Source of the DNA: an uncultured Acidobacteriota bacterium
GTDB taxonomy: Bacteria > Acidobacteriota > UBA6911 > RPQK01 > JAPXNP01
Direction: 5' to 3'
DNA: 64,000 bases
Assembly: GCA_963777605.1 (NCBI GenBank)
Contig: CAVZRV010000027.1
Location: forward strand, 540,982 to 604,981
This document shows positions 1 through 64,000 of this stretch, piece after piece. The notes under the pieces are model-generated. The model saw only the letters and a list, made by a program, of their open reading frames with translations. It had not been told where the DNA came from and ran no database searches. The translations under genes and the position numbers were made by a program. Numbering within the stretch: position 1 is the stretch's first letter; each line of letters begins with the position of its first letter.

Positions 1-338
1 CGCTGGGCAGGATTATGGAATCGGGCAATTGAATCTCTATGGAGAACACTTCCAAGAACCAGTACTCCGCCGTGAGTCATCGCCGCCGGTTCCTTAACCC
101 GAGACCCGTTCAGATATGTCCCGTTCGTGCTCTGCAGGTCCTCAACCAGCCACTCACCGGCGCCATCCTTTAACAGTCGTGCGTGAATTCGGGAAACTCC
201 CGTAAATGGAAGGACAAGGTCACACGAAGGCGAGCGCCCGAGTGTGAAGGGCGCCTGCTCGACGGCGGTGGCAGCCCTCGAACCATCGTGATCCCGGTAC
301 TGAAGAACGAGCCTGGAGGAAAATTGCTCCGTGTCCAT
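1..338 (-). CDS. FHA-domain protein, 5' part (runs off the left edge)
   Basis: Not in the ORF track. Manual translation from ATG at 338 gives MDTEQ...PFTLGRSPSCDLVLPFTGVSRIHARL...WLVEDLQSTNGTYLNG, containing the canonical FHA GR, SRxH and STNGT motifs. Confidence 0.88.
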   Translation of the reverse strand, partial: MDTEQFSSRLVLQYRDHDGSRAATAVEQAPFTLGRSPSCDLVLPFTGVSRIHARLLKDGAGEWLVEDLQSTNGTYLNGSRVKEPAAMTHGGVLVLGSVLHRDSIARFHNPAQ

Positions 339-588
339 ACCTGGCCCACCCAAAACCAAGCTTGCAGACTACATCACTGAGAACCCCTGCGGTCTCGTAT
401 ATTGCATCCTTTATACAGGATCGAATCCCAGTTGTCATTGACTTCTGCGTCAAGTCCCTTTCACCTTGACCCTGCCGGTACCAGCCCATAGAATTCGACT
501 CAAGCTCCACTCATTCCGCATCTTGCGGGATTTTCAGTCGGATGCGAAGCACCAGGGTTCCGGGCATCAGATCCCCGGCGAGGCACAG

Positions 589-3500
589 ATGATTTGCCCA
601 AATTGCGGCCGTCAAAACCCGGACGAGTCGAAAGTCTGTGAATGGTGCTCTCAGTCTCTCTCCCGGAAGGCTGACAGGAGCGCACTCCGAACCGCACGCC
701 GAAGGAAGCGATAGAAACCACGGTCATTGTCCCGCCGCCGGACTCGGAAAAGACCTGGGGGCAATGCGCGAAGCTCGGGTGCTTTGCCTGGCGGCAGCGA
801 TGTTGGCCCCCGCTACCGGATAATCCGGCTCCTCGGCCAGGGTGGGATGGGTACCGTTTACCTGGCAGAGGATCGGGAACTGGAACGGAAAGTCGCCCTC
901 AAACTGATCCGACCGGATCTGGTCTCCGACCCGAATATATTGGCTCGATTCAAGCGGGAAATCCAACTGTCGAGTGAAATAACTCATCCCAACGTGCTGC
1001 GGGTCTTCGATCTCGGTGAGACAGCGACTACCCGATTTGTCACGATGCAATACGTTGAGGGCCAGGATTTGGCAACGCTCCTCAAGAATGAGGGCCGCCT
1101 CCCTCTGGACCAGCGTACTGGATATCTTTCGGCAGATTACCGAGGGGCTTGCGGCCGCCCACCGCAAGGGAGTCACCCACAGAGATCTCAAGCCTCAGAA
1201 TGTCATGGTCGAAAACACCGGCCAAGTCTATCTGACCGATTTCGGCTTGGCACAGTCGGTCAAGCTGACCGCATTAACCGAGACCGGGGCCCTCCTCGGA
1301 ACGCCGTTCTACATGTCCCCGGAACAGGTTAAAGGGGAGAAGGTTGACGCCCGCTCGGACATCTTTTCGCTGGGCGTACTTCTGTACGAGCTGCTGACAG
1401 GCCACGTCCCTTACGACGGGGACTCAGCTTACCAGGTCATGTTTCAACGCTTGCAGCGGCCTCCGACACCGGTCCGGAAACTGAATCCCGACCTCCCCGA
1501 CTACCTCGTGAAGTTGCTCGACAAGTGCCTCGAAACGGACCCATCACTCGCGCTACCGGGACGCCTCCGAAGTCATTCCGGATCTGGAACGGGAGGAGGT
1601 CGAGACTTCCGTCCTCTACCAACTGCGACGGAGAAGATGGCTCCGCCCGCTCACCCTCTCCATCATCGCCCTGCTGCTGGCGGTTGCAGCGCTCTGGACC
1701 TTCCTCCCGAAAGCGGGGGATGCTACCAGTACTGTCGTCGAGGAGCAGCTTCTGCCCGCTGTCGGTGTCCTGCCATTCCAGAACCGGACTGGAGATTCGA
1801 CCCTCGACTGGTTCGGCGAAGGGGTGGCCCGGCTCGTCACCGACTCTCTGTCGACCTCACGGCATCTGAGAGTAGTCTCGATGGCCCGCATGGGCGCATT
1901 GCTCAAGGAAAATCCCGCTGAAGAAGCTCTGCAAGCCGCTGCGGCTGCGGCCGGGATCGAGTTTCTGCTTTCCGGCGAACTTCTCCCGACCGGTGAATCG
2001 ATGACCCTGGCCTCCCGATTGGTCGCGACGAAGTCGGGAGAACAGATCTCCTCAAAACGCATCGACGGTCTTTCCCGTCAAAATGTTCTGGCCAGCAGCG
2101 ATGACGTGGCCATGACCGTCCGGCAGGGCCTGAATCTGCCTTTGACTCGTGACGTGGACGTATTCGCAGCCGACTTCGCCACCCGAAATCCCGCTTCATA
2201 CGAAGCTTACGTACGCGGCTTGCAGGCCCTGACCGACTACCACAACGATGAGGCCGAAAAGAGCTTTCGGACTGCGCTCGACCTGGCTCCCGACTTCACG
2301 ATGGCCCGTTACCGCCTGGCCACCGTTCTGGCCACCACCGGACAAATGGAGGCTGCACTGAAGGAAATCGGCCGCGCGGCGTCGGAAGCCGACTCGCCTC
2401 CCTGACCGAGAATCCCGCTACGTCCGGGCCGCAGAGGCCTGGTACAATCGCCGTTACGACGAAGCGCTGAAAGCTTATCAGGATCTTGTTGACGCCTACC
2501 CATACGAGAGTGAAGCCCGCCTGTTCCTCGCTTACGTCTATTCCGACCTCGGCGATTATGAGCAGGAGGCCGCGCAACTGAAGGTCCTCACCGAACTGGA
2601 GCCCCAGATGCACACCAGTTGGGTCGCGCTGGGGGGAGCGTACCTGCGCCTGGGAGAGTTCAATCAGGCGGTGACCGCCCTGATGCAGTATTTGACGCTG
2701 CAGCCCGACAACCCGAATGCCTACGAGATGCTGGGAAACGCCTATCGGGCCCAGGGGGAGTTTGACCTGGCCTGTGACGAATACCGGAAGGCTCTCGAAT
2801 ACGACCCTGCCTTTCACTTCGCCAGCCACCAGATGGCGGTGACCCAGGCTCTGCAGGGAAAGCTCGATGATGCGGAATCCGGCCTTGCCAAGCTGATTGC
2901 AGACGCGAGCGTCCCTCCCAGCCTGCGGATTGACTCCGCGTTCGACCTGACCTCTCTGCGCCGGGCGCGGGGCCGGTTCTCCAGAGCGAGCCAACCTCTC
3001 GAGGCCCTCGAAGAGCCGATTCGGGAAGAGAAGGTCCGGGAAGCCATGGCGCTCAGCGTTCAAGGTACGAATCTGCTGGAACTGGGTCGGCTGAAAGAAT
3101 CGAAGCAGCTCATTGACCGGGCGATCGAGCGGTCGCCGGGCGTACCCACGCGCTACCTGTTCGCCCGGGGCCTGCTCGAATTGAAACAGGGAGAACTGGC
3201 TAAGGTCCGGCAGACGGCGTCAAAGATCCTCGAAGGATCTCTTCCACCGGATAATCCCGATCGGACCGAGGATAAGGCGGCCGCCTGCCTGACCGGCCTT
3301 GCGCTGCTCAAAGAGGGGAAGGCGCAGGAGTCCGTCGAGCAACTGACCCGTTCAGTCGCGCTGTCCGGCTACGAGTACGCCATCTATCGCCTCGCACTCG
3401 CTGAGGCTTACCTGCAGGCGGGTCGCCTCCAGGAAGCACTGGCCGCCGCGCGCCAGGCATCGGCTCCGCTGGACCCGGTCGAACCCCGACTGGACCTCAT

Positions 3501-3663
3501 GCTGGATCAGGCGAGGGCCGCTCTCGTCCTGGCCCGGGTCCAGGCCGAACTGGGCCGGAGGGAGGAAGCGTCATCCCTGGCCTCGAGCTTCCTTCACAAG
3601 TGGTCGCACGCCGACCCGGGCCTGCCTGAGACCCGGGCGGCGCAGAACCTCACGGGGAAGTGA
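589..3663 (+). CDS. Hanks-type Ser/Thr protein kinase with N-terminal zinc ribbon, TM segment, TolB-N-like region and TPR repeats (split by several frameshifts)
   Basis: CPNC...CEWC at the start; GQGGMGTVY, VALK, HRDLKPQN, DFG and GTPFYMSPEQ motifs spread over ORFs 727-1332 and 1016-1921; TPR-like helices in 1824-2405 and 2608-3663. Confidence 0.88.
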
Positions 3664-3665
3664 CC

Positions 3666-5484
3666 CTATCGCGGCACCGGCGTAATCCGTCCCGCGCCCC
3701 CCGGTGTGACCTCTCCATAGGAGGCGAAGCCGTTTCCATCCAGGTCGTAGAAGAAGTAACAGAAAACGTCCTCCAGCCCATCGTAATAGTGCTTGAAATG
3801 GGCTACCGCTTCGTTGGAGATCAACTCATACTCCGGAGGGAGATCCGAGGCGTCAATCACCCCGTCATCGTTTCGATCCTCCATCACGGCGGGAGCCCGG
3901 CCGTTGACCACGAATGCCCGTACCGTGATGACCAGGACCTCCTCCGGGAGAGCAATTCCGTAGCCATTGAAGCCAACTTCCGTCACCGGGCCGCCGTCGA
4001 CCCGGATTAAGCTCGTGATCGGATTACCCCCTTCCCCCTGTCGAGGGATATTCTCGGGAGCTTCGTCTCCGAGCGAAGGGTCGCTGACCATCTGATCGAG
4101 CAGAACCGTCGGCCTGAACAGCAATCTGGGAGACATCAGGTTGGCTTCCACCCTGACCCGATCACTACCGTCAACCAGGACGTAGGAAACCGTGTTCAAG
4201 AACCCGGAAAGATTCCTCGCACCCACTGCATCCTTGCTCTCGTCATCCAGAATCAGCCCAAATCCCGCGTCGGCGAGCAGTACCAGGCCCGGCAAATCAT
4301 CGTTGGCCCCGGGACCATAACCGTCAAGGACGGGCAACCCGTCGGATGTGCCCAGGTCCGGGCCGATCTCAACTGGAAGATCGTTCGCGCCTGATTGTTG
4401 ATAAGGACCATACCTGGACTTGGCGAATACGTGAAGTAGCGGGTTCTCGGAGCAGAGCCCGTTGGCCGGATCTTCCCTTATCGGAGCGTTGCCTGCCAAA
4501 TCGACGACCCCGGCAAGATCGACATCCGGAGTGAATTCAAGGTAGGTCTCGTTCGCCTCGCAGGGTGGCCCAGTGAAAAAATAGTTGACGTTGAGCCGCG
4601 TATATCGCTCGACGCAGACCCAAGAGGAATTACAGTCACTGTTCCCAATGCAATCCTGACTGTAAGCGTCGCAATTCGCTGAGTTGGCCTCTTCACAGCA
4701 AAACTTGTAGGGACCGTACCGCGGTTCCCAGGACAGGCACCCGTAGTAGGGATCGGAAGGGTCACGAAAGTAATCCGGGTCGTCAAACACGATCCGTCCG
4801 GTTGCGCCTTCCTGAGGAAATTGCATCCCGGAACCCGGTCCGGCGATCCCGATTTCGCCGTTCGCCACCATCTCGATCGTGAGGGGAAAGCCGCTTGTCG
4901 GGACCAAGGGTAACTCGCTCATGTCCTTCGACGGAGAGAGGATCGACAGCTCAATGGGTAATCGAGCAGTGGCGATCTCGCCATTCGGGTACATCTGAGT
5001 CTCGACAACTGCGAAAGCCTGACCAATTTCGAGCATCTCCAGGAGCACTTCCAGGCTCGGCACTGTAGGCTGGAGATCTCCCGGCGTCAAACCTCCCTCG
5101 GCGAGGGTCCCCTGACCGGTCCAGGCATCGGATTGAAAGAGCACCGCGACGATCCGATCGTCCGAAGCCCTTCTGATGTAGGCCCCCGTGACTCCCTCGA
5201 GGTTCGCCACGTTGAGCTTGAACCAGAGTTGGTCTCCGGTCCTTATTCATTTTCAGAGTCATCTGGCCCACGCCCTGCGTCTCGACGGGTGGCCGCACGT
5301 TCCGCCCCGACAGGTGAAGTGAGAGGTTCTTCGAAAACCCTGGCGTGACGAGAACGACAGCCGTCAGGATCATCAACGTCAGATAGCAGCGAGGCAAGCA
5401 TCGGGCCGTCGGCCTCACGCATCCTTTCGTGAAATGACCCGTTGAGGACTTGACCAACAGTCGGCAGGATCCCAGGCGTTCCAT
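3666..5484 (-). CDS. Secreted protein with N-terminal CHRD-like domain, Cys-rich insert and Ca-binding-like loops (frameshift near 5240)
   Basis: Signal-like LTLMILTAVVLV, then LSGRNVRPPVETQGVG.../DQLWFKLNVANLEGVTGAYIR (CHRD pattern); DRNDDGVIDASD and DLDGNG loops near the C-terminus. Confidence 0.55.
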
Positions 5485-5877
5485 CGCGTACCTCCATCAC
5501 GGCCGATAAGGCAGACCAGTCAATATAGACGCGCACAAACTTGACTTCCATATTAATCTGGTCTGATTCGATCCGCAATCATTAAGTCAAATTCCTGCAA
5601 TAAATTTGCCGGGTTTCTTCAATCTGAAAGTGCAGTGGACGGAGGCATCCAAATGGAGGGCCATCTTGGATATGGCCAAGACAAAAAGAGTCGAGCTTCC
5701 CGATCGTCGGCAGTTTCCGGGCATGAGTGCCGCAACGGCAGGATCCGCGATCTCCGGACCCGGAGGTGAAGTCCGTGCTCTTTCCGGTCAACGTCAAATC
5801 TTGAAATCTGAATCCAGCCGCAGTAATCTCGCTCGGTTTATACAGAGATTGCGGTTTCAGACTCCCGAGGTGTTCCA

Positions 5878-6706
5878 ATGAAAAGACTGACTGTGGCCCT
5901 TCTCCCCGTTGCCGGGCTCTTCCTCCTGCTGGCTTTCGGCGGCGCAAGCCGACTCAATTGCCGCCCTGAAAAAACTGGGCATATCCGAAGACGAAGCTCG
6001 CCAGAGTGTCTGGTACAGCCTGAGCGGGGGCTACTTTTCATACCCGGCCAAACCATCCCTCAAGCAGGTTCCCCCGGCCCAACGCGCGGCGCTGGTCACG
6101 CTGATTGGAAAGTTCGCTCGAGCCTATGCGGAATCGGACTCCTTTCTGGAGAACTACCGGAAGTACCGCGAAGAGAGAAAGCCAACTCCTCCCGATGCTC
6201 CCACCACCGCGGAGCAGGATCGCCAGGCCATGAAGGAACAGTACCAGCGCAGTATCAAAGAGACTGAAGAGGTGATGAGTTCCATGCCCCTCGAGCAGAA
6301 GAGGGCCATGGAAGAGACTTTGAACATGATGAAGGAGCAGCTCAAAGCCCTGGACAACCCGGACAATCCGATGTTCAGCAAAGAGGTGAATTCCATCAAA
6401 CAGCAGGGGTACCAGGCAGAACGCCAGGATTACAACAGCCGCCTTGCGGTATGGATCAAGAGCTATCCCGAGTCCCCGAACCAGATGATTCAGCTGCGCC
6501 TGAAGCAGTTCCTCTCGGAATCGGCGGGAGTCGACTTCGACGCGAAACTCAAGCGAAGGGCAGACGGCAAGATGATTTTCGAGAACCCGGCCTACGAGAG
6601 CAAGCCCCCACAGTGGAAACTCTGCTATCGACTCGGGCGGGAGACTGTTGAAGCAGCCCGATCGTTTGCGAACCAGTGGCTGAACGATATTGAGGGGACT
6701 TTCTAG
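5878..6706 (+). CDS. Conserved hypothetical secreted protein (frameshift near 5920)
   Basis: Signal peptide MKRLTVALLPVAGLFLLL in one frame continues as the helical ORF 5909-6706. Confidence 0.6.
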
Positions 6707-7164
6707 GAGAACGGGATCTCGTGCATCTCCAGCCAGTTCCTTGCGATGCGCTCAACACCGACTTTCTGAAACTCCGACCAGGACTGCTCGAGGGAGTGCC
6801 GATAGAGGAGGGCCTGAAATGCGCGAAACGGATCTGCTCCGTGGGCAGACTCGAGCAGTTCATCCCGCAACTGAAGATTCGGCTGACGATAGGCAAACTG
6901 CTCCATCAAATCAGTTTCGTGGAGCCGCAGCCGATTCGGCAGAGGCAGACAGGAAGACGACCCGATCGCCTCTCTAACCTTGGGCAGGAGACGCTGCTGC
7001 CACTCGGGGAGGTAAGCCGGGTCCACTTCCGCCTTGACGTAATCTCGCATCTCGTCAGAAACCGAAATAATTTCGCCGGTGTCCCGATTCAGGCAGGCAA
7101 CCCAGCCGTCTCCCGTGAGAGCGATAAAATCCACAATCAGCTGCAATGAGACAACGACCGCCAC
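6703..7164 (-). CDS. UPF0158 family protein
   Basis: LNRDTGEII...LPEWQ...LMEQFA...LRDELLESAHGADPFRAFQ...WSEFQ...IARNWLE pattern. Confidence 0.7.
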   Translation of the reverse strand: MAVVVSLQLIVDFIALTGDGWVACLNRDTGEIISVSDEMRDYVKAEVDPAYLPEWQQRLLPKVREAIGSSSCLPLPNRLRLHETDLMEQFAYRQPNLQLRDELLESAHGADPFRAFQALLYRHSLEQSWSEFQKVGVERIARNWLEMHEIPFS

Positions 7165-7432
7165 GAGGCGCTCCCAACCAGCAGGCATTCCCCCAGCCTG
7201 CCTTAAGTGAACCCGTTCTACTTCAGACAAGGCCCTGCCAACGCAACATCCAAGTCTTGTCACCGGGATTCTAACCACTCCGATTGGAGATTGCCAGGAG
7301 CGAGAGAAGGGGAGGCAGATGAACGGTCGATCACGAATCCCTTGATTCACGCACTTCAATGTGAGAGAAGGACTGCGTCCGCAGCTGCACTGTGGTCCAT
7401 TGTCGGACCCGGTAAGTCAAGGAGCAGGATCA

Positions 7433-8447
7433 ATGCGAGAGATGGCGGGAATTGCACTGATAATTGCCTTGGTCTCGACCTCAACCGTCATTCGAGGCCA
7501 AACCCTGGTGTTCGAAGGAGAGGAAGGCCCTGGCACGGGCAAGCAGGTCGTCCTCATTTCAGGTGACGAGGAATATCGCTCTGAAGAAGCCCTTCCTGCC
7601 CTGGCGAAAATCCTCGCCGCACACCACGGATATCGCTGCACCGTCCTGTTCGCCATGAGCGGGGAATACATCGATCCTGACAACGTGTCGAACATTCCCG
7701 GCCTGGAGGCGCTCGGAACGGCCGACCTGATGATCATAGCCACCCGTTTTCGCAACCTGCCGGACCATCAGATGCGCTGGATCGACCGCTACCTGCGCCG
7801 GGGAGGCCCCGTCATCGGACTGAGAACGGCAACTCATGCCTTTCAAATCCCGTCGGGTCGTCGGTATGCCCACTACGGTAACGGCTACTCGGGGGAAAAG
7901 ACCCTCTGGACCGGGGGCTTCGGACGCCTGGTGCTGGGAGAAAAGTGGATTGACCACCACGGAAACCACGGCAAGGAGGCCACCAGAGGCATCATCCCCG
8001 ACAACGTCAAGGAGCTTCCCATTCTCAAGGGATGCGCAGACATTTTTGGAACCACTGATGTTTACGAGGTGCGACTTCCGCTGCCCGGTGACAGCCGCCC
8101 ACTGGTTCTGGGTGCGGTATTGGAGGGGATGACACCTGATTCAAAACCCGTTCACGATGAACGCAATAATCCCATGATGCCGGTTGCCTGGACGAAGACC
8201 TACCAAATGGACGAAGGTCAACCGGGCCGGGTGTTCACGACAACGATGGGGGCGGCCGTCAGATCTTCTCAGCGAAGGGCTGCGCAGGCTCATCGTCAAC
8301 GCCGCCTACTGGTGCACCGGCCTCGAAGACAAAATCCCGGAGCGCGCGAATGTTGATTTCGTGGGCCCATACGAGCCCTCCCCGTTCGGCTTCAGGGACG
8401 AGGCATACTGGCGGGACCGCCAGCTCACACCGGCTCAGTTCAAGTAG
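7433..8447 (+). CDS. ThuA-like (class I glutamine amidotransferase-like) secreted protein (frameshift near 8265)
   Basis: VVLISGDEEYRSEEALPALAKILA...GLRTATHAF...PVAWT...GRVFTTTMG, continuing as LRRLIVNAAYW. Confidence 0.75.
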
Positions 8448-8503
8448 GATCGCCAAAACCCTATTCGTCCAGGTTCTCCAATTCATCCAGAACGCAGTTC
8501 AAA

Positions 8504-10047
8504 TCAGAAGTACTTGTCGACGATCCACTGAGGCTGCCATTTGTCGGGCGTACGGGACCGGCCGGTCAGGTCGACCTCCCGCGGTTGAGGATCGCTCACC
8601 TGCAGAGGTTGTTGATCCTCAAGGCAAGCTTGCCACTGTGCGACAAGCGCTGTCATCGCCCGGATCCGCTCTTCCTGCGAGGGGTCGGCGGCCAGGTTCT
8701 CCAACTCATCCGGATCATTCCGCAGATCGAAAAGCTGGAGGAAATCAATCTGGGGATATCGGATTAACTTGTAGCGCTCGTCTCGAACCGCACGGATCTC
8801 TTTAGCAAAGGCCAGAAACAGGCTGTCCCGAACCTTCGAACCGGCACCCGTCCAGATCGCGGACAAGTCCTTTCCGTCCAACTCGGGCGGCACCCCGACG
8901 CCCGCCACGGAAAGCACCGTGGCCGGTATATCCAGCAGATACGTAAGCGCCCCGGTGCTCCCATTCGGAATTCCGGGGCCGGCGAAGATCAAGGGAGACT
9001 TCTGACTGTGCTCGTAAAGGCTCTGTTTTCCGAGCAGGCCGTGGCTGCCGAGAGCCAGGCCATGATCGGCGGAAAACACAATAATCGTGTTCTCAGCCTT
9101 ACCCGCCGATTCCAGCTTCTCGAGAACTCGGCCGATCTGATAGTCCAACCCCGAGATCATCGCGTAGTACTCCGCCAGTTGCTCACGGATGACCTGTTCC
9201 GTCCGGGGCCAGGGAGCCAGATTCTCGTCCCGAACGGTCAGCCATTGCCCGAGGTTGAACGGGTGCTGCGGCATAAAGTTGGCCGGGGCCGGAGGCCGAT
9301 GCTCGTAGTAATAGCGTGCGAAGGGTTCGGGAGGCTGGCGGGGGTCGTGCGGGACCGTGAAAGCCACGTACATGTAGAAATGGTGCCTCGTCCGAGTAGT
9401 TGGTCGAGAAACTGGATGGCGGAATCGGCAAAGAGCTCGGTTGAGAATTTCTCCCCGTCCCGTTCGTTGACAAACTCCCGGTCCTCGTTGAGGTCAACGA
9501 CAGGGACTTTCGTGTGATCCGACATTCCGCCGAAGAACACCGCCTGTCCGCGGTCAAAGCTTCGCAGCCAGGACTCGCGTCCGTTGTGCCACTTCCCTGT
9601 CGAGAAGGTCGTATACCCCGCCCGCCGGAGCCTTTCCCCCAGCGTAACCACTCCACCCAGATCATCGGGAATCCGAAAATAGGCCAGTCCCGAATTGACC
9701 ATCGCCCGGCTCGGCACGCAGACGGCACCGCCGGAAGCACCGAGATTGTAGTTCGCCCGGAAGCTGAATCCCCGTTCGACCAGCCGGTCAAGGTTGGGAG
9801 TCTGAATGTGCCGGTTGCCCCATGCGGCGATCGTATCGGCCCGTTGATCATCCGCGAACAGAAACAGGATGTTCGGACGATTCTCAGGCGTCGGCTGCGA
9901 AACCGCTGCTTGGCGGGAGGCCGGCATCCTCGACGCACTCTTGACGAGCGGGTTCACTCCGGATGCCAATTCGGGAACTGCCAAAACAATCCCCGCTCCT
10001 CCCAACAGGATTATCCAAAGCCAGCGAACAGTCGAAGAGATCGTCAT
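8504..10047 (-). CDS. Sulfatase (Cys-type), frameshift near 9390
   Basis: PNILFLFADDQ, CVPSRA (CxPxR), GKWHN, PHDP, SADHG...GKQSLYE and LFDLRNDPDE motifs. Confidence 0.9.
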
Positions 10048-10116
10048 CGTCTCAGTCTTGCCCCGGGAAGCGCGGCCGTCAAGCCTGGGACGGGATTTAC
10101 CACAACAGTAGGCCGA

Positions 10117-11883
10117 TCAGCGGGTCAACTCCAACGCTGTTTCGGGCTTCGAGCGGACGATCCCGACGACGCAATGGAGGCCGCCGTTGAAGAGAAGGGT
10201 CCGCCGAGCGTAGACGGGGACCACCTGGTAACCCCTGGGCAGCCGCTCTTCAAGTTCGTCGTAAATCAGGTCTTCACCGGGCCCCAGGCCAAACTGGGGG
10301 ACGAAAAGGGTCTTGTCGATCAGCAGACTGTTGACATAGCTGATCCCGGACCAGGGGACTCCAAGATCGGGATCACCCGCGATCCGGGGAACCTTGATCA
10401 CTTGGAAGCCGAGCCCTTCAAGGATCTTCCGCTTCGCCTCCAGATTTCTCCCAATACGGGAACGGAATCCCTCCAACTGGCTTTCCACCACCGAGAGCAT
10501 CCGTCCTGGCAAACGCTCATCCCCCCGGGCTTCGAGGGACGCCGTCACCCAATCGCTGAAAAGAACCCTGTCGTCCCTGGCGAGTTTCTCGCGCCCTTCT
10601 TCGGAGAAGCAGTCTTTGGGATCATTCGGACAGTGCTCGGAGAGGTACGAATTCATCTTCCGGTAAAGCTCAGGATCTTCCCTGAGCGGCCAGTTGGAAC
10701 GCTTTGCCGCTGCCAACTCTTGGGCCAGTTCTTTCTTCGATTTCCTGAAATCGGCAGCCGACATTGCCCTCAACGACTGGAAATTGAGCGACGTCCACCC
10801 CTCCCAAGTCGGGAATCGCTCTTTGAGCGCGCGGAAGGCACCCTGGGCCACCTGAAAATCGTCCAGCAACGGCTCGCCGAGCAGGACGATGTTGTCTTTG
10901 GGAAGGAAAGCCACGAGGTAGTCTACGTGCGAAACCAGATCGGTGAAATCGATGGCCTCATCGGCCCCGAACTCCACCTGCAACACGTAGGCATACTCGT
11001 GCGGCGTCAGGTTCATGGCCCAGTACTGCTTGGCCCCGCTTCCGTAGAACATCAGCAGGCGGGAACGGTCCCTCGGATCGAGCACGAACTGAAGGTCGCC
11101 GCCCTCCCACGACAGGTTGGAGCGAACGAACTCGGACTTGCTGAACGACGACAGCAGTGGCTGGAAAAGGCCGGACGAACCGACATCTCCTTCGATCAAC
11201 TCGCGGGTGAGCAGTACCCTTCGAAAACTCCCCACCCTCCCGCTCTTCAGGTAGTCCTGCACCCAAGGATTGGACATTTCAGCCAGGTTCCGATGAAAGA
11301 GGACCCGGTGGCTCGGGTTTGGAAAATTAAACTCTCTTGCCGAGTCAAGCCACTCGGGGGAGTAGTCGGACGACAGCGACAGATTGAATGTCAGCCCACC
11401 TTCGGATAGAGACCCTATGGCCTTTGCAATATCGAGCGAATCTCCCAGGGCCACGGACCGGCGAGCGATGAAGCTCGCCGCATCAATGTCAAAATAGAGC
11501 TCGGACACCGGGAAATTGTCGGGATCTGCACGAAACCCCCGAATCGTTGGCTCGTAGTAGAGATGACACCGACCCAGCTTGGGAACTTTCGTAACCAGGG
11601 CACGCCGGAACGGCAGGGCCTTTCTCTTGAAGAAGGCCTCGAGTGTGGTCTCATCCGGGGCACAGGCCCGTTTGATGGAATCCGCCACCGCGGCACCGGG
11701 AGCGACGAGACCCGGATCGATTGGCACCAGCGTAACTTTCTGATCGAGAGCCTCGGTGTCAGTGCCCGGCGGACGCGCCCCAAGACAGGGATCGAGAAAC
11801 CCGAAGAGAAACACCATAAACAGGGAAAAAATCGCGGACCGGCCGCCGTGGCTTTGCAGACTCCGAGAGGCGCACTCGAGCAT
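10117..11883 (-). CDS. Secreted amidinotransferase/deiminase-superfamily protein (agmatine- or protein-arginine-deiminase-like)
   Basis: WVQD, EGGD, HVD, YVNSL and terminal GGLHC motifs; hydrophobic N-terminus. Confidence 0.65.
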   Translation of the reverse strand: MLECASRSLQSHGGRSAIFSLFMVFLFGFLDPCLGARPPGTDTEALDQKVTLVPIDPGLVAPGAAVADSIKRACAPDETTLEAFFKRKALPFRRALVTKVPKLGRCHLYYEPTIRGFRADPDNFPVSELYFDIDAASFIARRSVALGDSLDIAKAIGSLSEGGLTFNLSLSSDYSPEWLDSAREFNFPNPSHRVLFHRNLAEMSNPWVQDYLKSGRVGSFRRVLLTRELIEGDVGSSGLFQPLLSSFSKSEFVRSNLSWEGGDLQFVLDPRDRSRLLMFYGSGAKQYWAMNLTPHEYAYVLQVEFGADEAIDFTDLVSHVDYLVAFLPKDNIVLLGEPLLDDFQVAQGAFRALKERFPTWEGWTSLNFQSLRAMSAADFRKSKKELAQELAAAKRSNWPLREDPELYRKMNSYLSEHCPNDPKDCFSEEGREKLARDDRVLFSDWVTASLEARGDERLPGRMLSVVESQLEGFRSRIGRNLEAKRKILEGLGFQVIKVPRIAGDPDLGVPWSGISYVNSLLIDKTLFVPQFGLGPGEDLIYDELEERLPRGYQVVPVYARRTLLFNGGLHCVVGIVRSKPETALELTR

Positions 11884-12203
11884 CAGTCGTCGCTTTCGCC
11901 CGGGAAGGCCAGGGCTCTCCTCGTTACCCCATTCACTTCAGTTTCCAGCTGAAGGACGCATTTGCCGGTCCTGGACTAATTCCCGCCGGCCTATTCGGAG
12001 AACGTTTCCGAATCGTCAATTGTTACGCTGGATTTCATACAGAGAGGCCGGTGACAGCCCATTGCGTCATACGGAAAGAAATGAAGACGAGAACCGAACC
12101 GCCCCCGAAGGAAATTCGACGGTCGATATCCGGACTTCAACAAGACCCAGCTTCGCCGAGCCCCCTTCGTGGTCATGCCGAGCCGGAGCGTTGTTCAACC
12201 GAC

Positions 12204-13052
12204 TCAGCGCATGTTGAACAGGCGCCACGCCTCCATGAAGTTGGAACCGGCGAAACGGAGGGTGCGTGGGCCAATCCGGTCGATTCCCTTCGGAAGATCG
12301 GATTGAGGGTTCAGCGTGTTCCGGGTTGTATATTCAACCTCGAAAGTGACCGGTCCCTTGACCTCGTAAGGAGGAACCTCGGCAAGCCGGGAAAAGGCCG
12401 CCGCCGCCTGCTTTTCAATCAGATCCTGTGCCGCCTTCGCCGAAAGAGAGAGGCAGGAGTAGTAGGCCAGTCCCTCTTTGACGACCGCCACCTCGGCCTG
12501 GGGGACGATCGCTTTCAGGTTGTCGGCCGCGGCCTGGTCCCCGGACAGAAAGATCACGGGCACTCCGAAAGCTCCGGCCAGCGCCGCACGGGTTTCGATT
12601 TCCCCGACTTCCTGGCCGTTCATCAGGATCCGCTGGATTCCCAGGGAACTGTAGCTGTGAGCCATCACAGCTGCCGACGAATTGGCCCGGGCATGTTGAC
12701 CGACGAAGGCGACTGCGGCAAACCCCCGATCCATCAGCATCTCAGCGCCAAGTGATCCAATCACCAGCCTGGCCTGAGGGTGAATCGTTCGCACCGAAAG
12801 GGTTCTGCTTCCGTCATGGCCGTCCCATACCAAGACTTCGTCGGCGCCGGCCGAGAGGAACCCTCGGACTGCGGCGTTCGTCTCTGCTGTAAGCAGTTCC
12901 TGCAGTTCCGGATTGGTAGGCTCGACCTGCTCCTGTCGGCAAAGTCCGGCCACACCTTCGGCATCGGTGATCACGAAAACAGTCTTTGCCGCCTCCGCCG
13001 AAAATGTCAGCAAGGCAACCACGGCGAACGAGATGAAAGCGAAGATCCTCAT
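12204..13052 (-). CDS. M55 family D-aminopeptidase (DppA-like)
   Basis: DAEGVAG, DGH, GQHA, AHSYS, VGE and SGD motifs; signal peptide. Confidence 0.88.
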   Translation of the reverse strand: MRIFAFISFAVVALLTFSAEAAKTVFVITDAEGVAGLCRQEQVEPTNPELQELLTAETNAAVRGFLSAGADEVLVWDGHDGSRTLSVRTIHPQARLVIGSLGAEMLMDRGFAAVAFVGQHARANSSAAVMAHSYSSLGIQRILMNGQEVGEIETRAALAGAFGVPVIFLSGDQAAADNLKAIVPQAEVAVVKEGLAYYSCLSLSAKAAQDLIEKQAAAAFSRLAEVPPYEVKGPVTFEVEYTTRNTLNPQSDLPKGIDRIGPRTLRFAGSNFMEAWRLFNMR

Positions 13053-13133
13053 ACCCTGGAGCTTAACCTACCCGGGGCACGGGCACCAGTCCCCAAGAAC
13101 GAGCGCATTCGGGGGAAAGTCCCTGGAGGCCGA

Positions 13134-15461
13134 TCAACGCTCAGGCCATCGGAGATGCTTGCGGAGAAACCTGAAGCTGGCTTCCCCGTTAATGCTGTGC
13201 CCTCCCTGAAAGAATTCAATCTCGGTTCGGTCGGCAAGACCAAACTGAGCGTACAGCCAGCGGACCTTGGCGTACTCGTGGGCGACCCACTGGTCACGGC
13301 CCACCAGGTCGAGGTGCCCCCGTTCCACCATGAAGGGTCGCGGCAACATCAGGTAGGCCATTTCGGCGTAGTCGAATGTTTGACCCAGGTTCCAGTAGGG
13401 CATCTCCCACTCGATCGTCCGCATAAAACTGAACGGTTGGTCGGTTGACGCCACCTTGCGCGTCCACTGATTGAAATCACCCGACACGATGGACAGGCAG
13501 TAGCCTTCCAGGATCGGAGGCACTCGAACCCCGGTTTCTCCTCCATAACTCAAGCCGTAGAACGCGATTCGCTCCGAATCAACGAAGGGGAGTGTCCCCA
13601 GCCACCGAAGGATCTGGTCGTGCTGGGCAATAATGAATGAGAATAGCGTCGCCCCTACCGAGTTGGCTTTGCGATCGAGCCAGCGATAGCGATCTTCCCC
13701 CCGATACAGGTTGTAGGGGGCAAAAGTCACGAAGCCTTCTTCTGCCAATCGCGCCGCGAAGTTGTTATAGGCCGAGTCGTTGCCATCAATCGTGTCGCGG
13801 GGAAGCCCATTGCGGCCATGCTGGCAGACGACGAGAGGGCGCCTCTCCCCCGGCTGGAGGTCCTTGGGCACCACCAGGACGCCCCAGGCAAACAGATCGG
13901 GCCAGACGTCCAGCACCACATCGTAAGCCACCCAGTCCTTCGTCTCGAGGATCTTCCGGCTGCGGGGATCCGGAGCCAGGAAAGGGATGTCGAACCGCCC
14001 CATGGCTTCATCGTAGAAACGTGTCCGAAATGCCCGGGCTCCCTCGATGAACTTCGCGGCCGAATGGATCGGCAGACTTTTTTCGGTGGTCCAATGCAGA
14101 TCGGTCAGTTCGGGCATTACCGCATTCAGGAAGAACCGATCTCTCACGTGTTCAGAGGCCCGGACCAAACCCTGCACATGGCGCTCGAGCTGGCCGATCG
14201 CCCGACGATGCCGCACGGCGGGATCGAAACGTTGCCTCAAGTCGGTCGGCCTGGATTCCGAAGCAGGCGGTGGCACATTGATCGAGAGGGATCGGGCAAA
14301 GGCTTTCAACGCCGCCGGGGATCCGGGCCCAACAGGATCTCCGTCCTCGCCGATGATCAATTCCGGACCCGGGACGTCGGGCAGACGAGCGATCCGGGAG
14401 AACTCGACCTCTACGGAATGTCCGTCAGGAGTACCCCACTCTCCTTTCTGATCCGTGATTCGAGGCACCGGACTGTGCTCAATGACGAGCCCACGAGGAC
14501 AGATCATCGAGGCGATCTCGGCATCACCGAACCGGCGCAACAGGCTCCAGACGTTGCGGTAGATCGGTTCGGCCCAGACCCGCTGCCGTGAATCGAAGTA
14601 TCCACTGACCAAAGCACTGTCGATCCGGGGATCGAGGGCAGCCGCGTAAAAGGCGATCAGGCCCCCTTCAGCATACCCACAGACACCGATCCTGGCTTCG
14701 TCGCCATACTTTTGATGGAACCAGTCCACCGCCCCGAGAACCTTCTGGACCTCGTACCCGATCGGGTGACGCCCCATGTGAAAGGCCTGCCGGTAGATCC
14801 ATTCCCTCCAAGTCTGGTGGGTTTCCCGAATTTGAGGGTCGCCGGTCTCGACAAGTCCCCGGGAGACCAGGACGGGAATCACGACTTCGATCCCGCTTTG
14901 CGCCAGCAATCGAGCGTACTGTCGTTCAGGAGGCAAACCCGCCCCAAGGCCCAGGATCTGTTCGGGCGTCAGGTCGGCATCAGGGACGGCAACGACATGG
15001 GCTCGCGCAGTTGTAACCGGCTGGACCAGCAAGCCCTCACCGTCTACCCCGTCGAGGACTGGCCAGCGCACCTGGAACACTCGATAGAGTGCGGTTTCAG
15101 CAACAAGTGCAGGGTTGGAATCGTCCCCGAAGCGTTCCATCCCGGGAGTCGAGCGGCGGTCCACGCAGCCGATGATCTCGGCCAGCCGCTTCCGATTGGA
15201 TTCGACGAACTGGTTGTGTTCCGCGACTGCCTTACCGTCACTTTCCCAGTATCTGGAGCGTTGGCGGGCCGCTTCGGCAATTCGTTCTTCGACGAAACGG
15301 TGCGCGCCATCCATCAGGCGGCCGGAAAAATCCTCACCCTCCCACTCCAGGGCCCGAGTTCCGGGCAGGACGTCGCTCCCGGACCCGGACACCTGACTTG
15401 CGGAGACCGCCGGCAACGCCAGCAGTAGCAAAACGAACGATCGAAGGAGTCTCGCCAGCAC
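13134..15461 (-). CDS. Secreted tandem alpha/beta hydrolase (dienelactone hydrolase-like)
   Basis: Two hydrolase modules (GYAEGG; VCQHG...GLSYGG...GGH). Confidence 0.75.
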   Translation of the reverse strand: MLARLLRSFVLLLLALPAVSASQVSGSGSDVLPGTRALEWEGEDFSGRLMDGAHRFVEERIAEAARQRSRYWESDGKAVAEHNQFVESNRKRLAEIIGCVDRRSTPGMERFGDDSNPALVAETALYRVFQVRWPVLDGVDGEGLLVQPVTTARAHVVAVPDADLTPEQILGLGAGLPPERQYARLLAQSGIEVVIPVLVSRGLVETGDPQIRETHQTWREWIYRQAFHMGRHPIGYEVQKVLGAVDWFHQKYGDEARIGVCGYAEGGLIAFYAAALDPRIDSALVSGYFDSRQRVWAEPIYRNVWSLLRRFGDAEIASMICPRGLVIEHSPVPRITDQKGEWGTPDGHSVEVEFSRIARLPDVPGPELIIGEDGDPVGPGSPAALKAFARSLSINVPPPASESRPTDLRQRFDPAVRHRRAIGQLERHVQGLVRASEHVRDRFFLNAVMPELTDLHWTTEKSLPIHSAAKFIEGARAFRTRFYDEAMGRFDIPFLAPDPRSRKILETKDWVAYDVVLDVWPDLFAWGVLVVPKDLQPGERRPLVVCQHGRNGLPRDTIDGNDSAYNNFAARLAEEGFVTFAPYNLYRGEDRYRWLDRKANSVGATLFSFIIAQHDQILRWLGTLPFVDSERIAFYGLSYGGETGVRVPPILEGYCLSIVSGDFNQWTRKVASTDQPFSFMRTIEWEMPYWNLGQTFDYAEMAYLMLPRPFMVERGHLDLVGRDQWVAHEYAKVRWLYAQFGLADRTEIEFFQGGHSINGEASFRFLRKHLRWPER

Positions 15462-15483
15462 CCTGTCCCCTCTCTGCGACGAA

Positions 15484-16236
15484 TCAGAGACCCGTCACTC
15501 TGCGCCAGGTTTGGGCCATCAATGCGTGCCCCGCAACCGTTGGATGAACCCCGTCGGAAGCCCAGTATTCGGGTGGCGCCTGTCTGACAGCCTCGTCAAA
15601 CATGGATTGAAAGGGAACCCAGATCAAATTCAGTTCCTGCGCCAGCTTGGCAGCGACGGCACGCCGCTGGTCGAACTCCGGAAACCAGCGATCGTTGACG
15701 GCTCCACAGCGCAGAACGAACGGTTCACAGATCACGATCCGAACTTGGGGCAGCGCAGTAAGCGTGGACAACAGGAGATCCCTGTAACCGCTTTCGTAGT
15801 CTTCGACGGTGCCGTCATACTGCCCGTTCAGCTTGTGCCAAATGTCATTCACCCCGACCAGGATGCTGAGCACGGCAGGATTCAGATCCAAAGCGTCCGA
15901 TTCCCACCGAGCCGCCAGATCCGGAACCTTGTTCCCGCTGATCCCTCGGTTGTAGACCTTCAGGTGCAGGCTCGCGTGGTCCGCCAGCAGGTCCCCTGCC
16001 AACAACAACGGATACCCTCCACCGAGTGCAGCCCGATCGTTGGCATCCGACTTTTCCCGGTTCCTGCCGGCATCGGTGATCGAGTCACCCTGAAACAGCA
16101 CGGTAGCGTCGGCAGACAGCGTAATTGCCGCCGATTTCTTTCCGGCACAGCCCGACAACGCAATCGCACTTCCGGCAGCCAGTGATGCTCCGACAAACAC
16201 TCGACGGTTCAACTTCAAGTTCAGCGATTCAGCCAC
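15484..16236 (-). CDS. SGNH/GDSL hydrolase with Tat-lipoprotein signal
   Basis: NRRVFVG...LSGC signal; FQGDSIT, NRGISG, GVND and DGVHP blocks. Confidence 0.9.
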   Translation of the reverse strand: MAESLNLKLNRRVFVGASLAAGSAIALSGCAGKKSAAITLSADATVLFQGDSITDAGRNREKSDANDRAALGGGYPLLLAGDLLADHASLHLKVYNRGISGNKVPDLAARWESDALDLNPAVLSILVGVNDIWHKLNGQYDGTVEDYESGYRDLLLSTLTALPQVRIVICEPFVLRCGAVNDRWFPEFDQRRAVAAKLAQELNLIWVPFQSMFDEAVRQAPPEYWASDGVHPTVAGHALMAQTWRRVTGL

Positions 16237-16561
16237 GGTTCACCCCCAATCACACTTTAATGACGACATCCTAACAGGACGCAGTCGTTCCGTCCTGCCT
16301 CAACCAGCCAAAATCTCACTCGAGGAAGCACACTCTGGCTCCAAACGCAGGGACATTTGCCCGGATCGAGTCGATTTGGGTCTCCGAAATTGCAGCAGCG
16401 GTTCTTAACATTTTCGATAAATCGCATGTGCCATTAATGTGACTTTCGGCCTAAAGGAAGTATCTCGTTGCGTCGATATTGAGTCCGTAGCGAGGTCCAA
16501 TTCTGGGTCAGCCAGGATCTGGACAACCTTCATAGATCACGATCTTGCAAGAGGAGAGGAA

Positions 16562-17551
16562 ATGGCACCGAAGCCTAAACTGAGTGTGTACTGGGCTGCG
16601 TCTTGCGGTGGGTGTGAGATCGCGGTCGTGAACCTTCACGAGCGAATTCTCGACCTTGATGCCGCCTTCGACTTCTTCTTCTGCCCCTGCCTGCTTGACA
16701 CGAAGGTCGCCGAAGTAGAATCGCTGCCCGACCAGGGGATCGCCGTGACTTTGTTCAACGGGGCCATTCGCAGCAGCGACAACGAGGAAATGGCCCAACT
16801 GATGCGCCGCAAATCGGAAATTCTGATTGCCTTCGGTTCCTGCGCCTGTGATGGCTGCATTCCGGGTCTCAGCAATCTCCATGACCCGGAGGCAACCTTC
16901 CGAACGGTCTATCTCGAAAACCCATCCGTCGACAATCCGGAACGCCTTGTGCCCCAACCGAGCGTCACCGTCCCGGAAGGAACGCTCGAACTTCCGGTGT
17001 TCTACCCGAGGGTCAAGACTCTCGCGGACGTGGTGCCGGTCGACTACTTCATTCCCGGCTGCCCACCCGAGTCCTTTCAGATCTGGAACGCCCTGGAAAC
17101 GCTCCTTTCCGGCCAGGATCTCCCTCCCAGAGGGAGTACGCTCGGAGCAGGGGATTCGACCGTTTGTAACGAATGTCGGCGGACGAAGGGAGACAAGGAG
17201 ATCACCCGCCTGCGCCGACCGTATGAATTCGAACCGGATCCCGAACTATGCCTCCTCGAACAGGGACTGGTCTGCATGGGCATCGCCACAGCCGACGGAT
17301 GTGGTGCCCTCTGCCCCGACGTAAACATGCCCTGTACGGGCTGCTACGGTCCCCCGAAGGGGACCTCCGACCAGGGAGCGGCAATGATCGGTGCCCTGGG
17401 TGGAATGCTGAACATCGAGACTGGAAAGCGCTTGAGCGAGGCTGAACTGGCGAGGAGGATCGATGGCATTCTCGAGGCCATTCCCGACTTCGCCGGCTCG
17501 TTCTACAAGTACAGCCTGCCGGGCTCAACGCTGAAGGGGAAACGCCAGTGA
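16562..17551 (+). CDS. mvhG: F420-non-reducing [NiFe]-hydrogenase small subunit (group 3c)
   Basis: SCGGC, GSCA, PGCPP, CNEC and CLLEQGLVCMG...CGALCP...CTGC Fe-S motifs; AGGAGAGG RBS upstream. Confidence 0.88.
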   Translation: MAPKPKLSVYWAASCGGCEIAVVNLHERILDLDAAFDFFFCPCLLDTKVAEVESLPDQGIAVTLFNGAIRSSDNEEMAQLMRRKSEILIAFGSCACDGCIPGLSNLHDPEATFRTVYLENPSVDNPERLVPQPSVTVPEGTLELPVFYPRVKTLADVVPVDYFIPGCPPESFQIWNALETLLSGQDLPPRGSTLGAGDSTVCNECRRTKGDKEITRLRRPYEFEPDPELCLLEQGLVCMGIATADGCGALCPDVNMPCTGCYGPPKGTSDQGAAMIGALGGMLNIETGKRLSEAELARRIDGILEAIPDFAGSFYKYSLPGSTLKGKRQ

Positions 17552-19032
17552 AACGCATCGTAATCAACCCGATCACCCGACTCGAAGGCCACGGAAAGAT
17601 CGACATCTTCCTCGACGACAATGGTGACGTCGCCAACGCCTACTTCCAGGTCCCGGAACTGAGGGGCTTCGAGCAATTCTGTGTCGGGCGCCATGCTGAA
17701 GAGATGCCGGTCATCACCAGTCGGATCTGTGGTGTCTGCCCCGAGGCGCATCATCTGGCCGCGGTAAAGGCACTCGATCAACTCTTTGGCGTGGAACCTC
17801 CCCCCGCCGCCCGGAAGATCAGGGAACTCCTCTACTCGGCGTTCTTCGTAACGGACCACACGACCCACTTCTACGCTCTCGGCGGGCCAGACTTCATCGT
17901 CGGGCCGGACGCCCCTCCGCAGGAGCGGAATATCCTCGGCGTAGCCCGCAAAGTCGGACTCGAAGTCGCTGGCCAGGTCATCGGCTGTCGGTCCAGGAAC
18001 CACGACGTCATCAAACGCCTCGGAGGGAGAAGCATCCATCCGACGGCCGGAGTCCCCGGGGGATGGAGCAAGCCGATTTCCGAAGAACTGCGCACCGATA
18101 TCGTGCAAGTGGCGCGGGAAAATGTCGAGTTTGCACTCTTCAGCCTGCAGGTTTTCGAGTCGATCGTTCTCAAGAACCCGGCCTATCTCGAATTGATTTC
18201 GTCCGATCTTTACCTGCACTGCACCTATTCGATGGGAACCGTCGACGATCAGAACCGCGCCAATTTCTACGACGGCAAGATTCGAGTGGTCGACCCGGAT
18301 GGACGGGAGTTTGCGAAATATTATCCGCAGGACTATCGCGACCATATTGCCGAGCGCGTCGAACCCTGGACCTATCTGAAGTTCCCCTATCTGAAGAAGG
18401 TGGGATGGAAGGGCCTCGTGGACGGAATCGACAGCGGTGTCTACACGGCAACTCCACTTTCCCGCCTCAACGTTTCGGATGGCATGGCGACTCCAAGAGC
18501 CCAGGCGGAATTCGAAAAATTCTACGAGGCCTTCGGCTCAAAGAAGAGCAACGGACGTTACCAGCCAGTCCATCACCGACTGGCAACCCACTGGGCCCGT
18601 CTAGTGGAACTGCTCTACGCTGCTGAACGAATGCTGGAACTGGCGGAAGATCCCGAAATCACCGATCCAAGGGTGCGGCAGATTCCCGAGGCGATCGTCG
18701 GAGAAGGAATCGGCAGCGTTGAGGCCCCTCGCGGGACGCTGACCCACCACTATGTCTCCGACGAACGCGGCATTCTCAAGATGGTGAACCTGGTGGTCGG
18801 AACGACCAACAACTACGCCCCCATCGCAATGTCGATTAAACGCGCCGCGCAAGGCCTGATCCGAAATGGAACAGTGATCGAAGAAGGGATTCTCAACCGA
18901 ATTGAGATGGCCTTTCGACTCTACGATCCCTGCCTTTCGTGTGCCACGCATGCACTTCCGGGCAAGATGCCCCTCTCGGTCACGCTGCGCACTCCTGACG
19001 GAGAAACCGTTCGGAGCTTCCGAAGGAACTGA
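17548..19032 (+). CDS. mvhA: [NiFe]-hydrogenase large subunit (group 3c)
   Basis: TRLEGHG, L1 RICGVC, EAPRG and L2 DPCLSCATH followed by a cleavable C-terminal tail. Confidence 0.93.
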   Translation: MKRIVINPITRLEGHGKIDIFLDDNGDVANAYFQVPELRGFEQFCVGRHAEEMPVITSRICGVCPEAHHLAAVKALDQLFGVEPPPAARKIRELLYSAFFVTDHTTHFYALGGPDFIVGPDAPPQERNILGVARKVGLEVAGQVIGCRSRNHDVIKRLGGRSIHPTAGVPGGWSKPISEELRTDIVQVARENVEFALFSLQVFESIVLKNPAYLELISSDLYLHCTYSMGTVDDQNRANFYDGKIRVVDPDGREFAKYYPQDYRDHIAERVEPWTYLKFPYLKKVGWKGLVDGIDSGVYTATPLSRLNVSDGMATPRAQAEFEKFYEAFGSKKSNGRYQPVHHRLATHWARLVELLYAAERMLELAEDPEITDPRVRQIPEAIVGEGIGSVEAPRGTLTHHYVSDERGILKMVNLVVGTTNNYAPIAMSIKRAAQGLIRNGTVIEEGILNRIEMAFRLYDPCLSCATHALPGKMPLSVTLRTPDGETVRSFRRN

Positions 19033-19039
19033 TAAGACG

Positions 19040-19540
19040 ATGCCAACCGTGGTGATCGGACTCGGAAACTCTCTACTCTCCGACGATGGTCTAGGACCGC
19101 ACGTCGTCTCCCAACTGAGGCGTGAAGTTCCGGAGACCGAGGATCGAGTCTACAAGACGGTCTCAGTGGGCGGGATCGAACTGATGACGGAACTGATCGG
19201 TTTCGATCGCGCGATCATCGTCGACGCCATGGTGACCGGTTGCGCTCAACCCGGAACCGTTACGCGGATCGAACTCAGTTCGCTGATATCAACCTGCAAC
19301 CTCAACTCCACCCACGACGCCAATCTCGGAACCGCCCTGGAAATGGGTGGCCTGCTCGGACTCTCACTACCCTCGGATGTCGAGGTGTGGGGTGTTGAGG
19401 CCAACGACGTGGAAACCTTTAGTGAAACCCTCTCGCCGGAAGTCGATTCGGCTCTACCCGAACTGGTTTCGGAAATCCGGAATTTCCTCAGTCGACCCCA
19501 GGATTCCGGAGTGAGAGTTCAGGCAAAGAGGAAAATATGA
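19040..19540 (+). CDS. Hydrogenase maturation protease
   Basis: GLGNSLLSDDGLG, IIVDA and STH motifs. Confidence 0.92.
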   Translation: MPTVVIGLGNSLLSDDGLGPHVVSQLRREVPETEDRVYKTVSVGGIELMTELIGFDRAIIVDAMVTGCAQPGTVTRIELSSLISTCNLNSTHDANLGTALEMGGLLGLSLPSDVEVWGVEANDVETFSETLSPEVDSALPELVSEIRNFLSRPQDSGVRVQAKRKI

Positions 19541-21522
19541 AATCAACCCAAGCTCAGTGCCAGGGGACGGCAGTCTACCTGTGCCAGTGTGGAACGATCA
19601 TTCCCGAACGGGTCGACCTCGAGAAGGTCCGGTCGGCCGCTGAAACTCTTCCGGAAGTCGCTTACGTTGAGACCGTTGAATTCCTCTGTTCCGAAGAAGG
19701 CAAAGACCAACTGCGGCAAGATCTGCAGACACGCAAACCCGCGCGGGTCGTTCTGGCCGCATGCTCGCCGAGAGACCACGAGGGGACGTTTCGCAAGGTT
19801 CTCGCTGAGGCAGACATCAATCCCTACCTGCTGCAGATCGCGAACGTAAGGGAACAGATTGCCTGGGTGACCGAAGATTCGGAGCAGGCAACCCAAAAGA
19901 CCTTCCAGTACGTGCGAGCCGCAGTCTCACGGGTTCAACTTCACGAACCGCTGGAAGACGAGGTCATCGACGCCAACTCGAATGTTCTCGTGCTGGGAGC
20001 CGGGCCGGCCGGGCTCAAGGCCGCCGTCACGGCCGCCCAGGCGGGAAGGGACGTGGTCCTGGTCGAAAAGTCATCCCATATCGGCGGACTCCCGGTTCTC
20101 TACGAGGAGGTCTTTCCGGCCATGGAGTGCGGCCCCTGCATGTTGGAGCCTCTCGAAGACGAACTCCTTCATGGAGCCGCTTCGACCCACATCGAGATCC
20201 TCACCGAATCTGAACTCGAGGGCGTCGAGGGTTTTTACGGGAATTTCATTGCCCATATCCGGAAGGCGCCCGCATTTGTGAACCCTGCCGAGTGCATCGG
20301 GTGCGGGATGTGCATCGAAGTGTGTCCGGTTGCGGAATCCGAGCAGACACCCCTGGGAGAGTTCGAGAGGGCGGCGATATCTTTCTCCTTCCCCGGTTCT
20401 CTGCCGGCAATTCCAGTTCTGAATCCCGCTGTCTGCCTGCGATGGAGTGGCGGCGAGTGCGACGAGTGCCAGACCTCCTGTCCGATCCCCGGAGTCATCG
20501 ACTTCGACGCCCAGGCCCGAACACTCGATCGCTCGGTGGGAGCCGTCATCGTCGCCGTTGGATCTCGGCTTTTCGACTGCAGCGAGATACCGAACCTGGC
20601 GTACGGGATCCTGAAAGACGTCTACACGAACCTGGACTTCGAACGGATGCTGGCGTCGAACGGGCCCACCGCCGGTGAGATCAGCACCTCGCAGGGTGAC
20701 CCACCCTCGTCGGTCGCCTTCATTCACTGCGTCGGCAGCCTCGACGCCGAACGCCGGGAGTACTGTTCGGGGATCTGCTGTCAGGAAGCCCTCAAGCTCA
20801 ACCACATGCTCAGAAAACGCATGCCGGATGTCCGGCTGACTCACTTCTACAAGGAAATGGTGGCTCCCGGGAAGGAAGAATTCGCCCTCTGCAGTGAAGC
20901 GCACAGCGACCCGAACACCCGATTCGTCCGTTACGAAGAAATCGAAAAAATCCAGGTCTCCGACGGCAGCAACGGCAGAACGATAACCGTTTCCGGGAAT
21001 GGCGCGGAAACGAAGCAAGTCGCAGCCGACATGGTCGTCCTCTGCCCCGCGGTGGTCCCCGGGGAGTCGGCCCGAAACCTGAGCGAACTCCTTGGAGTCA
21101 AACAGGACCGTTGGGGCTTCTTTGATTCGCTGCACAGCCGAATGAGTTCGAGCAGCAGCAGTATTCGAGGAGTCTATCTGGCCGGCTCCTGCCAGGCGCC
21201 AATGAATATTACTCAGGCCATTAACCAGGGGATGGCCGCAACCGCCCAGTTTCTCTCCGGACTCGCTCCCGGAAAGCAACTCGAGGTCAGCCCTGTCGTG
21301 GCCTCTGTGCATGAGGAGTTTTGCTCGGGTTGTCGCATCTGCGTTTCCGTCTGCCCTTACAGGGCGATCCGATTGGCGGAAGATTCGGGTAAAGCCCGGG
21401 TCAACAAAGTGCTTTGCATGGGTTGCGGGACCTGCGTTGCGTCGTGTCCCTCGGGGGCGATGCAGGGGAATCACTTTACCGGCGATCAAATACTCGCGGA
21501 GATTCAGGGGGTGTTGGGATGA
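19537..21522 (+). CDS. hdrA: Heterodisulfide reductase subunit A-like flavoprotein
   Basis: CQCG/CSP/NVREQ N-terminus, GAGPAG FAD motif, CIGCGMC, CVGS...YCSGICC and C-terminal 2x[4Fe-4S] motifs. Confidence 0.9.
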   Translation: MKSTQAQCQGTAVYLCQCGTIIPERVDLEKVRSAAETLPEVAYVETVEFLCSEEGKDQLRQDLQTRKPARVVLAACSPRDHEGTFRKVLAEADINPYLLQIANVREQIAWVTEDSEQATQKTFQYVRAAVSRVQLHEPLEDEVIDANSNVLVLGAGPAGLKAAVTAAQAGRDVVLVEKSSHIGGLPVLYEEVFPAMECGPCMLEPLEDELLHGAASTHIEILTESELEGVEGFYGNFIAHIRKAPAFVNPAECIGCGMCIEVCPVAESEQTPLGEFERAAISFSFPGSLPAIPVLNPAVCLRWSGGECDECQTSCPIPGVIDFDAQARTLDRSVGAVIVAVGSRLFDCSEIPNLAYGILKDVYTNLDFERMLASNGPTAGEISTSQGDPPSSVAFIHCVGSLDAERREYCSGICCQEALKLNHMLRKRMPDVRLTHFYKEMVAPGKEEFALCSEAHSDPNTRFVRYEEIEKIQVSDGSNGRTITVSGNGAETKQVAADMVVLCPAVVPGESARNLSELLGVKQDRWGFFDSLHSRMSSSSSSIRGVYLAGSCQAPMNITQAINQGMAATAQFLSGLAPGKQLEVSPVVASVHEEFCSGCRICVSVCPYRAIRLAEDSGKARVNKVLCMGCGTCVASCPSGAMQGNHFTGDQILAEIQGVLG

Positions 21523-21959
21523 GTCGTTTCAGGCCAAGAATCGTGGGCTTTTTGTGCAATTGGTGTTCATACGCTGCAGCCGATTCAGCTGGGAGCGCGC
21601 AGAATCCCTATCCCCCCAACGTCAGCATGATTCGCGTCATGTGCAGCGGCCGGGTCGAGCCGGAATTCATACTCGAGTCCCTGCGCAAGGGAGCCGACGG
21701 CGTCCTGATTCTCGCCTGTCACCCCGGGGATTGCCACTACAAAGAAGGCAATTTTCGAGCGGTCCAGCGCCACCGCATCCTGCTGAAACTGCTTCAGCAA
21801 TTTGGGATCGACGAGCGGCGCTGTCGATTTGACTACGCTTCTGCTGGTGAGGGGGACAAATTTGTGCGGATAATCTCCGAAATGGTTGAGACTGTGCGGG
21901 AACTTGGTCCCCTGCACCAGTCGTCAGACAACTCCCCGGCCGAGACAATCGCGCTCTGA
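21519..21959 (+). CDS. mvhD: Hydrogenase [2Fe-2S] subunit
   Basis: FLCNWCSY, RVMCSGRV and CHPGDCHY motifs. Confidence 0.93.
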   Translation: MSRFRPRIVGFLCNWCSYAAADSAGSAQNPYPPNVSMIRVMCSGRVEPEFILESLRKGADGVLILACHPGDCHYKEGNFRAVQRHRILLKLLQQFGIDERRCRFDYASAGEGDKFVRIISEMVETVRELGPLHQSSDNSPAETIAL

Positions 21960-22009
21960 TAGCGCCTCAGTCCAGTAGGGTTCTAAAGACGGAAGGAGTA
22001 ATTTTAACA

Positions 22010-22231
22010 ATGGCTTTGGTTAAATTGGACTTTCGAGGTTTGAAATGCCCGTTGCCCACGCTCAAAATGACGGGTGCAGTGATAAAGCTCTCCAAGGGTG
22101 ACATTATGGAAGTTTCCGCAGACTGCCCCTCATTTGAGAACGACCTCAAAGGCTTCACTGCGAGAACTCACACGACAATGCTCTGGCTTCGCGACCAGGG
22201 AACCTTCAAGGTTTGCCAGATCCGGAAGTAA
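22010..22231 (+). CDS. tusA: TusA-family sulfur carrier
   Basis: LDFRGLKCPLP (CPxP) motif, 73 aa, AGGAG RBS. Confidence 0.82.
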   Translation: MALVKLDFRGLKCPLPTLKMTGAVIKLSKGDIMEVSADCPSFENDLKGFTARTHTTMLWLRDQGTFKVCQIRK

Positions 22232-22237
22232 ACACCC

Positions 22238-23818
22238 TCAGCCTCGCGACGATTCCGACTGGATTCGCCGGAGACCGGGCAGGATCGTTCCCAGCGAGAC
22301 CGGCCCGGAGTCCGGACGTCCCAAGCCGAAGTAGAGTTTCCGAAAGTAGCCGTACAATTCATCATAGACCGGCCGGGCCGAACTGTCCGGCTCAATCACG
22401 CGGTAGTCGGGACAGAGGGCGTCCTGGGCTTCTTCGATAGTCTGAAACGTCCCGGCCGCCAGGAACGCGAAGATGGCCGAACCCAGGCTGGTCACTTCCT
22501 GCCTGGGAACGAGAACCGGTTTCTGGAGCACATTTGCGTAGACCTGGTTCAAGACCTCGTTCTTCTGGGGAATACCCCCTCCGTTAATTACCCGGTTGAT
22601 GGCCACGCCGTGTTTCGCCATCCGTTCCAGGATGACGCGGGTATGCATCGCGGTGCCTTCGATTGCGGCGAACAGTTCATCCTGCGCCGTGTGAGTGAGA
22701 TTCCAACCCAGCGTTACTCCACCGAGTTCCGCGTTGACCAGAACGGTACGGTCGCCGTTGTCCCAGCTCATGCGCAGGAGGCCGCTCTGACCGGGCCGGT
22801 ATTTCTCCAGCCCCTTCGACAACTCCGCAACCGAGGTCCCGGCCCTGCGGGCGATAGCATCAAAGATGTCACCCGTCGCAGAGAGCCCCGCTTCGATGCC
22901 GTAATAATCAGGATGGATCGATCCTTTCACAACGCCGCAGACCCCGGGTATCAGATCCACCTCGCGGGCAATCGCCATGATGCAGGTTGAAGTGCCCACT
23001 ACGTTAACGACGTCCCCTTCCCGGACGCCGGCACCGATGGCGTCCCAGTGGGCATCGAAAGCCCCCACCGGAACGGGAATCCCGGCCTTGAGTCCGAGCT
23101 TTCCGGCCCACTCCTCGCTTAAGGAACCGGCAATGAGATCGGAGGTCGAATAGCGGCCGCCCAGTTTCTCTCTGACCCCGTCCAGGAGCGGATCGACCGC
23201 AGCCAGAAATTCCCCGGAGGGAAATCCGCCAAGACTCTCGTTCCACATCCACTTGTGCCCCATGGCACAAATGCTTCTCGGAAGATCTTCCGGCTCGCGA
23301 ATCCCGCAGAGAACTGCCGCGACCATGTCGCAGTGTTCGATAGCCGTGACCATCTCCTGTCGCCGTCCGGGGTTGTTTCTGAGCCAGTGCAGCAACTTCG
23401 CAAATCCCCACTCGGAGGAATAGACCCCGCCATACCAGCGAATCGCCTCGAGTTCCTGCTCGTTCGCCAGCGCCGTGATCTCACCGGCTTCCCGGCTGGC
23501 ACGGTGGTCGCACCAGAGGTAGTAGTCATCGAGCGGTTCGAGGCTCGCACCGAGAGGGAGGACGGTAGAACCGGTCGTGTCGATCGCGATCGCCGCGACA
23601 CGTTCCCCAGGGACACCGGCAGCGGTAAGAGCCTTCCGGGTAGCACGGATCAGGGCGTCCATGTGATCGCTGTGGCGCTGGGTGGCATGATCCGGGTCCT
23701 CTCTCCTGCGTAGCAACGGGAACTCGGCGGTCGCCGACCCGATGCGCCCCTTCTCGCTGTCCACGATCGACACGCGAACGCTCAGCGTCCCAAAGTCCAC
23801 TCCCGCAACAATGGCCAT
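22238..23818 (-). CDS. araB: Ribulokinase (FGGY family)
   Basis: GVDFGTLSVR, DTTGST, WCDH, YSSEW, AMGHK and GGIPQKN motifs. Confidence 0.85.
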   Translation of the reverse strand: MAIVAGVDFGTLSVRVSIVDSEKGRIGSATAEFPLLRRREDPDHATQRHSDHMDALIRATRKALTAAGVPGERVAAIAIDTTGSTVLPLGASLEPLDDYYLWCDHRASREAGEITALANEQELEAIRWYGGVYSSEWGFAKLLHWLRNNPGRRQEMVTAIEHCDMVAAVLCGIREPEDLPRSICAMGHKWMWNESLGGFPSGEFLAAVDPLLDGVREKLGGRYSTSDLIAGSLSEEWAGKLGLKAGIPVPVGAFDAHWDAIGAGVREGDVVNVVGTSTCIMAIAREVDLIPGVCGVVKGSIHPDYYGIEAGLSATGDIFDAIARRAGTSVAELSKGLEKYRPGQSGLLRMSWDNGDRTVLVNAELGGVTLGWNLTHTAQDELFAAIEGTAMHTRVILERMAKHGVAINRVINGGGIPQKNEVLNQVYANVLQKPVLVPRQEVTSLGSAIFAFLAAGTFQTIEEAQDALCPDYRVIEPDSSARPVYDELYGYFRKLYFGLGRPDSGPVSLGTILPGLRRIQSESSRG

Positions 23819-23837
23819 GGTTCAGCTCTCCTGAAGG

Positions 23838-25260
23838 TTATTCGTGGAAGTAGATGTCCCATCCCAGGTATTTCGTCGTCGCCTCGTAGAACACACGCGA
23901 AACCGAAGAGAGGTTGGCAGCGACATGGTGTTCGAAACCGTTTTCGCAGATGAAGTGGAGCAATTCCTGGAGGCCCGGAATCTCGGCCACGCCGTAACCA
24001 CCGAAAGTCTTAAGGGAGTCGTCGGTGAAGCGACCCTCGCCGACATATCCGCAGATCATTCCGTTCAGGTCGTCCGTCGAGACTCGGGCAAAGGTCATCG
24101 GGGCCGCCTTGACACGGCCCACAACGGTCCCGAAGGTGGATTCCTTCCCCACCGAGCCGGCGATGATTTCCTGGTAATCCATCACCACGTCCTCGAAGAA
24201 GTGCTTCGGAAGGTTCGAGCAGTGGAAGCAGACTGCCTTGTCGGGGTCGTCACCGTAATTGTTGTTCCAATCGAGCAATGCACTCGGTGTCCCCGAAGCG
24301 AGCTGGAGTCCGTACATCGCGACGACGCCACACACATCGACTTCGCAGGCCGACGGGATGAGGGAGTCGCTCATCATGCTCATCATGGTGCACGGAACGA
24401 CGCCGTAGTAAGTCTCAATCGCCGTCCAGCACTGGACCGCACTCATCACCACCTCGACTTCTTCCATCCACTCTTCAACGACCGCGGAAAGCTTGGCCAT
24501 CCGCATGAGCGCCTCGGAAGGCACCCCCGCCGTCGAAACGTAGTCCTGAATCTGCTGCAGCTTCCGCTGGACGGCGCCGTCCGAGTCGGGACGCTTCTGG
24601 ATGCGCCCCATGATTTCCGAGAGATCGACCGTTTCAACCGCGATCCCGGCATTCTCAAGGAGTTTCTCACTGTAGCGAACGGTGTTGAACGCGGCCGGAC
24701 GGGCACCGATTGCACCGATCCGCGCACCCTTCAATCCCCCCGCAACGCGGCACACTCCACTAAACCAATCCAGATCGCGCGCAAACTCGCCGGAGTCGAG
24801 ATCGACGGTGTGCGAGTGAGTCAGCGAGAACGGGATGCCATATTGCCGCAAGTTGTTACAGGCCGACATCTTCCCGCAGAAACTGTCACGGCGCGCCTTG
24901 ATCGACATATCCGAAGTTGAGTCGGGGCTGGCCTGAATCGAGCACCGGGACGTCCAACCCGGCCATCCTCAGGGTCTCAGCAACGGCCTTCTCATCCCCA
25001 AAGTTGGGAAGAGTCACGAGGACCCCGTCAATCTCCTCCCGGTGCTTCTTGAACAGATCGGCACACTTCCGGGCCTCTGCACGGGTCTCAACAGCTCCAA
25101 ACTTGGTCTCTTCCGGAGTGACACAAACCGCGCGGATACCTGCCTTCTCCAAAACCTTCAGCACCTGCTCTCGGCCTTCACGAGCCAATTCATCCGGGAA
25201 GAACCCACGATTTCCGACAATGACACCCATCGTCATCTGTTTATTCATCATTTCCTCCAA
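23838..25260 (-). CDS. L-fucose/L-arabinose isomerase family protein (frameshift near 24910)
   Basis: LPNFGDE, RRDSFCGKMS, ACEVD, FHC and FEHH motifs; adjacent to araB. Confidence 0.85.
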
Positions 25261-25355
25261 TCAGCTAAAGGCTAGTGTCCCGTCACACATCATATGGCAC
25301 TTTCAGCGAGGCGAGAAGCGGTCAACTGCCGGAAATCCCGATCAAAACGGTCGCT

Positions 25356-25779
25356 TCAAAGGTCCTGGAGAACGAGGTCAATGGCAACGCGGTTCGCCTC
25401 GGGAACCCGACGTTGATTCAACTGGTCGGCGGCGACCCATTCTCCACGAGCAGGCATTTGCTCACTTCTGAGCTCAATGGCGAAGAAGTGGATCCGGACC
25501 TTCCGATCCACATACTCATGGCTGACCGTGACGAGTGACCGCAAATCCTGCTCCGACACGCAAACACCGGTCTCTTCCTGCAACTCGCGCCGGGCTCGCC
25601 GACAAGGGTGACTCTCCCGGCCGGATCTTTCCTCCGGGAAACTCCCACGTGCCATCCAGGCTGCCGGTCTCCCGGCGCTGCTGGATCCACAAGTCTCCGC
25701 AACAGACCGGAATAACAACCGCAATCTCCAGCCGTCCTTCGCCGCCCGTCGGGCCACCTGCGCTGGATCTTCCGGTCAC
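25356..25779 (-). CDS. NUDIX hydrolase (MutT-like), frameshifted
   Basis: WEFPGGKIRPGES...ARRELQEETG Nudix box split across two frames. Confidence 0.8.
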
Positions 25780-26688
25780 CCTGCAACCTCCTCCACAGGT
25801 CCCCTGACCCCCTTCCTCGATACCAGCACAATTCCTGCGGCCACCAGTGCGCCGCCAATCAGGACCAGGTGGCCGACTCCTTCACCCAGAATCCACCAGG
25901 CCAAAACGGTCGCCAGAAAGGGTTCCGCCAGGATCAGGGTTGAAACGGTGGTGGCCGGCAGAAAGCGCAGGGCCCAATTGTATGCAGTGTGTCCCAGGCA
26001 CTGGGGTACCAGGCCCGAGAAGCGCGAGGGAGAGATTGGTTTGAAGCGAGAATCCGGTCAGCGGGCCACCCGAGAAGACAGCTACCGGCAGAAGGGTCAG
26101 GGCAGCGATAACATAGGTAGGATAGACGTAACCGAGCAGGTCGTAGCCCTGCCTGAGCCGTCGGCCAAAGACAAGATAGAGGCCGAGGGCAGCCGCGCCT
26201 GCAATGGCCAGGACCGGCCCCCGCCAGTCTCCCAGTTCCGAAAGGTCGTGGAAGACCAGTACCGTGCTCCCGAGCAGGCTGAGGGCAAGCCCGAACATCC
26301 CCCGCCGGGTGAGCCGCTCACCGAGAAAGAGGTACCCCAGCAAAGCGACCATGACCGGTGAGGTGTTCACCAGCACAACCGAAACAGCCACGCTGGTGTA
26401 CCGCAGCGAAGCGATCCAGAAAGCAAAATGAAGGGCGAGGGCGATGCCGGAACAGAGGTGCATCCACTCGATGGAGAATCCCGCCCTAACTACCCGGCGG
26501 ACAAAAAACGGGAACAGAAAAAGCGACGCCCAGCCCATGCGGTAGAGTGCGATCGTCAGGGAGGGCGCGCCCTGGCTGAACCGAACCAGGATGCTGCCCA
26601 TCGCGACACAGACCAGGCCCAGGGTGAGGATACCGCCAAGCTGCAACGTCCCGGGTTTGTCGTGCCGAGCGGCTGCGAGTCCGTTCAT
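25776..26688 (-). CDS. DMT/EamA family transporter (frameshifted)
   Basis: Multi-TM protein with the two-EamA-repeat pattern (ALHFAFWIASLRYTSVA). Confidence 0.85.
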
Positions 26689-26787
26689 TCAGCGTGGGAT
26701 TCTACGGGATAAACAACCCACAGCGAAAGATCCCCTCCTGCACACCTGTTGAAGGGCGGGGGCCGTACAGCCCCCAGAAGTCCCAGA

Positions 26788-27234
26788 TCACAACAACAGT
26801 TTGACCGTGACCATGACAACGATGATGATCAGCATGATCGCCGCAAGCACGAGAAAAAGGCCCGGCCGGACTCCCTGCTCCGGTTCATCCCAGTCGTCAT
26901 AAGGCATTTTGTACGAAAAATCCTCCGGACCCGCTCCTCCGGCGATCGGAATCTTGTTCGGATCAATCTCCATGCGAACGAACCGGGGCAGGAATCCCAG
27001 AAACGAGATCAGCAGGATCAGGAACAGGACGATCGGCCAGAAATACCGACTGGACCAGTCGATGACGAACAGCGAGCAAACTACCACAAAGAGCACCAGG
27101 AGGATCTGAAAGTAGGCCAGTGGCACGGTGGGACGAAACTCGGCACCACAGCGAGGACAGCGCACTTTTCCGGGCAGCCCTGTCTTATAGAGCCGCGCTT
27201 TGCAGACAGGGCATTTTTGAGTCAAAGGAATCAT
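26788..27234 (-). CDS. Hypothetical membrane protein with N-terminal CxxC-CxxC
   Basis: CPVC...CPRC followed by three hydrophobic segments. Confidence 0.6.
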   Translation of the reverse strand: MIPLTQKCPVCKARLYKTGLPGKVRCPRCGAEFRPTVPLAYFQILLVLFVVVCSLFVIDWSSRYFWPIVLFLILLISFLGFLPRFVRMEIDPNKIPIAGGAGPEDFSYKMPYDDWDEPEQGVRPGLFLVLAAIMLIIIVVMVTVKLLL

Positions 27235-28488
27235 CTAATAACCCAGGTAATAATGGCTCCGATCGATTTTGAAATCCAGGATGGAGGCCGCCACCGCCGA
27301 GGACACTTTACTCCTGAGCGGCACCACGTCTCCTTCACCCTTCGGATGCAGCCGACTCGTGAACATCACCACGATCGTCTCAGAGAACGGATCGATCCAG
27401 ACCGAAGTGCCGGTATACCCGGTGTGCCCGAAGGACCCGACCGGGAACAGATCGCCTCCGACAGTTGAGAACCGTGTCGCGATATCAAACCCAAAGCCCC
27501 GCCAGTCGGGGCTGGAACGGGGACCTTGCGGGGTAGTCATCTTGAGAACGGAGAGCGGAGAGAGTATCCGGACGTCGTCCAGAGTTCCCCCGTTCAGGAT
27601 CATCTGGGCCCAAACCATCGCGTCGTCGGCCGTTGCATAAAGCCCGGCATGGCCGGCCACACCGCCCATCCGGTCGGACGTCGGGTCATTCACTCTTCCC
27701 CTGAGCAGTTTCTTGTCCCTCGAGTCGGTGGGTACGACGCGGTCGAGCTTATCCGCGGGCGGGTGAAACCCGGTATCCGTCATGCCCAGCGGAAGGTAGA
27801 TGCGCTGCCTCGCAAACTCGTCGAGCGGCATTCCAGACACTCGGGCAACGATTTCTCCCAGCAGAATGTAGTTGATGTCGCTGTAGATAAAGACCGTTCC
27901 CGGTTCGGCCACCAGGCGCTCCCGGCAGGCCAGGTCAATCGCGGTCTGGTAACCCGTCCATGGATCGTCAAGGTCGAGATCCGGCCTCAATCCCGAGTGA
28001 TGGGTCAGCAACTGGGTTACGGTCACCTTCGATTTGCCCCGCTTCGCGAACTCCGGAATGTATTCAGTTACCGGCCGGGAAAGTACGATCTTCCCCTCTT
28101 CCACCAGCATCATCACCGAGGTCGCCGTCGCCATCACCTTGGTCAGCGAGGCCACGTCAAAAATGGAATCGAGTGACATGGGCTCGACTTCCGGCTCGAC
28201 TGCCCGCGAGCCGAACGACTTCCGGTAGACCACCACGCCTTTCCGGGCAACCAGAAGAACCGCACCAGGAGCGGCACCTTCAGTCACGCCGTCCTGGACA
28301 ATCTGATCCAACCGCATTAGCCGAGCCCCCGACAGCCCGACGTCCTCAGGCCTTCCGAATCGAAGGTCAGCGGCCCATAAAGAGCCGGCGCACAGCAGGA
28401 CGCAGAAACCCACCGAAAACACTCGAAGCCAGCGTGGAAATGGAACCATAGTGCCTAACCAATCTTCAGTCTTTGGTCGATGCCCCAA
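27235..28488 (-). CDS. Serine hydrolase, beta-lactamase class C/AmiE-like
   Basis: SLTK (SxxK), YSD and HTG motifs; LLTHHSG. Confidence 0.88.
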   Translation of the reverse strand: MGHRPKTEDWLGTMVPFPRWLRVFSVGFCVLLCAGSLWAADLRFGRPEDVGLSGARLMRLDQIVQDGVTEGAAPGAVLLVARKGVVVYRKSFGSRAVEPEVEPMSLDSIFDVASLTKVMATATSVMMLVEEGKIVLSRPVTEYIPEFAKRGKSKVTVTQLLTHHSGLRPDLDLDDPWTGYQTAIDLACRERLVAEPGTVFIYSDINYILLGEIVARVSGMPLDEFARQRIYLPLGMTDTGFHPPADKLDRVVPTDSRDKKLLRGRVNDPTSDRMGGVAGHAGLYATADDAMVWAQMILNGGTLDDVRILSPLSVLKMTTPQGPRSSPDWRGFGFDIATRFSTVGGDLFPVGSFGHTGYTGTSVWIDPFSETIVVMFTSRLHPKGEGDVVPLRSKVSSAVAASILDFKIDRSHYYLGY

Positions 28489-28510
28489 CTCCGGGCTGGA
28501 TACCGGTGGA

Positions 28511-29623
28511 TCAGTCTGACTTCGCCGCGGGAACCCGGATGTAAGCCATCCCGTCTGGTTCCTTCCCGGTTTGGAAGCGATCGACGATATTCCATGTTTT
28601 AGTATCGATTACCGTGACAATGTCCGCATTGCTGTTCGCCACGAATGCCCGAGTTCCTTCGGGATTGGTCACAATCCCGATTGGAACGGGGCTCAACTCG
28701 AAGTCCAGAAGGCGATTCTCTCTCTCAACCGCCGTGATTTCCATCGGGATTCTGGTCTCCAGCCGATAATCTTCCGCAGAAAAAACGGCCAGATCTCCCG
28801 TACGGGCATTAGACACCATCACCCTGGATCCGTCCGGGAGGAAACGCACCCGAATCGGGAACTCTCCACACTCCATTTTCCGAGTTACTTCGAGGGATTC
28901 CGTGTCAACAACGGCGACCTGGTCTTCGGCGCGACACGCGATCCAGAGTTCACTCCCATCCGGGGAGAGGTCGAGCCCTTCCGCGCCCTGGCCCACAGAC
29001 AACTTCTTGAGGAAGCGACTCTCCGCGACATCCAGCACCGAGAGTGTCCCGCTTCGGATGTTGGTTACGTATGCCCGGGTCTCGTCCGGGCTCAGCACAA
29101 CCATGTGCGACACCTTTCCCATGGTGGGAATGGCACGTAGAACCCTGCCGCGAATTGTATCCACTACGAGCAGCGCATCCCCTTCCTCCGTCGTTACAGC
29201 CACCCGCTCTCCGTCCTTGAAGAACTGGATCCCGTGAGGGCGTCGGAACCGCCCAAGCGGGATCGTCCGCGCGACTCGAAAACGCCGCAGATCCAACACC
29301 GTCAGACTGAAACCCGGGTTCTCGACCGAACCGTAGTTGGTCCCTACAACGATTGCCTGGTCCGAACTGCCCGCGGCCTCGTGGGGAGCAACTCCGGTTG
29401 CGATGGTGGCCCTGACCGAGCCAGAAGCCGGGTCGAGAACGACAGCATTGTGAGCGCCCTTGTCGAGAACCACCAGCCAGTCCTGAAATGCAGGTTTCGG
29501 CGCCTGGCAGCCCCAGGACGCAAAAAGGAGTAGCATTGGGATGATTCGACCTGCGATCAAGGTGAATTGGCGCGACATCTCGAAAGACTTTACAGCATCT
29601 TGCAGTTCTGGGGCAGATTGCAA
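28511..29623 (-). CDS. YVTN/YncE-type beta-propeller lipoprotein
   Basis: Repeated SPDG...AYVTN/AFVAN blades; lipobox SWGC. Confidence 0.8.
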   Translation of the reverse strand: MQSAPELQDAVKSFEMSRQFTLIAGRIIPMLLLFASWGCQAPKPAFQDWLVVLDKGAHNAVVLDPASGSVRATIATGVAPHEAAGSSDQAIVVGTNYGSVENPGFSLTVLDLRRFRVARTIPLGRFRRPHGIQFFKDGERVAVTTEEGDALLVVDTIRGRVLRAIPTMGKVSHMVVLSPDETRAYVTNIRSGTLSVLDVAESRFLKKLSVGQGAEGLDLSPDGSELWIACRAEDQVAVVDTESLEVTRKMECGEFPIRVRFLPDGSRVMVSNARTGDLAVFSAEDYRLETRIPMEITAVERENRLLDFELSPVPIGIVTNPEGTRAFVANSNADIVTVIDTKTWNIVDRFQTGKEPDGMAYIRVPAAKSD

Positions 29624-29696
29624 AGGAGATGAGTGCTAATCTCTGTTCTATTTGCGCCTTCCCTCAGGGCGCTGTTAACCGGAAGGACGAAGCAGT

Positions 29697-30890
29697 TGAA
29701 CCCAAGGAGTATTACTCCTCCCCCTGTTATTCCTCGTCGCGGGCTGTCAGGAGGTCGGATTTGAAACTTTTCAGACCGGTGCCGACCAGATCCTCGATGA
29801 ACCCTACTTCTCCTGGATCCGAGGGAAGCGCATCGGACTGATCACCAACCAGACGGGCATCCAGAGTAACTTCACCCCGGTTGCCACCGTGCTCAAAGAG
29901 AACTCCGAGGTCCAACTGACGGCGTTGTTCGGACCGGAGCACGGAATCGAGGGTGCAGCCGAAGCCGGCGAGATGGTCACCAGCACAACACGGGTGTACA
30001 GTCTGTATGGCGGCACGCGCGCACCAACGCCCGAGATGCTCGAAAACGTCGATGTCCTCGTCTACGACATCCAGGACGTGGGCGCACGTTTCTACACCTT
30101 TATTTCGACCATGTTCGAGTCCATGTCCGCCGCCGCGGAAAAGGGCATCCCCTTTCTCGTCCTTGATCGGCCTGACCCGATTGACGGATCCCGGGTAGAG
30201 GGCCCTGTTCTCGAGGAAGATCACTATTCCTTCGTCGGGATCCACCACATCCCGATCCGCTACGGGATGACCCCGGGAGAACTGGCGCGTCTCTTCCAGG
30301 GGGAGCGCATCCCGGACCTGGTGCTCTGGGTCGTCCCCCTCAAGGGCTGGTGGAGGACTATGCCATTTTCGGCAACCGGCCTGCCCTGGATCTCGCCCTC
30401 CCCCAATATGCCAAGTGTGCTCACCGCCGAACTCTACCCCGGAACCTGCCTGATCGAGGGAACGAACCTTTCAGAGGGCCGGGGCACGACACGCCCCTTC
30501 GAGCTGATCGGAGCTCCCTGGTTCAACTCCAATATGGTGGCGACCCTGCTCAACAATCAGCAACTGCCTGGGGTTCACTTCCGAAGCCAGTCATTCAAGC
30601 CGAGCTTCTCAAAGTACAAAGGGGAGACCTGCGCGGGGATCCAGATTCACATCACGGATGAGAAGCAGTTCTTGCCGATTCGGACGACCCTGTACCTCCT
30701 CCGGGAGACGCTCAACGTGCATCCGGACAAGCTGGTCTTCCGAGAAGCGGCATTCGACCGGCTGATCGGCAACAGCTGGGTTCGCCGCATGCTTATCGAA
30801 AGCCGGGCGGTAGACGCCATCGAGGCCCGCTGGAAACCGGAACTTGACCAGTTCCTGGCGCGCCGTGAAAAGTACCTCCTTTACGACTGA
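29697..30890 (+). CDS. Exo-beta-N-acetylmuramidase NamZ (DUF1343) family; start approximate
   Basis: GKRIGLITNQTG upstream of the listed ORF, then FGPEHG, DIQDVGARFYT, LDRP, SPN and SEGRGT motifs. Confidence 0.88.
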
Positions 30891-30891
30891 T

Positions 30892-32298
30892 TCAGGGACT
30901 GGGAGATTTCACTGAAGCATATTTGTTCATGAGTTCCTGGAAGGCGCCCAGGTAGCGAATCGGATCCAGTTGGGAGTGCACCGTCTTGAGTTGCTCCCGG
31001 ACGATCGGGACGTACTTTTCGGGTTCCCGTTCGAAGGCAGCCGCAAGGTGTTTGAGGGCTTCGTCCGTTTCCGCCTGAATGGAGAAGAGGATGGCCAGGC
31101 GGAAATGCAGCCTGGCACTCTGGAACCCGCAATCGAGTGCCTTGAGATACTCGGCCTGGGCCTGATCAGACCGCTCCATCCGCTCTAACTCAATGCCGAG
31201 TGCGAAATGGGCCTCACCCGAGCTGGGTCTAAGCACCATAGCCGCGCGCAAGTTCTTTTCCGCCTCCTCGGAATTTCCGTCATTGGCCTGCAGAGTCCCC
31301 AGATTGAGCAGTGAGTCGAAATCGTCCGGGTCGAACTGCAAGGCTTTAGAATAGGCAGCCTCAGCGTCTCCGTTCTGGCCGAGCTCGGCCAGAACGTCAC
31401 CAAGATGCCCCCAAATCAGAGGGTTCTCCGGATCAAGCTGAAGGGCCTTTGTAAAGTACTCCGCTGCTTCCTGCGGACGACCCGCCCGTTTGGCTACTAC
31501 CCCCAGATTCGCGAGCTTTTGGGGCCGATCGCCGCCGGCCCGCTCAAGCCTCGCGCGAGCTGACTCGAGTTGCCCCCGGTCAAGGTAAAGGTTTCCCAAC
31601 GCCTGGGCGAGGTCGGGATTGTCCGGCTCAATCTGCTCTGCCAGCAGGAACTCCTGGACCGCCTCCTCTTGGTCACCCTTCTGCCGGTACAACAACCCCA
31701 GGTTGAAGTGTCCCCGGAAATTCTTCGGGTCAGCGTCGAGGAACTTTTGATAACTGGAAATGGCTTCGTCGGTCCGGCCCAGGCTCTGCTGGGCGAGTGC
31801 GATGTTGAAATAGACTTCGGCGTCCAAAGGCCTGAGCTTGAGCACTTGCTGGAGAGCGTCGATGGTCTTCTCGAACTGCTTAGTTCGGTAGTACAGGTCG
31901 CCAAGATCGGACCAGTAATAGTCGTTGTCGGGGGCCAGTTGGACCGCCTTCTCCAACATCGGGACGGCTTCATGGGGATTGTTCATCTCCAGCAAAAGGC
32001 GCCCTGCGAACCCATACCCCCGGTCGTCGGACGGGTCAATCTCAATGATCTTTCTCGCGTGAGCCAGCGCCTCTTCGAGTTCTCCACGATGCCGGTAGAC
32101 AACGGCCAGGTTGTACTGGGCTGCGTCGAATCCCGGGAATAACTCAGCCGCCTTCAGAAAATACTCGAGCTGCTGGTCGGAAAACTCCTGGGGCGTCCCA
32201 ATCAGGGATTCCCCCTTCTGGAACAACTCGACGGCTTCAGGGGGCGGATCCTGCGCCAACCCAAGCAGCAGAAGGCTGCAAAGAAACGCGGTCAGCAC
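30892..32298 (-). CDS. TPR-repeat protein
   Basis: More than ten 34-aa TPR units. Confidence 0.88.
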   Translation of the reverse strand: MLTAFLCSLLLLGLAQDPPPEAVELFQKGESLIGTPQEFSDQQLEYFLKAAELFPGFDAAQYNLAVVYRHRGELEEALAHARKIIEIDPSDDRGYGFAGRLLLEMNNPHEAVPMLEKAVQLAPDNDYYWSDLGDLYYRTKQFEKTIDALQQVLKLRPLDAEVYFNIALAQQSLGRTDEAISSYQKFLDADPKNFRGHFNLGLLYRQKGDQEEAVQEFLLAEQIEPDNPDLAQALGNLYLDRGQLESARARLERAGGDRPQKLANLGVVAKRAGRPQEAAEYFTKALQLDPENPLIWGHLGDVLAELGQNGDAEAAYSKALQFDPDDFDSLLNLGTLQANDGNSEEAEKNLRAAMVLRPSSGEAHFALGIELERMERSDQAQAEYLKALDCGFQSARLHFRLAILFSIQAETDEALKHLAAAFEREPEKYVPIVREQLKTVHSQLDPIRYLGAFQELMNKYASVKSPSP

Positions 32299-32302
32299 GG
32301 CA

Positions 32303-33004
32303 CTATTCCGACTTGTTCTTGGGCGACCGCTTCTGCAGCAGCTTGTCCAGTGCCTGGGCCTCCGGCGGAGTCTTCACCTTGCCCTCCAGAACGATCTCCT
32401 TGGCAGAAACGTCCGTGCCGTAGAGGTCCTTGTTCGCACCATTGTCTTCGCGAAGAGTCGATCCCTCGAGCGAAACGCCGGCGAAAAGCCCCTTGGAACG
32501 GGAATAGGAAAGGATTTCGGCACTCATCAACGCATCCGTTTCGGCCGTCGCAGTCCGGCCCTTGGGGCCGGCGGCGATGCTGGCGTCGGCTCCCAACTTG
32601 ACTTTGCTGCTCAGCAGAGACTTGGCGCCGGTTGGATTCATTACAAGCAGGATGAAGTCGGTCGCCGAACCTCCAATCTGGAGTCCGAAGCTACCACCTT
32701 CCAAGCGCATCATCGCTGGGGCTCCCCAGGGTCCGTCGAAAGCGACGCCGGTTCGGCACACCATGGCGCCCTTGCCGTAGCTTCCCCCGATCCCCAGGGC
32801 GAACTTCTTCACCGACGGGACCACAATGATGCACTCGGCCTTGTCGAGGAGGTCCTGAGGCATACCCTCCGGGATATCGAGTACCTCCTTCGCAACCCGG
32901 GCACAGTCAGCCAATCTCTCCCGCTCTTCCTTGGTGTTGCCCCAAGCGAAAGCAGAAAGGAGAAGCAGGATCACACCGGCAGAGACACCGAACCGGATTT
33001 TCAT
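32303..33004 (-). CDS. SYLF/Ysc84 lipid-binding domain protein
   Basis: GGSYGKG, GLQIGG and YSRSKGLFAGVSLEG motifs. Confidence 0.92.
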   Translation of the reverse strand: MKIRFGVSAGVILLLLSAFAWGNTKEERERLADCARVAKEVLDIPEGMPQDLLDKAECIIVVPSVKKFALGIGGSYGKGAMVCRTGVAFDGPWGAPAMMRLEGGSFGLQIGGSATDFILLVMNPTGAKSLLSSKVKLGADASIAAGPKGRTATAETDALMSAEILSYSRSKGLFAGVSLEGSTLREDNGANKDLYGTDVSAKEIVLEGKVKTPPEAQALDKLLQKRSPKNKSE

Positions 33005-33154
33005 CGAAACCTCCTATCGCGGAACCAGCAAACCAGACCGGGAAGTCCCTTCCCTAATCGCATACTAGCATAGCCCCAATGCGACAACGACCAGCTTCAG
33101 GCAGACATACCAGGCCGGGCTCCGACAACCTCGACCCGCCCATGCTGCGACCCT

Positions 33155-34114
33155 TCAATCGACCGCTTGCTGGTCAAAGACCACCGGCTCGAAATCGGTC
33201 AGTTCCTGGAACTCCCGGAACCGCAACTGTACCTCGGTAAAGGTCAGTTCCTTGAGTCGATTCATCGAGAAACTCTCGACGTTGTAGCTGGCCATCACGG
33301 AACCGAACACGACGGCCTGGCGAAGGGCAGCGGCATCAGTGCGACCCGACCCGGCCAGGTAGCCCATGAACCCGCCGGCAAACGTGTCGCCGGCTCCCGT
33401 CGGATCGACCACCGATTCCACAGGATAAGCCGGTACTCCGAATGTCTTCAGTTCCGAACCGTCCCGGTAGACCATCAGGACGCCAAACTCACCGCGCTTG
33501 ATGACCACCGTCTTCGGCCCCCAATCCATGATCTTCCTGGTGGCCCTGAGCAGCGACGCCTCCCCGGCCAGCATTCGCGTCTCGGCATCGTTGATGATCA
33601 GCACGTCGACGTGTCGGAGCGTCTCAACGAGCGCTTCGAATTGCCCCTGGATCCAGAAGTTCATGGTGTCACAGGAAACCAGTCGGGGAGCGGTGACCTG
33701 GGAGAGTACCTGACGCTGCAGGGTTGGATCGATGTTGCCCAGGAACACAAAGTCGGCCCCGCGGAACCGCTGCGGTATTTGCGGCTTGAAGCTGGCGAAT
33801 ACATTGAGTTGCGTCTCGAGGGTCTCCGCCTCGTTCAGATCTCGAAGATAATTGCCTTTCCACCGGAAGGTCAGCCCATCAAGGGATTCGAGCCCTTCCA
33901 GATCGACGTTGTGCGATTCGAGCAGGAAACGATCCTCCGCTCGAAAGTCGCGACCGACACAGGCCACCAGGTAAACCGGAGCGAAGAAGCTGGCTGAAAT
34001 GCTGAAATATGTCGCCGACCCGCCGAGTGCTTCATCCACTTTCCCGGCAGGAGTTTCCACCGAATCATACGCAACCGATCCCACTACCAACAACGCCATC
34101 TGCTTACCTCCCAT
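33155..34114 (-). CDS. PfkB-family sugar/nucleoside kinase
   Basis: GSVAYD, LGGSA and [12 protein letters not shown] motifs. Confidence 0.92.
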
Positions 34115-35000
34115 CCTGACCCGGCTGCGAGTTCAGGTACTTTCCTACAATTGGTTCCAGTTTCTGAGCGGTTTCTCCGGGAATAGCGGAAGGGTCGGTG
34201 ATCAACGCAGTCTGCAGAGCGTGCCGGCAAGCGCAGTCAGTTTCCGGTTCGGCCAGCCGGATTGCTTCTCCGATCAGTTGTTTGGCGTTCTCGCTGTTCT
34301 TTCGCAGGTACTCGAGGAGCATCTCTACCGAGACATCCTCCTCCTCATCGTGCCAGCAGTCGTAGTCGGTCACCATTGCAATGGTCGCGTAGCAGATCTC
34401 GGCTTCCCGGGCCAGCTTGGCCTCCTGTAAGTTGGTCATGCCAATCAGGTCGGCTCCCCAACTGCGATAGAGGTTCGATTCCGCGCGGGTCGAAAATGCG
34501 GGCCCTTCCATGCACACGTAAGTTCCTCCCCTCTTCAACGGGACTCCAAGTCCCTTGCCGGCCTTCTCAAGAAGATCTCCCAGGCAGCCACAGACGGGAT
34601 CGGCGAAACTCACGTGCGCGACGAGGCCTTCCCCAAAGAACGTCGATACCCGATTTCGGGTCCGATCGATGAACTGGTCGGGAAGGATGAAATCCATTGG
34701 CTTGTGTTCCACGCGCAGCGAACCCACGGCGCTCGCCGAGAGAATCATTTTCACGCCCAACACCTTCATGGCGTAAATGTTGGCCCGGAAGTTAATCTCC
34801 GTCGGCATTAAACAGTGGCCCCTGCCATGCCGGGCGAGGAATGCCACCCGCGTGCCGTGCAAGTCTCCGACGACAAGGGCGTCACTCGGACTTCCAAAGG
34901 GGGTTTCTATTGACACTTCAGTCCGGTCCGACAGCCCAGGCATATCGTACAGGCCACTGCCGCCAATGATCCCAATGTCTGCTTTCGGCTCAACCGGCAT
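34104..35000 (-). CDS. mtnP: S-methyl-5'-thioadenosine phosphorylase
   Basis: [24 protein letters not shown] and VTDYDCW motifs. Confidence 0.92.
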
Positions 35001-35859
35001 AGTCACTTCCTTTCCGCGGCTCATCCCAGACGAGCCGCTTGCATCGGTACTTTCCTTCCACCATCTCGAGTTCACCGAACGGCTCATCGGCATCGTGTTC
35101 GAAAACGAACTTCCATTTCTCGGCCAGGGCGCGCTGGTAGATCTCCCGCCGGGTATCGAGAACCAGGAGAGGATAGAGATCGTATCCCATCGCCCAGGCC
35201 AGCGGGATGTGGGAAGCGGTTGGGCAGAGATCCCCCAGGAAGAACAAGGTTCCCTCCGGACCGCTCAGCCGGACCGACTGATGCCCCATCGTGTGGCCCG
35301 GAGTGGGCTCGACGGACAGACCAGGAAGAACCTCGGTTTCCCCTTCAACCAGTTCCAATTGCCCGGACTTCGCCAATGGAAGCCAGTTCTCTTTCAGGTA
35401 ACTCGCCCGGGTTCTCTCGTTGGCCGCCTCAGCGTCATTGTACTCCCGCTTTTGGACAAGGTAACGGGCCATCGGAAAGGCAGGCACCAGTTCCCCTCCC
35501 CGCTCGATCGTATTTCCGCCGCAATGATCGAAATGAAGATGGGTGTTGATGACCAGCGAAACGTCATCCGGCGCCAATCCTGCCCGCGCGATCCCCTCCA
35601 TCAGGTCGGGAGGATGGGAGATCCCGTACATCTCCAGGTGCTTTTCGGAGTACTTGGTTCCGCACCCGGTATCCACCAGCACCACGTCGCCGCCGCCTTG
35701 CAACAGCAGACAGTTCAGCCCGAGACGGATGCGGTTCCGGGCATCCGGGACCATTCTCCTCTCCCAGACGACCCTGGGCACGACTCCGAACATCGCCCCG
35801 CCGTCGAGGGCCATGGTTCCATCTGAGAGTAACTGAACGTCAAACTGACCGAATCGCAT
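34990..35859 (-). CDS. MBL-fold metallo-hydrolase (YtnP-like)
   Basis: [18 protein letters not shown] and PGHT motifs. Confidence 0.9.
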
Positions 35860-35899
35860 GAGAGCAAGAATCTTATCTCATTCTGTGGCGGGACGGGCC

Positions 35900-36928
35900 T
35901 CAGCCCTGCGGGCCCACGGAGTTTCGGATGGCTACGAGAGCTGCGGAGATGTCTTCGACACCGACTTCCCGGTGAGTTACGAAACGCACCTGCCGGGCAC
36001 CCGTGGACACGGCCCGGACCCCAGCCGACTCGAGGCGCGGAATGAGGTCGGCGCTGGCAATTCCGTTCAGGTCGGCGATCACGATATTGGTTTCGACAGT
36101 GTCCAGGTCAATCGCGAACTGAGGCATGTCAGCCAGGCCCCGCGCTAGTGTCCGGGCGTTCCGATGGTCGTCGGCCAGCCTCTCTGGCATGGTCTCGAGG
36201 GCCACGAGTCCGGCGGCGGCGAGAATCCCGATCTGCCGCATCCCTCCACCCAGCATCTTCCGCACCCGCCTTGCCTCTTCGATGAGATCCCGGGAGCCGA
36301 CGAGAAGTGAGCCGGACGGAGCACTCAAGCCCTTGGAGAGGCAAACCATCACCGTGTCGCAACCCCGGGCCAACCGGGCGACCGGTGCTCCAATCGCGGT
36401 GGCGGCGTTGAAAATGCGCGCTCCGTCAAGATGGACAGGGATGCCCCGCGAGTGACTTTCTGCAACGATCTCGTCGAGGCAGGAGAGCGGCATCACGGTG
36501 CCCCCGGCCATGTTGTGGGTGTTCTCCAGAGCCACCAAACCCGTTCTGGCACGGTAGTAAACCGGGGGACTGAGGTTGGGCTCGATCAGATTCCAGGTCA
36601 GAATTCCCCGGGGGGCCGTCACCGGTCGAACCAGGCAGCCGGAAAAAGCCGCCATCATCGCCATTTCGTAATTGTAAATGTGGCCCCTGGCTTCCACCAC
36701 GACCTCATCACCCGGGTCGGTGTGCAAGCGGACGGCAATCTGGTTGCCCATCGTGCCCGTGGGAACGAACAGAGCCGCTTCCCGCTCGAAGATGGCGGCT
36801 GCCCTCTCCTGGAGCCGCTCTACCGTCGGGTCCTCGCCGAAAACATCGTCCCCGACCTCGGCCCCGGCCAACGCCGCCCACATCTCGGCGGTGGGTTTGG
36901 TCACCGTGTCACTTCTCAGATCAATCAC
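35900..36928 (-). CDS. ltaE: Low-specificity L-threonine aldolase
   Basis: DLRSDTVT, ENTHN, HLDGAR and CLSKGL motifs. Confidence 0.93.
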   Translation of the reverse strand: MIDLRSDTVTKPTAEMWAALAGAEVGDDVFGEDPTVERLQERAAAIFEREAALFVPTGTMGNQIAVRLHTDPGDEVVVEARGHIYNYEMAMMAAFSGCLVRPVTAPRGILTWNLIEPNLSPPVYYRARTGLVALENTHNMAGGTVMPLSCLDEIVAESHSRGIPVHLDGARIFNAATAIGAPVARLARGCDTVMVCLSKGLSAPSGSLLVGSRDLIEEARRVRKMLGGGMRQIGILAAAGLVALETMPERLADDHRNARTLARGLADMPQFAIDLDTVETNIVIADLNGIASADLIPRLESAGVRAVSTGARQVRFVTHREVGVEDISAALVAIRNSVGPQG

Positions 36929-37922
36929 GTGCGCTCTCCACCGTCGATGCAGTCCGGCCCGGCATCGCCCGGCCCGCCAATCGCTCCAGTTTCAAAATCT
37001 CCTCCAGTGTCGGGATGGCAGCCCGCGCCCCGTAACGCGTACAGGCCAGTGCTCCCGCGGCATTGGAAAACCGCATCGTCCGCTCGACAGACCAGCCCTG
37101 CAGGACCGAGTAGATGAAAGCACCGTGGAACATATCACCGGCGCCGGTCGAATCAACCACTTCTATCCGAAAGGCGGGGAACTCATAGATTCGCCCTTCC
37201 CAGAGCGCGGCGGCGCCATTTTCCCCTCGAGTCACCGCGACGAACCCGGGACAGACTTCCGCGCAGCACCGCAGATCGGCCCGCCAGTCCCCACTGCCGC
37301 CGAAGGCAGCGACGAAGCTCCGGCTGGCAATGAGGAAATCCGTGTGCCGCAGCAGCGTTTCCACGCCCGGCTGGACGCGGTCGATGTCAAGACAGACCTT
37401 CTGTCCAGCCTGCTGCGCCCAGATCGCCGTCTTGGCCGAGGCCGAAACGTCATTTCCGTCCAGGTGAAGAATCTGCCCCTGAACGATCGGTTCCTCATCG
37501 AGTTCGTTGTCACCATAGCGCAACCGCGGATCGCGATCGAAGATGATGGTTCGCCCCCCCGTCGGCTGATCGACGATGATCAGGGAATGGTGGTTGAATG
37601 AGCCTGGAACGGTTTCGAGCACCAGGTCCATGTCTTCCCGACCCAAGTCTTCGCGCATGAACCGACCGAGGTCATCATCACCCACGCGTCCCACATACCG
37701 GGTCTTGAGTCCGAACCGGGAGCAAAACGAGCAGGCGGTCGCGATTTGCCCTCCCCCCATCCGAAGCAGGCGCTCCATCTTGACTTTGGAATCGTGCGCC
37801 GGATAGTGAGGTACACGACAGACCCAGTCAACAGCATTCTCTCCGAAACCGACGACCTGAAACGGACGGTTCTCGGGAAATTCGACTGGGAAGTAAACGT
37901 CTTCCAGGCTTCCCATCTCCAC
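36921..37922 (-). CDS. PfkB-family carbohydrate kinase
   Basis: GG motif and DSTGAGDMFHG. Confidence 0.9.
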   Translation of the reverse strand: MEMGSLEDVYFPVEFPENRPFQVVGFGENAVDWVCRVPHYPAHDSKVKMERLLRMGGGQIATACSFCSRFGLKTRYVGRVGDDDLGRFMREDLGREDMDLVLETVPGSFNHHSLIIVDQPTGGRTIIFDRDPRLRYGDNELDEEPIVQGQILHLDGNDVSASAKTAIWAQQAGQKVCLDIDRVQPGVETLLRHTDFLIASRSFVAAFGGSGDWRADLRCCAEVCPGFVAVTRGENGAAALWEGRIYEFPAFRIEVVDSTGAGDMFHGAFIYSVLQGWSVERTMRFSNAAGALACTRYGARAAIPTLEEILKLERLAGRAMPGRTASTVESARD

Positions 37923-38224
37923 CCCTCTTAGAGCTCAACCCAACTCGTTCGATCAACCATCGGCAGGCTCGAAACCGGCCCCTGAAACCCGCCGCCGCCG
38001 AGACCGACTCAAAGCATCCCCTCGTCAGCAAAGCTGAAATAGCGGTAGCCGCCAATAATACAGAGGTCGCCGCCGGCGCGCTCCCAAGCCAGTGATTTTC
38101 AGGGTTCGCGTGTTCTGACCCAGGGTGGCAAGCGACGGTCAGATGAGGCTTTTTGAGGCCAAATCCGCAACAAACACGCAACAGCTCTGAAGGGGCGCAG
38201 ACGGCACAGTTAAAAGGAGATTTG

Positions 38225-39115
38225 ATGCGAAACTACGCGGTCATCACATCGAACTACTGGACCGGGGAAACGGGCCAGCGAATACAGGAGGAGGGCGGTA
38301 TCGAAGCCGCCTGCCTCGGGGCCTACCTGATCTCGAACCGGCACTCCAACGCCATCGGGATCTACTACCTTCCCATCCCGCTTATCGCCTACGAACTGAA
38401 GGCGCTGGACGAGGACGGCATCCGGCGCGCCCTGCAAGTCTTGGCGCAGGAGCAGTTCTCGGCCTACGACGAAGCGCGGAGCATGGTCTACGTGCGGAAC
38501 ATGGCCCGCTTCCAAGTGGCCGAGAGCCTGTCCCGCAACGATAAGCGGGTCCGGTACGTGCTGAAGGAACTGGAACAGGCGGTAAGCTCCGGGGCCATCC
38601 TGTTCGCCCACGACTTCTTCAACCGCTTCCAAGGGGACTACCAGATGGAGCTGACCCCGGCGCTGTCCAGGGCCTTCAGCGGCGTCGCTCCAATCGCGGA
38701 CGTAGCGGCTATGGCTCCGGCCATGCTCGATCGTGCACCGCGCAGGACGGCGGAGCGTCGCCGGGAATCAAAAGGCGCCGCCCCGGAGGGACCTTTCCAC
38801 GAGGTCGCGGTCCCGTTGAATGACGGCTCGGAATACAGCATTCCCATGGCTCACGTCGAAGAGTGGCGGAAGCTGTTCCCCGGCATCGACGTGGACCAGA
38901 CGTTGAGGGACTGTCGGGCGTGGAACCTTGGAAACCCAAAGAACCGGAAAACACGGGACGGCATCAACCGGCACATCACCGGCTGGCTCTCACGGGAGCA
39001 GAACCGGGCCGGGGGCCGCAACGGTGGAAACCGCACTTCAAACCAGCCGACTCAGCGGACGCAGCGCAACGTGGACGCCGCCCGTGAATTCCTCGGCAGA
39101 GCAAGCGGAGAGTAG
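38225..39115 (+). CDS. Phage replication initiator-like protein
   Basis: N-terminal YWTGETG...AYL...HSNAIGIYYLP and C-terminal LNDGSEY...WRKLFPGIDV...RKT..GI.RHITGWLSREQ, a pattern typical of temperate-phage replication proteins; AAAAGGAG RBS. Confidence 0.75.
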   Translation: MRNYAVITSNYWTGETGQRIQEEGGIEAACLGAYLISNRHSNAIGIYYLPIPLIAYELKALDEDGIRRALQVLAQEQFSAYDEARSMVYVRNMARFQVAESLSRNDKRVRYVLKELEQAVSSGAILFAHDFFNRFQGDYQMELTPALSRAFSGVAPIADVAAMAPAMLDRAPRRTAERRRESKGAAPEGPFHEVAVPLNDGSEYSIPMAHVEEWRKLFPGIDVDQTLRDCRAWNLGNPKNRKTRDGINRHITGWLSREQNRAGGRNGGNRTSNQPTQRTQRNVDAAREFLGRASGE

Positions 39116-39117
39116 CG

Positions 39118-39816
39118 ATGAACCAGAAGGACCGCAAGGAGTTTGCCGCTCTCATCGTGGGAACGGCGGAGGCGCTGGGCCGGGAAGTGTCGTCAGCGGC
39201 CATCGAGGTCATGTTCATGGCCCTCTCGGACCTCTCCATCGCGCAGGTGAAGCGCGGTGTCATGGCGCACCTGAACGATCCCCAAGAAGGCAAGTATATG
39301 TTGACTCCCGCGCACGTACGCGCGCACGTGCACGGAGCGGTGAGCTTCCGTGCGCTCAACGCATGGACCAAGGCAGTGAAGGCTGTAGAGCGGCACGGGG
39401 CCTGGCTGTCCGTCGTCTTTGACGACCCGGTCATCCCGCAAGTCATCTCCGACATGGGCGGCTGGATCACCTTCTGCGCCGAGATGAGCGACGAGCCGTG
39501 GCAGCAGAAGGAGTTCGTGCAGCGGTACGAGGGCTATGCGGCTACGGGGCTGCCCGAGGCCGCGCCGGTGAAGCTCCTCGGGCGGCATGAACTGCACAAC
39601 GGGGCGCGTGGGCTGACCTGCCCAGTGCCGCAGTACCGGCTGGTCGGAAACGTGGCCGAGGCCCAGCGGCTGCTCAAGGCGGCGGAGGAGCAGAAGGCCC
39701 TCCCGAGCGAGGCGGAAACGGCCCGCAAGTTCGTGGAACGGGTCGCTGGCTCCGCTGCTGCCCAGTGGTGCGGCGAACTGGAAGCGGCCCGAGAACAGCA
39801 GGAGGACGGCAAATGA
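39118..39816 (+). CDS. DUF6475-like phage protein (possible helicase loader partner)
   Basis: AW.KAV.AV..HG...SVVFDDPVI..VI.DMGGW..FC pattern; directly follows the initiator. Confidence 0.7.
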   Translation: MNQKDRKEFAALIVGTAEALGREVSSAAIEVMFMALSDLSIAQVKRGVMAHLNDPQEGKYMLTPAHVRAHVHGAVSFRALNAWTKAVKAVERHGAWLSVVFDDPVIPQVISDMGGWITFCAEMSDEPWQQKEFVQRYEGYAATGLPEAAPVKLLGRHELHNGARGLTCPVPQYRLVGNVAEAQRLLKAAEEQKALPSEAETARKFVERVAGSAAAQWCGELEAAREQQEDGK

Positions 39817-40145
39817 AGGAGCGGAACTGGACAGCAAAGGCCTTGAGCAGTGGTACTCGTTCCTTGCCGAGCAGACTGCGTCCGGTGCAACAACCCTATC
39901 CCGAGATCGCCCATATCCGGGCCGTCCCCTCGGAGAAGGCCCTGACCTGCTTCCCCGGCGATTCGGGATGTTCGGCCTACGCCGCGCCTTCCACTCTGCA
40001 CGGACTGTCACCAGACGCGCCGGGATCGCTGCACAAAGTCGGTGAGAGAAGCACGTTCTTGACAACCTTGGGCCGGGGCGAAGGCTACCAGTGGAAGTTG
40101 CTCGTGAAGCTGGCGTTCGAATACCTCAACCGGAAGGCGGCTTGA
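39813..40145 (+). CDS. Phage hypothetical protein
   Basis: GGAGG RBS and ATGA overlap with the upstream gene. Confidence 0.55.
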   Translation: MKERNWTAKALSSGTRSLPSRLRPVQQPYPEIAHIRAVPSEKALTCFPGDSGCSAYAAPSTLHGLSPDAPGSLHKVGERSTFLTTLGRGEGYQWKLLVKLAFEYLNRKAA

Positions 40146-40146
40146 G

Positions 40147-40527
40147 ATGAGGGGATGGCGCAATCTCAGCCCCGAGGACTTACGGAGCCTGAAGGTCCGT
40201 GCGAGGGACGCGAAGCCAAGGGCGCTGGACAGAATGAACAAGTGGGAGGTGCTGTTCGCGCAGCGCCTTGAGATGGAGAAGCGGGAAAGGAAGGTGATCG
40301 ACTGGAAATATGAGGCAGTGAAGCTCCGGCTGGCCGACAGGACGTTCTACACGCCAGATTTCATGGTGGTGCTGGCGGACCTCCGGCTGGCTTTCTACGA
40401 AGTCAAGGGCCACCTACGGGATGACGCAGCGGTGAAGTTCAAGGTAGCTGCCGAAACCTTCCCGCAGTTCACTTGGACCATGTTCCGCTACAAGGGCGGC
40501 ACGTGGGACGCAATCTACTCGTTTTGA
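40147..40527 (+). CDS. DUF1064-like PD-(D/E)xK nuclease
   Basis: MNKWE...YTPDF...YEVKG motif. Confidence 0.75.
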   Translation: MRGWRNLSPEDLRSLKVRARDAKPRALDRMNKWEVLFAQRLEMEKRERKVIDWKYEAVKLRLADRTFYTPDFMVVLADLRLAFYEVKGHLRDDAAVKFKVAAETFPQFTWTMFRYKGGTWDAIYSF

Positions 40528-40541
40528 TCGGAGGTTCTACT

Positions 40542-40802
40542 TTGACGCGGCAAGAACTCGTGCAGTTGGGTGAGGTTGAGGAAATCGCTCGGCGATTGGG
40601 GGCGCAGGTGCGGAGCGGGCTGGTACTGGACGGCTTCGGGAAAAAAGTGCTCCCTCTGGCTGTACGGCTGCAGCGGCTCCGCCGTCAGGGCTTCACCGGG
40701 CAGGTGACGATCCTGTTCAGTGACGGTGAGGCCCGGAGTGTCGTGGAGTCGGCCAATCTAAAGATCTCGGACATCGAATTGCAGGACGGGATCGCGTCCT
40801 GA
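40542..40802 (+). CDS. Phage hypothetical protein
   Basis: GGAGG RBS, TTG start, operon position. Confidence 0.5.
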   Translation: MTRQELVQLGEVEEIARRLGAQVRSGLVLDGFGKKVLPLAVRLQRLRRQGFTGQVTILFSDGEARSVVESANLKISDIELQDGIAS

Positions 40803-40831
40803 GAGCGGCAACGGCAAAGAAAGGAACGGCA

Positions 40832-41179
40832 ATGTTTCAGAACGGCGAAATCATTGATCAGATCGGGAAGACGTGCTGGCTTCCCGTGCAGATCGGCCCG
40901 CACTCGTTCGTCTACCACTTCTACCAGACGAACGCGCCGAAAGCCTACGACGGCTTCGGCACCCTCACCATCGAGGAACACGGGTCCACGCGGATCGTGG
41001 GCATACGAACCGCCCACTGCGAATGGCAGTTAATGCGCTACACGAGCGGGATGCACAAGATCGAGGCGCTGGAGGACCACTGGCGAAGCGACATCATCGA
41101 CGCGCTCTGGCTGCGGTTCTCGGGGAAGGACGGGCGGAATGAAGCAGGCGGAACTTGGAACGGCGGTTGGAGCGACTGA
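40832..41179 (+). CDS. Phage hypothetical protein
   Basis: Preceded by the AAGGAACGGCAATG start motif. Confidence 0.6.
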   Translation: MFQNGEIIDQIGKTCWLPVQIGPHSFVYHFYQTNAPKAYDGFGTLTIEEHGSTRIVGIRTAHCEWQLMRYTSGMHKIEALEDHWRSDIIDALWLRFSGKDGRNEAGGTWNGGWSD

Positions 41180-41361
41180 GTGAGCGCACGGGCGTTCCAC
41201 TGGCCGTGGAATACCTTGGGCGTCGCCCCATGATCTACACGGTGGAAGGCCCCGGAATGAGGCAGCTTTCGCCCCGGCTGACCATGCGGGAAATGAGGGA
41301 ATGGCTCGGCGCTTTGGAGCTGGGCATCGAACTCGCAACGGGAAAAGGGAAAGCTGCCTGA
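41155..41361 (+). CDS. Phage hypothetical protein
   Basis: Short ORF closing the + strand operon; possibly a frameshifted continuation. Confidence 0.4.
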   Translation: MERRLERLSERTGVPLAVEYLGRRPMIYTVEGPGMRQLSPRLTMREMREWLGALELGIELATGKGKAA

Positions 41362-41387
41362 CGACGCGCCACACAACCGGCGGCACC

Positions 41388-41460
41388 AAAATGATGGGGG
41401 TGAGTGGCAAGCTCACCCCCAAAGAACGGCAACAGCAAAAAGGAGTGCCCCTTTTGCCTG
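41388..41460 (-). ncRNA. Predicted small antisense RNA (two hairpins with a 14-nt linker)
   Basis: Minus-strand TATAAT at 41472-41467; hairpin GCAAAAGGG/CCUUUUUGC (41457-41435); linker UGUUGCCGUUCUUU (41434-41421); terminator-like hairpin GGGGGUGAG/CUCACCCCC (41420-41396) followed by AUCAUUUU. Confidence 0.55.
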
Positions 41461-41516
41461 CGCATGATTATATCCGACTCAGAGCGGTCTGAAACCGGAA
41501 ATCTTCGGAGGCTGGT

Positions 41517-41587
41517 GATGGCGGCGTGCTTTCCGTTGAAGAAGAGGCTGAAGGTCGCCCAACTGGTGCCGACCTTGTATTCCCAGG
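41517..41587 (-). repeat. 71-bp RHS-core remnant, diverged copy of 43471-43541
   Basis: 63 of 71 bases identical by manual alignment; encodes WEYKVGTSWATFSLFFNGKHAAI versus WEYKVGTGWETFNLFFNGKHAAI. Confidence 0.85.
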
Positions 41588-41643
41588 GCGGGCTCTCCGT
41601 GGAATCCCCGTCGCAAGAGCGCGTTGTATTCCTGGACCTCCCG

Positions 41644-42501
41644 TCATCGGTCGTCATCGGAATCTGCTGTCCTCAGATATTTGCCCGCCAGCCAGTAGAC
41701 GAGTAGACCACCGGCGAGAATAATGAACGCGCCGACTCGCCGCTCTTCCACCACGCCTCCCGAAATGAGACGGAAGAGAACCAGGGCGGCCGCCCCTCCG
41801 CCCAGCAACTGCAGCATCACCCGCCAGAATCCCCTTCCGGGCCGGCCTTCGAGCGCCCGGTTCAGTTCCTCGGGGAATTCCGTCCCGTAGAGATGATCCC
41901 AGGGACCCACTTCTTCTTTTCTACCGGCATACTTGGCCAACACCTTGGCGGACGGCAGCGGTTGGTGCTCGAGGATCCAATCCCAGTGGGTCCTTACAGC
42001 CCTTGCAACCGCTGCAAAGTACATCACAGAACTCGTGAGAAAACTTACCAAAACCATAGGCAACACATATGCAAACAGATTCCGGTTAAGCTCAACGGGA
42101 GTCGGCGGATCTTCAACAATGAGGACATATCCCATTGTGGATAACATTGCGCCGAAAACGGCGGCAACCGGGACTTGTGCGATGTACTTTAGGACGGCGA
42201 ACCTTCCTGCCGAGCTATTCAGAAAGGCTAACGCCTTCAACTCTCCTGACGTGAGCGAAGAAAGAGGTTTGGGAGCATACGCGTTGTTTGAGAATAGATT
42301 CAGTGGCTTCCACATAAAGTATGCCACTGCCAACGAGGAACCAGTGAGCGCTCCTGTTATTGTCCAAGCCACGTCACGGATCGCCTGCCCTCCAACCCAA
42401 GGCATCCAAAGGAAGAATGCGTCAACGAGCAAGATCACAAACAACGACCCATTTGCTCCGATCGCAGGCGGCTCTCTCTCTGGACGTTTCCTGTGAGTCA
42501 A
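41644..42501 (-). CDS. Multi-pass membrane protein, candidate RHS immunity protein
   Basis: About six TM segments, visibly lower GC, immediately downstream of the RHS tip. Confidence 0.55.
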   Translation of the reverse strand: MTHRKRPEREPPAIGANGSLFVILLVDAFFLWMPWVGGQAIRDVAWTITGALTGSSLAVAYFMWKPLNLFSNNAYAPKPLSSLTSGELKALAFLNSSAGRFAVLKYIAQVPVAAVFGAMLSTMGYVLIVEDPPTPVELNRNLFAYVLPMVLVSFLTSSVMYFAAVARAVRTHWDWILEHQPLPSAKVLAKYAGRKEEVGPWDHLYGTEFPEELNRALEGRPGRGFWRVMLQLLGGGAAALVLFRLISGGVVEERRVGAFIILAGGLLVYWLAGKYLRTADSDDDR

Positions 42502-42564
42502 CTCAGTCTCCTATTCATCGTATGGCAGAGGACCATACGTGATCTCACCGATTCGAACGTCCGG

Positions 42565-43857
42565 TCACAAGTGACTCCCTCTTGCGATTCCCTCCAACAA
42601 GCGCAGCCGAAAGCTAAAAAGATCCGCCGGAGTATAGGTCGATCCAATCTCGTGAGTCGCCATGTGATAGGAACTGCCAAAGAAACCAGATAGCCCGAAC
42701 GCCCGGTGAAGATCCTTGGCCTTCGGGCCATAGTATGTGGTGAATCGCGCGGGTACCAACCCAGATCCTGGCCGTGGAGGAATCAGTCCCTGCCACTTCC
42801 ACCGCTGAATGGTAGTGGTTACGGGCCCAAGGACTCGACCAATGAGTGCGCCCATCGTGGTATCAATACCGAGGGAGACGAGATCGATGTCTCTCCAGGT
42901 CTTCTCTGTGAAGGCTGTATCGTATAGCTGACCGCTTATATTCGTCACACCACCTGAGATGGCGCCTGCATATATGGGATTCACAGGATAGGTCATCGAC
43001 GCGGCTAATCCTCCCATTGCTCCGGAGAAAATGCCTTTTCCGTATCCGGTTTGGTTTATATAGGCATCGATTCCACCCCAAACACCTCCAATCAAGATAC
43101 CACCGAGGGGGATGACCGGTACTGCCATTAATCCATCTTGGTCCGTGTAGCGTAGGGGGTTATTGAGCCCGTAGGAATACTTGTTCAGACTCTGCGGTAC
43201 CTCCGTGAAGCCTCCGATCGGATCCGACGAAGTAAACCGCCCGATGGCGCTGCCGTGGTAGCGGGCGCCGAAGCAATCGAGGCCGGTTTCGGCGTCCCGT
43301 TCCTTGCCGGTAAACCAGTAGTCGTCGCCTTCGGTGCAGGTGCGCGAGTTCAGCTCGCCGTAGGGCTTAGTGTAGTAGCGGCAGACGTCGACGCCTGCGT
43401 TGTTCGTCTTCAGGACCAGATTCCCGAGATGATCGAGATGGCGCCAGCGGAGACCCTCGGCGGTGTTGTTGATGGCCGCGTGCTTCCCATTAAAGAAGAG
43501 GTTGAAGGTCTCCCAGCCGGTGCCGACCTTGTATTCCCAGGTCGCGTTCCCTTCGGGATCGTAAAAGTAATAGGTCGTCACCCCGCCCGCGACCTTCTTC
43601 ACGCGGCGGCCGTCCCCGTCATAGGTGTAGGTCGCCGTCGAGCCGCTGTTGACCGTCTTGATCCGACTCGCGCCATCGTACTGAAGCGTAAATCCGGGCA
43701 GTCCCAACTGGTTTCCCGCCGAGTCGTAGCTGTTGTAGCCGGTCGTCGTGATCCGGTTGGTCGCGCTGTTGAAGGACAGCGCCAGCGTCGAGGCGCTGCG
43801 GTTCCCCCAGCGGTCGTAGGTGAAGGTCTGGTTGGTTACCGCATTACTCTGCAACAT
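42565..43857 (-). CDS. Orphan RHS/YD-repeat core fragment with C-terminal toxin tip
   Basis: YDRWGNR and YDGDGRRVKK repeats, FTGKERDAETGLD.FGARY, and DP...Y.YGLNNPLRYTDQDGL; Gly-rich hydrophobic tip; N-terminal RHS body missing. Confidence 0.9.
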   Translation of the reverse strand: MLQSNAVTNQTFTYDRWGNRSASTLALSFNSATNRITTTGYNSYDSAGNQLGLPGFTLQYDGASRIKTVNSGSTATYTYDGDGRRVKKVAGGVTTYYFYDPEGNATWEYKVGTGWETFNLFFNGKHAAINNTAEGLRWRHLDHLGNLVLKTNNAGVDVCRYYTKPYGELNSRTCTEGDDYWFTGKERDAETGLDCFGARYHGSAIGRFTSSDPIGGFTEVPQSLNKYSYGLNNPLRYTDQDGLMAVPVIPLGGILIGGVWGGIDAYINQTGYGKGIFSGAMGGLAASMTYPVNPIYAGAISGGVTNISGQLYDTAFTEKTWRDIDLVSLGIDTTMGALIGRVLGPVTTTIQRWKWQGLIPPRPGSGLVPARFTTYYGPKAKDLHRAFGLSGFFGSSYHMATHEIGSTYTPADLFSFRLRLLEGIARGSHL

Positions 43858-43955
43858 ACCGATCCCGTTCTGGGAGGTGCAATACCTACGCTGTCGTCAA
43901 CCGTCTCCTGATCGGCTACTCCGGGGTTGAACCATACTCCCTGTTATTGATTCGC

Positions 43956-44333
43956 TCAGATGTTCTGGTCCTCTCCTGCGTCACGACGATAGAACTCCTT
44001 GGCCAAGTCCCTGCCCGTTTCCGTGATTTCCAGCCAGCAAATATCTCCTAGGCTCGGCATTCCCTGCTCCAAAGAATCCCACTCTCGCTGGATGCGTTCC
44101 ATTGCCTCCGGCATTGAGAGTGCCCATGCTCGAAACCCATCTTTGGTCAGGTCGCCGATTCTCATCCAACCTCGTTCGAGAACCTCACGGATCAGTCTCA
44201 ACGAAAGCTCCCGCCTCTCGCGATCCGTCCCAGCCCCACCATCTTCGATAGCAATGGATACGACTTCTGCCGCATCTACCCAATCATCCAAACCGCTCTT
44301 GAGGATCTCATCAATACAACGTTTGACTTTCAT
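43956..44333 (-). CDS. Small protein resembling toxin-locus immunity proteins
   Basis: GLDDWV...IGDL...F.AW...AMERI.REW......LGDICWL pattern recalled from polymorphic-toxin loci; a toxin-tip-like fragment (FPDGTMIAL...TIDV) lies just upstream. Confidence 0.5.
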   Translation of the reverse strand: MKVKRCIDEILKSGLDDWVDAAEVVSIAIEDGGAGTDRERRELSLRLIREVLERGWMRIGDLTKDGFRAWALSMPEAMERIQREWDSLEQGMPSLGDICWLEITETGRDLAKEFYRRDAGEDQNI

Positions 44334-44585
44334 GGCTGAGTGTCCACCTTTCGAATGGCCGCATTTTGCCAACCTGACATCGATCGTATTCCCCTGTTTC
44401 AGAGCAATCATGGTTCCATCGGGGAACTTCATCCAGATCCTCTCGCATGAGATACGAGCCAGTGCCGACCCTCGACCCGCGCTCAGTCGAGCAATTAGCG
44501 GTACAAGCCGGGGGAAGGTCGCTGCACTTTGATATCCGTTCGGCTCGCCTGACCCGGGCCTCCGTCCACAAAGTCGCTTGTCCAC

Positions 44586-44846
44586 TTAGACCTGAAGCCG
44601 ATTGCGGTTCTCATTCAGGAACCGAAGGAGCTTCCAGAGAGGCCGTTTCAAATCTTCTTCGGATACGGGAGTGTGGTAGTAGCTCGAGAGTCGTTGCTTA
44701 AGCTCTACGGGTTCACTCATCGAGACATCCAGTATCGTCGCGTCATCTCCGATGAATAGTGGCTCTTCGTCGGTCAAGACCTCTTCGAATAATTCGCGCA
44801 GGAGTTCGCGCACTCTCTTCGTCTCGACATCCGAACTGAACTTCAT
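44586..44846 (-). CDS. Small hypothetical protein
   Basis: Compact acidic ORF in the toxin/immunity cluster. Confidence 0.5.
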   Translation of the reverse strand: MKFSSDVETKRVRELLRELFEEVLTDEEPLFIGDDATILDVSMSEPVELKQRLSSYYHTPVSEEDLKRPLWKLLRFLNENRNRLQV

Positions 44847-44972
44847 ACGGCTATCCCCGCCTGCCATCTGGGTGACAGTCTCCACTTGCGCATACAGGTA
44901 CTCACCTTAGCAGACGGTCCGTGGTCCTTTGAGAACGGCTAGTCGGGACGCCCCGACGGAGATCAAATCCAG

Positions 44973-45374
44973 CTAGCGTAAATTGCCGAATGGAGGGAGA
45001 TTTCCAGTGCAGCCCAACCTCCGGGCTGCGTCCGTATCCATCGTCCTCGTCTCCCGACCCATGTGTGACCAAGCCTTGCGAAGTGTCTGCTGATCGGCCA
45101 TCCACATCTCGAAGATTTCCACCCACAGTAGATTGGCGACTTCGACGTCGCTCGACCGCGCCATTTGTTCCAGTAGCAAAAAGGACCGCCGCAAGAGGGC
45201 ATCGTCGGGGTGCTCCTGCAAAGCATTCTTGATAAAGGGCTCAAGCACCAAACCAACCACCATATATGGAAGTACTTCCGGACCAATCTGGTCCTGAAGT
45301 GCCTCATACGACTCTTGCAGTTCAGGTATCTGCCTCAACATTTCAGCCACAATCGAACAATACCGAAGGTCCAT
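44973..45374 (-). CDS. Small helical protein, immunity-like
   Basis: GAGGGG RBS; LLRRSFLLLEQMA.SSD.EV.NLL.V.IFE pattern. Confidence 0.5.
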   Translation of the reverse strand: MDLRYCSIVAEMLRQIPELQESYEALQDQIGPEVLPYMVVGLVLEPFIKNALQEHPDDALLRRSFLLLEQMARSSDVEVANLLWVEIFEMWMADQQTLRKAWSHMGRETRTMDTDAARRLGCTGNLPPFGNLR

Positions 45375-45400
45375 CGCCCCCTCGCCCCAGCTTAAGTGCG

Positions 45401-46538
45401 TCACTCAACTCCGGTTCCGATTCCTCGCAGCAAACAATGCCCGGATCGGTGGCCTGCGAAGCCATCCTCTTGCTCAATCAAAGCCCGCCGTCCTCTCCGG
45501 AGGACACTTTGAGTGGGATCGAGGAGGGCTCGACCTGGGCCACGCGCGGGTCGCGTTCGAGTGCTTTTGCCACCGAGTCCGGGCAACTGATCTGCCAGTC
45601 ATCGAGGGATGCGATATACAAGCGCGAAGCCGTACTGGTCGCGCAGCTCCTCAAAGAACGCCTCGGAGCCGGTTGTCGTTGTCAGCCGATAGACTCCCGG
45701 ACGATCCGTCCGCGAGACTTGCGCCCGCCAGAGCTCTGTTCCTTTGGTATAGACCGCCGTGGCCGAGAACCCTCGGGCTTGCCAATCGTAAGCGATCAGG
45801 TGGATCCAGCCCTGAAATCCGCCGCTGCCGACGTTGATGTCGAACAACTCATCCGCGAACTGGGCCAGATGGCGGGGATCGGACGGGCTTCTCAGGAGGA
45901 TCGACCTTTGCGCCAGTCGGGTTCCGTCTTTGTCATAAAGGCTGAGACGGTATTCGCCAGGCTCGCGTGAAGAACACCGCCAACCCGGTGTTCTCGACCT
46001 GGTCTGAGCGGTAGAGCACCGGGATCACGGCGCCCGCTTCGAGAGGCTCCGCCGGCAGGCTGAGCTGCGAGAGGATCTCTCCTTCCTGCTTGGTGACCAT
46101 GAGAGCGGAGACGGAAAGCGGCTTCGTACAGTGGATCCGGATTGAGCCCTTACGCAGCTCACCGCCACTAAGAATGATGGTCTTGGTTGCCATAGGTCCC
46201 AATTCGAAGGAGGTAGAGGGGAGCAATTCCTCGTCTGTACTCGTCAAATCAATCGAAACGGCTTCCTCGTTCGGGTTGATCACCTGGAGAGTCGTCTCGA
46301 TGCTCGGGTCGCTTCCGCCTTTGGCGACCTGAGGCAGAACCCTGTCAAAATCGTTGAGCCGATTTTGCCCGGGTAGCAGGGCCACACAAAACAGCGCAAC
46401 GAACAGAACCAAAATCGGCAAGGGCGCTCTGACAGGGTGACTCCGCAAAGTGTACTGACATGCGGGTGCCCGCTTCCGAGTCGGGCGTCGAGAAGTCCTT
46501 CGGCAGTGATTAGTCATTTCTCTTTTCTCCTGGCTCAA
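45401..46538 (-). CDS. Secreted beta-rich protein of the paralogous family (frameshifted)
   Basis: Signal peptide; LPQVAKGG...TTLQVINPN...ENTGLAV. Confidence 0.55.
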
Positions 46539-46694
46539 TCTCCCAGATCAGCGCTCGCTACCAATTGTCCCTTGGCTCCCCGGAGAGAGTCTCTTTTCTG
46601 CATCAACCAGCTGATCATCGATCGTTGGGCCATTACCAGTAGGGCCGCCCAGAGACGGGAGCGGAGCCACCATCGTGAAAGGCAGTATCGAGGA

Positions 46695-48596
46695 TCATGG
46701 GATTCCGACCGGATAACTCGACATGGGGTAGCCGTTTCGAGTTCGTAATGCCGTGACGACCACCGGTATTTCAGAGGAGATGATCAGCGTCCCGGTAACG
46801 TCAGTGTTGACCAGATCCGGAAACAGCTCGTCGATGAATTTGGCCACATGCTGACCGGGTTCCAGTGTAATGGAAGCGTCGAGGTACACCATCGGTCTGG
46901 TCGGAAATCTCAAGGTCAACGGTCGCCCGCTCATCCAGAGGATTCGCGATCGCAATTCCGGTGCTAATCCTGTCTCGGGCAGCTGAGGAACGAGTCGAGA
47001 CGAAGACGCTCGCCAGCCCGGTCGGCTGCGCGTCCCCGACTCCGGCTTCGAAGAGGATGTCGCCGGACTCACGGACCTGGTAGACGGCCGTTCCCGAATC
47101 GGCCGGGATGCGGTCACGCGGGCCCAGCCTTTGACAAGAGGGTTCGTTGCTCCTGCCGTCTGAATTGCCACGCACCCGTAGCGTTCGAGAACGAAGTCCA
47201 GGCTGGAAACCGCTCCCACGGAACCTTCAACCTCGACAGGGGCAGGATTTCCGTCATCGTCTAAGAACTCGACGGTTCCTGTCGCTTCGTCGGTGGTCAG
47301 GTTGGCAAGGGTAATCAGCGTCGAGGCCCCCATGCCGTCGGCAAATTGCGGGAGGTAGATCGTATTCAAAGGACGATAGATCTTGAGCTCGTTCGCAAAA
47401 AGGACGAAGAGCGTATCCTTCACGACCGATAGACTCTGTACGGTGCCGCTCTGTGACGAGCTCCAGTGCACGTTTCCGGAGAAGGCATCCAGGGTGCGAA
47501 CGCAGTCTTCTGCCCAGGAATTGAAGAAGTACACAGCATTATTTGCGATTTGAACAAACTGAGGAGGATGGGGGAGAGGAGGGGGTTCGAGATCAAGCTG
47601 CGCGTCTCTGTAATCAAGGCTCTGCCAAAGGAACTCGCCAGTCTCGGGAGCGAGGGCTGCGACTCGATTCTCCAGGGTGCTGCTGAACAACGGGGTGCCG
47701 GAGAAAACGAGGAGTTGATCGTAGGCCAACGCGATTCCTGGATTGCCGAAGGTCGAGTGACCGGCGAACGGAATAGCGAATTCGACACTCCACGCAACCG
47801 ACCCGTCGCTGGTGCGGACCGCGTTTACTCGCCCATCGGACTGATTGCTGACGTAGACGAACTTGCGGGTGGCGATGATGTTCGAGCCGTCCGAGCCGAT
47901 TTCCGGGGCCGACCAGATCGGGACACCCGTCAGGAGATCGAGTGCGGTGAGGCTTCCCTCGTCTGTGAGTACATAGACCCGGCTCCCGATTCTCGATAAG
48001 GGAGCCTTGGCCAGATGGATGCTTCCCAGTTCGGCACTCGGCGGATACTGCCAGACGAGCGTTCCGTCACTGGGGCGGGCAGCGACCACGCCCCACTCGC
48101 CCGAGTACAGGGCCAAGTCATCCAGGAGCAGCGGGAAGCGTCCGTCCGAAGATCCAACCCGGTTGTCCTGCCAGAGGACGTTTCCAGTCGAGACCTCAAC
48201 CGCCGTCACCGACGTGCTCGTGGACCCGCCCAGCAGTACGATGTCTCCGTTGATGGCAGGGACGTAATTGAGAGTGTCGGGTGTATTGGTTGGAAGATCG
48301 AATCTCCAGACCTCCGAGCCCGTCTCGCTGTCGAGCAAGGAGTAGTGCGCGGCTTCTCCTCCCTGTCCAATCAGCACGTAGTCCTCGAAGACCGACAGGG
48401 TCTGAGCCGTCGTCCCTTCCGGAAGGCTCAAGGTCCGGTCCAGTTCCAGCGGAGGCTTGAAGTCCCCGGCGTCCGAATTGAGGTAGGTGCGCGAGTCGTT
48501 AAAACCCGCGGTCGCCTGGTCGCCGAGATTCTGTCCCAGCATGGGGAAGCACGCCGAGACAATTGTCACCAGCGCAGCCTGTAAGATCCTGTTCAT
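46695..48596 (-). CDS. PQQ-like beta-propeller protein with the C-terminal family domain (frameshifts near 46890-47100)
   Basis: Repeated ALD..TG...W blades; LPQFADG...TLITLAN; ends TGTLIISSEIPVVVTALRT. Confidence 0.75.
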   Translation of the reverse strand: MNRILQAALVTIVSACFPMLGQNLGDQATAGFNDSRTYLNSDAGDFKPPLELDRTLSLPEGTTAQTLSVFEDYVLIGQGGEAAHYSLLDSETGSEVWRFDLPTNTPDTLNYVPAINGDIVLLGGSTSTSVTAVEVSTGNVLWQDNRVGSSDGRFPLLLDDLALYSGEWGVVAARPSDGTLVWQYPPSAELGSIHLAKAPLSRIGSRVYVLTDEGSLTALDLLTGVPIWSAPEIGSDGSNIIATRKFVYVSNQSDGRVNAVRTSDGSVAWSVEFAIPFAGHSTFGNPGIALAYDQLLVFSGTPLFSSTLENRVAALAPETGEFLWQSLDYRDAQLDLEPPPLPHPPQFVQIANNAVYFFNSWAEDCVRTLDAFSGNVHWSSSQSGTVQSLSVVKDTLFVLFANELKIYRPLNTIYLPQFADGMGASTLITLANLTTDEATGTVEFLDDDGNPAPVEVEGSVGAVSSLDFVLERYGCVAIQTAGATNPLVKGWARVTASRPIRERPSTRSVSPATSSSKPESGTRSRPGWRASSSRLVPQLPETGLAPELRSRILWMSGRPLTLRFPTRPMVYLDASITLEPGQHVAKFIDELFPDLVNTDVTGTLIISSEIPVVVTALRTRNGYPMSSYPVGIP

Positions 48597-48660
48597 CAGA
48601 GCTCTCCTCCCTTGGCCAGTTGATCATCGAATTCGACCGATCCGAAGATCTCCACCAACT

Positions 48661-49990
48661 TCATTTCTGCAGGCTGGAAACGGGGACGGCCGACACCGGA
48701 AGCCCCGCTCTCGTCCGAAGCACGACAACGGCAAGGGGCTGATCGCTCACGATATGCAGCGTCCCCTGGTAATCCTGGTCCAGGAACTCGGGAAACAACT
48801 CCGCGAGGAATTGCGCCGCATGCTTTCCCGGGCCCAGTGTCAGCCAAGCGCAGATTCCATTCCCCTTTAGTTCAATGGTGGCTTCCTTCTGGCTGGTATT
48901 GACAATGGCCAGGCCACTGTCCAGTCGACCGTTGGTGACTTTCTGCGCCGAAGCGACCGCAGAAAAAACACCGGTTGTTGCCTCGACATCGGCGTTGGAC
49001 AACTCCAATCCCGATGAATCGTAGACAGAGAAGATCGCGAGACTGTCGAGTGGGGTATTCGCGCTGACGATGCGTACCCCAGCATCACGGAAGACGGGAG
49101 GTCGTCCATCGACAAAAGCTTCGATTCCAGAGGATCCAACGAGAGATCGAATGCGTTGGCCGAGGATCCACCAGGCTTAAGACGATGGGTTGCCCGTCGT
49201 TATCGAAGACGAGATCTGTCCCTTGCCGGGACGCCGGCGGGATTGGAGACAATGAAAGAGGTCGACAGCGTGAGATCCTCCGAATTGTCGGAGGTCACCG
49301 TTCCGGCTCCTATCTGGGCCAGATAAGTCGTAAAGATCCGCTCCCCCTCCAAATAGTCGATGGTAATCGCTTCGAATTCTTCCGGGGTTGAATCGCGATA
49401 GTCGAAGACGACCTTTGAAATCCCGAGAGGAGAGCTGGTTTCGAGCCCAACCGGTCCCGAGAATCCATCGTGCTCAACGGTTCCCAGTGAAGTGCCCTGA
49501 GGGTCAAAGGCTTCCAGGAAGACCATGTGGGATTCACCGAAACATAATGTATGCCGGCGGATGAAAGAGAACGGCCTTTAAGGGGACCTCGAAATCAACG
49601 ATCAGTGGCTGAGCAGCCTGCGCTTTGCCAGGATCGTTTATATCTTCACCGGGGCTGTCGTTCCGCAGGAACGAAATGAAGTTGGGAGCGGTTGCTTCCG
49701 CAATTTCTATCCCAGGCTTTAATCAGCGGGGGGGACGAAGGGGCACCGCGAAACGTAATTCCCCATCTCTTGAAGACCGTTGCGGCCGGCGCACCGGCCA
49801 GTGCAACGTCCACTCGCACGCATCCCCTCCAAATTCAAGGGAGACCGCGTGCTCGGATAACTGAGCCGGGTCCGTGATCTCCGAAACCTGGGCAACTGCG
49901 AAACCCGCACAGCACATCCAGGCCGTCTGTACCAGAATCCATCCGATGGTGCCATTGGGTGTCCGAAACAAGCGCAATCCGATCATAATG
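48661..49990 (-). CDS. Secreted family protein (multiple frameshifts)
   Basis: Fragments YLAQIGAG...TSFIVSNP and DSGLAIVN...GTLHIVSDQPLAVVVLRT. Confidence 0.6.
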
Positions 49991-50090
49991 AACGCCCTCT
50001 CCAACTGCTGCTATTTCTGATTGCTACATAGAAAATGCCGAGCACCATCAATCACGCGTGATGGGGTCGCTGCCGATGGCGCTGACGCCG

Positions 50091-51416
50091 TCATTTCGCC
50101 GGTCCAGCGGGGACCCTTCGCAGTGGAAGACTGGCCGAGACAACGCCCTGAATGGTTCGAAGGATCGTCACCGCGACCGGCTCATCCGAGATGATCTCGA
50201 CCGTCCCTTCGGCGTCGCGGCCGGACAACGATTCCGCCAGTTCGTCCGCAAACCAGGCGCCCTGTTCTCCCGGGCCGAGGACCACGTCCGTTTCCATTGT
50301 CGTGTTGGGACTCATGAAGAACGTGACACTTGCCGTCGCCTCGCTGTCCGAGACATTCGCCAGCGCCAGCGCCGTATTCGTATCTTCGGCAATCGTCTTT
50401 TCGAAGACGCCGGTAAAGCTTTGGCCGGGAATGGCGCTGTCGATTCCCGCTTCCGAGAGAGGCGCTCCGGTCTGGTCGAGGACTCGATAGACGGCCCCCA
50501 GCTCGAACGGATATTTGGACGCGGCACAGACATAACCCTGGTCCAACGGCGTGACAGAGTCTGAAGTCCGAAGAATTCGCGAATCCTGGTGACGATGCAA
50601 ATAAGCATGGAATATATACTCGAAGTCGCTGTTCACGGTCCCATCGAGATTGACGACTAATGGCGCACCCCCCGGCTCTCGAAATTCAAGAGAGACAAGC
50701 TGATCGAACGTTGGATTCCAAGGCGAGCCGCGCCATGACTCGGTGATCGTCAACAGTGTCTGCAGGGTCCGACCTTCGAGCGGAAGCGCACCATGTGCCA
50801 CTTGAGAGACACACCGTCGGAACGTCGGGGGCTCGGCAAAATCGGCGACGATCCGAATGAGCGCCTCGGGAATCGTTTGATCCGCGTACTCAACCTCGAC
50901 CCGGGCGATTCCCGTCCCCTCGGCTTCCTCGAGAGAGAAGTTATAAGGGTTCCACTCATCGATTGGTTTATCGATTTCCCCCAGTAGCCCTCCGTCCACC
51001 CCAAAGAATTTCGCTGCGACCATCGTTTCGGACTCCGCACCCATGGTCAGCGAAACACGGGGTAAGGGAGTGTCGAAGGTAACAATCAGACCTCCGGCGG
51101 CTTCCCCGTTGACGAGGGGATTCATGATCACGGGGGTGTCTACTTTGTAGGGCGGGTCGCCGAATCCCGGGTAGACAGAAATGGTTCCGCTCTCCGGCCG
51201 CTTGACGGTTCCCGTCGAGACTGTAACGCCCCAGTCCGCAAAAACCTGATCCGTCTTGACCCCCGGTGGGAGGGGCGGAGGCAGAAGTGTAACCCTATCC
51301 TCACTGAACGTGATCCTAAGCCGGTTGAGTGGTTCAGCTAGAACCCAGGCCCCCGACATCGCCAGCAACAACACGCCCATAGCAGAACAAAGCAATGATC
51401 GGCTGATCCGCTTCAT
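50091..51416 (-). CDS. Secreted family protein, tandem paralog 1
   Basis: GGAGGAGG RBS, signal peptide, VSQVAHG...NTALALAN...EGTVEIISDEPVAVTILRT. Confidence 0.75.
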   Translation of the reverse strand: MKRISRSLLCSAMGVLLLAMSGAWVLAEPLNRLRITFSEDRVTLLPPPLPPGVKTDQVFADWGVTVSTGTVKRPESGTISVYPGFGDPPYKVDTPVIMNPLVNGEAAGGLIVTFDTPLPRVSLTMGAESETMVAAKFFGVDGGLLGEIDKPIDEWNPYNFSLEEAEGTGIARVEVEYADQTIPEALIRIVADFAEPPTFRRCVSQVAHGALPLEGRTLQTLLTITESWRGSPWNPTFDQLVSLEFREPGGAPLVVNLDGTVNSDFEYIFHAYLHRHQDSRILRTSDSVTPLDQGYVCAASKYPFELGAVYRVLDQTGAPLSEAGIDSAIPGQSFTGVFEKTIAEDTNTALALANVSDSEATASVTFFMSPNTTMETDVVLGPGEQGAWFADELAESLSGRDAEGTVEIISDEPVAVTILRTIQGVVSASLPLRRVPAGPAK

Positions 51417-51622
51417 CGTATTTTCCTCCTCCCTTGTCCGACGCCAAACTCCGGGGCGACGAGTGGTCAATCTGAGCCATCAAGAGAACATTCCACCGCC
51501 CCGAGTGGAACGGTTTAGATTGACCGTACCATTGAACGTCCTCATGGCTACCCTCTTCCCCCTCTTGCCGAACACAAGCATTAGATCGATTGTCCTCGCT
51601 TCTCCGGCGACGTGGTTCGAAA

Positions 51623-52953
51623 TCACTTCGCCGGTCCAGCGGGGAGCCTCCGCAGCGGAAGACTGGCGGAGACGACCCCTTGAATGGTTCGAAGGATCGT
51701 CACCGCGACCGGCTCATCCGAGATGATCTCGACCGTCCCTTCGGCGTCGCGACCGGACAACGATTCCGCCAGTTCGTCCGCAAACCAGGCGCCCTGTTCT
51801 CCCGGGCCGAGGACCACGTCCGCTTCCATTGTCGTGTTGGGACTCATGAAGAACGTGACACTTGCCGTTGCTTCGCTGTCCGAGACATTCGCCAGGGCCA
51901 GCGCCGTATTCGTATCTTCGGCAATCGTCTTTTCGAAGACGCCGGTAAAGCTTTGGCCGGGAATGGAGCTGTCGATTCCCGCTTCTGCGAGAGGCGCCCC
52001 GGTTGAATCGAGAATTCGGTAGACCGTCGCCAGTTCGAACGGGAATTTGGACGTGGCGCAGGCATAGCCCTGGTCCAGTGGGCTGCCGGAGTCCGCAGTC
52101 CGAAGAATGCGTGAATCCAAGTATCGATACATGTGACCGGAGAAGAGATATTCGAAGTCGCTATTCACCTCTCCACCGAGATTGACCGTCAAAGGTCCGC
52201 CCCCAGGCTCTCGAAATCCAAGAGAGACGATCTGAGATTTTAAATCCGGGACCCTGAAATCCGTGTCGGCCCACAACCCGGTAATCGTCAACAGCGTTTG
52301 AAGGGTTCGGTCTTCGAACGGAAGCGCACCCTGCGCCACCTGGGAGACGCAACGCTGGAACGGACGCGGTTCGACATATTCGGCGACGATGAGGTTGAGC
52401 GCCTCGGGGACATCCGTTTCCTCGTATTCCACCTCCACACGAACGATCCCGGCGCCGTCGGCGTCCTCCAGGGCGAATTCGTCGGGATAGATGCCGTAAA
52501 GTGTCCCCGTATCCTCACCCAGGAAAGTCCCACTCCGATCGAAGAACCGTGCGACTACGTTGGTTTCAGACTCGGCTCCCATGTTCAAAGAAACTCGCCG
52601 CACAGGTTCATCGAAATTGATGGTCATGCCTCCCGCACTCACCTCCGACTCCGAGCCATTGAGAATCACCGGAGCTGCAATCGGGGTAACGAGGTTGACG
52701 TGTGGAACCTCGGACAGTGTGCCCGTTCGAGGGCCCTGGACTGACCCGCTTGAAATCGTCACGCCCCAGTCCTCAAAGACATGACTGGCACTGAGTCCCG
52801 AAGGGAGAGGGTGGAGGTACCAGTGCAACCCAGTCCTCACCGAAGTCAAACGGTCCCCAGCCATACGGCTGGGCGATCGTTGGAACCTCTCCGAGTGCAA
52901 TCACCACCAAAACCAAGATCGTGTAAGTCGAACGATCTGCCCCATCGCTTCAT
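51623..52953 (-). CDS. Secreted family protein, tandem paralog 2 (5' frameshift)
   Basis: C-terminal ~130 codons nearly identical to paralog 1; same RBS and leader. Confidence 0.75.
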
Positions 52954-53347
52954 CGTGAATTCCTCCTCCCTTTGCCGGCGCCAAGCCCCAGGCGGCAAGC
53001 GGTCAATCCGAGCCATCAAGAGAACATTCCAGCGCCCCTGATCGAACGGTTCAGATTGACCGTGCCAACGCCAGCTTACGTTCTACGCACATCGCATTCC
53101 AGAGAAACTTGGAAGAGCATTTAAGCACCCATTTCTGTAAAAAGGCTCTGATAGTCCCTGTCAGCCCTTCTCTCACAGGAGATCTCCTCATGGGAAATAC
53201 CAACACAAAAGTCCTACAAGTGACACACGGCCGGGACATTCCGACCCGCCAATCTGACCCAGTGTTCGCCCTGCAAAAGCGCGAAAGATTCAATTCCACA
53301 AGGTCTTCTTGGAGCCTGAATCGTGAATCCAAGGCACCGATCAGATT

Positions 53348-54426
53348 TCAAGGCGTCACCTCATCCAGTTCCAGAGGGTCGAAGCAGACCGAGTTCACCT
53401 GCGGATTTACCGCCAGAACCCTCGCTGTTGCGACGGTGCTGTCCACGAACGCGCGGGTGACCGACGAAAACTCTTCCCGGCGCTCGATGGAGAGCCCATA
53501 AGATGAGAGCAGATCCGCGGCATCGGCCTGGGCACGGATTGCCACTTCGAAGCGAGCCGGGATGTCGATCGGGGTCGCCGGTGCGGCCCGAAGGTCCAGC
53601 CCGTCGGTGTAAAGCGCCACCACTGCCATGCCGAAGGGGAACTGCAGACCGACCCTCGAGTCGTCGCTTCCGAGGTAGGACGTATGCTCCAGCGTCAGAA
53701 CCCTCGCTGGAATCCTTCCGGAAGTTGGTCGAACAGTTCCTGTAGCAGCACTGCGTAGCGCCTCCAGAAGTCGGGGCTCTGAGAGCAGATGGGAGGGCGA
53801 GGCGGCTCCACGTTCGGAGCGCAACTCTCCGATTGGGCCGCCAATTCGCGGGTCGCGATCAGTTCACCGTTCAGGTCTCGAAGCTCAGCCAAAATGAGCC
53901 CGCCAGCCGGACTGCTGATCGCGACGCCCGTGTTGTCTGCCAGAAAGTCGTTGCGGAAGACCGGGAAGGTGAACTTCGAGCCCGGTTCGACTCCCGGCAC
54001 CGAAACCGCGCTTACGATCGATCCGTCGGCGGCTTGACCCTGTATATGCGCCACGACGGACAGGACTCCATCCGTCTTGACTCTCAGCCAGCCGCCCTCC
54101 ACCGGTTCCTCTCCGTCCGGCTGGAACTCGATCACCCGGGTCGCTCCCGGCGCGAGTTCATCTTCCTCAACGGGTTGAGTGCCGCGAAGGTCCCATCCGT
54201 TTGATACCTCAATGGCGGCCGATTCCGTCCCGGCGTTGGAGATTGTGACGGTTGTTCTGTAGGCAAGACCGGCGGCCGGTCCCACCACCATGTGAGGAAC
54301 GTCGATCACGCGATTGGTAATGTTGTCGCAACTGAACTTGGTTATCTGGAGTTGGGCGTGGAGAACGGATCCCGAAGCCAGGATCCACAGAAGTGCAGGC
54401 AGTACACAGATTCGCGGGGCACGCAT
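53348..54426 (-). CDS. Secreted family protein (frameshifted)
   Basis: Signal peptide; VPHMVVG...RTTVTISN...GWLRV...DNTGVAIS. Confidence 0.6.
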
Positions 54427-54883
54427 GGCAGAAACCCTCCTCTAGCGATCTCCCCCCAAATCCGTCGCGGGCTCAATATAGCAATCGCGACTCCCAAAAA
54501 CCAGACCTTTGTCGGACTTTGTCCAGAGGATCTCAGTGAATCGAGCCACCAATCAAAGGGTCCGCATCCGCTTCATGGAAAGCCAGGGTGAGAACTCAAG
54601 AGAAAATAGACGTGCGTCCACCCTCGCGGTCCGGCAGAATGAATTTGGCATGGAAACCGAAGTCCGGGGAAGAGAGTCTTCCTCCCATTCAGAGAAATAA
54701 GAGAAGCCTGGATGAGCCGAAGAACGCGAAGGTTGCTCGAAATCGAAGCCTGGTCGACTCGGCATCTGGCGTAACCTACACGCGGGCTGTCTACTCTCAA
54801 GAGACGATTTCCACTTCGTCTTCAAACAGCCGCTCAATTTCTCGTGGCCACTGATTTCCCGTCTTGCTCCACACGCCGTTCTG

Positions 54884-54952
54884 GCTGATTTCATTCAACT
54901 TACATCGATTTCCTTGCTTGACCATCTTAATAAGACTAAGTAGATTCCGCCC
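54884..54952 (+). promoter_or_regulatory. Sigma70 promoter with an operator palindrome in the spacer (copy A)
   Basis: TTGACC (54918-23), 17-bp spacer, TAGATT (54941-46); palindrome TCTTAATAAGA at 54925-35. Confidence 0.75.
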
Positions 54953-54992
54953 GAACGAGAACGGTAACGGCACAACACAAAGGAGTAAGGCG

Positions 54993-56172
54993 ATGAACAC
55001 GATGTTTCAGAACGGTCAGAAGGTTTCAGTCAAGCGGGCGGGACAAGTGGTTTACGGTACGGTGACGGGTGAGGCCAAGGGCAAGATCCGAGTGCGGTGG
55101 CTCGAAGGGGACGGAGCGGAAAGCCGCGTGTCGCCGGAGCGGCTGAGCCTGGTTGAGGAGCAGGAACCGGCGGTGGTTCGGGAGAATCCCTTCCAACTGT
55201 TCACGGAGGCAGAAGGCTGGGAGCAGGCGACGGATCGGATCTGGAAGCTCATGCGGCGGGCCGTGAGCCGGGAGCCGGAAGACTTCGAGAAGGCGCAGGA
55301 GATCCTGTTCGGGATGCTGCGGAAGGAGACCGGGCTTGCGGGCTATCGCGTCCTCGATCACAGCCTCCCGAGAGGCCATCTTCCGCCGACTTCAAGACGT
55401 CTACACCGAGGACCCGGAAACGGCGTCCGTCACGGACACGCCCGCATCTTCGCCAGAGAGCCACGCGGCCATCGGCCTCAGTCCCGAGGAAGGAAACCCG
55501 GAACACGCCCCGACGGAGCGCACCCAAAAGGCCCGCAAGAGCCGGAAGTCTTCGGAAGAGCCCAACGCCGTGGCACCCAAGGGCGCAAAGAAGCGCAAGG
55601 GCACGGCAAAACCGCGTGCACAGAAACCGGCCGAGGGCAATTCCAAGACGGAGAGCGAACTTCGCGGCGTCAAATTCCAGAACGGTGACACGGTTCGGTT
55701 GGCCTCGGATGAGAAGCAGACTCTTGGAACGGTCCTTGGGTACGACGGGGACTCAGTGCGGGTCCAGTTCAAAGGGAAGAAGCGTCCCACGGTCCACAAT
55801 CCTCTCGGTCTGATCCTGGTGGAGCGGCCCAAGCGCGGCACAGCCGCTGGTCACTCTCCGGGTCAGGGAGAGGCATCCAGTGGCGCAGTTCAATCCTCTT
55901 CGGCCAGTGACCAGCCAGCGAACGGGACCGTGGCCCAAAAGACCAGCAACCGCCCGACAATCCTCGGGTTCTCGGTCTGTTCCGCCTGTGAGTGGATGGG
56001 AGTGGCCGGGTTTACGGTCGAGCAGGCTCAGGTGGTCATGACGCACTACGGGGTTAGCGACTACCTGAAGCCCGACAAGGTGAAGGCGTGTCTGAAGTAC
56101 GGCATCCGACGCGGACGGGGCGCCGCCTTCTCCCCGGAACAGGCCACCGAACTCCAGGCGCTCGTAGCGTAA
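54993..56172 (+). CDS. Hypothetical protein with two SH3/KOW-like repeats (frameshift near 55350)
   Basis: FQNGQKVSV...GTV...IRVRW and FQNGDTVRL...GTV...VRVQF; AAAGGAG RBS. Confidence 0.6.
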
Positions 56173-56243
56173 TCCAACCTCTCGGGCCGGGACGTAGCAG
56201 TTCCGGCCCCGACACTTCCCCGGTGTATCGAAGGAGAACGGCA

Positions 56244-56516
56244 ATGACGGAAGAACAACTGCGCGAGTTGAAAGATGTATACGGTGAGGATTCGGTGGTG
56301 TGTTCGGTTGGAAGCTGGACCGTAATCATGCTGGACCGGCCGGACGCGGAGACCATCGAGCGGCGGCTCAGCGAGTTTGACCCAACGAGCTTTCTCACGG
56401 ACGGCTGCCCCCTCTGTCAGCTTTTGGCCAGAGAAGGCGGCGAGATCGTTTACGACCAGACGGAAGTGACCACGGGGCGGAAACGACTTTCGCCAGTGAA
56501 ACGGGAGGCAAAGTAG
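56244..56516 (+). CDS. Small hypothetical protein (CPLC)
   Basis: AAGGAGAACGGCAATG start motif. Confidence 0.65.
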   Translation: MTEEQLRELKDVYGEDSVVCSVGSWTVIMLDRPDAETIERRLSEFDPTSFLTDGCPLCQLLAREGGEIVYDQTEVTTGRKRLSPVKREAK

Positions 56517-56747
56517 ATGGAGCGGCCAAAGGGAAAACTGACGGTTGGGGGCTTGCGGGTCATCGGCCTCCGTGTTTCGATGGACGCTGACGGCCGGATC
56601 TACGTCCGGATCGTCGACGAACGGGAAACGGTGCACCTGTGCGTCTTCGACAGCTGGCAGCAGGCGCTGGTCTCGCTGCCCCGCTGGACGCACGACCGGG
56701 ACATGGCCGACGTAATCGCAAGATCCGTGAGGAAGATGGTGGCATGA
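56517..56747 (+). CDS. Small hypothetical protein
   Basis: GGGAGG RBS; abuts the upstream stop codon. Confidence 0.6.
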   Translation: MERPKGKLTVGGLRVIGLRVSMDADGRIYVRIVDERETVHLCVFDSWQQALVSLPRWTHDRDMADVIARSVRKMVA

Positions 56748-56748
56748 G

Positions 56749-57147
56749 ATGAAGAAGATCGTCTCCCTGGGACTGACCGATCCGGTGATTGACATCCTCA
56801 AGGAGCGGTCCGTCCCCTTTAACAACACGTATTCGATGTCTTCGACCGCCGGACGGATGATCGAGCGGTACCACGCCCTCATGACCCGGGCCAAGCTCCC
56901 GCTGAAGCCGACCGAGCGGCAGATGCTCCTGCATCTGCTCCGCTACGAGCGGCTTTCGGTCCAGAACATCCGGCACCTGGACTTGTATGTCCGGCAGAAA
57001 CTGAAGTCGAGCACCATCCAGTCCGCATATCCAAACATCGATCCCGACTCCCTGCTCGATCGGCTGAAAGCCCTCCCCTTCGCCAGCCGACTCAGGCTCA
57101 TGGATTGGATCGAAGATCAGGCCATGCTCCAGCTCCGCCAGAAGTAA
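56749..57147 (+). CDS. Putative ribbon-helix-helix-like regulator
   Basis: N-terminal strand KKIVSLGL followed by helices DPVIDILKER and SSTAGRMIERY; last gene of the operon. The fold is inferred by eye. Confidence 0.45.
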   Translation: MKKIVSLGLTDPVIDILKERSVPFNNTYSMSSTAGRMIERYHALMTRAKLPLKPTERQMLLHLLRYERLSVQNIRHLDLYVRQKLKSSTIQSAYPNIDPDSLLDRLKALPFASRLRLMDWIEDQAMLQLRQK

Positions 57148-57296
57148 CTCGGTGCCCGTAGCCCCGTCATCCGTTGGGTCTGGTACGGGTTACGGTCGCC
57201 GACCTCCGTTTGCCAAAGTGAAGGAATCGAGACACCGCCCCACGAGGTGACGCCGTGAAACGCTTCCAATTCATCGGGTCACTGGGAGGGACAACT

Positions 57297-58304
57297 TCAA
57301 TTGATTAGGGTCGACGTCTCCAGCACAACTCCATCCGGTCCGACGCTGAAGATTTCGTACGCGTCCTGGTCCCAGCCGGAGCCTAAGGTGACCACGAAGT
57401 CCTGGCCGTCCAAAGAGAAGAGTGCGATAGGTGTAATGCTCTGGACGCTTTTGTAGTCGCAGTCACTCAAATCGGCTCTGGGGTCGAGAATAGACAATTT
57501 TCCATGGGTACTCTCGAGAAACCAGGTGGAGAAGTGAGTTACGGAGTTACAGCCGGCATCGTGGAAGTTCTCGGGCTTGGGGTATTCCCTAACTGCCTCC
57601 AGCCGGTAAAGTGCCCGACCGGCCGCCAGAGAACCCCGCCAGAGTTCGATACCTTCGAATGGTGCCCCTTGTCGTGCCTGTTCTTCGATCGGATGTCCTT
57701 CAAATCGCAGGCGCCCTTCAATCGGATTGAACTTGGAGAGGAAGAGGGCGATGGACTCCGCTTCCAACTCTTCCCACTTCGCTCTGACTTCTGAAAGAAG
57801 ATCTTTGGCTTGCTCAGAACCGGGGTCGATCCTTTCGAAGGGCCGTTCGAAAACGGGAAGATTGCTGACCAGTCCGAGCTTCGGATCAGGACAGCATTGA
57901 TAGCATTTCGGCTCCGTCAGTGGTAACTCGGTTGAAATCGCCCAATACTTGTTGCAGTGGGTATCGAGCCAGACCACCTCTGACACGGCAATTTCTCTCT
58001 GTTCCCCTCCAAACGGTAGGAACCACCAGTGCGCAGGCAATCGTCCGGCATCGCCCAACTCCTCAATCAGCAACTGCCGTACTTTACGAGGCCCATCCTC
58101 TCGGCCGAGGTCATAGGTTTCGCGCCATTCGTTCGTCCAGGCTCCAGAGCGGTAGAACGCGAATGGAATGACCGGCCCTTGAGATACGCCAAGGAACACC
58201 GCTTCGCGAGCGGAACCCTCAACGGGCTGGGCGATAAGCATAGATGACGCTGATAATAGCCCGAGAAGAACTACTAGCCTTTGTCTGAACGTTGGCCGCC
58301 TCAC
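57297..58304 (-). CDS. Secreted hypothetical protein with paired Cys
   Basis: Signal peptide; 335-aa ORF in opposite orientation between the two element operons. Confidence 0.65.
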   Translation of the reverse strand: MRRPTFRQRLVVLLGLLSASSMLIAQPVEGSAREAVFLGVSQGPVIPFAFYRSGAWTNEWRETYDLGREDGPRKVRQLLIEELGDAGRLPAHWWFLPFGGEQREIAVSEVVWLDTHCNKYWAISTELPLTEPKCYQCCPDPKLGLVSNLPVFERPFERIDPGSEQAKDLLSEVRAKWEELEAESIALFLSKFNPIEGRLRFEGHPIEEQARQGAPFEGIELWRGSLAAGRALYRLEAVREYPKPENFHDAGCNSVTHFSTWFLESTHGKLSILDPRADLSDCDYKSVQSITPIALFSLDGQDFVVTLGSGWDQDAYEIFSVGPDGVVLETSTLIN

Positions 58305-58391
58305 TTTACTCTCGGCCTCCTGACCAACCCATTCTCCTTCCTGTCCACTAAAGTTTCAAGGGTCTTAGACTCCGCACGCGACGCACTTCTT

Positions 58392-58458
58392 GCTGATTTC
58401 TCCCGATTCAGTCGATTTCAGCATTGATCATCTTATTAAGACTGTCTAGCTTCAGCCC
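58392..58458 (+). promoter_or_regulatory. Sigma70 promoter with operator palindrome (copy B)
   Basis: TTGATC (58424-29), 17-bp spacer, TAGCTT (58447-52); palindrome TCTTATTAAGA at 58431-41; aligns with copy A over about 68 bp. Confidence 0.72.
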
Positions 58459-58518
58459 ATGGACAGAGACGAACGGTTTGGAAGGATCAACAGAGTGAAT
58501 AAGGGAAGGAAGCACACC

Positions 58519-58749
58519 ATGCGAGTCAGCACGACCCAATTCGAGTTCAGTCACGGGAGAAAGCCCAAAGGCACCGGGCTCTGGCTCTTTTCGGTCAAGT
58601 TTGCAGACGGCGACAGCGCGGTGTTCGAGTTCAACGGCAAGTTCTCGGACGCCAAGCAGGCGGCACTGGCTGAAGCCAGGAGGCTCAATCGGAGCAGCGA
58701 CCCGCAACAAGTCTGGAAGGACGTGGTGGAGGTTGAGGTCCTGCCCTGA
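58519..58749 (+). CDS. Small phage/plasmid hypothetical protein
   Basis: SHGRKPKGTGLWLF motif; first gene after promoter B. Confidence 0.65.
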   Translation: MRVSTTQFEFSHGRKPKGTGLWLFSVKFADGDSAVFEFNGKFSDAKQAALAEARRLNRSSDPQQVWKDVVEVEVLP

Positions 58750-58771
58750 CCGCACACAAAGGAGAACGGCA

Positions 58772-59609
58772 ATGGCAACACAGATGGATGCAATCACGGA
58801 ACGGATCGTGAAAATGCTGGAACAGGGCGTGCCGATCTGGCGGAAGAGCTGGACCAGCATGATGCCCCGAAACGTCGAGGGGCGGAAGTACCGGGGCATT
58901 AACGTGCTCCTGCTGGCAACCGCCGGGTTCGGCTCCCCGTACTGGCTCACCTTCAACCAGTGCAAGAGCCTCGGCGGATACGTCAAACGGGGCGAAAAGG
59001 GGACGCAGGTCATCCTGCTCAAGCCCTGTACGCGCGAGGACAAGGAATCGCGGCGAGGAACGGACCTACTGGCTGACCCGCACTTACACGGTCTTCAACC
59101 TCGACCAGACCGACGGGATACCGGAGGGCCGGCTACCGAAGCTTCCCTTCTCGGGCAACGAACCGCTGGCACAGGCGGAATCCATTGTGGCGGGCTACCA
59201 GGATGGCCCCGTAGTGAAGAACGACAGCCTCCGGGCCTTCTACTGCCCCAGGACCGATGAGGTCTACGTCCCCGCGCTGGCTCAATTTGAGAACCCGGCG
59301 CAATTTTACAGTGTCCTGTTTCATGAACTCGCGCACTCGACCGGAATTCCCAAGCGGCTCCACCGTTTCGAGGCCGATAAGCCCCACGCCCACGGCAGCG
59401 AGGAGTACGGCTACGAAGAACTGGTCGCTGAGATGACGGCGGCGTTCCTCTGCGGACAGTGTGGCTTGGACCGGACCACGATGGAAACCTCAGCGGCCTA
59501 CCTTCAGGGCTGGCTCCAGGTCATCAAGAAGGACGTGCGGCTGATCACACGGGCGGCGTCAGCCGCACAGCTCGCATTTGACCGGATCATCGGTGATGGA
59601 GGGTGTTAA
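58772..59609 (+). CDS. ardC: ArdC-family antirestriction/ssDNA-binding protein (frameshift near 59050)
   Basis: W.KSW...PRN...KYRGIN...YWLTFNQ...GG.VKRGEKG N-domain; AFY...D...P, HELAHSTG and YGYEELVAE zincin-like domain. Confidence 0.88.
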
Positions 59610-59831
59610 GCCTGCCACTGAACATAACTCTCTTTCTGTCCAGCAGGCGGCACACGTCCGCGCGATTCGGATTGTGTAGTGACACTTGATGGGACGAGGA
59701 CAAATCAAAGATGGCGTTTGGCTTCAGATTCTCGTTCAAGAACCGCAGACTGGCCTCCCAGCCGTGAGTGCGGTCTGCGGTCTTGGTGCAACTCGGTCAG
59801 AAAGCCCCGTGGGACGGGCGTCTTGGGCAAA

Positions 59832-59885
59832 TGCCCGGGACGGGAATCGAACCCGTACGGGGGTTCCCCCCCACAGGATTTTAAG
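59832..59885 (-). repeat. att-like 3' half of tRNA-Leu(TAA), copy 1
   Basis: Reverse complement CTTAAAATCCTGTGGGGGGGAACCCCCGTACGGGTTCGATTCCCGTCCCGGGCA: anticodon loop, long variable arm, T arm and acceptor strand; no 5' half. Confidence 0.85.
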
Positions 59886-60046
59886 ACGCTTCCTTGAAAC
59901 CGTGAAAAGTTAAGAAAAGCTAACAAATTCAAAAGGTTCCGGATTTCTCGCCAATCCCTAAAACGTGAATTCTTGAGTCTTCCTAACATCTCGACCGGGC
60001 GAAATGCGGGAACAAAGAAACCGCTACTGCTGTCTAAGCAGTTGAG

Positions 60047-60739
60047 ATGTGGGGTTGTTTCCAGCTTGTCCTCGTCCTCCAAGCTCTCTCCTGCACTGTG
60101 CCGTCGACTCCTACCCATGCAACGCCAGACCTCCAGGGCTTCATCAAGGAAGTCACCAAGTTTGACCAGCCGGGGAGAGTCATCGGAGAGTTCTCCGTCT
60201 TTCGGAACGAGGGAGGCCGATTTGAGCCTTCAGATGAGAATCTCGTCGCCTCAATAACGGTCGCCGCCGCTACTGAGATCTATCTCGAACCGCTCAAGCG
60301 CGCTGATTTCGACGCTTTGAAACCGGGGTTGTTCGTCAAAGTCTGGCTTCAGCCGAACGTGCACCCTACCTATCCCCTTCAGGCTGTCGCTAAGGCTATC
60401 GTGATCCAAGGCTCTCAGATCGTGAACAGGCCACCGCCTCCCGGCGTTCGAGAACCGATTCGGGTCGGGGCGCGCGTTCAGGAACGGAAACTCCGGGTGT
60501 TCGTCCCGCCGGTCTATCCTGAGGCTCTCAGACAGGAAGGAATTGAGGACACGATCCTGCTCCAGGTGACGGCCGACAAGACGGGAAGTGTCGTGGACGT
60601 GAGAACCATTCGAGGGAATCGCCAACTGGCGGAGGCCGCAACCCAGGCAGTCAGACAATGGAAATGGGAGCCCACTTACCTCGGCGGGGAACCGGTGTCA
60701 GTCATCTTCACCGTCGCGATCACCATGAAGCCCGACTAG
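60047..60739 (+). CDS. TonB C-terminal domain protein with a DUF3221/YobA-like N-domain
   Basis: PIRVG...PPVYPEAL...G.V.DV......LAEAA.QAVRQWKWEP..LGGEPV; N-part LKPG..VKVW......YP.QA.A..IVI. Confidence 0.75.
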   Translation: MWGCFQLVLVLQALSCTVPSTPTHATPDLQGFIKEVTKFDQPGRVIGEFSVFRNEGGRFEPSDENLVASITVAAATEIYLEPLKRADFDALKPGLFVKVWLQPNVHPTYPLQAVAKAIVIQGSQIVNRPPPPGVREPIRVGARVQERKLRVFVPPVYPEALRQEGIEDTILLQVTADKTGSVVDVRTIRGNRQLAEAATQAVRQWKWEPTYLGGEPVSVIFTVAITMKPD

Positions 60740-60819
60740 CCACTCTGCCGAATTGAAGCTTGTCATCGACTCGGTTCAGCACTTCACACGGCCGAAATCA
60801 ATTTCGCACTTTGGCCAAC

Positions 60820-60876
60820 TGCCCGGGACGGGAATCGAACCCGTACGGGGGTTCCCCCCCACAGGATTTTAAGTCC
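60820..60876 (-). repeat. att-like 3' half of tRNA-Leu(TAA), copy 2
   Basis: 54 bp identical to copy 1 plus 3 more tRNA-like bases (GGA); D arm and 5' acceptor strand absent. Confidence 0.85.
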
Positions 60877-60899
60877 GTTGCTCATTATTGATGTCAGCC

Positions 60900-60914
60900 C
60901 ATCCTATTAAGATG
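60900..60914. promoter_or_regulatory. Third operator-like site
   Basis: CATCCTATTAAGATG: the 11-bp core has one mismatch to TCTTAWTAAGA. Confidence 0.45.
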
Positions 60915-61157
60915 CCCGCTGGCGACAGGTCCTACCGGCTGGCGACCTTCCGAGGTCCTACCAGTAAGACACTCCGGCGACCTAGCCCGATGGATGGCTA
61001 GGGAACCGTGGCTGTCTCTCCTTAGGCCGCAATTCCACACGACGTGAACGCTAACTCCCACGTCGGTGGCGGTCTCTCCAGCCATCCTCGGGCGCATCGG
61101 CCAGAGGAACCGCCTGTGAGGTTCAAAAACGAAACCAGCGATAGCGACAGTCCACGT

Positions 61158-61517
61158 GTGCCTGATGAACGCCCGGGTCATCCCGTACTCAACCCCGATG
61201 GCCGCGAGATCCGCATCCCCGCATGGGCGATGCAGGAACTGCGGCAGGCGGGGCTTCTGAAGAAGAACCGGGAACGGGGCCTGTGGCAGATCAAGCCCGA
61301 AATCCATCTGTTCCTCAGCGAGTCCACGCTGTTCTTTGCGAACGTGGCCCCGCGACGTTCCGCCCCGTCCCATGCCCCGAGGCATTACCTGGAGGGGCGC
61401 GGCTCCAGCTCCGGTTCCCGGCTCATCAACCTGCTCGGCAAAGACCTCTCCGGCCCTGCGATCGTCAGCTGCAACTGCGAGGAGTGCCGGTTGCTGCCGG
61501 TAAAGAAAGGCCAGTGA
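61158..61517 (+). CDS. Phage hypothetical protein (start uncertain)
   Basis: ORF ending in CNCEEC and overlapping the next start. Confidence 0.45.
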   Translation: MPDERPGHPVLNPDGREIRIPAWAMQELRQAGLLKKNRERGLWQIKPEIHLFLSESTLFFANVAPRRSAPSHAPRHYLEGRGSSSGSRLINLLGKDLSGPAIVSCNCEECRLLPVKKGQ

Positions 61518-61663
61518 TGACCTACCGGCAACGGATGCGGCAGGAGCGGGATCGCGCAGTCGCGGCGTTCCACCTGGCTCTCACGTGGACAGACGTGCGC
61601 TGGCTGCGCTCCATCAAAGTCGAAATCGAAGCCCCTTTGGAAAAGGCGGAGAAACGCCCATGA
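61517..61663 (+). CDS. Small phage hypothetical protein
   Basis: TGATG and ATGA translational coupling on both sides. Confidence 0.5.
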   Translation: MTYRQRMRQERDRAVAAFHLALTWTDVRWLRSIKVEIEAPLEKAEKRP

Positions 61664-61993
61664 GTCTTGTCGTCATCACCAAGAACATCATTTCCGGCAC
61701 CCACTACTGGCCCGACGCCCCGGAGGAGGTTTCGTTCCTGCGGTTTCCCGCACCGCCACGACTTCCATATCCGCTGCGAGATCCCCGTGGACCACAAAGA
61801 CCGGGAGAAGGAGATTTTCCTGCTCCAAGCGCAGGTGCACCGGACGGTCTGTGGCGTGTTCGGGGAGCCACCGTGCGACTTCGGCATGATGTCGTGCGAA
61901 GCGATCGCAGAGTACATCGCCGTCAACCTTGGCGCGAGTGCAGTTGAGGTGCTGGAGGATGGCGCAGGAGGCGCACGCTATGAAGCTCGTTAA
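61660..61993 (+). CDS. Phage QueD-like (6-PTPS/T-fold) protein, frameshift near 61748
   Basis: Joined translation: GTHYWPDAPEEVSFLRFPHRHDFH...DREKEIF...MSCEAIA...VEVLEDG. Confidence 0.65.
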
Positions 61994-62609
61994 GTTCGAA
62001 CTCGACACGTTGACCCTTGACCCGGAGAACGCCCGGCTCCACTCGGACCGCAACATCGAAGTCATCGCGCAGTCACTGGAGAAGTTCGGCCAGCAGAAGC
62101 CCATCGTGGTGGACGGCGAGAACGTGGTGGTGGCCGGAAACGGCACCGTCCTGGCCGCTCGGAAGCTCGGCTGGCAGGCGGTCTACGGCGTACGCAGCGA
62201 CCTGAACGGCATGGACCGGCGGGCCTACGCCATCGCGGACAACCGCGCCACGGATACCTCCCAGTGGGACTTCGCGCAACTGATCCGGCAACTGGACGAG
62301 ATCGAACAGGAGATGGGCGATACGGCCTTTACCGGCTTTTCGGACTTTGACGTGGCCGACCTGCGGGCCATGTTGGACGGCGCGCCGGACCCGGATGCGT
62401 TACAGGCCAAGCACGGAAAACCGCAGGAAGAGGAAACGTGGCCGGTGCTGAAGATCCAGATCTCCCCGGAAACGATGGAACTGCACCGAAGCCTGATGGA
62501 CCAGGCCCCAGGGAAGAACGAGGCCGAAAAGTACGCCTGGATGCTCAGTTGCGTGGACCGTGCGGCCATGGCCGAAATCAACGGGACGCCTCTGGAGCAG
62601 GTGCAGTGA
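61980..62609 (+). CDS. ParB/Srx N-terminal domain protein
   Basis: NARLH...IAQSLEKFGQQKPIVVD...AGNG...AARKLG...YAIADNR motif. Confidence 0.88.
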   Translation: MKLVKFELDTLTLDPENARLHSDRNIEVIAQSLEKFGQQKPIVVDGENVVVAGNGTVLAARKLGWQAVYGVRSDLNGMDRRAYAIADNRATDTSQWDFAQLIRQLDEIEQEMGDTAFTGFSDFDVADLRAMLDGAPDPDALQAKHGKPQEEETWPVLKIQISPETMELHRSLMDQAPGKNEAEKYAWMLSCVDRAAMAEINGTPLEQVQ

Positions 62610-63499
62610 AACTGCGCATTCTCGTTTCGTACTGGTACTTCAAGTCGACGAACCTTCGGAAGATGATTGCGGAGTTCGAGGAGCCGCCGGAGGTCTTTGC
62701 GGATTCCGGGGCGTTTTCGGCCTTCAACTTCAACGAGACGTTGGACGTGCGGGAGTACGGCGAATGGCTCCTCAAACACCGCGACCTCTTTACGGTCTAC
62801 GCCAACCTTGACGACAAGAAGAGCATCGACAACTCGCTCAAGAATCAGGCGTACCTCGAAAGCCTTGGGCTTTCGCCGCTTCCGGTCTTTCACGCCGGGG
62901 AGCCGTGGTCGGTACTGGAGGACATGCTCCGGTCATATGACTACGTGGCCCTCGGGGGCTTGGCCGGAGCGTCCGTCACGTCCACGGCGCTGTTTAAGTG
63001 GCTGGTGGAGTGTTTCCGGCGGGCCAAGGAACACGAGGTCGTCTACCACGGCTTCGGCATGACGACGTGGAACTGGTTGAAGTGGCTCAAGTGGTACTCG
63101 GTCGATTCCTCGTCCTGGGGCAGTTCCTTCCGCTACGGCTCCGTCGTCCTGTTCAATCCGCGCACCGGCAAGTTCCAGAAGATGAAGCTCGGGGACTGGA
63201 AGGTCTGTTTCGAGAACCGGGAACTGCTGCGCGAGTACGGCGTGGACCCGAAGGACATTGCGGACCGGAGCCGCAACAAGCGGGCCACGCTCTGCGTGCT
63301 CTCGGCCATGTCCTACCAGAAGGCGGAACAGTGGATTCGCAAGCTCAACGGCGAGGTGGAGCGCAAGAGCAAGCAGAACGGCCCCGGCTTCAAAGTCTAC
63401 TTGGCGGACGGCTCCACAACGAACCTGATTGACGCCGGGAAGGGGCTGAAGGTCTACCTCGCCGGGACGAACCTGCAAGGAGGGCAACTCCTGGGATGA
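62606..63499 (+). CDS. TGT-fold transglycosylase, DpdA-like
   Basis: ADSGAFS, ANLD, PVFH, VALGG, HGFG and SVDSSSW motifs. Confidence 0.75.
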   Translation: MKLRILVSYWYFKSTNLRKMIAEFEEPPEVFADSGAFSAFNFNETLDVREYGEWLLKHRDLFTVYANLDDKKSIDNSLKNQAYLESLGLSPLPVFHAGEPWSVLEDMLRSYDYVALGGLAGASVTSTALFKWLVECFRRAKEHEVVYHGFGMTTWNWLKWLKWYSVDSSSWGSSFRYGSVVLFNPRTGKFQKMKLGDWKVCFENRELLREYGVDPKDIADRSRNKRATLCVLSAMSYQKAEQWIRKLNGEVERKSKQNGPGFKVYLADGSTTNLIDAGKGLKVYLAGTNLQGGQLLG

Positions 63500-64000
63500 G
63501 AGTCCACCTGCTGCCGATCGAGCCTTTCGAAGAACGCTACACGGGCCAGTGGATGCGCTGGTGGCCACGGGACCTGAAGGAGTGCGGAGCCGAGGTCAAC
63601 CTGATCTGCGGTGAAGACGTCGGAGAGCGCCGCTCCGGGGAATTCCTCGACCCGACGGACACGTGGATCTGGAAGGGGACGCAGGTCGCGGAACTGGCCC
63701 GCCAGTGGAGCAACGTCAAGGATGGTGACTGGCTCCTGTCACTGGACGGCTGGGGACCGGCTACGACCGCCGCCGCGTACATGAGGGACACGACGGGGAA
63801 GAAGGTGAAAATCGCCATCTTCATGCACGCCGGTTCCTACGACCCGGCGGATTTCCTGTCCCGCGTCGGCACGTTCACGTGGGCCTTGGACGTGGAACGC
63901 AGCTTCGTTGCGTGTGCCGACCTCGTGCTGGTCGGCTCCGAGTACCACGCCAAGCTGCTCACCTCCATGCTCGGGTTCCCGCACGCCACCGACAAGATCG
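63496..64000 (+). CDS. Phage-type GT-B glycosyltransferase, 5' part (runs off the right edge)
   Basis: Not in the ORF track. Translation MRVHLLPIEPFEERYTGQW...GEFLD...K..Q...VKDGD.....DGW.P...YM...HAGSYDPADFLSR matches my recollection of phage glycosyltransferases; ATGA-coupled to the DpdA-like gene. Confidence 0.65.
   Translation, partial: MRVHLLPIEPFEERYTGQWMRWWPRDLKECGAEVNLICGEDVGERRSGEFLDPTDTWIWKGTQVAELARQWSNVKDGDWLLSLDGWGPATTAAAYMRDTTGKKVKIAIFMHAGSYDPADFLSRVGTFTWALDVERSFVACADLVLVGSEYHAKLLTSMLGFPHATDKI

What the first reader, a model, noticed from the sequence alone, without database searches (positions are those of the whole stretch)
41388..41472. Candidate trans-acting small RNA complementary to the start regions of several element genes, including ardC
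Seen: on the minus strand a perfect TATAAT precedes a ~73-nt unit of hairpin, unpaired linker 5'-UGUUGCCGUUCUUU-3' and a GC-rich terminator-like hairpin. Seen: allowing G:U pairs, the linker pairs over all 14 nt with AAGGAACGGCAAUG (40821-34) and GGAGAACGGCAAUG (56233-46 and 58761-74, ardC), and over 12 nt with GGAGGACGGCAA (39801-12). The duplex covers the Shine-Dalgarno region in each case and also the AUG in the three 14-nt cases. Hairpin 1 additionally contains anti-SD CUCCUUU. Inference: one element-encoded antisense RNA silences translation of dispersed early/anti-defence genes up to 17 kb away, conceptually like P1 C4 or P4 CI RNA but with no sequence I recognise. The -35 element is weak.
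Basis: partly seen in the sequence, partly recalled or inferred. Interest (0 to 1): 0.85.

Follow-up and report, generated by a model that had tools for sequence, protein, structure and literature searches.

The report
Orphan small-RNA candidate at recombination scar
A roughly 72-base unit with a promoter box, two hairpins and a terminator looks like a stand-alone small RNA gene, but nothing shows that it silences the neighbouring genes it partly matches.

Summary
On the minus strand a perfect TATAAT (41472-41467) precedes hairpin 1, the linker UGUUGCCGUUCUUU (41434-41421) and a 10-bp terminator hairpin with a U-rich tail. All four complementary start regions exist as described.

For a real transcription unit: this is the only TATAAT in the 64 kb. 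Only 2 of 222 intergenic TATAATs in the genome are followed by a strict terminator.

For the pairing: the window's starts rank 14, 15 and 18 of 13,340 SD-preceded starts.

Against the pairing:
- An unbiased genome-wide scan puts the locus only 41st of 206 intergenic loci for local enrichment.
- 200-1000 other genomic sites pair as well.
- Only 7 linker bases are unpaired in the fold.

Against "one element":
- The unit is single-copy and has no homologue anywhere searched.
- It starts exactly where homology to a paralogous 3.3-kb phage-like module ends, and it abuts an Rhs fragment.
- ardC is split by a frameshift.

Verdict: a plausible orphan sRNA gene. Multi-target silencing is possible (about 0.2) but unproven. 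No expression data were available.

The parts
41467..41472 (-). perfect -10 hexamer TATAAT; the best -35 is GTTTCA (3 of 6, spacer 17)
   Evidence: It is the only TATAAT on either strand of the 64-kb window, and 303 occur in the 6.73-Mb genome. In this genome 73% of TATAATs are intergenic, and 136 lie upstream of same-strand starts against 78 in the reversed orientation. A 3 of 6 match at -35 is the commonest value among 137 gene-upstream TATAAT sites. The consensus scan did not call a promoter here because it needs 4 of 6 at -35.
41388..41462 (-). predicted RNA of about 72-75 nt (ends inferred, not measured)
   Evidence: Folds. No Rfam family matched at gathering score, and none came near it in E-value mode.
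41434..41458 (-). hairpin 1: GGCAAAAGGG / CCUUUUUGCU, loop GCACU
41421..41434 (-). linker/seed UGUUGCCGUUCUUU; only CGUUCUU (41428-41422) is unpaired in the MFE
41385..41421 (-). hairpin 2 with tail UCAUUUUGGU: an intrinsic-terminator-like site for the minus strand only (the plus strand has no U run)
   Evidence: It is one of 61 hairpins of this strength (stem at least 10, G-C at least 7, U-rich tail) on both strands of the genome.
41384..41385 (.). breakpoint: homology of the 3.3-kb phage-like module to its paralogue on contig C31 ends here
41513..41700 (-). Rhs core fragment; start of 89% homology to the Rhs array on C13. The unit therefore lies in a 128-nt single-copy stretch, 41385-41512.
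39801..39815 (+). GGAGGACGGCAA+ATG, start of a 110-codon ORF overlapping the stop of the DUF6475 gene; 12 pairs, -17.0 kcal/mol
   Evidence: My gene caller did not call this ORF. The segment 39737-40128 has no counterpart in the C31 copy.
40800..40834 (+). two adjacent sites before the 115-aa gene: TGAGAGCGGCAACG (-20.6) and AAGGAACGGCAATG (-18.3 as the bare 14-mer; -18.6 in its start-region window); three CGGCAA hexamers
   Evidence: The C31 paralogue reads GGGGAGAAAAGGCAATG here.
56233..56246 (+). GGAGAACGGCAATG, start of a 90-aa ORF of unknown function; -18.9 kcal/mol
58761..58774 (+). GGAGAACGGCAATG, start of ardC; the gene is split (N-terminal part in the 58772-59260 frame, C-terminal part in the 59187-59609 frame)

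Best explanation
The 41388-41472 unit is most likely a free-standing small non-coding RNA gene. It has its own -10 box, would make a transcript of about 72 nt with two hairpins, and ends in an intrinsic terminator. It sits in a 128-nt single-copy stretch between the end of a 3.3-kb phage-like replication module and an Rhs orphan fragment.

If transcribed, it can only act by base pairing, in two ways:
1. It is fully complementary to any plus-strand read-through from the module's operon (38225-41361), which has no plus-strand terminator of its own here.
2. Its unpaired CGUUCUU, extended into UGUUGCC, can cover the Shine-Dalgarno and AUG of three to four nearby starts that share a GRACGGCAA box.

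Shown: the sequence signals, the fold, the complementarity, and their frequencies in this genome.
Inferred: transcription (I put it at about 0.6) and any regulation. Trans-silencing of the listed starts I put at about 0.2 to 0.25.
For: Promoter:
- This is the only TATAAT in the window, and 303 occur in the genome.
- TATAAT behaves as a -10 element here: 73% are intergenic, and 136 against 78 are oriented towards a gene start within 300 nt, at a median distance of 44 nt.
- A 3 of 6 match at -35 is typical of such sites.

Unit:
- Only 2 of 222 intergenic TATAATs are followed within 15-115 nt by a strict terminator, against 9 of 3000 random intergenic positions.
- Hairpins of this strength number 61 in the genome.
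- The fold has z = -3.4.

Pairing:
- Duplexes are -17.0 to -18.9 kcal/mol.
- Net cofold gains are -11.0 to -14.8 kcal/mol, ranking 4, 13, 30 and 40 of 5,249 starts.
- In a uniform set the starts rank 14, 15 and 18 of 13,340, while only 89 of the 13,340 lie within 20 kb.

The box is not general:
- Of 28 AACGGCAATG in the genome, only the three in the window have an SD and open an ORF of 90 or more codons.
- None of 11 other ardC-like starts carries it.
Against: - No transcript evidence was available, because no RNA run was listed.
- No homologue of the unit turned up. BLAST against its own genome found only itself. 61 related genomes gave nothing. The exact 18-mer gave 0 viral, 15 genome and 21 metagenome hits, none with similar flanks.
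- The paralogous module on C31 lacks the unit, and its equivalent start region does not match the seed.
- The uniform scan for local enrichment of 12-nt G:U-tolerant pairing gives P = 5e-4. That is 4 local partners out of 55 genome-wide, rank 172 of 845 loci and 41 of 206 intergenic loci. About 0.4 such intergenic loci are therefore expected per 64 kb.
- With permissive starts, 364 loci have 4 or more local partners.
- The 'unique in the genome' result depends on two starts that I added by hand.
- Among all genomic sites the four rank 208, 208, 356 and 1034 of 25,904.
- Start regions of genes elsewhere in the genome pair as well or better, e.g. C7:300470 and C7:1035044.
- The chance expectation for TATAAT plus a strict terminator is 0.67 per genome against 2 seen, which is only weak enrichment.
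Confidence: 0.45

Rival explanations
1. Non-functional scar. Hairpin 2 is just a minus-strand terminator, or a leftover 3' end of the Rhs orphan/immunity array. The TATAAT and hairpin 1 are chance or relics of lost DNA, and the complementarity is a coincidence favoured by purine-rich SD sequences and G:U tolerance.
For: - The unit lies exactly between two recombination breakpoints, 41384/41385 and 41512/41513.
- It has no homologues.
- 41 intergenic loci in this genome show equal or stronger local enrichment.
- 0.67 TATAAT-plus-terminator units are expected by chance per genome.
- The neighbouring module copy carries indels and ardC is frameshifted, so the region looks decayed.
Against: - The terminator is 223 nt from the nearest upstream minus-strand stop (41644), and terminator-like hairpins show no excess at that distance.
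- A TATAAT at the right distance has a chance of about 1e-3.
- The coincidence of the rare unit with a locally enriched seed is, by my estimate, below 1% per genome.
Confidence: 0.3
2. One reading: one mobile element encodes a master antisense RNA that silences its own dispersed early and anti-defence genes (ardC and others) up to 17 kb away, like P1 C4 or P4 CI.
For: - The rank tests.
- An identical 16-nt AAGGAGAACGGCAATG at two unrelated starts 2.5 kb apart.
- The box is absent from other ardC starts.
Against: - No single element can be drawn. Host metabolic genes reach 37922. The module is 3.3 kb and ends before the unit. An Rhs array, a 9-kb triplicated segment and an IS-like insert separate the unit from 56-59 kb.
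- ardC is broken.
- The other three targets have no known function.
- No Rfam C4-type match.
- The RNA is on the opposite strand with its own promoter, unlike C4/CI, which are cut out of the target transcript (recalled).
- The pairing is not exceptional in the unbiased scan.
Confidence: 0.15
3. The plus-strand copy AAAGAACGGCAAC in the unit is a fifth, decayed member of a plus-strand start-region box (GRACGGCAA). That box spread locally by duplication or recombination, or is bound by a protein. The apparent antisense seed is then simply its reverse complement.
For: - All five copies are on the plus strand.
- AACGGCAA occurs 8 times on the plus strand of the window against 3.6 expected for both strands, and 7 of the 8 lie in 40.8-58.8 kb.
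- Similarity of the unit to 40801-40824 extends over 24 nt into hairpin 1, with two mismatches and one 2-nt gap. Its score of 27 is second of 5,245 start regions.
- There are three CGGCAA hexamers before 40832.
Against: - No start codon or ORF follows the copy in the unit.
- The control strand reaches the same top alignment score of 27.
- This reading does not explain the TATAAT-terminator arrangement on the other strand.
Confidence: 0.1

Closest known systems
Prophage- or island-encoded trans-acting sRNAs that occlude SD/AUG, e.g. DicF of the Qin prophage (recalled, not from a call)
   Same: Short RNA, a single-stranded seed next to a terminator hairpin, encoded in mobile or decayed foreign DNA, predicted to pair with translation start regions.
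   Different: No sequence or covariance-model match to any Rfam family. There is no expression data and no conservation. The targets here are neighbours rather than core genes.
P1/P7 C4 and P4 CI immunity antisense RNAs (recalled)
   Same: The idea of one small RNA whose short stretches are complementary to ribosome-binding sites of several genes of the same element.
   Different: C4 and CI are processed out of the same-strand transcript that carries their targets. This unit is on the opposite strand with its own -10 box and terminator. There is no Rfam match, and no coherent element surrounds it.
Lambda OOP RNA (recalled): a 77-nt antisense RNA with its own promoter and terminator, next to the replication genes
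   Same: Size, its own promoter and terminator, convergent to a phage-type operon, and adjacent to replication-module genes (DnaD-like, DUF6475, resolvase-like).
   Different: OOP overlaps the 3' end of cII. Here the predicted RNA ends about 26 nt beyond the stop of the last plus-strand ORF (41361), so it overlaps only a 3' UTR or read-through.
Plain intrinsic terminator in a convergent intergenic region
   Same: A G+C-rich 10-bp stem followed by a U-rich tail on the minus strand.
   Different: It is preceded 45 nt upstream by the only TATAAT in 64 kb and lies 223 nt from the nearest upstream stop. The plus strand has no U tract, so it is not bidirectional.

Membership tests
Any described RNA family (Rfam 15), including C4/CI-type and DicF | Match to the family covariance model at gathering score | tested here: not met
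   0 matches in the whole window at gathering score. In E-value mode on 41250-41650 there were 5 weak matches (11-21 bits against gathering scores of 37-110), none of them a bacterial regulatory sRNA of this kind.
P1 C4 / P4 CI immunity RNA | Encoded on the same strand and in the same transcript as its targets, and released by processing | tested here: not met
   The unit is on the minus strand and all four targets are on the plus strand. It has its own -10 box and terminator. The defining feature itself is recalled.
P1 C4 / P4 CI immunity RNA | Short stretches complementary to ribosome-binding sites of element genes | tested here: met
   12-14 nt including 3-4 G:U pairs, at -17.0 to -18.9 kcal/mol. 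This is in silico only.
Trans-acting base-pairing sRNA gene | Own promoter | tested here: inconclusive
   A perfect -10 that is rare and orientation-biased in this genome. The -35 match is 3 of 6, which is typical here. The consensus scan did not call it.
Trans-acting base-pairing sRNA gene | Intrinsic terminator at the 3' end | tested here: met
Trans-acting base-pairing sRNA gene | Accessible seed | tested here: inconclusive
   7 of the 14 linker bases are unpaired in the MFE. The rest are held in a weak 3-bp outer helix and the last pair of hairpin 1.
Trans-acting base-pairing sRNA gene | A transcript of the predicted size exists | not testable with these tools
   No RNA run was listed for this sequence.
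Trans-acting base-pairing sRNA gene | Seed and targets conserved or co-varying in relatives | tested here: inconclusive
   No relative of the unit was found. The island itself has almost no relatives: 3 proteins in 5.8 billion for the 115-aa gene and 1 of 400 other genomes of the phylum for the DUF6475 gene, at 29% identity. The one paralogous module lacks both the unit and the matching box.
Cis-antisense RNA of the lambda OOP type | Overlaps the coding 3' end of the convergent gene | tested here: not met
   The last plus-strand ORF stops at 41361 and the RNA is predicted to end near 41388.
ArdC anti-restriction protein (target gene) | ArdC N-terminal domain followed in frame by the C-terminal domain | tested here: not met
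   ArdcN scores 2.3e-26 in the 58772-59260 frame. The C-terminal part (PHROG anti-restriction, 2.5e-37, profile positions 178-301 of 324) lies in another frame, 59187-59609. The cause is either a frameshift or an assembly error.

The most novel reading that the evidence does not exclude
A stand-alone 72-nt RNA, picked up moron-like at a recombination junction, co-represses translation of several unrelated neighbouring genes, including ardC. Those genes have each acquired the same 14-16-nt start-region box (GGAGAACGGCAAUG). A shared 'address label' at the ribosome-binding site would thus place dispersed foreign genes under one riboregulator.
Probability: 0.2. Interest if true: 0.6.

Novelty: new member of a known kind. 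Interest (0 to 1): 0.35.

Why it matters
If the RNA is made and does bind these starts, it would show horizontally acquired genes, among them an anti-restriction gene, being wired to one small RNA through a common start-region box. The case would come from a lineage with no described riboregulators.

As it stands it is a reasonable sRNA gene prediction without expression or conservation support, in a decayed and mosaic region. It is useful as a candidate for RNA-seq annotation. It is not evidence for a new mechanism.

Tried and rejected
- **Expression.** The look-up of sequencing runs listed no RNA holder for 40700-41700.
- **Earlier findings.** As a result the 1,369-nt metagenome contig that encodes the only outside relative of the 115-aa protein (P0003) could not be read.
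- **Relatives of the neighbouring 115-aa gene.** None by pattern in genome contigs. One 12-residue match in viral contigs, which I judged meaningless. None in 76 genomes of the order. None in metagenome contigs with alignment A2.
- **Exact 18-mer of seed plus stem.** 0, 15 and 21 hits in the three collections, all with unrelated flanks.
- **The 54.8-59.7 kb region in 401 genomes of the phylum.** Only about 70% identity inside the ardC coding part.
- **The DUF6475 protein in the phylum.** One distant hit, with no similar unit nearby.
- **Search for a compensating antisense partner of the C31 start region.** The output was noise dominated by poly-T tracts and gave no finding.
- **Energy-filtered partner count.** It is not comparable across loci because the antisense segments differ in length. 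I do not use it.
- **The 'only locus with four local partners' result.** It depends on two starts I added by hand (39813, 58772). Without them the count is 2. I report it only with that caveat.
- **Gene calls.** Those behind searches come from my own crude codon-usage caller (5,254 genes, 80% coding). It missed 39813, 41155 and the ardC N-terminal frame.
- **Readings considered and rejected.** Replication iterons, because the hexamer spacing of 6 and 15 nt is irregular and the copies lie 17 kb apart. An attenuator or leader, because no downstream minus-strand gene exists. A small protein or leaderless mRNA, because the ATG at 41466 lies upstream of the predicted start. att sites, because the repeat finder gave only short chance repeats and there is no tRNA.
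- **Literature.** One search (ardC + small RNA + antisense) listed 4 papers. All were unrelated judging by title and abstract, and none was read. Statements about C4, CI, OOP and DicF are recalled and come from no call. No supplements were consulted.
- **Protein atlas.** It gave no usable hit for the 90-aa and 115-aa proteins.

Full report
**What is there**

Read on the minus strand, the stretch 41472-41385 contains these parts in order:
- a perfect TATAAT (41472-41467);
- a hairpin GGCAAAAGGG/CCUUUUUGCU with loop GCACU (41458-41434);
- the linker UGUUGCCGUUCUUU (41434-41421);
- a 10-bp, 7-G-C hairpin (41421-41395) followed by UCAUUUUGGU.

The terminator scan lists the second hairpin. The 81-nt fold is -35.7 kcal/mol with z = -3.4. 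The plus strand folds nearly as well (z = -2.9) but has no U run after the stem, so the site can terminate only minus-strand transcripts.

No Rfam family matches, neither at gathering score over the window nor anywhere near it in E-value mode over 41250-41650.

The four complementary start regions exist as described. They open ORFs of 110, 115, 90 and 162 codons. The last is the N-terminal domain of ArdC (Pfam 2.3e-26).
- 3-4 pairs of each duplex are G:U.
- The Watson-Crick core is 9-10 nt.
- In the fold of the predicted RNA only CGUUCUU is free.

**Where it lies**

The window is the last 64 kb of contig C27 of a 6.73-Mb, 53-contig genome.

- Genes up to 37922 are ordinary metabolism: beta-eliminating lyase, PfkB kinases, a metallo-beta-lactamase-fold protein and a nucleoside phosphorylase.
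- From about 38080 to 41384 runs a 3.3-kb phage-like replication module. It holds a DnaD-like loader, a DUF6475 protein, a resolvase-like protein and small ORFs.
- The module has a paralogue of 83% identity at the end of contig C31. The alignment shows homology stopping at 41384, one base before the unit, and starting about 140 nt before the first gene.
- From 41513 the sequence is an Rhs core fragment and orphan array, 89% identical to one on C13.

The unit therefore occupies a 128-nt stretch (41385-41512) that is single-copy in the genome and is bounded by two recombination breakpoints.

Between it and the 56-59 kb targets lie the Rhs array, a roughly 9-kb segment present in three copies in the genome (C35, C29) and an IS-like insert with a copy on C10. 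ardC itself is split over two frames. The window copy of the module carries indels relative to C31. A single 'element' that contains both the RNA and all its targets cannot be drawn.

**Is the unit a real gene?**

In this genome TATAAT is rare: 303 copies on both strands, and just this one in the window. It behaves like a -10 element:
- 73% of copies are intergenic.
- 136 of the 222 intergenic copies point at a same-strand start within 300 nt, against 78 in the opposite orientation. The median distance is 44 nt.

Strict intrinsic terminators are also rare. There are 449 on both strands, 61 as strong as this one, and only about 60 lie within 100 nt downstream of a predicted stop.

Only 2 of the 222 intergenic TATAATs are followed within 15-115 nt by such a terminator: this one and C7:1073009. 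Random intergenic positions give 9 of 3000, so 0.67 are expected by chance. I read this as moderate support, about 0.6, that a small minus-strand transcript is really made.

The nearest upstream minus-strand stop is 223 nt away, and terminators show no excess at that distance. The hairpin is therefore not obviously the terminator of the neighbouring gene.

**Is the complementarity meaningful?**

For it:
- Against 5,253 start regions from my own crude gene caller, plus two starts added by hand, the window's four rank 3, 4, 6 and 15 by duplex energy.
- With the whole 73-nt RNA and 60-nt targets co-folded, they rank 4, 13, 30 and 40 of 5,249.
- In a uniform, permissive set of 13,340 SD-preceded starts, three rank 14, 15 and 18. 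Only 89 of the 13,340 lie within 20 kb.
- The box is not a general feature of the genome. Of 28 AACGGCAATG, only the three in the window follow an SD and open an ORF of 90 or more codons.
- The box is not a feature of ardC. None of the 11 other ardC-like starts examined carries it.
- Two unrelated starts 2.5 kb apart share an identical 16-mer.

Against it:
- The same linker pairs as well or better with 200-1000 other genomic sites.
- It pairs as well or better with start regions elsewhere in the genome whose products, read by eye from their first 60 residues, look like an ABC-type ATPase and a methyltransferase (no family search was run).
- The 'unique locus with four local partners' rests on my two manual additions. 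With the permissive set, 364 loci reach four.
- In the fairest test, every 12-mer with three or more local partners was scored for local enrichment against all its partners in the genome. The candidate has 4 local of 55 partners (P = 5e-4). It ranks 172nd of 845 loci and 41st of 206 intergenic loci.

A reader scanning 64 kb would thus meet an intergenic match of this quality roughly four times in ten. What stays unusual is that it coincides with one of only two promoter-terminator units in the genome. From I estimate that coincidence at under 1% per genome. That is notable, but it is not decisive in a scan of very many windows.

**A second reading of the same letters**

All five copies of GRACGGCAA are on the plus strand: 39801, 40821, 41421, 56233 and 58761.
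- AACGGCAA occurs 8 times on the plus strand of the window against 3.6 expected for both strands.
- Three CGGCAA hexamers precede the 115-aa gene.
- The unit's plus strand resembles 40801-40824 over 24 nt, with two mismatches and one 2-nt gap, running into hairpin 1.

That alignment score (27) is second of 5,245 start regions, but the control strand reaches the same top score. The seed could therefore be the reverse complement of a decayed member of a plus-strand box family. No start codon or ORF follows it, though, and this reading leaves the promoter-terminator arrangement unexplained.

**Comparative evidence is empty rather than negative**

- The 115-aa protein has three members among 5.8 billion proteins: itself, the C31 paralogue and one protein on a 1.4-kb metagenome contig that I could not read.
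- No relatives turned up in 76 genomes of the order.
- The DUF6475 protein has one distant relative in 400 other genomes of the phylum.
- The unit has no homologue by BLAST in 61 relatives or by exact 18-mer in three collections.
- The only informative comparison is the C31 paralogue. It lacks the unit, and its equivalent start region reads GGGGAGAAAAGGCAATG, which does not fit the seed. That is compatible both with co-occurrence of RNA and box and with plain divergence.

**Verdict**

The structure and its signals are real, and it most likely is a small independent transcription unit: an orphan sRNA candidate at a recombination scar (0.45 for a functional antisense RNA of some kind).

The specific claim of a master silencer of one element's early and anti-defence genes is only partly supported. 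The pairing is energetically adequate and locally concentrated, but it is not exceptional under an unbiased test. The 'element' is a mosaic, one target is a broken gene, and the others have no known function.

I give trans-silencing of these starts about 0.2. If true, it would be a new member of a known kind (an island-encoded base-pairing sRNA) with an interesting shared start-region box. As it stands, interest is modest.

Noticed in passing
window 58772-59609: ardC is split. The ArdC-N domain is in the 58772-59260 frame and the C-terminal part (PHROG anti-restriction, profile 178-301 of 324) is in the 59187-59609 frame. This is a frameshift or an assembly error.
   Followed up: partly
window 38080-41384 and G000:C31:524336-527257: A 3.3-kb phage-like replication module (DnaD-like, DUF6475, resolvase-like and small ORFs) is present twice in the genome at 83% identity with unrelated flanks. 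The window copy has indels that change the end of the 115-aa ORF and the start of the 68-aa ORF. The segment 39737-40128 differs between the copies.
   Followed up: partly
window 41513-43857: An Rhs orphan array: a 430-aa Rhs C-terminal ORF, a 285-aa membrane-like ORF and a further core fragment. It is 89% identical to C13:11402-13668 and related to pieces on C52 and C11.
   Followed up: partly
window 45483-54802: A segment of about 9 kb (a PQQ/BamB-like beta-propeller protein and paralogous 459- and 425-aa proteins of unknown family) recurs at 82-93% identity on C35 and C29. The two large ORFs are also paralogues of each other.
   Followed up: no
window 57296-58378: A minus-strand 335-aa ORF with no family hit interrupts the plus-strand gene row before ardC. 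It has a 90% identical copy at C10:400612-401694, so it looks like an insertion sequence.
   Followed up: no
G000:C31:527258-527769 (L004): The last roughly 500 nt of contig C31 form a long inverted repeat (fold-back). This is probably an assembly artefact, so what follows the paralogous module there is unknown.
   Followed up: no
G000:C7:1048962-1049340; C8:331791-331940; C31:258375 onward: Poly-T tracts hundreds of bases long, two of them followed by poly-G, sit inside large contigs. They are likely sequencing or assembly artefacts.
   Followed up: no
G000:C7:1073009 minus strand (L068): This is the only other intergenic TATAAT in the genome followed by a strict terminator (about 120 nt). 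It has no Rfam match at E up to 0.1 and is a second sRNA-like unit.
   Followed up: partly
A host-side site (TGAGAACGGCAACT, -20.3) precedes a 98-codon ORF at 7836.
   Followed up: partly
G000:C28:205713-205731: A 19-nt near-copy (one difference) of the C31 start region CAGGGGAGAAAAGGCAATG sits on the minus strand of another contig, followed by an ATG. Start-region boxes ending in GGCAATG may recur at other genes.
   Followed up: no
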